Source of the DNA: Methyloceanibacter sp.
GTDB taxonomy: Bacteria; Pseudomonadota; Alphaproteobacteria; Rhizobiales; Methyloligellaceae
Assembly: GCF_050726195.1 (NCBI RefSeq)
Contig: NZ_JBOHJC010000010.1
Span: 100,746 to 124,745, forward strand
DNA: 24,000 nucleotides
Direction: 5' to 3'
A program made the translations under genes and the position numbers. Shown here one piece after another: positions 1 through 24,000 of the stretch; the first letter of the stretch is position 1, and the number at the start of each line of letters is the position of its first letter. The notes beneath the pieces are model-generated. The model did not search any database. It worked only from the letters and a program-made list of their open reading frames with translations, and was not told the DNA's origin.

Positions 1-685
1 GCACGACCCCTTCGGGCGGGCGGCGCTGCTCCCAGCCTGCCCGCTCCAGCGCCGGCGTGTCGTCCTCAGCTTCGGGGTAACCGACGCAGAGATGGCCGAT
101 GAACACCCAGTCCGATGGCACGTCGAGGATTGCCGTCATGCGCGAAGGATCGAGGATCGACACCCAGCCGACCCCAAGCCCTTCCGCCCGCGCGGCGAGC
201 CACAACGTGTGGATGGCGATGGCGACCGAGTAATCCAAGGTCTCCGGCATGGTGCGGCGGCCCAGCCCCGAGCCTTGCGCCGTGGCGCGGTCGGCGAACA
301 CGGAGACTTGCACCGGCGCCTCGTCGAGGCCGGCGAGTTTGAGCCGCGCATAGAGCGCGGCGCGGTCCGGCGCCTGCATCTCAAGCGCATCTTTGTTGCA
401 CGCCTGAAAACAATCGCGGATCGCGGCGCGCCGCATCTCGTCCTCCACCAGCACGAAGCGCCACGGCTCCGAGAGCCCGACCGAGGGCGAGAGGCAGGCA
501 ATCGAGATCAGCCGCTCGATCGCGCCTTCGGGCAAAGCCAATCGCTTGAAGCGGCGCACGTCCCGCCGCCACTTCAGCAGATCAAGAAGCCGCGCGCGAA
601 AGCTCGCGTCGAAGGCGGGCGGCTCGGCCTGTTGCCCCTCGCGCTCCGCGAATCGCTGTTCGAATTGTCGGCTGAAGCTGTCCAT
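1..685 (-). CDS. bluB: 5,6-dimethylbenzimidazole synthase (BluB, nitroreductase fold); C-terminal end runs off the window
   Basis: Absent from the ORF track because its stop lies left of position 1. Hand translation of the reverse strand from ATG (complement of 683-685) gives MDSFSRQFEQRFAEREGQQ...LLKWRRDVRRFK...CLSPSVGLSEPWRFVLVEDE...HTLWLAARAEGLGVGWVSILDP...GHLCVGYPEAEDDTPALERAGWEQRRP. The LWLAARAEG-GVGWVSI block and the ELERAGW tail match rhizobial BluB as I remember it. The listed + ORF 92..703 is its antisense shadow. Confidence 0.8.
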   Translation of the reverse strand, partial: MDSFSRQFEQRFAEREGQQAEPPAFDASFRARLLDLLKWRRDVRRFKRLALPEGAIERLISIACLSPSVGLSEPWRFVLVEDEMRRAAIRDCFQACNKDALEMQAPDRAALYARLKLAGLDEAPVQVSVFADRATAQGSGLGRRTMPETLDYSVAIAIHTLWLAARAEGLGVGWVSILDPSRMTAILDVPSDWVFIGHLCVGYPEAEDDTPALERAGWEQRRPPEGVV

Positions 686-808
686 GGGTCCCCACGACCC
701 TAGCACGGATCGGCGCTGGCGCCCGCCTACCGAGGATGTGGCCACCACTCGCCCCCGGTTCCCCCTCCTGGCCGGCGAATTAGCCAGGAATGTATTCTCA
801 ATTTGAGG

Positions 809-837
809 TTGACTCCCGGAGCATTGTTATGAATATA
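809..837 (+). promoter_or_regulatory. Candidate sigma70-type promoter for the toxin operon (TTGACT-N17-AATATA)
   Basis: TTGACT at 809-814, a 17-nt spacer, then the A/T hexamer AATATA at 832-837, about 40 nt upstream of the GTG at 876. It lies in the only AT-rich stretch of the bluB/toxin intergenic region. The -10 overlaps the perfect palindrome GAATATATTC (831-840). Confidence 0.3.
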
Positions 838-875
838 TTCCTAGTTCGATTGAACCGAACGAGGAGTGGGTCAGG

Positions 876-1811
876 GTGCAGAGATCGGCGGCAAGTCGGC
901 AGGCAAGCCTTCGGCTCCACCGCGTGCGCGCGCTCCTTTGGGGCAAGGTCGTCGAGGCCAAGCTCCACGCCCTCGACCGCGCCATCAAGGCGAACTTCGA
1001 CCCCAACCAGCCGCGTGTCCCTGCCGGCAATCCCGACGGCGGTCAATGGACAAGCACTGGCGGCGGAAGCGGCTCTCAGAGCGCAAACGAGCGCCTAGCC
1101 CAAGCGCGCGGCGGTCGCCGCCGCGGCAGCGACGCCGAAGCAACACCGGCGCAACTCGCACGCCGCGACATCGCGGAGGCGCAGGCGCGTGCTGCCATTC
1201 GCCGTGTCAACGACATCGATCCGGCATGGAAGCCCCGCGCGAGTCTGACCAGGCCGAATTCGGTAGAAGGTGAAATCGCTCGGGCTGAAGCTGCGCGCAG
1301 CGAGGCGGAAGTGCGGCTGCGCGAGCTTGCTCAGGAGGAACCTACCAGTCTAATTGATGCTTTTCGGCGTCAGCACGGGCTGGACCTTCTCGGCGATCCC
1401 ATATGGTCGCGCGAACAAAACAGCGTGTCCACATGTCAAGTCGATGGCGTTCCGTATCTTGGAGTCAATTCGCAGGCGATCACGTACACCAATTCAGATA
1501 GGACATCAGCGGAACGAGCACGAAGCGTGCTGATAGAAAAACATCCTGATGTCATCAACACTGATGACATAGGCCAGTTTCCCAACGACGCGCTGTTCCA
1601 TGCCGAAGCAACGTGCCTTCTGAGAGCAGCTCGTGCGAATGGCGGCACGCTTGAGACCCGAGTGATTGAAGTAACTGTCGATCGCGTTATGTGCCCGAGC
1701 TGCAGAACTGTTCTTCCGGTCTTAGGATTGGAACTCGGTAATCCCACGGTAAGATTTATTGACCCCCGCGGGTTCACCCGGACGATGCGCGACGGGCATT
1801 GGATCGAATAG
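876..1811 (+). CDS. Polymorphic-toxin-like protein: Arg/Ala-rich N-terminal module plus a C-terminal cytidine-deaminase-fold (HAE...CPSC) toxin domain
   Basis: ORF track 876..1811 (GTG start; GAGGAG at 861-866). FHAEATCLL (H242-A-E244, nt 1599-1607) is followed by VMCPSCRTVL (C273-P-S-C276, nt 1692-1703), the zinc-binding signature of the deaminase fold. Third-position GC drops from about nt 1250 onward. A small ORF follows 9 nt after the stop. Confidence 0.7.
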   Translation: MQRSAASRQASLRLHRVRALLWGKVVEAKLHALDRAIKANFDPNQPRVPAGNPDGGQWTSTGGGSGSQSANERLAQARGGRRRGSDAEATPAQLARRDIAEAQARAAIRRVNDIDPAWKPRASLTRPNSVEGEIARAEAARSEAEVRLRELAQEEPTSLIDAFRRQHGLDLLGDPIWSREQNSVSTCQVDGVPYLGVNSQAITYTNSDRTSAERARSVLIEKHPDVINTDDIGQFPNDALFHAEATCLLRAARANGGTLETRVIEVTVDRVMCPSCRTVLPVLGLELGNPTVRFIDPRGFTRTMRDGHWIE

Positions 1812-1820
1812 GAAAGGTCC

Positions 1821-2294
1821 ATGAGAAAGAGCGGCTATTTCGATTCTCAAGAAATAAAGGGCTGGCCTGATCCGCTAGAGCTGAGGCCTTACTTCTATGC
1901 TCCTCCAGGTCAGGAATGGTTCCACACCGGAGGCAATGACGGTGCGAGCATCGAGGCAGAAGGAGTCGATGGAAGCGATGCGTTGCCGGTAAACAAAGGC
2001 CGCATCGACATTCGTCTCCTGATGTGGGGCATCCCCAAACTCGGCGTCCTCCTGATCTACACGAAATGGGGTGGCGGCTCCCGAGAGACTTATAGTTCGA
2101 AGGGCGACCTGCGACGACTAAGCGAATGGGTGCATAACCTGCACAACACCCCCCTCCCCGTTGGCCTGTTCATCCCCTTCCCCGACGCCTACGAGGCGGT
2201 GAAGGAATTCATCGAGACAGACGGTCAATTGCCCAAGTGCATTGAGTGGGTTGCAAACAAGAACCTGCCGCCAGGCACCTTCCCCGATCCTTGA
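1821..2294 (+). CDS. Putative cognate immunity protein of the deaminase toxin (possibly Imm1-like; family not confirmed)
   Basis: 157-aa ORF with an AGGAAAGG Shine-Dalgarno 9 nt after the toxin stop. Cytoplasmic, no signal peptide. Paralog of 3190..3666. The C-terminal motif AYEAVKEFIETDGQLPKCIEWV resembles the tail I recall for Imm1-type immunity proteins that pair with deaminase toxins. Confidence 0.6.
   Translation: MRKSGYFDSQEIKGWPDPLELRPYFYAPPGQEWFHTGGNDGASIEAEGVDGSDALPVNKGRIDIRLLMWGIPKLGVLLIYTKWGGGSRETYSSKGDLRRLSEWVHNLHNTPLPVGLFIPFPDAYEAVKEFIETDGQLPKCIEWVANKNLPPGTFPDP
2172..2290. repeat. Copy 1 of a perfect 119-bp direct repeat (3' end of immunity gene 1)
   Basis: atccccttccccgacgcctacgaggcggtgaaggaattcatcgagacagacggtcaattgcccaagtgcattgagtgggttgcaaacaagaacctgccgccaggcaccttccccgatcc is identical base for base to 3544..3662 (offset 1372 nt). 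Confidence 0.95.
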
Positions 2295-2301
2295 GGTAGC
2301 C

Positions 2302-2673
2302 ATGAATCGAGGGAGACTCCAGGATATGACGTTAGATCAGTTGATCGAACGGTTCGTCCAGATCGCCCTGGCGCAGGACGATGCGATACTCGACGACCGA
2401 TACTCCGAGTTCAATCGCCTCTACGACCGAATGCTAGATGTCGATCGGGAACTTCGCGCACGTGGTATAGAGGCGCGGCTAGAGTTGTTGCGGCTCTATG
2501 ACCACCCAAACATTCAAGTAAGGCTCAAGGCAGCAACCTCAACACTCGGCGTGGCGCCAAAGGAGGGACGAAGGCTGCTGGAATCCATTGCGGCTTCGCA
2601 ACACTACCCACAGGCTGCCGACGCTGGCATGTTGGTGGACGGACTAGACGATGGAACCTTTAGGCCCACCTGA
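2302..2673 (+). CDS. DUF2019-like small helical protein (immunity-type gene)
   Basis: ATG at 2302 with GAGG 5 nt upstream, 7 nt after the preceding stop. The sequence ...LDQLIERFVQIALAQDDAIL...FNRLYDRM...LYDHPNIQVRLKAATSTLGVAP...AASQHYPQAADAGMLVDGLDDGTFRP matches the DUF2019 pattern as I recall it (FNRL, HPN-QVRL-AA, P-QA--AGM-L--L--G-F-P). Confidence 0.65.
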   Translation: MNRGRLQDMTLDQLIERFVQIALAQDDAILDDRYSEFNRLYDRMLDVDRELRARGIEARLELLRLYDHPNIQVRLKAATSTLGVAPKEGRRLLESIAASQHYPQAADAGMLVDGLDDGTFRPT

Positions 2674-3054
2674 GTGGCGTCCATGACGGGGCTTAGCCTC
2701 CAAGAACTGACGACCGACCAGCTTGTCGGGCGCTTCGTCGAAAATACGCTTGCTCAGGACGAGGCACTTCTTGAAGGTGAGCGAGCCCAATTCAATCGCC
2801 TGTTCACCGAAATGCGCGCGATACTTGAGGAATTAACGGCTCGCAAAGGCGACCAGAGGCGAACTCTATTTCCCTTATACGATCATCCCAACAGCCAAGT
2901 CCGACTAAAGGCGGCAAAGAACACGTTGGCGCTGGCCCCCGATGAGGCGCGCAACGTTATTCAAGCGATCGCAAGTTCCGGCGAGTATCCGCAGGCTGGC
3001 GAAGCAGGCATGTGCCTCCGCAATCTTGATGCCGGGGTCTTTAAGCCCAGTTGA
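2674..3054 (+). CDS. DUF2019-like small helical protein, tandem paralog
   Basis: GTG at 2674 abuts the previous TGA (an alternative ATG is at 2683). By eye about half the positions are identical to 2302..2673, including FNRL, LYDHPNSQVRLKAAKNTL, YPQAGEAGM and LDAGVFKP. Confidence 0.65.
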   Translation: MASMTGLSLQELTTDQLVGRFVENTLAQDEALLEGERAQFNRLFTEMRAILEELTARKGDQRRTLFPLYDHPNSQVRLKAAKNTLALAPDEARNVIQAIASSGEYPQAGEAGMCLRNLDAGVFKPS

Positions 3055-3186
3055 GCGTTCGCCCCACGTCGCAGGCGATCCGACCATACTTCCTTAGTCG
3101 GATTGGAGCTAGGCAACCCGGAGATCACCATTGTCGACAACACTGGCATCACAATCACGATACGTGATGGCAAACTAGTCAGGTGA
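3055..3186 (+). pseudogene. Orphan remnant of a second deaminase-toxin C-terminus (last ~30 codons only; catalytic motifs absent)
   Basis: The frame open from 3055 to TGA 3184-3186 reads ...TSLVGLELGNPEITIVDNTGITITIRDGKLVR*. This aligns with the last 32 aa of the intact toxin, LPVLGLELGNPTVRFIDPRGFTRTMRDGHWIE*. At nt level GGATTGGAGCTAGGCAACCC (3100-3119) matches GGATTGGAACTCGGTAATCC (1725-1744) with only third-position differences. There is no start codon and no HAE or CxxC. Confidence 0.7.
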
Positions 3187-3189
3187 CCG

Positions 3190-3666
3190 ATGCGAAAGTG
3201 GACTGACTTCGACAAGTACGACCACGAAGGCTGGGCAGACCCGCGCGACCTGATGCCCTATTTTTTTGGACCACCTGGCCAGGAGTGGTTTCACACAGGA
3301 GGAAACGACACTGCTGGCCTTTCGGCGGAAGGTCTTTACGGCACGGAGAACGAGGATCACCTGGCAGGACGCAGGGTAGACCTTCACCTGATGATGTGGG
3401 GCATGCCTGGACTGGGCGTCCTATTGCTTTATCGCAAGTTTGGCGGCAGCTACCAGGAGGCCTTCACTTCAAAAGGCGATATGAGCCGACTGCGCGAGTG
3501 GGTGCGTAGTCTGCACTACGATCCCCTGCCCGTCGGCCTCTTTATCCCCTTCCCCGACGCCTACGAGGCGGTGAAGGAATTCATCGAGACAGACGGTCAA
3601 TTGCCCAAGTGCATTGAGTGGGTTGCAAACAAGAACCTGCCGCCAGGCACCTTCCCCGATCCGTGA
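3190..3666 (+). CDS. Orphan immunity paralog (same family as 1821..2294)
   Basis: 158-aa ORF starting 3 nt after the remnant stop. Collinear with 1821..2294 (MRK...GW-DP--L-PYF--PPGQEWFHTGGND...LLMWG-P-LGVLL-Y-K-GG...SKGD--RL-EWV--LH--PLPVGLFIPFPDAYEAVKEFIETDGQLPKCIEWVANKNLPPGTFPDP). The last 42 aa are identical. Confidence 0.65.
   Translation: MRKWTDFDKYDHEGWADPRDLMPYFFGPPGQEWFHTGGNDTAGLSAEGLYGTENEDHLAGRRVDLHLMMWGMPGLGVLLLYRKFGGSYQEAFTSKGDMSRLREWVRSLHYDPLPVGLFIPFPDAYEAVKEFIETDGQLPKCIEWVANKNLPPGTFPDP
3544..3662. repeat. Copy 2 of the perfect 119-bp direct repeat (3' end of immunity gene 2)
   Basis: Identical to 2172..2290. Identity breaks at 3543 vs 2171 and at 3663 vs 2291. Confidence 0.95.
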
Positions 3667-3678
3667 GACGCGAGCGCC

Positions 3679-4578
3679 CTACCCCGCCGCGGCGACCTTG
3701 GTGCGCGCCGTCTCGTGGTGGGTCAGCGCCGTATAGTCGGCCATCAGCGCGCGGGTGATGTCGCCGACCTTGAATTGATAGTCGCCGATCGAGGCGACCG
3801 GCATGACTTCCGCCGCCGTGCCGGTGATGAAGCACTCGGTAAAGCCGCCGAGCTCCTCCGGCATGATCGTCTTCTCGACCAGCTTGATGCCGCGCTCTTT
3901 GGCGAGGCCGATCACTGTGCGCCGCGTGATGCCGTCGAGGAAGCAATCCGGCGTCGGCGTATAGATCACGCCGTCCTTGACGAAGAAGATGTTGGCGCCG
4001 GTGCATTCGGCGATGCGACCGCGCCAGTCGAGCATCACCGCATCGGCAAAGCCCGCCCGCTCGGCGCGGTGCTTCTCGATGGTGCAGATCATATAGAGCC
4101 CGGCCGCCTTGCTGTGGACCGGCGCCGTGGCGGGGTCTGGCCGGCGATATTTGCCGAAGGTGAGCTTGAGCCCGGTCTCGCGCGCGGCCGGGTCGAAATA
4201 GGCGCCCCAATCCCACGCGGCGATGGCGACGTTGATCTTGGTCTTTTGCGCCGAGACGCCCATCTGCTCGCTGCCGCGCCAGGCGATGGGGCGGACATAG
4301 GCGTCGGTGAGCTTGTTGGCGCGGAGCACGTCGCGCGCGGCCTTGTCCAGCTCGGCGACGGAATAGGGAATCGCGAAGTCGAGGATCTCGGCCGATTTGT
4401 GCAGGCGCTGATTGTGCTCGGTCAGCTTGAAGATCTCGCCGTTATAGGCGCGCATGCCTTCGAACACGGCGCTGCCGTAATGCAATGCATGGGTGAGGAG
4501 ATGCACGCGCGCATCCGACCACGGGATCAGCTCGCCGTTGAACCAGATATAGCCGTCGCGCTGATCGTAGGTCGCCAT
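3679..4578 (-). CDS. ilvE: Branched-chain amino acid aminotransferase
   Basis: ORF track 3679..4638(-). I prefer the internal ATG at 4578 (MATYDQRDGYIWFNGELIPW...), which is preceded by GGAGGAG. Class IV aminotransferase hallmarks are present (HYGSAVFEGMRAY, ECTGANIFFV, ITGTAAEV). Confidence 0.9.
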   Translation of the reverse strand: MATYDQRDGYIWFNGELIPWSDARVHLLTHALHYGSAVFEGMRAYNGEIFKLTEHNQRLHKSAEILDFAIPYSVAELDKAARDVLRANKLTDAYVRPIAWRGSEQMGVSAQKTKINVAIAAWDWGAYFDPAARETGLKLTFGKYRRPDPATAPVHSKAAGLYMICTIEKHRAERAGFADAVMLDWRGRIAECTGANIFFVKDGVIYTPTPDCFLDGITRRTVIGLAKERGIKLVEKTIMPEELGGFTECFITGTAAEVMPVASIGDYQFKVGDITRALMADYTALTHHETARTKVAAAG

Positions 4579-4718
4579 GAGCTCTCCTCCGCGAGCAGGA
4601 CCGGCCGTTCTTCGCCGCGGGCCTCGTCCTCGAAACACCAGAAGCGCCCCTCATACCACCTCTCGACGGCGATTGCGCGCGTTGGCGGCGAGGCGTATCA
4701 AGGGTCAATTAAGTCAAC

Positions 4719-5342
4719 ATGGCTGACATAAACCAGCCCGAGAAATATGTCAACATGACTGACCTAAATCCGCCACTCGCTCGCGGCGCCAAGACCGCCG
4801 AGGCCAAGCGCGGCAATGGCCGCCCCGGCGATAAGGGCGCCCCCCTGCCCGAAGCCAAGCTGCACGAATTCGCCGAACTGCTGTTCTTCGCCTATCGCGA
4901 CTTCACCAAGGACCCCGACGCGATCCTTGCCAATTTCGGCTTCGGCAGGGCGCATCACCGGGTGCTGCATTTTGTCAACCGCCACTCGGGCTTGCGCGTC
5001 GCCGACCTGCTGGAGATCCTCACTATCACCAAGCAGAGCCTCTCGCGCGTGCTCAAGCAATTGATCGACCAGGGATATATCGTGCAGCAGGCGGGCTCGT
5101 CGGACCGCAGACAGCGGCTCCTGTTCCCCACTCCGCGCGGCCGCGCCCTGGCCGAGCGCTTGGCGGCCCCCCAGCTCGTCCGCCTCACCAACGCCCTTCA
5201 GGCCGCCGGGCCCGGGGCCGAGGCCACCCTCCGCCGCTTTCTCGAGGCCATGATCAATGCCGAAGATCGGCCAAAAGTCTCCTCGATAATGTCTGCGTCG
5301 CCGGTAGAGCCAAGCGACGGCGGCAAGGGGGGAGGGTCTTGA
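4719..5342 (+). CDS. MarR-family transcriptional regulator (PetP-like position upstream of an OmpR-family response regulator)
   Basis: Winged-helix region HHRVLHFVNRHSGLRVADLLEILTITKQSLSRVLKQLIDQGYIVQQAGSSDRRQRLLFPTPRG. The start is uncertain (ATG at 4719 or 4755). Confidence 0.8.
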   Translation: MADINQPEKYVNMTDLNPPLARGAKTAEAKRGNGRPGDKGAPLPEAKLHEFAELLFFAYRDFTKDPDAILANFGFGRAHHRVLHFVNRHSGLRVADLLEILTITKQSLSRVLKQLIDQGYIVQQAGSSDRRQRLLFPTPRGRALAERLAAPQLVRLTNALQAAGPGAEATLRRFLEAMINAEDRPKVSSIMSASPVEPSDGGKGGGS

Positions 5343-5344
5343 CC

Positions 5345-6058
5345 ATGCCGACGGCGATCAAAGCGCACCGCGCCAGCGGCCCGGACGACAACGCGCCGCA
5401 TATCCTCGTCGTCGACGACGACAGCCGCATCCGCGATCTGCTCGCCCGCTATCTTTACGACCACGGCTTCCGCGTCACCACCGCGGTCGACGCCGCCTCG
5501 GCGCGCGCCACCATGCGCAGCCTCTCCTTCGATCTGCTCATTCTCGATGTGATGATGCCGAAGGAGTCCGGCATCGAGTTCGCCCGTACGCTGCGCGCCG
5601 AAAGCCGCGTGCCGATCCTCATGCTGACTGCCCGCGCCGAACCGGAGCAGCGCATCGAAGGTCTGGAGACCGGCGTCGATGACTATCTCGCCAAGCCGTT
5701 CGATCCGCGCGAGCTGCTGCTAAGGGTCGGCAACGTTCTCCGCCGCGGCGCCGCGGCGCAAGGCTCCAGCGAGGTCCGCATGGGCGAGTTCATCTTCCAT
5801 GTCTCGCGCGGCGAGTTGAAGCGCGACGGCGAGACGGTTCGCCTCACTGAGCGGGAGCGCGAGCTGTTGCGTTACTTCGCCCAGCGTCCCGGCACACCGG
5901 TGTCGCGCCACGAGCTTGCCAAGGGCGCCGATAGCGGCGCCGAGCGCGCCGTCGACGTGCAGATCAACCGGCTTCGGCGCAAGATCGAGCATGATCCTGC
6001 CAACCCGGTCTATCTCCAGACCGTGCGCGGCAAAGGCTATATCCTCTACTCCGAATGA
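5345..6058 (+). CDS. OmpR-family response regulator (PetR/CenR-like)
   Basis: Receiver domain (ILVVDDD...LLILDVMMP...AKPF) plus a winged-helix output domain (LTERERELLRYF...VDVQINRLRRKIE...YLQTVRGKGY). The ORF track begins at TTG 5339; ATG 5345 is more likely. Confidence 0.9.
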   Translation: MPTAIKAHRASGPDDNAPHILVVDDDSRIRDLLARYLYDHGFRVTTAVDAASARATMRSLSFDLLILDVMMPKESGIEFARTLRAESRVPILMLTARAEPEQRIEGLETGVDDYLAKPFDPRELLLRVGNVLRRGAAAQGSSEVRMGEFIFHVSRGELKRDGETVRLTERERELLRYFAQRPGTPVSRHELAKGADSGAERAVDVQINRLRRKIEHDPANPVYLQTVRGKGYILYSE

Positions 6059-7440
6059 CGATGGACGCGCTCACCCACACCGCCCCGCTTCCCACCGAAC
6101 GCCGCCGGCCCTTGCGGCGGCTCCTTTCGGCAATCGGCGATGCGATGCCGAAAGGCCTCTATGCGCGCGCCCTCATCATCATCATTGCGCCGATGGTGCT
6201 GCTCCAATCGGTGGTGACGTTCGTGTTCCTGGAACGGCATTGGCAAACGGTGACGCACCGGCTGTCGACCGTCACGGTGCAGAACATCGCCATGTTGATC
6301 GACATGTATCAGGCGTTTCCCCAAGGGCAGAATGGCGAAACCCTGACCGCGCTCGCCGAGAAGAATCTGAACCTGCGGGTGCGCTTCGCCAAGGGCGAGG
6401 AGCTGCCGGAAGTCCGCTCGAAGCCGTTCTTCGGCCTCCTCGATGACGCGCTCTCCGACGAGTTGACGACGCGCATCGGGCGTCCGTTCTGGATCGATAC
6501 GGTCGGCCGCTCCGACTTCGTCGACATCCGCATCAAGCTCGACGATGCGGTGATGCACGTCCTCGCCAAACGCAGCCAAACCTATGCCTCCAACTCGCAC
6601 ATTTTCCTGGTGTGGATGCTCGGCACTTCGCTCGTGCTGCTCACCGTGGCGATCCTGTTCCTGCGCAACCAGATCAAGCCTATCCTGCGACTCGCGCACG
6701 CGGCCGAGAGCTTCGGCAAGGGGCGGCCGCCGCCGCCCGACTTCCGCCCGCGCGGCGCGCGCGAAGTGCGCCAGGCGGCCCATGCCTTCATCGAGATGCG
6801 CGACCGCATCGAGCGTCACGTGGAGCAGCGCACCGTCATGCTCGCCGGCGTCAGCCACGATCTGAGAACCGTCCTGACCCGCTTCAAGCTGCAACTCGCC
6901 CTGTTCGAGGAGACGCCGGAGATCGACGCCATGCGTGCCGACGTCGATGAGATGCAGGCCATGCTCGAGGACTACATGGCGTTCGCCAAGGGCGATTCCG
7001 GCGAGGAGATCGTACGCACCGACATCGGCGAAATTCTCGGCGAAGTGAAGAGCCAGGCGCATGCCGCCAAGAACATCGAGATCGAAGTCGAGGGCGAGCC
7101 TCTGGTGGTGCCGGTGCGCCGCCACGCGTTCAAGCGCGCCGTCGCCAACCTGGTCAACAACGCCGCCCGGTTCGCCGACCACGTGAACGTCAGCGCCGCC
7201 AAGCACAATGGCTCGCTCACCGTCCAGGTGGAAGATGACGGCCCCGGCATTCCGGAAGACGAGCGCGAGCATGTGTTTCGGCCGTTCTACCGCGTCGATG
7301 ATGCGCGCAACCAGGACGCCGGCTCGACCGGGCTCGGGCTCGCCATCGCCCGCGACATCGCCCGGATCCACGGCGGCGACATCGCGCTGGGTGAATCCCG
7401 CCTCGGCGGTTTGAAAGCCGTGCTAAGAGTTCCCGTCTGA
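6055..7440 (+). CDS. EnvZ-like sensor histidine kinase (two TM segments, HAMP, HisKA, HATPase_c)
   Basis: ATGA overlap with the response regulator stop. TM segments LIIIIAPMVLLQSVVTFVFL and IFLVWMLGTSLVLLTVAILFL. H-box GVSHDLRT, N-box NLVNNAARFA, G-boxes DDGPGIP and GSTGLGLAIARDI. Confidence 0.9.
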   Translation: MTMDALTHTAPLPTERRRPLRRLLSAIGDAMPKGLYARALIIIIAPMVLLQSVVTFVFLERHWQTVTHRLSTVTVQNIAMLIDMYQAFPQGQNGETLTALAEKNLNLRVRFAKGEELPEVRSKPFFGLLDDALSDELTTRIGRPFWIDTVGRSDFVDIRIKLDDAVMHVLAKRSQTYASNSHIFLVWMLGTSLVLLTVAILFLRNQIKPILRLAHAAESFGKGRPPPPDFRPRGAREVRQAAHAFIEMRDRIERHVEQRTVMLAGVSHDLRTVLTRFKLQLALFEETPEIDAMRADVDEMQAMLEDYMAFAKGDSGEEIVRTDIGEILGEVKSQAHAAKNIEIEVEGEPLVVPVRRHAFKRAVANLVNNAARFADHVNVSAAKHNGSLTVQVEDDGPGIPEDEREHVFRPFYRVDDARNQDAGSTGLGLAIARDIARIHGGDIALGESRLGGLKAVLRVPV

Positions 7441-7457
7441 TTCTGGAGGAGATGCTT

Positions 7458-7778
7458 ATGCGCAGGATGGCTGTCGGACTGGCAGCGTTATTGGCGGTCG
7501 CGTTCTGCGGAGCGGCCTCGGGCGAATCCGTCCAAGACGAGATTCAAGACGCCGAGCAGCCGGGCTCCGAGATCGAGATCGATCTCGGCGGCGGCAAGCC
7601 GCAAATTCACCGCGAGGGCGGCGGGCCGATCTTCGGCGAGGGTGAAGCCGAGGTGCCCTTGGAGCCTCTCGACGACCCCGACAATCCCATCGACCCGGAC
7701 CCCATCGACGAGGAATTGCCTGGCGAAGGGCCCGAGGACCTTTCGGGCCCGTTCGACGAGGATCCTCTGCCGGAATAG
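7458..7778 (+). CDS. Small secreted acidic Pro/Asp/Glu-rich protein (hypothetical)
   Basis: GGAGGAG at 7445-7451 favours ATG 7458 (MRRMAVGLAALLAVAFCGAASG-ESV...), a signal-peptide-like N-terminus. The mature part is highly acidic (PLDDPDNPIDPDPIDEELPGEGPEDLSGPFDEDPLPE). Third-position GC is high, consistent with host coding sequence. Confidence 0.5.
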   Translation: MRRMAVGLAALLAVAFCGAASGESVQDEIQDAEQPGSEIEIDLGGGKPQIHREGGGPIFGEGEAEVPLEPLDDPDNPIDPDPIDEELPGEGPEDLSGPFDEDPLPE

Positions 7779-7796
7779 CCGCGTCGCGGTGAGCGA

Positions 7797-8477
7797 CTAC
7801 ATGGCCGGCGCCGGGCCCGCCTCCGGCGCTCGCGGCGGTGGCGTTGTTTCCGCACCGTCCTTCCGCTTCCAGCCGCGCGGCATCAGCCCGCACACGAAAC
7901 GGCAGGCATCTTCCATCCTGGTCAGCATCTGCTCGCCGCGGCTCAAGCGGCGGTCGAGCGCCGCCATGGTGCGATCGAGCGACGGCGACGGGTCGTCGAG
8001 CCAGACCTGAAACACCTTGCCGTAGATCGATGCGAGACCGGCGACGCGCACCGCGGCGCCAGGCCCTTCGAGCTTGGCGCCGGACGCGGCAAGCATCCAG
8101 TATTGCGACGCGAGCGTTGAGCAGGCGATGAGCGACGCCTCGCCCGGACGGCAGCGCAGGTAACATGCGATGCGCTTCAGCGCGGGCTTGTACGGCCCCA
8201 GCACCTCGAACCGCGTCATGACAATGTCGAACAGCCGGTCGCGTGGGCTCTGGTCGGGCCCGGCCGGTTTCGCCTTGGCCAGCACCTCGGCGTCGACCTC
8301 GGCCTGGAAGGCGCGGATGATATCGCTCTTGCAGGAGAACTCGCGCCTGAGGTCGGCAAGGTCGAGGCCTGCCTGCTTGGCGATGTCGGCGAGGGTGATG
8401 TCGCCCCAGTCGCGCTGTTGCGCCAGCTCGAGCGCGGCCCGCACGGCTTTGCTTCGCTTGGAGAATTCGTCGAACAT
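7797..8477 (-). CDS. TetR-family transcriptional regulator
   Basis: N-terminal HTH AALELAQQRDWGDITLADIAKQAGLDLADLRREF, with a helical C-terminal ligand domain. Confidence 0.8.
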   Translation of the reverse strand: MFDEFSKRSKAVRAALELAQQRDWGDITLADIAKQAGLDLADLRREFSCKSDIIRAFQAEVDAEVLAKAKPAGPDQSPRDRLFDIVMTRFEVLGPYKPALKRIACYLRCRPGEASLIACSTLASQYWMLAASGAKLEGPGAAVRVAGLASIYGKVFQVWLDDPSPSLDRTMAALDRRLSRGEQMLTRMEDACRFVCGLMPRGWKRKDGAETTPPPRAPEAGPAPAM

Positions 8478-8499
8478 GGGCGTACTCCTTTGCCCTAGA

Positions 8500-8524
8500 A
8501 GATAGGCCTTTTTGGTGGCTATCT
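8500..8524. promoter_or_regulatory. Imperfect inverted repeat upstream of the TetR gene (candidate operator)
   Basis: AGATAG (8500-8505) ... CTATCT (8519-8524) flank a T-rich centre, 23 nt upstream of the TetR start at 8477. Confidence 0.25.
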
Positions 8525-8551
8525 AAAGACGCCGAAGTCGCCCCATTCAGC

Positions 8552-9373
8552 TTACGACGATAGCTCGCGGGAGCGTTTGGCGGCGGCCTCCACGGCGCGG
8601 AGGAACAGCTCCTGCATGCCGTGCTTGCCCATCAGCACGTCGAGCGCCGCCGCGGTCGTGCCCTTTGGCGACGTGACATTCTTGCGGAGTTCGGCCGGTT
8701 CCAGCTCGGAACGGCGCAACAACTCGCCGGCGCCCGCGACGGTGGCACGCGCCAGCCGCTTGGCGAGATCATGCGGAAGCCCTGCCGCCACGCCCGCCTC
8801 TTCCAGGCATTCCGCGAGCAGGAACACGTAAGCCGGCCCGCTACCGGACACGGCGGTCACAGGATCGAGCAGCGTTTCGTCCGCGAGCCAGATCACCTCG
8901 CCCACCCCAGACAGCAACGCATCACACTCCCGCCTCTGCTCCGCCGTGACGTTGGCATTGGCGACCGCGACGGTCATCCCCTGCCCGACCGACACAGGCG
9001 TGTTCGGCATCGCGCGCACGATCGCCGCCGTCTCCGGCAGATACCGCGACAGGCTCGCCAGCGTCCTCCCAGCGGCAATGGACAGAACCACAGTCCTCTC
9101 GCCGATCATCGGCTCGATCTCCGGCAACAGTCTGTCGGTGACGTCGGGCTTCACCGCAATGAGAATGACGGCGGGCGGCGCCGGCAGCTCAGGCGCGTCG
9201 TTCGCGGCGATGCCGTGACGCGCGGCAAGCGCGCGCATCGCTTCCGACAGCGCGGGATCCTGGATGAAGACCGTGGCCGGGTCGAGGCCCTGCTTGAGCC
9301 ATCCCTCGAGCAGCGCCCCGCCCATCTTGCCCGCGCCCACGAGGAGCAACGGGCCGGCGAGGCGGAGTGTCAT
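8552..9373 (-). CDS. proC: Pyrroline-5-carboxylate reductase
   Basis: MTLRLAGPLLLVGAGKMGGALLEGW... (Rossmann GxGxxG), AMPNTP, SGSGPAY and SPKGTTAAAL motifs. The ATG at 9373 makes a 4-nt overlap with the upstream ybjN-like gene. Confidence 0.9.
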   Translation of the reverse strand: MTLRLAGPLLLVGAGKMGGALLEGWLKQGLDPATVFIQDPALSEAMRALAARHGIAANDAPELPAPPAVILIAVKPDVTDRLLPEIEPMIGERTVVLSIAAGRTLASLSRYLPETAAIVRAMPNTPVSVGQGMTVAVANANVTAEQRRECDALLSGVGEVIWLADETLLDPVTAVSGSGPAYVFLLAECLEEAGVAAGLPHDLAKRLARATVAGAGELLRRSELEPAELRKNVTSPKGTTAAALDVLMGKHGMQELFLRAVEAAAKRSRELSS

Positions 9374-9867
9374 GCGCTTCCTTGCGTCTCGAGCATGGTG
9401 GCGGCAAGGGCGTCTTCGGCCGACTTGCCCGCCCACAACACGAACTGGAACGACTGATAATAGCGCTCACAGGCTTCGAGCGCCGCCTTTAACAGCGCTT
9501 CGCATTGGCCGGCATGGGTGGTGGCGCCGGCAAGCAGCAGCCCGTGGCGGTAGAGCAGCATGCCGTCCTCGCGCCACAAGTCGAAATGGCCGAGCCACAT
9601 CTGCTCGTTGATCAGCGCCATCAGCCGGTAGATCTCCGGCAGCCTGGGCGAGGTCGCCCGGAAATCGAAGGCGCAAGCGAGATGCAGCGCCTCTAGGTCC
9701 TCCCGCCAGGTGAGCGAGATGTGGTAGTCGCACCACGCGCCGGCCACCGACAGGGTGAGCTCGTCAGGGGTGCTGCGCTCGAACGCCCAGTCGTGGATGG
9801 TCGCAATCTGCTCGACGATGTCGACCGGGTTGGTGAAGTGGTCGTAGATAGCTTGTATCGTAGCCAT
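9370..9867 (-). CDS. YbjN-domain protein (putative sensory transduction regulator / chaperone-like)
   Basis: 165-aa acidic protein directly upstream of proC, a pairing I recall as conserved in alphaproteobacteria. The family call is by eye only. Confidence 0.55.
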   Translation of the reverse strand: MATIQAIYDHFTNPVDIVEQIATIHDWAFERSTPDELTLSVAGAWCDYHISLTWREDLEALHLACAFDFRATSPRLPEIYRLMALINEQMWLGHFDLWREDGMLLYRHGLLLAGATTHAGQCEALLKAALEACERYYQSFQFVLWAGKSAEDALAATMLETQGSA

Positions 9868-10023
9868 GCGTGTCCTCTGAGGGCCTCAGCAGAGTTCCGC
9901 GCACGCAACACGCCTGCCGCGAATCAGTAGATGAATCAGTTATATATCGAGGAGTCTGCGAGCACCAAGGCGGCCGGAGTCGCCCGCAGCGAATAGCTGT
10001 GGAAGGCTTCAAAAAGCTGTGGA

Positions 10024-11331
10024 TTACTTTGCGCGCGGACTCGACTCGCGTTTCGGCGGTAGCGCCGGAGTCTCATCCCCGCAGGCGGCGGCGCGGTCGA
10101 GCAGCAATTTGCGCTCGCGTTCATTCTGAGTCAGCGCCGCGGCGCGCGCGAACTCCGCCCGCGCCTCGTCGAACCGGCCGAGCTTCTCGAGGAGGTCGCC
10201 GCGGACGCTCGGCAGAAGATGATACGCCCTGAGCGTCGGCTCCGATTTCAAGGCATCGACGACCGCAAGCCCCGCCTCGGGGCCGAACAACATGGCAAGC
10301 GCCACCGCGCGATTGAGCTCCACGATGGGTGACGGCGCAATGTCGCCGAGCTTGCCGTAAAGTCCGACGATCTGCGCCCAATCCGTCTCCGCGGCCGTGC
10401 GCGCCCGCGCGTGACACGCGGCGATCGCCGCCTGCAATGCGTAGGGACCCGGGACCTGCGTCAACCTCTCAGCACGTTCGAGCGCCGCGAGACCGCGGCG
10501 AATGAGGAGCTGATCCCACCGCGCGCGATTCTGATCGAGCAGAAGCACCGGCTCGCCCGAGGGCTCGGTGCGCGCGCCGAAACGCGACGCCTGAATCTCC
10601 ATCAGCGCGATGAGGCCGTGCACTTCCGCCTCGTCGCGCGCCAGCTCGGCAAGGATGCGGCCCAGACGCAGCGCCTCCTGGCAGAGCTGCGGCCGCATCC
10701 AGTCGTCGCCCGCGGTTGCCGAATAGCCCTCGTTGAAGATCAGGTAGATGACCGCGAGCACGGAAGCGAGGCGCGAGGCGCGTTCCTCCCCGCGCGGCAC
10801 CTCGAACGGCACGCGCTTCTCGGCGAGCATCCGCTTGGCGCGGACAATGCGCTGCGCCACCGTCGGCTCGGGTACAAGGAACGCACGCGCGATCTCCTCG
10901 GTGGTCAAGCCGCCAAGCAGGCGCAAGGTGAGCGCCGCCTGCGCATCGGGTGCAAGGACCGGGTGGCAGGAAATGAACATCAAACGCAAGAGATCGTCGC
11001 CAATGTCGTCGTCGAGCGCGGCGTCGAGATCGGGCTGCGTCTCCTGCTCGATCACGAGTTCGTAGCCGAGCTGTTCGTGCTTGCGCTCGGCGAGCTTGTT
11101 GCGGCGAAAGCGGTCGATCGCGCGATTCTTCGCCGAGGCCATGAGCCAGGCGGCGGGCTTGTCGGGAATGCCCAATCTAGGCCACTGCTCGAGCGCCGCG
11201 ACCAGCGCGTCTTGCGCCAATTCCTCGGCGACGCCCACGTCGCGCACCATGCGCGTGAGGCCGGCGATCAGCTTGGCCTGCTCGATGCGGAACACCGCCT
11301 CTATGGCGCCTGTGATGTCGGTCGCCGTCAT
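10024..11331 (-). CDS. ECF sigma factor with a long C-terminal TPR-like extension (ECF42-type)
   Basis: Sigma2 (ELAQDALVAALEQWP...AWLMASAKNRAIDRFRR) and sigma4 (LTTEEIARAFLVPEPTVAQRIVRAKRML) regions, followed by a helical extension of about 230 aa. Two DGPF-motif genes lie immediately upstream, the genomic context described for ECF42. Confidence 0.8.
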   Translation of the reverse strand: MTATDITGAIEAVFRIEQAKLIAGLTRMVRDVGVAEELAQDALVAALEQWPRLGIPDKPAAWLMASAKNRAIDRFRRNKLAERKHEQLGYELVIEQETQPDLDAALDDDIGDDLLRLMFISCHPVLAPDAQAALTLRLLGGLTTEEIARAFLVPEPTVAQRIVRAKRMLAEKRVPFEVPRGEERASRLASVLAVIYLIFNEGYSATAGDDWMRPQLCQEALRLGRILAELARDEAEVHGLIALMEIQASRFGARTEPSGEPVLLLDQNRARWDQLLIRRGLAALERAERLTQVPGPYALQAAIAACHARARTAAETDWAQIVGLYGKLGDIAPSPIVELNRAVALAMLFGPEAGLAVVDALKSEPTLRAYHLLPSVRGDLLEKLGRFDEARAEFARAAALTQNERERKLLLDRAAACGDETPALPPKRESSPRAK

Positions 11332-11373
11332 GGCGACCGACTATGGCCACTTCCTTCGCGTCTGCAAGCGGCG

Positions 11374-11781
11374 CTAGACCGCGGTCGCCTGCTCCTCCGC
11401 GACTTGGTCGCACAGCTTCTCGCCCGGGCCCCCGATCTGGCGGATTTCGCATTCCCCTTGCCAGCCTGGGAGGTACGCCTTGTGTAGGTCCATCATGCGG
11501 CGCGCCCATTTGACCATCTCGTCCATCGACTGCGCCTCGAAGATCGCGAAACCGCCGATGACTTCCTTGGCCTCGGTAAACGGGCCGTCCATGATGCTGA
11601 CCTTGCCGCCGTCGAGGCGCACACGCGCGGCCTTGGCGGTCGGCAACAAGCCTTCGCCCGCGGTCATCACGCAACCAGCCTCGGCAGCTTCCCGCGTCAG
11701 CGCGCCCATCGCCTCGAGGAACTCCTTCGGCGGCGGGGCCGCGTTGGTTTCCCGAAATTTCACCATCGATATGAATCGCAT
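11374..11781 (-). CDS. YciI-like / DGPF-domain protein
   Basis: MRFISMVKF...MDGPFTEAKEVIGGFAIFEA. The DGPF motif and size are typical. Confidence 0.8.
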   Translation of the reverse strand: MRFISMVKFRETNAAPPPKEFLEAMGALTREAAEAGCVMTAGEGLLPTAKAARVRLDGGKVSIMDGPFTEAKEVIGGFAIFEAQSMDEMVKWARRMMDLHKAYLPGWQGECEIRQIGGPGEKLCDQVAEEQATAV

Positions 11782-11842
11782 CTCACGTCTCCTTCGTGTT
11801 GACTATCTATCGGTCTTGAGCGGGCGTCTGCCAGGTTCAGGA

Positions 11843-12256
11843 TCATGACTTCGCAATTTGCTCGCTCAGCCGGCGATGGTGCTCGACCGCATCGCTTTCG
11901 CCGAAATCCTCGAGCTCGAACATCTGGCGGATTTCGATCTCGCTGTCCTCGTTATGGGGATTGGGGCAGCGCTTGATCCAGGCGACCGCCTCCTCCAGCG
12001 ACTTGCATTGCAGGACCCAGTAGCCGGCCACCAGCTCCTTGGTCTCGGCGAAGGGGCCGTCGACGACTGTGCGCTTGTCGCCGGAAAACCGGACGCGAGC
12101 GCCCTTCGAGCTCGGCTGGAGCCCGTTGCCGTCGAGCATCACGCCGGCCTTCACCAGCTCCTCGTTGAACTTCGCCATGGCGGCGAGCAGTTCTTCGGAG
12201 GGCATCGCGCCGGCCTCCGAATCCTTCGTGGCTTTGACGAACGCTACGAATCGCAT
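11843..12256 (-). CDS. YciI-like / DGPF-domain protein
   Basis: Start moved to ATG 12256 (MRFVAFVKAT...), preceded by GAGAGGAGAA. Contains VDGPFAETKELVAGYWVLQC. Confidence 0.8.
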   Translation of the reverse strand: MRFVAFVKATKDSEAGAMPSEELLAAMAKFNEELVKAGVMLDGNGLQPSSKGARVRFSGDKRTVVDGPFAETKELVAGYWVLQCKSLEEAVAWIKRCPNPHNEDSEIEIRQMFELEDFGESDAVEHHRRLSEQIAKS

Positions 12257-12307
12257 GTGTTTTCTCCTCTCTTTCCGTGGAAGCCGGTTGCCTGGCTCTA
12301 TCCCCAC

Positions 12308-12334
12308 GACGAACGGGGCGCAGCGGAATCGACA
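12308..12334 (-). promoter_or_regulatory. Candidate ECF42-type autoregulated promoter (TGTCGA-N17-CGTC)
   Basis: On the minus strand: TGTCGA (complement of 12329-12334), a 17-nt spacer, CGTC (complement of 12308-12311). It lies about 50 nt upstream of the first DGPF gene start. This matches the ECF41/42-type -35 TGTC.. / -10 CGTC pattern as I recall it. Confidence 0.4.
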
Positions 12335-12395
12335 GGCGCACGAATTATTTTGAGGGAATTTTTTCGCGGAAAGACGGCAGCCTGTGGACCGAAGC

Positions 12396-12668
12396 CTAGG
12401 CGCCCTTCTTGGACTTGCCCTTGGCGAGCGCGGCCTCCAGCGCGGCGATGCGCTCTTTAAGGCTCTCGTTCTCCTCCCGCGCCTTCTGCGCCATGGCCTT
12501 GACCGCCTCGAACTCCTCGCGCTGCACCACGTCGAGGTCGCGCAACACGCGCTCGGCCTGGGCGCGGACGACGCTCTCGACCTCCTTGCGCACGCCGTCG
12601 GCGGCGCCGGCCGCGTCGGTCAGGAGCTTGCCGAGCTCGTCGAAGAATCGTCCGGTAGTCTGCGTCAT
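12396..12668 (-). CDS. ubiK: UbiK/YqiC (BMFP) family coiled-coil accessory factor
   Basis: MTQTTGRFFDELGKLLTDAAGAA...VVQREEFEAVKAMAQKAREENESLKERIAALEAAL. Start moved to ATG 12668. Confidence 0.7.
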   Translation of the reverse strand: MTQTTGRFFDELGKLLTDAAGAADGVRKEVESVVRAQAERVLRDLDVVQREEFEAVKAMAQKAREENESLKERIAALEAALAKGKSKKGA

Positions 12669-12828
12669 GGCGAAAATCCCTGGAATGGGGCGAAACTGAA
12701 CTGTCATCTGCGGCGACTATGGGACGCCATCATAACCGAGGCAAGCCGCGGGACGGCGCGGCCTTGAGCGCCTTGACAGTCGATATCCAGCGGTGAAGGG
12801 TCGGCCCGTCGCTCCGACCCCAGGACCC

Positions 12829-13656
12829 ATGCAACTGTTCGTCCTCCCCTACCCCGTCATCGATCCCATCGCGATCGAGATCGGCCCCGTGTCCGTCCGC
12901 TGGTACGGGCTCGCCTACATGGCCGGCATCCTGCTCGGCTGGCTCTATGGGCGCTATCTCGTGTCGCGTCCCGCACTATGGGCCGGCAAGCCGCCGATGA
13001 CCGTGAGCCAAGCCGACGATTTCCTGCTGTGGATCACGCTCGGCATCGTCGTCGGCGGACGGCTTGGCTTCGTCCTGTTCTACGAGCCGAGTTACTTCTG
13101 GCAAAACCCCATGCAGATCCCCGCGATATGGAACGGTGGCATGTCGTTCCATGGCGGGTTGCTCGTGGTCGTCCTCGCCGTTTACGTGTTCTCGCGGGTG
13201 AAGGGCATCAACCCGCTGTCGCTCGGCGATGTCGCCTCCGCCGCCACGCCGTTCGGCCTCTTCTTCGGCCGCCTCGCCAATTTCATCAACTCCGAGGTGG
13301 TGGGACGGACGAGCGACGTGCCGTGGGCCATGGTGTTCCCCGGCGCCGGCGATCGGCCGCGCCATCCGAGCCAGCTCTACGAGGCGGCGCTCGAGGGCGT
13401 CGTGCTGTTCATCATCCTGCGCATCGCCACGCACCGCTACTTCGCGCTGACCCGGCCGGGCACGGTGTTCGGGCTGTTCCTCGTGTTCTACGGCATCTTC
13501 CGGAGCCTGGTGGAGGAGTTCTTCCGCGAACCCCATGCCGGACATCCGATGGATGTCGGCATCCTCACGCCGGGCTTCGTCTACTCGATCCCGATGATCC
13601 TGATCGGCGCCTGGCTCATTTGGCGCGCAAGGCGGAAGCCGGCGCTTGCCTCGTGA
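12829..13656 (+). CDS. lgt: Phosphatidylglycerol-prolipoprotein diacylglyceryl transferase
   Basis: VRWYGLAYMAGILLGW, GGRLGFVLFYEP, WNGGMSFHGGLL, GRLANFINSE, HPSQLYEAALEG. ATG 12829 is preferred over GTG 12793. Confidence 0.9.
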   Translation: MQLFVLPYPVIDPIAIEIGPVSVRWYGLAYMAGILLGWLYGRYLVSRPALWAGKPPMTVSQADDFLLWITLGIVVGGRLGFVLFYEPSYFWQNPMQIPAIWNGGMSFHGGLLVVVLAVYVFSRVKGINPLSLGDVASAATPFGLFFGRLANFINSEVVGRTSDVPWAMVFPGAGDRPRHPSQLYEAALEGVVLFIILRIATHRYFALTRPGTVFGLFLVFYGIFRSLVEEFFREPHAGHPMDVGILTPGFVYSIPMILIGAWLIWRARRKPALAS

Positions 13657-14780
13657 TGGGCGCCGCGCGCAAGCATCACAACCCGCAAAGCACGCTGCTC
13701 GCGGCGCGCCTCAAAGCCCGCATCGCCCGCGACGGCCCGTTGAGCGTCGCCGCGTTCATGGAAGCCTGTCTCGCCGATACCGGCGCCGGCTACTACACCT
13801 CGCGCCAGCCGATTGGCGAGGCCGGCGACTTCATCACCGCGCCCGAGGTCAGCCAGATGTTCGGCGAGCTGCTCGGGCTGTGGGCTGTCGCCGTGTGGCA
13901 ATCCATGGGCGAGCCACGGCCCGTCGTCGTCGCCGAGCTCGGCCCTGGCCGCGGCACTCTCATGGCGGATTCGCTGCGCGCCTGGCGGAGCGTGCCGGAC
14001 TTTCATGCCGCGGTTCGGATTGCGCTGGTTGAAACGAGCCCCGTGCTGCGCGAAGCCCAGCAAGTAGGGATGCACGAGGCAATTGCGCCGGTCCAATGGT
14101 ATGGCGCCATCGAGGACGTACCGCCCGGCCCGCTGATCGTCATCGCCAACGAGTTCGTCGACGCCCTTCCCGTCCGCCAGCTCGTTTGGCGCGACGGTGT
14201 GTGGCGCGAGCGTTGCGTCACCATCGGCCGGACCGGCGGCTTCGCATTTTGCGAGGGACGCGAGGTATGGAGCGAAGGCTTGCGGCAGGCGGCGCACGCG
14301 CTACGCGCGCCGGAGGGCTCCATCCTCGAGGTCAGGCCTGCGGCGGCCGCCCTGATCGCCGCGCTCGCCACCCGCGCCCGCGAAGCGCCGCTTGCGGCGC
14401 TCTTTGTCGACTACGGCCACACCGAGACCGCCTGCGGCGATACGCTGCAGGCCGTCTCGCGCCACCAATTCGCCGATCCCCTCGCCGCGCCGGGCGAGGT
14501 GGACCTCACCGCCCATGTCGACTTCGCCGCGCTGAAGGACGTGGGCTTGGCGCACGGGCTCGCAGCCTACGGGCCCATGCCGCAAGGCGAATTCCTCCTC
14601 AAACTCGGCCTCGAAGCCCGCCGCGACCGCCTGTACGAGAAGGCGACGCCGGAGCAGAAGGCGGAGCTCGCCTCCGGCGCGAGCCGGCTCGTCGACCCGC
14701 AAGCCATGGGACTTCTGTTCAAGGCGCTCGCGCTGACGAGCCCCGGGCTTGCCCCGCCGCCTCCCTTCGGCGAGATTTGA
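13656..14780 (+). CDS. Class I SAM-dependent methyltransferase, NDUFAF7/MidA (DUF185) family
   Basis: This is the real gene inside the chimeric 600-aa ORF 12978..14780. The ATG at 13656 overlaps the lgt stop (TGATG). Contains DFITAPEVSQMFGELLG and VVAELGPGRGTLMAD. Confidence 0.8.
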   Translation: MGAARKHHNPQSTLLAARLKARIARDGPLSVAAFMEACLADTGAGYYTSRQPIGEAGDFITAPEVSQMFGELLGLWAVAVWQSMGEPRPVVVAELGPGRGTLMADSLRAWRSVPDFHAAVRIALVETSPVLREAQQVGMHEAIAPVQWYGAIEDVPPGPLIVIANEFVDALPVRQLVWRDGVWRERCVTIGRTGGFAFCEGREVWSEGLRQAAHALRAPEGSILEVRPAAAALIAALATRAREAPLAALFVDYGHTETACGDTLQAVSRHQFADPLAAPGEVDLTAHVDFAALKDVGLAHGLAAYGPMPQGEFLLKLGLEARRDRLYEKATPEQKAELASGASRLVDPQAMGLLFKALALTSPGLAPPPPFGEI

Positions 14781-14799
14781 CCAAGCCAAACCGCCCGCC

Positions 14800-15585
14800 A
14801 TGGTGACACTGGACAAGATGATGCTATGCGCTCCAAGCCTCGCCGCAATCGACGGCGTGGCCCACGGCTTCTTCACGCGCCTTGACGGTGTGTCCGAAGG
14901 GATCTATGCCTCGCTCAATTGCGGCCCCGGCTCGCGCGACGATGCGGCCAATGTGACGGAGAACCGCGCGCGTGTTGCCGGCATCTTGGGCGCGACGCCG
15001 GAGAACCTTCTTTCGGTGTATCAGGCGCACAGCCCGGTCGCGGTGATCGCCGAGAAGCCGTGGGCGAAGGGAAAGATCCCCGAGGCCGACGCCATCGTCT
15101 CGGCCACGCCCGGCCTGGCGATCGGCGTTCTCACTGCGGACTGCGCGCCCGTGCTGTTCTGCGACGGCGAGGCCCGCGTGGTCGGCGCCGCACATGCCGG
15201 CTGGCGCGGCGCGCTTTCCGGCGTCATCGAGGCGACCGTCAAGGCCATGATGGAGCTTGGTGCCAGCCCTGAGCGCATCCGCGCCGTGATCGGCCCGGCC
15301 ATTTCGCAAGGCGCCTACGAGGTCGGCGAGGATTTCCGGCAGAAGTTCCTGTCTGACGAGCCGGACAGCGCGGCGTTCTTCGCGACTGACGAAGGCTCGG
15401 GCGAACCCCATTTCGATCTTCCCGGCTATGTTGCCGATCGCCTCGCCAGGGCCGGCGTCGTGGAGATCGTCGATCTTGGGCTTTGCACCTACTATGACGA
15501 GACCCGGCTGTTCAGCTATCGCCGGTCGCAGCACCATGGCGAGGGCGACTATGGCCGTCAAATTTCCGCCATTCTGCTTGCCTGA
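14800..15585 (+). CDS. pgeF: YfiH/PgeF family (DUF152) purine nucleoside phosphorylase / peptidoglycan editing factor
   Basis: VAHGFFTRLDGVSEGIYASLNCG, TADCAPVLF, AHAGWRG, CTY...FSYRR. ATG 14800 chosen. Confidence 0.8.
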   Translation: MVTLDKMMLCAPSLAAIDGVAHGFFTRLDGVSEGIYASLNCGPGSRDDAANVTENRARVAGILGATPENLLSVYQAHSPVAVIAEKPWAKGKIPEADAIVSATPGLAIGVLTADCAPVLFCDGEARVVGAAHAGWRGALSGVIEATVKAMMELGASPERIRAVIGPAISQGAYEVGEDFRQKFLSDEPDSAAFFATDEGSGEPHFDLPGYVADRLARAGVVEIVDLGLCTYYDETRLFSYRRSQHHGEGDYGRQISAILLA

Positions 15586-15740
15586 GTTAGGTTCACCATA
15601 AGCGGCGTTGGCCCCATCCGGGGGTATCGCTTAAACTGGACGCAAGCCTGCCGGGGCAGGTAAGCTATTTGGGTTGAGGGTTGGGAGTCCCGTCGCGAGA
15701 TTTTCGCGAGCGGTGCTGTGCGGCCAACAGAGGGAGTATT

Positions 15741-16718
15741 TTGTTGGACGCGGACTCACGACACGGACGCGGCCGTTTGCGGCGTGCCATCTGCATCACG
15801 CTCGCCACCATGGCGCTTGCGTGCCTGTCCGGCTGCGGCGGCGGGGGCGGCGGCGCGAGCATGAGCGGCCTCTTGAGCGGGGCGCAGGGCATCTTCGGCA
15901 GCTCGCCCAAGATTGCCGTGGCCCCCATCATCGGCGCGCCGCAGAATGTAAGCAGCGAGATGACCACGGCCCTCGTCACCGCCGGCGAGGAGCGCAACCT
16001 CACCCTCATCCCAGGCACCGGCGGCGGCGACTACACGCTGCGCGGCTATCTTCTTGCCACCCCCGAGCGCGGCGGCGCCAAGATCACTTACATTTGGGAC
16101 GTGACCGACACCAAGGGCACGCGCGTGACCAGGGTCACCGGCGAGGAGGTCGTCGCCAAAAGCTCCTACAGCAAGCCGTGGAGTGGCGTGGACAGCGCCG
16201 TTATTCGCAGCATCGCCGGCAAGACCACCTCGCAACTCGCGGCCAACCTGCCGGGAGGACGAAGCGCCCCATCCCCATCCCCGGCCCCGGCCGTGGCGGC
16301 GGCTCCTGCCGCTGGTGTCACCACCGCGTCCACGGCGGCGGCGGCGGCGCCATCCCCGCCCAAAGCCTCCGGCGTGCTCGTCGCCCCGGTTTCCGGCGCG
16401 CCTGGTGACGGCAGCAGGTCCCTGACGACGGCCCTGAAGAAGAAGCTCTACGCCGACGGCGTCAAGCTCGCCAACGGCGCCGCCAGCAACGTCTACGTGG
16501 TCAAGGGCATCGTGAAGCTCACGGATGCGAGCGGTGGCAAGGAAAACATCCGCATCGACTGGCAGGTGCTCGATCCCAACGGCAAACGCCTGGGCACGGT
16601 GTCGCAGCAGAACACCATCCCTAAGGGCTCGCTGAACGGCCCGTGGGGCGCAATTGCCGACGCCGCAGCCGGCGCCGCAGCCGACGGCATCATTAAGCTT
16701 CTTCCCAAATCGAGCTGA
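15741..16718 (+). CDS. Lipoprotein with two homologous domains joined by an Ala/Pro-rich linker (hypothetical)
   Basis: Lipobox LACLSGC follows a basic n-region (RHGRGRLRR). A TTG start at 15741 or 15744 follows AGGGAG; the ORF track start at 15681 is probably too long. Domain A (...[10 protein letters not shown]...TTAL...YTLRGY...ITYIWDV.D..G) repeats as domain B (...[10 protein letters not shown]...TTAL...YVVKGI...[12 protein letters not shown]). Confidence 0.6.
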
Positions 16719-16840
16719 CCTCGTCCACAAGGCGCAGCTGGCGAGTTTACAGGTGTGCCAAGCCCTTGTTAAAAGCGCGGCGTGGCGCAGGCGGCCGAGC
16801 GGTCCGCCTCGCGTGGACGACCTGCTCGGGGAGAGGCCGC

Positions 16841-17773
16841 ATGAAACTGGTTGCAGGCAACAGCAACCGTCCTCTTGCCGAGGCGATCAGCGCTTATCTC
16901 GACATCCCCCTCGCCAAATGCATTGTCCGCCGCTTTGCGGACATGGAGATTTTCGTCGAGGTGCAGGAGAACGTCCGCGGCGAGGATGTGTTCGTCATCC
17001 AATCGACCTCCGCTCCCGCCAACGACCACCTGATGGAGCTGCTCATCCTCATCGACGCCCTGAAGCGGGCGTCGGCGCGGCGCATCACGGCAGTCATTCC
17101 CTATTTCGGCTATGCCCGCCAAGACCGCAAACCGGGCCCGCGCACGCCGATCTCGGCCAAGCTCGTGGCCAACATGATCGTGCGCGCCGGCGCCGACCGC
17201 GTGCTCACCCTCGATCTCCACGCCGGCCAGATCCAAGGCTTCTTCGACATCCCGACCGACAATCTGTTCGCCGCGCCCGTGATGGTGCAGGACCTCAAGG
17301 AGGTGTTTCCCAACGACAACCTCATGGTGGTCTCGCCGGACGTCGGCGGCGTCGTCCGCGCCCGCGGGCTTGCCAAGCGCATCGACGCGCCGCTCGCCAT
17401 CGTCGACAAGCGGCGCGAGAGGCCCGGCGATTCCGAGGTGATGAACGTCATCGGCGACGTCTCAGGCCATACCTGCATTCTCGTCGACGACATTGTCGAT
17501 TCAGGGGGCACCTTGGTGAACGCGGCGGAAGCGCTACTCGACCAGGGCGCCAATATGGTGACAGGCTATATCACCCACGGCGTGCTTTCGGGCGGCGCGG
17601 TCGCCCGCATCGCGGCCTCGCGGCTGAAGGAGCTCGTCATCACCGACTCGATCATGCCGAGCGAGTCGGTTCTGAAGGCGCACAACATCAGGGTGCTGCT
17701 CATCGCGCCGCTGCTCGGCGAGGCCATCGCCCGCACCGCCGAGGAAAAGTCGGTTTCCAGCCTGTTCTATTGA
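16841..17773 (+). CDS. prs: Ribose-phosphate pyrophosphokinase
   Basis: [16 protein letters not shown]..., [43 protein letters not shown] 16841. Confidence 0.95.
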
Positions 17774-17806
17774 ACGCGAGAGCCGAGGGTGACCGGTTCT
17801 TTTGAG

Positions 17807-19090
17807 CTAGATTGCGTATACCGGCGCGAACCCGCCGCCTGGCGTCCGAAGATTCGTTGTCTGCCCCTGATAAAGACGCGCGGCTGTGCGCAAGATCCGG
17901 CCCCTGTACGTATACAGCCTGACATCCGTTTTCCGCAGCTCCGCCGTTCCATCGAGCTTGATCATGCGCTCGCCGGGCGCTGCAAACTCCTGGGCAACGT
18001 AACCGCCTCGCATGATCTCGGCCCACACCCGCTGCGTGACCTTATCGCCGCGATAGACCGCTCTGCTTCCATGGCCGCCAAACGGTTTGAAGAACAACCT
18101 CCTCCTCGCCTGCCATAGCTGTTCCGCATTATCGGGCGTAACGGGCACCGTGCGCGGCACTCCGGCAAGATCGGCAAGCATCTGCTCCGGAAGCCCCCAC
18201 GCACCAAGCGCCTTCTGATCGCACAGCAGGCCTAGGTTGCGCTTGTCGGCGTACAGCGCATGCACGTGCGGATTTGGCGTGACGACGACGGCGCCGTCGC
18301 GATACGCCGCGCGCAGGGCCTTGTTCTCCGGACGATCCAACGAAAAGTCGACCAACCGATTGTAGACAAGATCGACCGGCTGCCCTTCCGCCAATAATCG
18401 CCCCTGCTCGTAGCGAAGCTCACCTCCATCGGCGATGACCGCGTCTATCCCACTCCTCTGAAAGAGCCGTTGGGCGAGGAGAAATTCCGGGTAGAGGTAT
18501 TGCGCCGCGGGCCGCTCATCGACGATAGCGACCTGCCCGAGCACGCCGGAGTTTCGCTGCAGCGTCCACTCTTGCTGGAACATGCCTAGGACTTCGCTCT
18601 CGAAATCGTCGGCTTTGACCTTGTCGAGGGAAACCTCGATCTCGGCGCAGCAGGCTCGTTGAGCCTTAGCCAGCAACGCGTTCAGAAAGGCTCCACCAGC
18701 GTTCGAGTTCACCTCGATCAGCTTTGGCCCAGTCGCTGCAAGGTGGAAGTCATAACCCATGAAGACACCGCGCGGTCCGAAGTCGTGCCGCGCGATGTCG
18801 GGAGCCCAGGACAAGGCCGCTTGTTGATAGCCGGGCAGAAGGGCAGCGGCCTCTACGGCCTGCACGATCCGCAGGATCTCGCCGGTTTCGCGCTCGGAAA
18901 TGAATACCGGGATATTGGAGAACAGATGAGGCCGCGCCTCAATGACGGTGGCGCAGAGGTCCTGGTCTCCCAGTTCCCGCTCGAGCGCCGCAGTCAGCGC
19001 GTAGCGGTCGAGCGTGATGCAGAAGCATTCCTGGTTCAGACGCTGGGAGAGCGATTGAGCAGTAGGCATCGCAGACGATGAAGCGTGCAT
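17807..19090 (-). CDS. Circularly permuted ATP-grasp (GspS-like) amidoligase family protein, function unknown
   Basis: The Mg-binding-type block GYDFHLAATGPKLIEVNSNAGGA (about aa 110-135) precedes the ATP-binding-type block FFKPFGGHGSRAVYRG...GGYVAQEF...DVRLYTYRG...NLRTPGGGFAPV at the C-terminus. This is the reverse of the classical ATP-grasp order. The start is ATG 19090 or 19069. Confidence 0.5.
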   Translation of the reverse strand: MHASSSAMPTAQSLSQRLNQECFCITLDRYALTAALERELGDQDLCATVIEARPHLFSNIPVFISERETGEILRIVQAVEAAALLPGYQQAALSWAPDIARHDFGPRGVFMGYDFHLAATGPKLIEVNSNAGGAFLNALLAKAQRACCAEIEVSLDKVKADDFESEVLGMFQQEWTLQRNSGVLGQVAIVDERPAAQYLYPEFLLAQRLFQRSGIDAVIADGGELRYEQGRLLAEGQPVDLVYNRLVDFSLDRPENKALRAAYRDGAVVVTPNPHVHALYADKRNLGLLCDQKALGAWGLPEQMLADLAGVPRTVPVTPDNAEQLWQARRRLFFKPFGGHGSRAVYRGDKVTQRVWAEIMRGGYVAQEFAAPGERMIKLDGTAELRKTDVRLYTYRGRILRTAARLYQGQTTNLRTPGGGFAPVYAI

Positions 19091-19179
19091 CCGCCCGTCC
19101 TCAAATGACAGGTTCCAAGATCGACGCGAACCCTGTCCGGCGCACGTACGGCGCCGGGCCGCGGCCGGCCGCCTCGCCC

Positions 19180-19392
19180 TTAATGGCCTTCATACTTGAA
19201 GGAGAGTTTGACCTTGGTACGGTAGGCCTCGACCTTGCCGTCGGAAATGACGATATCCTGCTCCACGACTTCGGCCACGCGCAGCTCGCGCAGATGCTCG
19301 GCGGCTTTCTCGACCGCCTTTTTGGCCGCGTCCTCCCAGGAGGTCTTGCTGGTGCCGATGAGTTCGATGACCTTGTAAGTGCTGTCGGGCAT
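19180..19392 (-). CDS. Dodecin family flavin-binding protein
   Basis: MPDSTYKVIELIGTSKTSWEDAAKKAVEKAAEHLRELRVAEVVEQDIVISDGKVEAYRTKVKLSFKYEG. Start moved to ATG 19392 (AAGGAGA upstream). Confidence 0.8.
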   Translation of the reverse strand: MPDSTYKVIELIGTSKTSWEDAAKKAVEKAAEHLRELRVAEVVEQDIVISDGKVEAYRTKVKLSFKYEGH

Positions 19393-19543
19393 GGTGACGT
19401 TCTCCTTCACGCTGGCGCCGTCGAGAGCTTGGATCTTCCTGCGTTACGCCTATCCTACGCCGAATACGCAACCCTGCCACCAATTTGACGCCTCGCGCGT
19501 TTAGACGAGCGCTTACGGCGATCAACCAACCCAAAGGACCACC

Positions 19544-19978
19544 ATGCACGTCAATCTAGCGAATGCCGAAACAGCCATCGAAGCCGCCCGCAAGAAAGCC
19601 ATCGCCCTCAAGACCCAGATGTGCATCGCCGTGGTGGACTCCGGCGCCAACCTCAAGGCCTTCATCCGCATGGACGACGCCTGGGTCGGCTCGATCGACA
19701 TCGCCATCAAGAAGGCGAAGACCGCTGTCTTCTTCGGCATGGCGACCGGCGAGCTCGGCAAGCTGTCCCAACCGGCCAAGCCGCTCTACGGCATCGAGCA
19801 TTCCAACGACGGGCTGATCACGTTTCCCGGCGGCCTCCCCATCGTCGATGAGGACGGTGTGCTCGGCGGCGCCATCGGCGTCAGCGGCAGCTCTGTCGAG
19901 AACGATCACGCGGTGGCTGCGGCGGGCGTCAAGGTGCTCGGCGTCAGCGAGCTGCCCGAGCACCCTTGGCGGACTTAG
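19544..19978 (+). CDS. GlcG/HbpS-like (DUF336) heme-binding family protein
   Basis: [20 protein letters not shown]...[15 protein letters not shown]...[30 protein letters not shown]. Confidence 0.8.
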
Positions 19979-21213
19979 ACCGGCTTCAGCACGAGACCGC
20001 GCGGCAAGGCATTGACGTCCGCAACCCCCGCCAGCGCCATGCCCTCATCCAGCTCCTGCGCCATCATCTTGAGCGCGGCGGCGACTCCCGCCTCGCCGTG
20101 CGCCGCCAGGCCATAGAGATGGGCGCGGCCGATCAGGCAGCCTTGCGCGCCGAGGCCGAGCGCCTTGAGCACGTCGAGGCCCGACCTGATGCCGCCGTCG
20201 TAGATGAGCTCCACGCCGTCGCCCACCGCCTCGCGAATGGCCGGCAGCGCCCGCGCCGCCGTATTGGCGCCGTCGAGCTGCCGCCCTCCGTGATTGGAGA
20301 CCACGATGGCGTCGGCGCCGAGCTTGACTGCGAGCTTGGCATCCTCTGGATCGAGAATGCCCTTGACCACGAGCTTGCGCGGCCAGGTCTGCCGCACCCA
20401 TTCGAGGTCGGCCGCCGTGACGGCGCCCTTGTAATGGCGATCCGCCCATGCCGACACCGTGGCGAGATCGGACCCGCCGGCGGCGTAGGCCGTGAGGTTG
20501 CCGAGCGTCGGCCGGTTCCGCAGGAAGCCGACCAGCCAGCGCAGCCTGGTGGCGATGCGGACCACATGACGCGGGCGCACTTTGAGCGGCACCACGAGAC
20601 CGTTGTCGAGGTCGCGATTCCGCCTGCCCTGTACGCATGTGTCGAGCGTGAGCACGAGCGCCGGGCAGCGCAATTGGTCGGCGCGCTGCATCAGATTGGC
20701 GTTCACGCCGCGATCCTTGAACATGTAGAGCTGGAACAGAAACGGTGTGCGGCTGGCGGTGGCGACATCCTCCATCGCGCAGCTCGACAATGTGCTGAGA
20801 CAATACGGCACGCCGAACGCATGGGCGGCGCGCGCCGCGTGAATTTCTCCGCGCGGATAGAACACGCCGGCAAGGCCGATCGGTGCCAGCGCCACCGGGA
20901 TCGTCGCGTGCTGCCCGAACAGGGTGGTGCGCATATTGCGCGACGGGGCATGCTCGAACACCCTCTGATTGAGACGAAGGGCCTCGAGGTCGGTGCGGTT
21001 CGCGCGCAACGTCACCTCGTCGTTAGAGCCGCCCTCGAGATAATCAAGGATCGCGCGGGGTAACCGGCGCTTGGCGGCCGCCCTGAGATGGCCAGGATGC
21101 CGCGCCAGGGCGGCGGCCCTGGCTTGCTGGCGCGTGCGTAAGCCAGGGGCATCGACCGGCTCGACCCGCTCCGAGCCCGGAAACGCGGGTCGCCCCTTGA
21201 TTGGCTCGTTCAT
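19975..21213 (-). CDS. FMN-dependent alpha-hydroxyacid dehydrogenase/oxidase (L-lactate dehydrogenase LldD-like)
   Basis: [55 protein letters not shown]. Start moved to ATG 21213 (MNEPIKG...). The upstream part of the track ORF overlaps the panE promoter region. Confidence 0.85.
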
Positions 21214-21343
21214 CCGTCGGTTCCCTCGGCGGTCGCGGGGCGATTGCTTGACGTTTGACGTGCCCCCTGCCCTAGCCCTTACTATCGCCCTCACGGGGCA
21301 CAAAACCAACCCCGCAAAAGCGCCCTCCTCGATAGGCCCTTGC

Positions 21344-22375
21344 ATGACGCTCAGCCCCCGGTCTTCCATCGTTGTCGCCGGAGCCGGCAGCGTGGGCGGC
21401 TATGTCGGCGCCCGCCTTGCCGCCGCCGGCCGCGATGTGACATTTCTCATGCGCAAGCCGCTCGCCGACACGATCGCCCGCCACGGTCTGCGCGTCTCCG
21501 ATCTCGACGGCAGGGACGAGATATTGCCTGCCTCGTCCCTGAAGCTGACCTCGGACCCGAAAACGGCACTGGTCTCCGCCGAAATCATCTTGGTCACCGT
21601 CAAGGCGCATGGCACGCCGGCGATGAGTAAGTTGATCGCTGAGCACGCGCCGCAAGGCGCAATTGTCGTGAGCCTGCAGAACGGCGTCGACAACGCCACG
21701 ATCCTCCGCAACGCGGTCGGTCCGGGGCGCAAGGTCGTCGACGCCATGGTCCCGTTCAACGTGGTGCAAACCCGGACGGATGGAGCGCCGCCGCGATTCC
21801 ATCGCGCAAGCAGCGGCACCATGCAGATCGAGCGTGGCGTGGATGGCTTGCGCGATCTCCTCGACGTCCCCGGCACGCCCTTCGCCGAGCATGGCGACAT
21901 GGAGGCCCTGTTGTGGGGCAAGCTCCTCGTCAATCTCAACAACGCGTTGAACGCTCTGTCCGGCCTGCCGCTGGTCGAGCAGCTCGGCGACCGGCGCTGG
22001 CGGCTTCTCCTGTCGCGGCAGATCCGCGAGGGGCTCGCCGTGCTGCGCACGGCCGGCATCCGGCTCACGCCGGTCGAAGGCGTGCACCCGCGGCTGACCG
22101 CCTTTGCGCTCCGGCTGCCCGACCCCCTGTTCGGGCTCGCCGCGCGCCGCATGATGGCTATCGACCGCAACGCCCGCTCCTCCATGTGGGAGGATCTGGA
22201 GGCCCGGCGGCCGACCGAGATCGACCATATCCAGGGCGAGATCGTCCGGCTGGCGGAAAAGCACGGGGTCGCGACCCCCCTGAACCGCCGGGTCATGGAC
22301 CTCGTCAAGCAGGCGGAAAAGGCCGGTAAGGGTTCGCCCAAACTTGCCCCTGAATCGCTCGAAACCGTGCGATAA
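21344..22375 (+). CDS. panE: 2-dehydropantoate 2-reductase (ketopantoate reductase, PanE/ApbA family)
   Basis: IVVAGAGSVGGYVGARLAAAG (Rossmann fold), LVTVKAH, LWGKLLVNLNNALNAL, SSMWEDLEARRPTEIDHIQGEIV. ATG 21344. Confidence 0.8.
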   Translation: MTLSPRSSIVVAGAGSVGGYVGARLAAAGRDVTFLMRKPLADTIARHGLRVSDLDGRDEILPASSLKLTSDPKTALVSAEIILVTVKAHGTPAMSKLIAEHAPQGAIVVSLQNGVDNATILRNAVGPGRKVVDAMVPFNVVQTRTDGAPPRFHRASSGTMQIERGVDGLRDLLDVPGTPFAEHGDMEALLWGKLLVNLNNALNALSGLPLVEQLGDRRWRLLLSRQIREGLAVLRTAGIRLTPVEGVHPRLTAFALRLPDPLFGLAARRMMAIDRNARSSMWEDLEARRPTEIDHIQGEIVRLAEKHGVATPLNRRVMDLVKQAEKAGKGSPKLAPESLETVR

Positions 22376-22402
22376 GGCCGCAATTCTGGCCCGATAGGCA
22401 AT

Positions 22403-22431
22403 TGTCTTTCGGCTTGCGCTTGGGCTATAAG
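22403..22431 (+). promoter_or_regulatory. Candidate sigma70 promoter for rplY-pth (TTGTCT-N17-TATAAG)
   Basis: TTGTCT at 22403-22408, a 17-nt spacer, TATAAG at 22426-22431 (read one base earlier it is CTATAA, close to the rhizobial CTATAT -10). It lies about 95 nt upstream of the rplY ATG. Confidence 0.35.
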
Positions 22432-22526
22432 CCTCTCGAATTCCGTCGTGGCTGCTCGGGAGCGCCGCGCGAGACCTTGCGGGGCCGTTCCGGCCCCCTC
22501 ATTGTTTCAGAGACTTGGAGGTTGAC

Positions 22527-23228
22527 ATGGCCGAGGCGATCGAACTCAAGGCATGGGCCAGGCAGCGCACCGGCAAGGGCGGCGCGCGCTCAGTCCGCCG
22601 CGATGGACGGGTTCCGGGCATCGTCTATGGCGACAAGAGGGCGCCGCAGAACATCGCCTTGGAGTCCAGGGAGATCTCCAAGCAGCTCCTGACCGGCCAC
22701 TTCCAGAGCACGATCTACATGCTCGACATGGACGGGACCAAGACCCGCGTCATCCCGCGCGGCGTGCAGCTCGACCCCATTCGCGACTTCCCCATCCATG
22801 TGGATTTCCTGCGCCTCAGCAAGGATGCGCTCGTCACCGTCGACGTGCCGGTGCACTTCCTCAACGACGCGGCGTCCCCCGGCTTGAAGCGCGGCGGCGT
22901 GCTCAATATCGTGCGCCATGAAATTCCGGTGCGCTGCCCCGCCGACAAGATCCCGACGCATTTCGACGTCGATCTGACGGGGCTCGAAATCGGCGACTCG
23001 GTCCACATCTCGGCCATCGCCTTGCCCGAGGGCGTCAAGCCCACCATCACCGACCGCGACTTCACCGTGGCGACGATCGTCGGCCGCGCGGCTGAAGAGG
23101 CCGCGCCTGGCGCTGCCGCCGCCGCCGAGGGTGTCGCCGAGCCTGGCGCCGAAGCTGCCGCCGCTCCGGCCGAGGGCGAGGCCGAAGACAAGGACAAGGA
23201 CAAGGCGAAGAAGGAGGAGAAGAAGTAG
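22527..23228 (+). CDS. rplY: 50S ribosomal protein L25 / general stress protein Ctc
   Basis: MAEAIELKAWARQRTGKGGARSVRRDGRVPGIVYG...HVDFLR..., with an Ala/Glu/Lys-rich C-terminal tail. GGAGG lies upstream of ATG 22527. Confidence 0.9.
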   Translation: MAEAIELKAWARQRTGKGGARSVRRDGRVPGIVYGDKRAPQNIALESREISKQLLTGHFQSTIYMLDMDGTKTRVIPRGVQLDPIRDFPIHVDFLRLSKDALVTVDVPVHFLNDAASPGLKRGGVLNIVRHEIPVRCPADKIPTHFDVDLTGLEIGDSVHISAIALPEGVKPTITDRDFTVATIVGRAAEEAAPGAAAAAEGVAEPGAEAAAAPAEGEAEDKDKDKAKKEEKK

Positions 23229-23289
23229 TCTCTTCTCTTCTTCGGGGCTTGGCCCCGCGTCTCGCTGCATTCCCGATCGGGATCACGCC

Positions 23290-24000
23290 ATGAAGCTCTT
23301 TGTCGGCCTCGGCAATCCGGGGGCGGAATACGCGTTCCACCGCCACAATGTCGGCTTCATGGCGCTCGACGCCATCGCCGCGTCCCACGATTTTCCTGCC
23401 TGGCGCAAGCGCTTCTCGAGCGCCGTCAGTGAAGGCCGGCTCGGACGCGAGCAGGTGCTGCTGCTCAAGCCTCAGACCTATATGAACGATTCGGGACGCG
23501 CCGTGGGCGAGGCTGTGCGCTTCTATAAGCTCGATCTTGGCGACGTCATCGCGTTCCACGACGAGATCGACCTCGCCCCCGGCAAGGTGCGGGTAAAGGC
23601 GGGCGGTGGCGTGGCCGGCCATAACGGGCTCAAGTCGCTGACCTCCCATATCGGCAACGACTACGTGCGAGTGCGCATCGGTGTCGGCCATCCAGGCCAC
23701 CGCGACCAGGTCGTGGGCTACGTGCTGCATGATTTCGCCAAGGCCGACTATGACTGGCTCGAGCCGCTGCTTGGCGCGATCGCCGAGGCCGCGCCTTATC
23801 TCGCCGACGGCGCGTTCGACAAGTTCCAGACTCAAGTCGCTCACCGTGCGCAGGCCGCCGCGCCCGAGAAGAAGGCGGCCCGCGCCAAGCCCGCGCGCAA
23901 GGAGAAGAAAGCGCCGGCGGCGGAGGACGAGAAGAATGCCGAGAAGCCGGCGCATGAAGGCGCGCTTGCCGGCATGCTCCGCCGCTGGCTCGGCTCGTGA
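23290..24000 (+). CDS. pth: Peptidyl-tRNA hydrolase
   Basis: MKLFVGLGNPGAEYAFHRHNVGF..., KPQTYMNDSG, HDEIDL, GGVAGHNGLKS. Lys/Ala-rich C-terminal extension. The TGA falls exactly at the window end. Confidence 0.9.
   Translation: MKLFVGLGNPGAEYAFHRHNVGFMALDAIAASHDFPAWRKRFSSAVSEGRLGREQVLLLKPQTYMNDSGRAVGEAVRFYKLDLGDVIAFHDEIDLAPGKVRVKAGGGVAGHNGLKSLTSHIGNDYVRVRIGVGHPGHRDQVVGYVLHDFAKADYDWLEPLLGAIAEAAPYLADGAFDKFQTQVAHRAQAAAPEKKAARAKPARKEKKAPAAEDEKNAEKPAHEGALAGMLRRWLGS

Follow-up and report, generated by a model that had tools for sequence, protein, structure and literature searches.

The gene at positions 876 to 1811 of a 24,000-nucleotide stretch of Methyloceanibacter DNA (the window, by which we mean this whole stretch) raises the question of what a small protein with a deaminase signature at its C-terminus and an unusual N-terminus does for its bearer. 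The preliminary description, made from the sequence by eye, had proposed a secreted deaminase toxin of unassigned clade, possibly similar to DddA. Our analysis leads to a reading which we hold at a probability of roughly 0.7: the gene encodes a deaminase toxin paired with the immunity protein Imm1, and its N-terminal module recruits the toxin into the heads of gene transfer agent (GTA) or defective-phage particles for delivery together with DNA.

Layout of the toxin gene

The open reading frame begins with GTG, about 10 nt downstream of a GAGGAG sequence, and its translation agrees with the preliminary description, including the positions of the HAE and CPSC motifs. The product is identical to the NCBI MAG Methyloceanibacter sp. 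hypothetical protein P0001 and has more than 743 homologues, with conservation that spans the full length. The full-length AF2 model has a pLDDT of 84, and the following parts are distinguished (positions in the window, strand, feature):

876..1811, +, toxin gene, 311 aa, GTG start; N-module, linker, helical middle and C-terminal deaminase
888..989, +, N-terminal long helix, aa 5-38 (AF2 helix 5-38, pLDDT about 90)
996..1052, +, near-invariant linear motif F41-DPNQPRVPAGNPDGGQW-T59, signature of the polymorphic toxin family
1053..1142, +, Gly/Ser/Arg-rich disordered linker, aa 60-89 (pLDDT <50 over aa 55-85)
1143..1373, +, helical middle ("pre-toxin") domain, aa 90-166 (AF2 helices 91-114, 130-152 and 156-166)
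1377..1808, +, zinc-dependent deaminase domain of the C-terminal-hairpin type, aa 168-311 (domain model pLDDT 92.9)
1599..1607, +, H242-A-E244 at the start of helix 2, predicted zinc ligand and catalytic glutamate
1692..1703, +, C273-P-S-C276 at the start of helix 3, two predicted cysteine zinc ligands

The segment of aa 5-38 can be aligned across the toxin family with a variable sequence, and the linker differs in length among the aligned members. The middle domain has the conserved residues P116, W118, P120 and G132 in the family alignment and is common to the deaminase members and some non-deaminase members, which blastp cluster 0 joins via aa 90-166.

The composition of the DNA changes inside the gene. 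The GC content is 0.66-0.72 at nt 850-1300, 0.49-0.59 from about nt 1375 to about nt 3600 and 0.66-0.69 afterwards, which bears out the low-GC patch reported earlier. The fall starts with the deaminase domain and persists through the immunity array described below. A scan of this toxin-immunity island for promoters and terminators gave nothing above chance. The reading frame at 92-703 (+) was rejected as a gene, being an artefact opposite a nitroreductase gene.

The C-terminal domain is a deaminase

The C-terminus of the protein is a deaminase domain. Its zinc-ligand signature is not due to chance, since H242, E244, C273 and C276 are each present in 51/51 full-length homologues (42-78% identity). 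In the same set A243 is found in 50, S275 in 46 and R270, which precedes C273 and gives the "+xxCxxC" pattern, in 45, and 222 of the 227 family proteins with a recognisable signature have HAE. The CPSC motif as first described holds in part: both cysteines and usually the serine are conserved and the proline is variable, the conserved form being C-x-S-C.

The core elements of the domain model follow the canonical order, namely b1-b2, an insert helix, helix 2 (HAE), b3, helix 3 (CxSC) and a b4-b5 hairpin. Helices at 243-254 and 274-286 carry the starts of HAE and CxSC, and strands 291-295 and 301-305 follow each other across a turn of 5 residues, helix 4 being absent. The positions of the helices and the superposition on DYW and CDA structures suggest that H242, C273 and C276 share one zinc site. 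When the domain model was compared with the PDB by Foldseek, all matches listed with a probability of at least 0.6 were deaminases and nearly all of them were of the hairpin type; the best was DYW 9kfx_A (TM 0.61, E=4.6e-5), followed by 7o4e, DddB 9k3e, CDA, BSD and DddA, in that order. The full-length model gave weak matches (E 0.016-1) because its helical N-terminal half dilutes the score, and cutting the model to the domain mended the scores.

Sequence searches of the solved structures with the whole protein and with profiles of its full length and of the domain returned nothing significant (best B. subtilis CDA, E=0.73), the BFVD viral structures gave no significant match to the full-length model, and NCBIfam, PHROGs and PADLOC had no match for the toxin or for the Imm1 and DUF2019 proteins encoded downstream. 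An exhaustive HMMER search with the deaminase domain returned 398 cluster representatives at 50% identity; the best 150 of these 398 are all at most 457 aa long, and the domain is C-terminal in the full-length ones. The earlier proposal of a C-terminal deaminase-fold toxin that is followed by an immunity gene is thus upheld by the sequence, by the structure and by the downstream Imm1 gene.

Clade of the deaminase domain

Models of the Pfam deaminase clan match the window protein at sub-threshold scores, in agreement with the fold assigned previously: MafB19-deam (PF14437) at E=0.047 and 14 bits, below the gathering threshold of 27 bits and over helix 2 to helix 3 only, and dCMP_cyt_deam_1 at E=0.14. 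Among the 51 homologues, 27 match MafB19-deam at E<=0.01 (best 1.6e-6), 15 match Deam_C and 14 match dCMP_cyt_deam_1, and ten further members scored against PF14437 all stay below 27 bits. The toxin family had already been partly labelled by automatic annotation, which the preliminary description overlooked: UniRef names the homologue P0043 "YwqJ-like deaminase", and a precomputed PF14437 label exists in the family.

Judged by sequence, the nearest clade is the MafB19-like one, at a score below the Pfam threshold. The synapomorphies of this clade are N at the end of strand 2, HxE, V at the end of strand 3, +xxCxxC and G at the start of strand 4 (Iyer 2011, Table 1), and the toxin family has N198 in 46/51, H242 and E244 in 51/51, V268 in 40/51, R270 in 45/51 and G288 in 50/51, the last standing three residues before the modelled strand 291-295. 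The two also have in common the C-terminal-hairpin division, HxE and not CxE, and the place as toxin domain of polymorphic toxin systems, and MafB19-deam is the best Pfam family for the homologues. However, MafB19-like toxins are partnered with SUKH or SUFU, whereas the partner here is Imm1 (21/21), and they occur in MafB_N, RHS, hemagglutinin and T6SS contexts, whereas our toxin family carries no such N-terminal domain. According to one report (bioRxiv 10.1101/2023.06.29.547047), the Pfam and Iyer "MafB19" profiles do not agree with each other.

Judged by structure, the best match is the DYW and bacterial DYW-like (SsdA-like) group, with 9kfx_A (PPR-DYW) and 7o4e (OTP86 DYW) at TM 0.61 and an identity in the superpositions of only 12-15%. 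The overall structure, an insert before helix 2 with the basic R216 (40/51) and D296 at the end of strand 4 (31/51) agree with this group. However, its HxEK is absent, position 245 being A, S or T; the family alignment has no conserved K in aa 167-183; the second metal site and the DYW tail are absent; and the DYW-like partner is Imm5 where the toxin has Imm1.

DddA is a dsDNA deaminase that is used in DdCBE base editors, and the preliminary description had hinted at a DddA-like enzyme. Membership in the SCP1.201 / DddA-like clade is unsupported. What the toxin shares with it is a small toxin domain of the hairpin division at the C-terminus, in which an insert precedes helix 2 (aa 199-236 in the toxin, with a helix at 206-222); such an insert and a downstream Imm1 are not specific to this clade. 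In contrast, [HD]xEx[KQ] is absent (the window protein has H-A-E-A-T, and position 246 is T in 38/51, N in 11/51 and never K or Q), V268 (40/51) and D269 (46/51) stand where N is expected at the end of strand 3, and PF14428 has no match in the window protein or the 51 homologues. The DddA structures reach a TM of 0.45-0.49 in Foldseek, below DYW, DddB, CDA and BSD, and DddA is delivered by a T6SS on a large PAAR/RHS-type protein, whereas the toxin is a protein of 311 aa with a different front end. As for YwqJ, its Gx[CH]xE is lacking, since position 240 is L or V and never G; no conserved His is found in the insert at aa 199-236; and the insert between strand 3 and CxxC is missing, with only 4 residues before C273.

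The earlier label of unassigned clade was therefore fair: the MafB19 synapomorphies are present and the Pfam cut-off is missed, while the SCP1.201/DddA, YwqJ and DYW signatures fail. The enzyme is a divergent hairpin-type deaminase toxin outside the DddA relatives, and no curated deaminase model takes in its family, which is also far from every solved structure.

Immunity array and relic toxin end

The 1.8 kb past the toxin gene is a poly-immunity array with a relic toxin end, overlooked in the preliminary description. It has the following features:

1821..2294, +, cognate immunity gene, Imm1, 157 aa (PF14430, E=1.1e-7, 33.1 bits against a cut-off of 22.4)
2299..2673, +, DUF2019 copy 1, orphan immunity gene (PF09450, E=6e-29)
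2674..3054, +, DUF2019 copy 2, orphan immunity gene (PF09450, E=1e-38; 48% identical to copy 1)
3094..3186, +, relic 3' end of a displaced deaminase toxin gene (LVGLELGNPEITIVDNTGITITIRDGKLVR*), no upstream part
3190..3666, +, second Imm1, 158 aa (PF14430, E=4.2e-6, 28 bits against a cut-off of 22.4)
2007..2295 and 3379-3667, +, direct repeat D1, 289 nt, 82% identity, spacing 1372

The first of these genes is the small reading frame described before, and it does start 9 nt past the toxin stop codon. Imm1 lies directly 3' of the deaminase-type family genes in 21/21 cases in the fetched loci, and likewise in L001-L006. As a family it was originally described for the immunity to deaminase toxins, those of the SCP1.201 type (PMC3239186), and a search of the PDB sequences with it gave no match. 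DUF2019 is found directly 3' of 15 of the 16 members of another C-terminal cluster of the family, the HH-motif toxins, and this usual partner is absent from the window locus. The relic was recognised by tblastn of the toxin against the window, in which aa 282-310 match nt 3094-3180 (48% identity, E=3e-5); the second Imm1 is the partner of this relic toxin end, and an arrangement of relic plus Imm1 recurs in L003. The two Imm1 proteins are 68% identical, with the C-terminal 47 aa identical, and the D1 repeat, which consists of the 3' parts of their genes, is a substrate for recombination within the array.

Such an array resembles those of CDI (CdiA-CT/CdiI) and Rhs systems, where a full pair is followed by displaced toxin 3' fragments with their immunity genes and by orphan immunity genes. 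As in the window, the composition of those arrays breaks at the junction of the variable toxin domain, and one C-terminal type of our family is the CdiA-CT RNase A domain. However, CdiA, FHA, the Rhs body, VENN and the PxxxxDPxGL demarcation motif are all absent from the toxin family, and the part that is conserved in it is very small and has its ties with phage heads.

One could also take the pair for a selfish addiction or "moron" module: it would never be exported and would stabilise its carrier DNA, be it a GTA cluster or a chromosomal island, or act in abortive infection, with the motif serving regulation or recombination. The 9-nt gap, by which toxin and Imm1 are coupled like a type II TA pair, is in favour of this, and so is the fact that neither a signal peptide nor a secretion-system gene was found near the window locus. 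However, the array keeps orphan immunity for a toxin type that it does not encode and a relic toxin end with its immunity gene; these are hallmarks of cell-cell conflict and not of addiction. Additionally, the PADLOC defence models give no match. Thus, and in view of the C-terminal types and portal fusions described below, we consider an addiction module unlikely.

A polymorphic toxin family with a common N-terminus

The N-terminus had been called unrelated in the preliminary description, which is too simple. No other part of the protein is as well conserved or tells as much: it is a trafficking-type module with ties to GTA head genes, and this was overlooked. No classical secretion domain was found in the toxin. 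The near-invariant motif FDPNQPRVPAGNPDGGQWT stands at the front of a polymorphic toxin family that occurs in Alphaproteobacteria and there mostly in Hyphomicrobiales. Its residues R47, G51, G56 and W58 are invariant in the family alignment, P43, Q45, P46, P49, G55 and T59 are conserved to at least 90%, and the segment is predicted to be disordered (pLDDT 37-50 in the AF2 model).

The C-termini of 97 motif-bearing reading frames fall into at least 30 blastp clusters. They include RNAse_A_bac CdiA-CT (5e-13), Phage_lysozyme (4e-38), the HH-motif type with DUF2019 and the deaminase with Imm1, besides a weak SLT-type match. This diversity was taken from scans of genomes and viral contigs, in which 304 genome and 166 viral loci carry the motif; a profile of the 51-aa N-module searched against a set of 5.8 billion proteins returned only proteins of at most 104 aa, apparently because of a length limit. 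The family has the marks of a polymorphic toxin system (Zhang et al. 2012), with one N-part and many C-termini, an immunity gene that co-varies with them and orphan cassettes. A search of the open-access literature found no account of the motif or of toxin-immunity cassettes in GTA clusters.

The composition of the family speaks on two of the alternatives. The lysozyme and weak SLT-type C-termini act on peptidoglycan from outside the cytoplasm, which speaks against an addiction toxin that is never exported. A housekeeping deaminase for nucleotide salvage, tRNA editing or antibiotic modification, furnished with an odd N-terminus, could be thought of, as CDA and blasticidin-S deaminase are among the structural matches and dCMP_cyt_deam_1 is weakly matched. 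However, such an enzyme would hardly be strictly paired with Imm1 or reside in a low-GC cassette, and its N-terminus would not be expected in common with RNase, lysozyme and HH-motif toxin variants. The patchy, multi-copy distribution of the family in the fetched loci and the absence of the CDA-type signatures C[H]AE and PCxxCR also speak against it, and we regard this explanation as highly improbable.

Link to gene transfer agent head genes

In 79 genome loci, 40 of the 111 motif occurrences lie within RcGTA-like clusters, and none of them on the opposite strand; 12 are placed between the S78 protease and capsid genes, 7 between portal and protease and 4 between terminase and portal. The other 71 have no head gene in the fetched locus, which extends at most about 10 kb to either side. 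The GTA character of the clusters can be seen at L011, with a match to the RcGTA-type tape measure, a distal tail protein of the Rcc01695 family (TIGR02217) and the GTA hub (TIGR02218), and at L058, where the toxin gene stands 3' of a g15-like gene (GTA_TIM, Rcc01698_C). At L053, of Rhodoplanes azumiensis KCTC 15603, the motif stands directly past the major tail gene of a cluster. The IMG/VR contigs have the same head-cluster layout, and in two Methyloceanibacter genomes (L017, L075) a motif gene separates the protease gene from the capsid gene of such a cluster. The locus in the window lies outside any GTA cluster, between nitroreductase and aminotransferase genes, at a site that is syntenic in other Methyloceanibacter genomes.

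In several cases the motif is fused in frame to the portal protein: L079 combines Phage_portal (1.9e-91), the motif and an RNase A toxin, L064 the portal and the motif, P0118 and P0206 the C-terminal end of the portal, the motif and a deaminase of the window type, and P0174 a portal end, a variant motif and a deaminase. Only these five were accepted as portal fusions. The candidates L051, L074, L084 and the 1660-aa frame of L058 were rejected, being stop-free out-of-frame read-through of the upstream gene. Phage and GTA structural genes are known hot spots for selfish "moron" insertions, and co-location alone is therefore no proof of packaging. Taken together, the association with RcGTA head genes and the portal fusions suggest a capsid route, as far as gene order and sequence can tell.

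These observations also return us to the addiction module. Two thirds of the family genes lie outside GTA clusters, and the cassettes are flanked by duplicated 3' ends of protease and portal genes and therefore move by recombination, both of which would suit a selfish element; the in-frame portal fusions, however, put toxin domains in a virion protein. Another explanation is that the toxin is exported outside particles, freed by lysis of GTA producers or released by some secretion route, and enters its targets like a bacteriocin, with the motif as a receptor-binding or translocation signal. Small bacteriocin-like toxins with an immunity gene are common, and through the orientation shared with GTA structural genes the toxin would be expressed in the subpopulation that lyses. 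But for receptor binding and translocation, 60 residues made up of a helix and a disordered motif are few, and no conserved lysis or export gene was found beside the non-GTA loci. The portal C-terminus faces the capsid interior in the established portal architecture, and fusion to it fits poorly with a free bacteriocin. We regard this route as even less likely than the addiction module, and packaging into heads remains the preferred reading.

A close precedent for such packaging is given by the MuF toxins of temperate phages (Zhang 2012; Jamet 2017), which likewise have a head-associated N-part, variable toxin C-termini, a downstream immunity gene and a place beside portal, terminase and capsid genes, and for which capsid packaging was proposed as the means of delivery. 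Contrastingly, the conserved part of our family is about 60 residues with a disordered linear motif, its hosts are alphaproteobacterial RcGTA-like clusters, typically between protease and capsid, its portal fusions are direct, and many copies are chromosomal and far from head genes. The MuF domain (SPP1 gp7 / Phage_Mu_F) had no Pfam match in the window protein, the 51 homologues or 9 other family variants.

Two origins of the N-terminus were considered and rejected. At the sequence level it is not a mimic of the capsid delta (scaffold) domain, as no match to 36 capsid N-termini in blastp had an E-value under 0.09, and the motif is not native to the S78 protease or to ordinary portal C-termini, being unseen in the protease and in the unfused portal C-termini inspected. 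The motif had no match in 50,697 cultured phage genomes or in PHROGs. The variant motif NPYHDELGRFT gave two non-significant matches in cultured phages, both inside annotated portal genes, and these are a lead only.

Proposed mechanism and significance

We propose that the gene at 876..1811 encodes the toxin of a polymorphic toxin-immunity system. H242, C273 and C276 would bind zinc and E244 would act as the proton shuttle. The toxin most likely acts on cytosine in DNA, by analogy with the nearest characterised clades: both the MafB19-family and the bacterial DYW-like (SsdA-like) enzymes are deaminases of this kind (bioRxiv 10.1101/2023.06.29.547047; 10.1101/2023.05.21.541555). Cells that lack Imm1 would be poisoned by the deamination; in the producer, Imm1 is predicted to inhibit the toxin by binding to it. 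From the occurrence of the family in RcGTA-like clusters and in portal fusions we infer that the N-module recruits the toxin into the heads of GTA or defective-phage particles. The toxin, possibly cleaved at the motif, would be released into recipients together with DNA, and kin with the matching immunity gene would survive.

A wider proposal goes further, and we put it forward tentatively, at clearly less than even odds. RcGTA-like agents of Hyphomicrobiales and related Alphaproteobacteria might carry polymorphic toxins as cargo and thus be kin-discriminating weapons, with the motif QPRVPAGNPDGGQW as a signal for head incorporation or release. The motif, of about 20 residues, would be used free-standing or portal-fused; what the particles inject would be DNA accompanied by a deaminase, RNase, nuclease or lysozyme, so that only immune kin profit from the transfer; and dispersed islands like that of the window would be trans-acting cargo and stockpiles of immunity genes.

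The deaminase family, with 398 cluster representatives at 50% identity, is compact, at about 145 residues. Among its nearest characterised relatives, the MafB19-like and SsdA/DYW-like enzymes, are DNA cytosine deaminases of use in base editing and in methylation sequencing. A small hairpin-type enzyme whose inhibitor, Imm1, comes with it is a practical choice for screens of this kind. More important is the front end, which reveals a polymorphic toxin family lodged in the GTA head machinery and in some cases covalently joined to it. The maintenance of GTAs is a long-standing puzzle, as the producers lyse and others benefit. If the wider proposal is true, a toxin cargo with kin-restricted immunity would be a directly testable mechanism of kin discrimination for GTAs, which would be weapons of this kind as well as vehicles of gene delivery. 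The motif or the cassette occurs in cultured organisms, namely Methyloceanibacter superfactus, Rhodoplanes azumiensis, Phyllobacterium endophyticum, Xanthobacter sp. VNH20, Methyloligella solikamskensis and Aurantimonas marianensis.

Predicted deaminase toxin gene and immunity array

The open reading frame at 876-1811 proved real and as described: it has a GTG start with GAGGAG about 10 nt upstream and encodes 311 aa, identical to the hypothetical protein P0001 of a Methyloceanibacter sp. MAG. The small downstream ORF reported with it starts 9 nt past the toxin stop codon and is an Imm1 gene, which bears out the suggested toxin architecture with a downstream partner. Imm1 was first predicted as an immunity partner of deaminase toxins (PMC3239186), and it lies directly 3' of the gene in 21 of 21 deaminase-type relatives in the fetched loci, plus L001-L006. 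We regard ORF 876-1811 and Imm1 as a deaminase toxin-immunity pair with a probability of about 0.9. The features of the island are as follows.

2-685, minus strand, continuing past the left end of the window: nitroreductase gene, 76% identical to its counterpart beside the island in genome locus L003
876-1811, plus strand: toxin ORF
1599-1607, plus strand: H242-A-E244 (translation)
1692-1703, plus strand: C273-P-S-C276 (translation)
1821-2294, plus strand: Imm1 gene (PF14430, 33 bits against a cut-off of 22.4)
2299-2673, plus strand: DUF2019 copy 1 (E=6e-29)
2674-3054, plus strand: DUF2019 copy 2 (E=1e-38)
3094-3186, plus strand: relic 3' end of a deaminase toxin, 31 codons, LVGLELGNPEITIVDNTGITITIRDGKLVR and stop (against toxin aa 282-310, E=3e-5)
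3190-3666, plus strand: second Imm1 gene
2007-2295 and 3379-3667: direct repeat, 289 nt, 82% identity, formed by the 3' regions of both Imm1 genes
3679-4638: class IV aminotransferase gene, right neighbour of the island

The low-GC patch mentioned in the preliminary description is likewise real, and it is informative: the first third of the toxin gene has a GC content of 0.66-0.72, the stretch from about nt 1375 to about nt 3600 one of 0.49-0.59, and the sequence beyond it 0.66-0.69. The drop places a composition break inside the toxin gene, where the deaminase domain begins.

Such an arrangement, in which modules have been displaced as 'orphans', is classic for a polymorphic toxin locus. The relic corresponds to the C-terminal hairpin of a second deaminase toxin, lacks the upstream part and stands directly 5' of the second Imm1 gene. 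The two DUF2019 genes are predicted orphan immunity genes against the HH-motif toxin type of the same family, since DUF2019 lies directly downstream of that type in 15 of 16 cluster members. The two Imm1 genes give the same peptide over their final 47 codons, pointing to recent gene conversion.

Several smaller observations concern the same island. The direct repeat is a ready substrate for loss of the DUF2019 pair by deletion. A relic-plus-Imm1 unit is also found in L003 (relic 11581-11724, Imm1 at 11732), and M. caenitepidi and a further Methyloceanibacter genome each have an island at the matching site, the number of immunity genes varying. An ORF of 203 aa upstream of the toxin (92-703, plus strand) was rejected as an Arg-rich artefact, the true gene being the minus-strand nitroreductase. 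In protein P0228 (416 aa, a single gene call) the deaminase domain is followed directly by Imm1-like sequence, owing either to a frameshift or merged gene calls, or to a natural fusion of toxin and immunity protein.

Fold and classification of the deaminase domain

Among 51 aligned full-length homologues of 42-78% identity, H242, E244, C273 and C276 never vary, and HAE is present in 222 of 227 family proteins having a recognisable signature; the zinc-ligand signature is therefore not due to chance. Within CPSC the proline varies, and the pattern that is kept is R-x-x-C-x-S-C. The proposed search of the Pfam deaminase clan gave a divided answer: the window protein itself remained below threshold (MafB19-deam E=0.047, dCMP_cyt_deam_1 E=0.14), but 27 of the 51 members match MafB19-deam (best 1.6e-6), 15 Deam_C and 14 dCMP_cyt_deam_1. 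The window protein had no match in NCBIfam.

The AlphaFold2 model reached a mean pLDDT of 84 at full length and 92.9 for the deaminase domain alone, with elements in the order of a deaminase.

aa 184-189 and 192-197: strands
aa 206-222: helix, then a loop
aa 243-254: helix opening with HAE
aa 263-268: strand between the HAE and CxSC helices
aa 274-286: helix opening with CxSC
aa 291-295 and 301-305: beta-hairpin, then a short last strand

Foldseek matches of the domain model in the PDB were mostly deaminases, as were all listed matches with a probability of at least 0.6.

Synthetic PPR-DYW protein 9kfx_A: E=4.6e-5, probability 1.0, TM 0.61
OTP86 DYW 7o4e and 7o4f: beside 9kfx_A at the top of the list
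DddB (BadTF3) 9k3e: after the DYW structures
Cytidine deaminases and blasticidin-S deaminase: after DddB
DddA 6u08 and 8e5d: TM 0.45-0.49

The helix positions and structure superpositions suggest that H242, C273 and C276 would converge on one zinc site. Sequence comparison detected none of the solved deaminases, even with family profiles. The invariant ligands, the confident domain model and the structural matches establish the C-terminal deaminase domain that had been claimed.

For the placement of the domain, published synapomorphies (Table 1 of PMC3239186) were compared with residue frequencies in the 51 homologues. The features of the MafB19 clade (N ending strand 2, HxE, V ending strand 3, +xxCxxC and G before strand 4) are all present: N198 in 46/51, V268 in 40/51, R270 in 45/51 and G288 in 50/51. 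The SCP1.201/DddA clade has [HD]xEx[KQ] and N ending strand 3, whereas the window family has HAEA-T/N in helix 2 and V-D at the end of strand 3. The reading as a deaminase toxin with its immunity gene is supported, by fold and downstream Imm1, but the hinted kinship with DddA is not. None of the three YwqJ features (Gx[CH]xE, a conserved His in the insert, an insert before CxxC) is found, which makes the UniRef name 'YwqJ-like deaminase' of the homologue P0043 doubtful. The DYW-like clade is defined by HxEK, a conserved K, an insert with a basic residue and D after strand 4; the first two are missing, R216 (40/51) and D296 (31/51) are common to both, and DYW is the best structural match of the model.

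The domain was not simply filed as MafB19 because the window protein scores 14 bits against a Pfam gathering score of 27, carries an insert of about 40 residues ahead of helix 2, and has Imm1, not SUKH or SUFU, as immunity partner; moreover, the Pfam and Iyer 'MafB19' profiles are reported to differ (bioRxiv 10.1101/2023.06.29.547047). Ten further members also scored below 27 bits. We read the domain as a compact subfamily of its own within the hairpin division, closest in sequence to MafB19-like deaminases and in structure to DYW/SsdA-like ones. An exhaustive HMMER search with it gave 398 representatives at 50% identity, and the best 150 are all at most 457 aa long, with the domain C-terminal in the full-length ones. 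Cytosine in ssDNA and/or dsDNA is the target of the closest families that have been characterised, some of which also act on RNA (bioRxiv 10.1101/2023.06.29.547047 and 10.1101/2023.05.21.541555), and by this analogy the substrate would at best guess be DNA cytosine.

N-terminal motif of a polymorphic toxin family

The best conserved stretch of the window protein in the homologue alignment is aa 41-59, FDPNQPRVPAGNPDGGQWT, yet AlphaFold2 predicts it to be disordered (pLDDT 37-50). Such behaviour is that of a short linear motif, which may bind a partner or be cleaved. A scan of one genome per GTDB species yielded 304 confirmed stretches, and IMG/VR a further 166. The 79 loci kept are nearly all from Alphaproteobacteria, mostly Hyphomicrobiales (Methyloceanibacter, Hyphomicrobiaceae, Xanthobacteraceae, Rhodoplanes, Pseudorhodoplanes, Phyllobacterium, Aurantimonas, Devosia and others). 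By blastp, the C-terminal parts of 97 motif-bearing ORFs form at least 30 clusters unrelated to one another, among them these types.

Deaminase of the window kind, always with Imm1
GYD-x-HHIVE (HH-motif) domain, with DUF2019
Bacterial CdiA-CT RNase A (PF18431, E=5e-13)
Phage lysozyme (PF00959, E=4e-38)

One motif heading so many C-terminal types makes the window protein a member of a genuine polymorphic toxin family. A housekeeping deaminase, in turn, is excluded by the pairing with Imm1, the composition of the cassette and the front end common to other toxin types.

The HH-motif type ends in a domain of about 90 aa, GYD-x-HHIVEQ...NLVRIP..KH..I..WY (L011 9965-10696, L005 3582-4517, L006 4751-5683 and relatives), without a match in Pfam, PHROGs or PADLOC. 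Its pattern is presumably akin to HNH/EndoVII-type nucleases; if it truly is such a nuclease, DUF2019 would gain a role as an immunity protein. Cluster-embedded members (L005 8001-, L006 1059- and 4751-, L060 9605-, P0139, P0141) carry an extra N-terminal segment of repeated (R/K)xDAxRF(I/L/M)RPD-like units, e.g. MRPDAARFMRPDAQRYIRPDVARFLRPG, which the window protein lacks. In the deaminase member P0146 (aa ~120-150) a variant motif, NPYHDELGRFT, follows a protease-like C-terminal segment; the variant gave two non-significant matches in cultured phages (E=0.04 and 2; MW202897.1 and FR725450.1), both within annotated portal genes. Hundreds of short predicted proteins (38-104 aa; P0261-P0380 among them, from an apparently length-limited search) are made up of just the N-terminal helix and the motif, and some will be contig-end or frameshift fragments.

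Association with gene transfer agent head clusters

Two distant homologues inside phage-like structural clusters prompted a wider check of the 79 loci by local tblastn with head and tail protein probes. The motif occurs within RcGTA-like clusters in 40 of 111 cases, none of them found on the opposite strand: 12 lie between the S78 prohead protease and major capsid genes, 7 in the portal-protease interval, 4 in the terminase-portal interval, and the rest elsewhere in the cluster. About 1% would be expected by chance, a rough estimate of ours, not a computed one, for a cluster of ~15 kb within 10 kb of a random gene in a 3-5-Mb genome. The clusters are RcGTA-like: that of L011 encodes a portal and a capsid of HK97 type, a TIGR02217 Rcc01695-family distal tail protein, a TIGR02218 GTA baseplate hub and a short tape measure matching NF058675 RcGTA_tape (8e-44, under its strict cut-off), and in L058 a toxin gene lies 3' of a g15-like gene with GTA_TIM, Phage-tail_3 and Rcc01698_C domains. 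IMG/VR contigs share this layout, and the RcGTA-like clusters of the Methyloceanibacter genomes L017 and L075 carry a motif gene in the protease-capsid interval.

There are also in-frame fusions of the motif to the portal protein. In L079 one frame (8792-10567) encodes Phage_portal (aa 62-388, E=1.9e-91), the motif (aa 409) and an RNase A toxin (aa 466-590), and a displaced portal 3' fragment is kept after the toxin (~10713); in L064 (773-2575) the motif follows an HK97-type portal in frame. P0118 and P0206 join a portal C-terminal end, the motif and the same deaminase domain as the window protein, and P0174 a portal end, a variant motif and the deaminase; the portal pieces of these three are the C-terminal end alone, in truncated gene calls. 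In established portal architecture, this C-terminus points into the capsid. Many cassettes are bordered by duplicates of the S78 protease or portal gene 3' end (L011 9437/9622/11491/11779; L056 2345/4440; L079; L084 7097/9675; L096; L147), apparently traces left where homologous recombination within the clusters has replaced one cassette by another.

The window toxin is built of modules, a conserved front end and a deaminase toxin domain with intact catalytic residues; it is accompanied by a cognate Imm1 and orphan modules, and its family is physically and genetically linked to GTA head genes. That the toxin is a cargo of GTA particles is a tentative reading, to which we give somewhat less than even odds. 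The front end would bring the toxin into the particle head, non-covalently for free-standing toxins and covalently for portal fusions, with the motif as a docking site or a release site cut by the prohead protease; the toxin would leave the particle together with the DNA and deaminate nucleic acid of recipients without Imm1. The closest precedent is the MuF polymorphic toxins of phage heads, for which capsid packaging was proposed (PMC3482391, PMC5576092); in contrast, Pfam found no MuF domain in the window protein, its homologues or other variants.

Against a particle cargo stand the window locus, which is outside any GTA cluster, the dispersal of two thirds of the family genes in the chromosome, a motif without a match in 50,697 cultured phage genomes or in PHROGs, and a toxin N-terminus without resemblance to a capsid delta domain. 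Structural gene clusters also attract selfish insertions. A non-exported addiction or moron module fits in part, as toxin and Imm1 genes are tightly coupled, secretion-system genes are lacking near the toxin, and inspection found no hydrophobic signal sequence in its N-terminus; however, it does not account for orphan immunity genes to a toxin type that the locus lacks, for family members with a lysozyme or for the portal fusions. A bacteriocin freed in GTA-linked lysis is a conceivable alternative, with which the portal fusions agree poorly.

Deaminase toxins paired with Imm1 belong to a known kind, as do polymorphic toxins linked to capsids. Compared with curated libraries and the searchable open literature, the deaminase subfamily outside all curated thresholds, the motif module of about 20 residues, and the way this module is systematically placed in, and fused to, head machinery of the RcGTA-like type appear new.

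Two further arrangements were observed. L058 (MAG MFD09212.bin.1.19) has at least 4 motif genes in 15 kb (2791-17800) around the g15-like GTA gene, and the IMG/VR contigs L139, L142, L144 and L145 carry multi-copy motif arrays, often beside a terminase-like gene and unmatched by the other probes, which may represent another kind of host element. Many of the RcGTA-like clusters share a second recurrent insertion, in which the capsid and head-tail connector genes are separated by one or two genes for trypsin-like serine peptidases (PF00089/PF13365) that run on the opposite strand (L005 12748-14390, minus strand; also L006, L025, L047, L051, L053, L067, L079, L084 and L146).

What the first reader, a model, noticed from the sequence alone, without database searches (positions are those of the whole stretch)
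3055..3186. Displaced toxin C-terminal remnant marks a past cassette replacement
The 132-nt open frame ending 3 nt before the second immunity gene encodes ...LVGLELGNPEITIVDNTGITITIRDGKLVR*. It aligns residue for residue with the tail of the intact toxin, ...VLGLELGNPTVRFIDPRGFTRTMRDGHWIE*. The nucleotide differences in the GLELGN block are synonymous third-position changes. The remnant has no start codon and none of the catalytic residues. This is the orphan CT/immunity arrangement known from CDI and Rhs loci. A second toxin allele once sat here and was truncated when the present toxin-immunity-DUF2019 block was inserted or recombined upstream. It shows directly that the locus is polymorphic.
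Basis: seen in the sequence. Interest (0 to 1): 0.65.

Follow-up and report, generated by a model that had tools for sequence, protein, structure and literature searches.

The report
Toxin-gene stub before orphan immunity gene
The stretch is a real leftover of the last ~33 codons of a second, divergent deaminase-toxin gene in front of an intact "orphan" immunity gene, an ordinary by-product of cassette turnover at a bacterial toxin locus, here in a little-studied toxin family.

Summary
Window 3087-3186 is the 3' end of a deaminase-toxin gene. The in-frame part is 3094-3183, and the stop lies 3 nt before the second Imm1 gene. A profile of 118 toxin homologues matches only the intact toxin and this stub in the six-frame window (iE 2e-7). 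A DNA profile gives E 1e-13. The stub lacks the HAE and CPSC catalytic motifs and has no start codon. It is not a copy of the resident toxin: it shares 53% of bases, and 10 of 14 conserved residues use different codons.

Related genomes show at least six architectures at the same bluB/ilvE site. At least 14 of about 70 Imm1 genes carry 3'-anchored toxin stubs of roughly 14-94 codons.

The two DUF2019 genes are not part of the present deaminase cassette. They partner a different toxin that shares the N-terminus and has a 'GYDxHHIVEQ' C-terminus. That toxin is intact at this site in Methyloceanibacter marginalis. The array therefore has three layers, and the stub was probably cut when the DUF2019 cassette arrived, or by an earlier deletion. 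A 119-nt identical tract shows later gene conversion between the two Imm1 genes. This is a known phenomenon in a new family, of modest interest.

The parts
2..700 (-). bluB (5,6-dimethylbenzimidazole synthase), conserved left flank of the locus
   Evidence: NCBIfam TIGR02476 BluB at 260 bits (cut-off 150). The same flank is present in L002, L003, L008, L011, L013, L015, L032, L064, L068 and L077.
876..1811 (+). Intact toxin, 311 aa. It has an N-terminal helix, a PRVPAGNPDGGQW motif, helical linkers and a C-terminal deaminase domain (HAE 242-244, CPSC 273-276).
   Evidence: There are 743 homologues. One is named YwqJ-like deaminase and several carry precomputed PF14437. The Pfam MafB19-deaminase hit is weak. 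The AF2 model has pLDDT 81. Foldseek matches DYW deaminase domains (E 9e-7 to 5e-4), cytidine deaminase and DddA.
1821..2294 (+). imm1, the Imm1-family immunity gene paired with the intact toxin
   Evidence: Pfam PF14430 E 1e-7. It is 92% identical to L002 immB and 68% to imm2.
2297..2305 (+). TAGCCATGA, the last bases of the alternative toxin's 3' end (AAG CCA TGA = K P stop, overlapping the DUF2019 ATG) in front of DUF2019a
   Evidence: The same stop/start overlap occurs where the alternative toxin is intact (L010, L046, L051, L052, L058). Longer alternative-toxin stubs precede DUF2019 genes in L018, L046 and L051. At 8 of 9 bases this is a hint, not a statistical result.
2302..2673 (+). DUF2019a, orphan immunity-type gene of the alternative toxin
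   Evidence: Pfam PF09450 E 6e-29, full length. It is 50% identical to DUF2019b.
2683..3054 (+). DUF2019b (ATG 2683; the mechanical ORF starts at GTG 2674), second orphan immunity-type gene
   Evidence: Pfam PF09450 E 1e-38. PDB 2I9C RPA1889 E 9e-35, aligned from the M at 2683.
3055..3086 (+). Junction segment with no detectable toxin homology. It resembles weakly the sequence that follows DUF2019 stop codons elsewhere.
   Evidence: The nhmmer alignment starts at 3087, with its envelope from about 3076. Post-stop sequences are compared. The resemblance was judged by eye only.
3087..3186 (+). Toxin 3' stub. It covers the last ~33 codons of a divergent deaminase-toxin allele (in frame 3094-3183, stop 3184-3186) and has a 1-nt deletion near 3093.
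   Evidence: It corresponds to the end of the last helix plus the last three beta-strands of the model.
3181..3186 (+). AGGTGA, a Shine-Dalgarno-like sequence for imm2 lying inside the stub's last codon and stop codon
   Evidence: Read from the sequence. Its function is inferred.
3190..3666 (+). imm2, an intact orphan Imm1 immunity gene
   Evidence: Pfam PF14430. It is full length and shares all 44 columns that are invariant in the 17-sequence alignment. The closest relatives are 80-84% identical.
2172..2290 (+). 119-nt tract identical to 3544-3662 (3' ends of imm1 and imm2), a gene-conversion or recombination footprint
   Evidence: The rest of the two genes is 63% identical. No other Imm1 3' end is more than 89% identical to this tract.
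3544..3662 (+). Second copy of the 119-nt identical tract
   Evidence: The independent Logan unitig L001 breaks inside it at 3633.
3679..4578 (-). ilvE (branched-chain aminotransferase), conserved right flank
   Evidence: NCBIfam NF005726 at 506 bits; synteny.

Best explanation
Window 3087-3186 is a non-coding vestige. It is the 3' ~100 nt of a second deaminase-toxin gene whose partner immunity gene, imm2, survives intact next to ilvE.

The locus is a polymorphic-toxin site. A constant N-terminal module (PRVPAGNPDGGQW region) is joined to exchangeable C-terminal toxin and immunity cassettes.

The most likely history has three layers.
1. A deaminase/imm2 pair sat next to ilvE.
2. Its toxin part was removed up to the last ~33 codons when a cassette arrived carrying the alternative 'GYDxHHIVEQ' toxin end plus DUF2019 immunity genes. 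That state is still seen in L010 and L032.
3. That toxin end was then replaced by the present deaminase/imm1 cassette, leaving only about 8 nt of it before DUF2019a.

Old immunity genes are kept because they protect against neighbours that still fire the old toxins. The stub persists because it is the immediate upstream region of imm2 and holds its ribosome-binding site, so deletions that go further would silence imm2. Later, the 3' ends of imm1 and imm2 were homogenised over 119 nt by gene conversion.

Shown: the homology, the divergence, the intact immunity genes, the polymorphism at the site, the recurrence of stubs, the DUF2019/alternative-toxin pairing, and the identical tract.

Inferred: the order of events, the recombination mechanism (homology-facilitated illegitimate recombination), the expression of imm2, and the protective role.
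For: - Stub homology is significant.
- The stub is 53% identical in bases to the resident tail, and 10 of 14 conserved residues use different codons. imm2 is 68% identical to imm1 but 84% to L008's Imm1. imm1 is 92% identical to L002 immB. These are old alleles, not a local duplication.
- The reciprocal array exists in L002: a type-2 toxin fragment and immA lie upstream, and a 14-codon stub of the window's toxin type ('RTMRDGNWTE*') plus immB lies next to ilvE.
- The intermediate state exists in L010 (M. marginalis) and L032: same N-terminus, GYDVHHIV[ED]Q C-terminus, DUF2019, short deaminase stub, imm2-type gene, ilvE.
- The DUF2019 pairing with that toxin recurs in L046, L050, L051, L052, L058 and L060, with the stop/start overlap AAGCCATGA.
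- At least 14 Imm1 genes carry stubs, and every one is anchored at the toxin's 3' end.
- The five genes are tightly packed on one strand with no convincing internal terminator.
- The 119-nt tract is identical within the window, while other Imm1 3' ends are at most 89% identical to it. The chance of this is about 1e-6.
- The same model was published for V. cholerae T6SS immunity arrays, including retention of the 3' end of a displaced effector (PMC5361080).
Against: - No intact toxin matching the stub together with a close imm2 was found. The best tail, P0154, has an Imm1 only 73% identical to imm2. The closest imm2 relative, L008, has a different tail.
- Stub lengths differ between the window (~33 codons), L010 (~17) and L032 (5 or fewer). 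Either the truncations were independent or the stubs eroded later.
- L064, the closest relative by flanking genes (ilvE 89%), has DUF2019b directly next to ilvE with no stub or imm2. The stub-imm2 unit may therefore have been imported already truncated.
- About 10 Imm1 genes have no detectable stub, so a stub is not strictly needed for an immunity gene to persist.
- Expression of imm2 was not tested.
Confidence: 0.8

Rival explanations
1. Toxin loss came first and the new cassette came later. The second toxin was inactivated by a plain 5' deletion, giving an immunity-only 'resistant non-killer' genotype. Only afterwards did other cassettes recombine in upstream. In that case the stub does not mark a replacement event.
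For: L008 carries the closest imm2 relative (84%). L008, L013 and the first stub of L002 have 5'-truncated toxins directly next to bluB, with no other cassette upstream. L017 and L053 have internal toxin deletions. L015 keeps only Imm1.
Against: In the window, L010 and L037 the stub abuts a foreign DUF2019 cassette within 0-55 nt, as expected if insertion and truncation were one event. This does not exclude the rival.
Confidence: 0.25
2. The unit DUF2019b-stub-imm2 was imported already truncated. It entered by ordinary homologous recombination using DUF2019 and ilvE, or toxin and ilvE, as arms. The truncation therefore happened in another genome.
For: The DUF2019-stub-Imm1 order recurs in L010, L032 and L037. 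L064, the nearest relative by flanks, has DUF2019b next to ilvE without stub-imm2. The whole 1250-3600 segment has foreign-looking G+C, 0.55 against 0.68.
Against: Junction positions and stub lengths differ in every genome seen. No donor with the same junction was found.
Confidence: 0.3
3. It arose by local tandem duplication of the resident toxin-immunity pair, followed by deletion of most of the second toxin copy.
For: There are two Imm1 genes on the same strand and a 119-nt identical tract.
Against: Outside that tract the two Imm1 genes are 63% identical in bases, and the stub is 53% identical to the resident tail with saturated synonymous differences. Each Imm1 gene is closer to genes in other genomes (92% and 84%) than to its neighbour at 68%.
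Confidence: 0.02
4. It is a chance resemblance, part of another functional gene (a small ORF, or a read-through extension of DUF2019b), or an assembly chimera formed at the 119-nt repeat.
For: The frame continues directly after the DUF2019b TGA. The phmmer search of 1.84e9 proteins returned only repetitive Ig-like proteins, which reflects the ITITI-like composition. There is a weak Big-like Pfam hit.
Against: The profile statistics argue against chance. The stub is collinear with the toxin/Imm1 gene order and its stop is at the homologous position. Stubs of other lengths and frames occur in other genomes. An independent Logan unitig is 100% identical over 8.5 kb and ends inside the repeat, as expected for a real repeat. 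A chimera inside the repeat would not create the stub.
Confidence: 0.03

Closest known systems
Orphan immunity-gene arrays formed by sequential displacement of effector-immunity modules in Vibrio cholerae T6SS clusters (Kirchberger et al. 2017, PMC5361080)
   Same: An active toxin-immunity pair is followed on the same strand by immunity genes without their toxins. The orphans resemble active pairs in other strains. In that paper's model the 3' end of a displaced effector can be pushed back with its immunity gene. Homology-facilitated illegitimate recombination is the proposed mechanism. Retention of old immunity genes is explained as protection against kin.
   Different: No T6SS genes (vgrG, hcp, PAAR) lie in the 24-kb window or in the syntenic loci. 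The toxin here is a 311-aa stand-alone protein whose export route is unknown.
Orphan cdiA-CT/cdiI and rhs-CT/rhsI modules of CDI and Rhs loci (own knowledge; Koskiniemi 2014 and Jackson 2009 as cited in PMC5361080)
   Same: Displaced 3' toxin fragments with their cognate immunity genes lie downstream of the main toxin gene, with a constant 5' part and a variable 3' part.
   Different: CDI and Rhs orphans usually keep a complete toxin domain plus a piece of the conserved upstream region, so they can be reactivated by recombination. Here only about 33 non-catalytic codons remain. No FHA, VENN or RHS features are present.
Deaminase polymorphic toxins with Imm1 immunity (Zhang et al. 2012, PMC3482391; Iyer et al. 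2011, PMC3239186)
   Same: The toxin has a deaminase fold with HxE and CxxC motifs, followed by an Imm1 (PF14430) gene. Zhang et al. 2012 list Imm1 as the partner of SCP1.201 deaminases.
   Different: The toxin domain does not reach any Pfam deaminase-toxin threshold. The best hit is MafB19-deam at 14-19 bits against a cut-off of 27. The N-terminal module has no Pfam, NCBIfam or PHROG match.
Neisseria MafB toxins with alternative mafB-CT/mafI cassettes (Jamet et al. 2015, PMC4287609; listed, not read here)
   Same: A constant N-terminal domain is joined to variable C-terminal toxins, which include a MafB19-type deaminase. Spare 3' cassettes with immunity genes lie downstream (own knowledge).
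   Different: There is no MafB N-terminal domain or signal peptide here, and the stub is far shorter than a mafB-CT cassette.

Membership tests
Polymorphic toxin system (sensu Zhang et al. 2012) | Related toxins share the N-terminal part and differ in the C-terminal toxin domain | tested here: met
   At the orthologous bluB/ilvE site, the window has a deaminase C-terminus. L010 and L032 have a GYDVHHIV[ED]Q C-terminus behind the same N-terminus (75% identity over residues 1-59). The N-terminal HMM segment 34-75 recurs with other C-termini in many loci.
Polymorphic toxin system (sensu Zhang et al. 2012) | Cognate immunity gene immediately downstream of the toxin | tested here: met
   The Imm1 gene lies 9 nt after the toxin stop. 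The same pairing holds in more than 40 loci.
Polymorphic toxin system (sensu Zhang et al. 2012) | Recognisable trafficking or secretion domain at the N-terminus, or an associated secretion system | tested here: inconclusive
   The N-terminus has no Pfam, NCBIfam or PHROG hit. No secretion genes are in the window. Export was not shown.
Polymorphic toxin system (sensu Zhang et al. 2012) | Stand-alone C-terminal toxin cassettes with immunity genes downstream | tested here: not met
   The downstream unit keeps only about 33 codons without catalytic residues. It is an immunity gene with a stub, not a usable toxin cassette.
CDI orphan cdiA-CT/cdiI | CdiA/CdiB two-partner secretion proteins, FHA repeats, and a VENN-type demarcation before the CT | tested here: not met
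   The toxin is 311 aa with no such Pfam domains. No cdiB-like gene is in the window.
Rhs orphan CT/immunity | RHS/YD repeats and a PxxxxDPxGL core end before the CT | tested here: not met
   No RHS or YD Pfam hit. The AF2 model is helical plus a deaminase domain.
Sequentially displaced effector-immunity arrays (V. cholerae type) | Orphan immunity genes lie 3' of an active pair, each most similar to immunity genes of active pairs in other genomes | tested here: met
   imm2 is 78% identical to the Imm1 of L003, which follows an intact toxin; its closest relative (84%, L008) follows a stub. The DUF2019 genes resemble those behind intact alternative toxins.
Sequentially displaced effector-immunity arrays (V. 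cholerae type) | Location inside a T6SS cluster | tested here: not met
   No T6SS genes are in the window or in the syntenic loci.
Deaminase superfamily (toxin domain from which the stub derives) | HxE and CxxC zinc-binding motifs on a deaminase fold | tested here: met
   H242, A243, E244, C273 and C276 are invariant in 22 homologues. Foldseek hits DYW deaminase domains (top hits E 9e-7 to 5e-4, prob 1.00), cytidine deaminase and DddA 6u08. No Pfam gathering threshold is reached. The stub itself contains none of these residues.
Imm1 (PF14430) | Pfam model above the gathering score | tested here: met
   imm1 scores 33.1 bits and imm2 28.0 bits, against a cut-off of 22.4.

The most novel reading that the evidence does not exclude
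The stub is one visible layer of an undescribed polymorphic-toxin family of Hyphomicrobiales. A roughly 150-aa N-terminal module with an invariant PRVPAGxPDGGQW motif matches no known secretion or trafficking domain. It carries exchangeable C-termini at a fixed chromosomal site (bluB/ilvE) and at other sites. The C-termini include a deaminase paired with Imm1 and a Pfam-less 'GYDxHHIVEQ' domain paired with DUF2019. This would give DUF2019 (PDB 2I9C, function unknown) a role as an immunity protein, and it would point to a delivery route not yet catalogued.
Probability: 0.3. Interest if true: 0.55.

Novelty: new member of a known kind. Interest (0 to 1): 0.32.

Why it matters
The stub itself is a textbook-type footprint of toxin-cassette turnover, so it adds an example rather than a principle. 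Its value lies in what it opens up. It allows a three-layer history of one locus to be read: deaminase, then the alternative toxin, then a deaminase again. Extant intermediates exist in related genomes, and a reciprocal array exists in another lineage. This shows that the 'keep the shield, swap the sword' dynamic known from T6SS, CDI and Rhs loci also operates in a small stand-alone toxin family of soil and sediment Hyphomicrobiales. It also links the structure-solved but function-unknown DUF2019 family to toxin immunity.

Tried and rejected
1. A protein search with the 43-aa remnant found no candidate sharing three 5-mers, so it returned nothing.
2. phmmer of the 31-aa stub against 1.84e9 representatives gave six hits. 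All are long repetitive proteins with multiple matched stretches, which is a composition effect. None is a toxin.
3. A metagenome scan for a back-translated 'TIRDGKL[VI]R stop' tail gave two hits, both chance matches in unrelated DNA.
4. Extending the stub upstream in another frame ('VERSPHVAGDPTILP' against 'VDRxMCPSCxxxLP') was not supported by the protein HMM. Only the 1-nt-shifted ILP codons are suggested by the DNA HMM.
5. I tested whether the Imm1 3' end is a DNA-level recombination site conserved across genomes. Codon identity at conserved residues is only slightly raised there, 0.47-0.57 against about 0.40. The 119-nt identity is therefore a within-genome event, not a family-wide site.
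6. Exact look-ups of imm2 found nothing. The ilvE look-up found only a contig that stops at the repeat.
7. PDB sequence searches with the toxin (single sequence and profile), the Imm1 profile and the alternative toxin gave nothing useful. NCBIfam and PHROGs gave nothing for the toxin, Imm1 or DUF2019.
8. The promoter and terminator scan was uninformative.
9. A shared 'GCGT' motif after the DUF2019 stop in the window, L010 and L037 was considered as evidence of one ancestral junction. The sequences are too short and the similarity too weak to claim this.

Full report
**Anatomy**

The first 4.6 kb of the window hold a compact same-strand array between two housekeeping genes. The genes, in order, are:
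- bluB (2-700, minus strand; TIGR02476, 260 bits)
- a 311-aa toxin (876-1811)
- imm1 (1821-2294, Pfam Imm1)
- DUF2019a (2302-2673)
- DUF2019b (ATG 2683 to 3054)
- the flagged stretch (3055-3186)
- imm2 (3190-3666, Pfam Imm1)
- ilvE (3679-4578, minus strand; NF005726, 506 bits)

G+C falls from about 0.69 to about 0.55 between roughly 1250 and 3600. The drop starts inside the toxin gene.

**The observation**

The frame 3055-3186 continues directly after the DUF2019b stop codon. It reads AFAPRRRRSDHTSLVGLELGNPEITIVDNTGITITIRDGKLVR*. Its last 31 residues align without gaps to the last 31 of the toxin, with 14 identical. The score is 78, against 25.5 +/- 4.0 in 5000 shuffles.

I built a profile from 118 homologues of the toxin. 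It matches 3094-3177 at profile positions 287-314 of 316. In a six-frame scan of the whole window, the only toxin matches are the intact gene and this stub (iE 2.3e-7).

A DNA profile of 30 intact toxin 3' ends matches 3087-3199 with E 1.4e-13. That alignment runs on into the start of imm2, so the stub and imm2 are collinear with a normal toxin-Imm1 junction. It needs a 1-nt deletion near 3093. The first ~30 nt (3055-3086) show no toxin homology.

In the AF2 model of the toxin (pLDDT 81), the retained part is the end of the last helix plus the last three strands. The catalytic HAE (242-244) and CPSC (273-276) are absent from it.

**What the toxin is**

The C-terminal half is a deaminase. H, A, E and the two cysteines are invariant in 22 homologues. 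Foldseek finds DYW deaminase domains (top hits E 9e-7 to 5e-4), cytidine deaminase and DddA. One homologue is named 'YwqJ-like deaminase' and several carry PF14437. No Pfam toxin-deaminase model reaches its threshold.

Zhang et al. 2012 list Imm1 as the immunity partner of SCP1.201 deaminases (PMC3482391).

The N-terminal ~150 residues hold an invariant Q-x-R-x-P-x-G-x4-G-x-W motif (PRVPAGNPDGGQW). They have no match in Pfam, NCBIfam or PHROGs. No secretion genes lie in the window.

**The stub is an old, separate allele**

- Against the resident tail it is 53% identical in bases. Of the 14 conserved residues, 10 use different codons.
- imm2 is 68% identical to imm1 but 84% to the Imm1 of L008. 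imm1 is 92% identical to immB of L002.
- Among 118 toxin tails, the best match to the stub is P0154 (...VGLELGNPTIITTDDDGVVTTIRDGKLIR*), with score 100 against 78 for the resident toxin. Its Imm1 (L080) is only 73% identical to imm2.
- I therefore did not find the exact ancestral pair. Three further searches aimed at it were negative.

**The locus in other genomes**

The Imm1 search and the genome scan gave 72 loci, mostly Methyloceanibacter and other Hyphomicrobiales. I mapped them with tblastn and with HMMs for toxin, Imm1 and DUF2019. At the same bluB/ilvE site I found these states:
- intact toxin plus one Imm1: L003, L011, L081, and L034 (with frameshifts)
- 5'-truncated toxin plus Imm1 with nothing else upstream: L008, L013
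- two Imm1 genes: L002
- Imm1 alone: L015
- deletions running into Imm1: L068, L077
- a toxin with another C-terminus followed by DUF2019 and then Imm1: L010, L032

L002 is the mirror image of the window. A type-2 toxin fragment and immA lie upstream. A 14-codon stub of the window's own toxin type ('RTMRDGNWTE*') then precedes immB (92% identical to imm1) next to ilvE.

About 70 Imm1 genes have their start region present in these loci. At least 14 of them carry short toxin stubs of roughly 14-94 codons. Every stub is anchored at the toxin's 3' end. About 10 Imm1 genes have no detectable stub.

**The DUF2019 genes**

In L010 (M. marginalis isolate) and L032, the toxin at this site has the same N-terminus but ends in a domain with the signature GYDVHHIV[ED]Q. 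DUF2019 follows it directly. The same toxin-DUF2019 pairing occurs in Nitrobacter and other MAGs (L046, L050, L051, L052, L058, L060). There the toxin stop overlaps the DUF2019 start as AAGCCATGA.

Stubs of this alternative toxin precede orphan DUF2019 genes in L018, L046 and L051. In the window, DUF2019a is preceded by TAGCCATGA (2297-2305), 2 nt after the imm1 stop. The DUF2019b ATG is preceded by TCCATGA.

DUF2019b is homologous to the structure-solved, function-unknown RPA1889 (2I9C, E 9e-35). The two DUF2019 genes are therefore best read as orphan immunity genes of a third cassette. They are not part of the present deaminase cassette.

**Most likely history**

1. A deaminase/imm2 pair sat next to ilvE.
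2. The alternative-toxin/DUF2019 cassette came in behind the constant N-terminus. This cut the old toxin down to its tail. L010 and L032 still show this state, with stubs of ~17 and 5 or fewer codons.
3. The present deaminase/imm1 cassette then replaced the alternative C-terminus.

This is the sequential-displacement model published for V. cholerae T6SS immunity arrays. [quoted passage not shown]

Two alternatives remain open. The toxin may first have been lost by simple deletion, as in L008 and L013. Or the DUF2019b-stub-imm2 unit may have been imported already truncated. L064, the nearest relative by flanks, has DUF2019b directly next to ilvE.

**Later recombination**

The last 119 nt of imm1 and imm2 (2172-2290 and 3544-3662) are identical. 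The rest of the two genes is 63% identical, and no other Imm1 3' end is more than 89% identical to this tract. The chance probability is about 1e-6.

Across genomes, this region is conserved mainly at the protein level. The tract is therefore a within-genome gene conversion or crossover. An independent Logan unitig, identical to the window over 8.5 kb, ends inside this repeat. Recombination between the two copies would delete DUF2019a, DUF2019b, the stub and the 5' part of imm2 cleanly.

**Function**

The stub has no start codon and no catalytic residues, so it is a vestige. Its last bases (AGGTGA, 3181-3186) form the likely ribosome-binding site of imm2. All stubs seen elsewhere keep this end. 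I therefore infer that selection for imm2 expression sets the limit of deletion.

imm2 is full length and shares all 44 columns that are invariant in the 17-sequence alignment. Expression and protection were not tested.

**Verdict**

It is wrong or unproven in detail (the composition of the incoming block, the timing, and the CDI/Rhs label). It is a new example of a known phenomenon. The more interesting by-products are the uncharacterised N-terminal toxin module and the DUF2019-toxin link.

Noticed in passing
window 2302-3054; L010 1-1000; L032 5740-6900; L046 12046-13718: DUF2019 (PF09450; PDB 2I9C, function unknown) genes lie directly after a ~270-aa toxin. That toxin has the same N-terminal PRVPAGxPDGGQW module and a Pfam-less 'GYDxHHIVEQ' C-terminus, and its stop overlaps the DUF2019 start as AAGCCATGA. 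This suggests DUF2019 is an immunity protein. Only two unrelated papers mention DUF2019.
   Followed up: partly
window 876-1385; N-terminal HMM hits in L046, L050-L052, L055, L056, L058, L060, L012, L075, L076: The toxin's N-terminal module recurs two to four times per 14-kb locus with different C-termini in Nitrobacter, Rhodopseudomonas and Hyphomicrobiaceae MAGs. It has no Pfam, NCBIfam or PHROG match, and no secretion genes lie nearby. The export route is unknown.
   Followed up: partly
window 2172-2290 and 3544-3662: A 119-nt perfectly identical direct repeat joins two otherwise 63%-identical Imm1 genes. This is a gene-conversion footprint. Recombination between the copies would precisely excise the orphan block. 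A public unitig (L001) breaks inside it.
   Followed up: yes
L002 5756-6013: An 85-aa ORF starts at an ATG and keeps the HAE and CPSC motifs of the deaminase but lacks the whole N-terminal module. It sits directly before an Imm1 gene. It could be a dead stub or a stand-alone mini-deaminase.
   Followed up: no
L017 4661-4939; L053 6378-6989: Toxin genes with internal deletions keep the N-terminus and the tail but lose the catalytic core. This is a second route to immunity-only genotypes.
   Followed up: no
L064 7280-7500: In the nearest relative by flanks, an Imm1 gene is fused at codon ~136 to codon ~97 of a DUF2019b gene that abuts ilvE. This deletion spans the immunity array.
   Followed up: partly
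L007 302-1810: In one short metagenome contig, the Imm1 gene closest to imm2 (80%) lies beside a 502-aa protein with weak or faint precomputed Pfam hits to TIR_2 and AAA_22. No toxin gene is present there.
   Followed up: no
window 1250-3600: G+C drops to about 0.55 against about 0.68 in the flanks. The drop begins inside the toxin gene at about codon 125, so the constant N-terminus has host-like composition and everything downstream looks foreign.
   Followed up: partly
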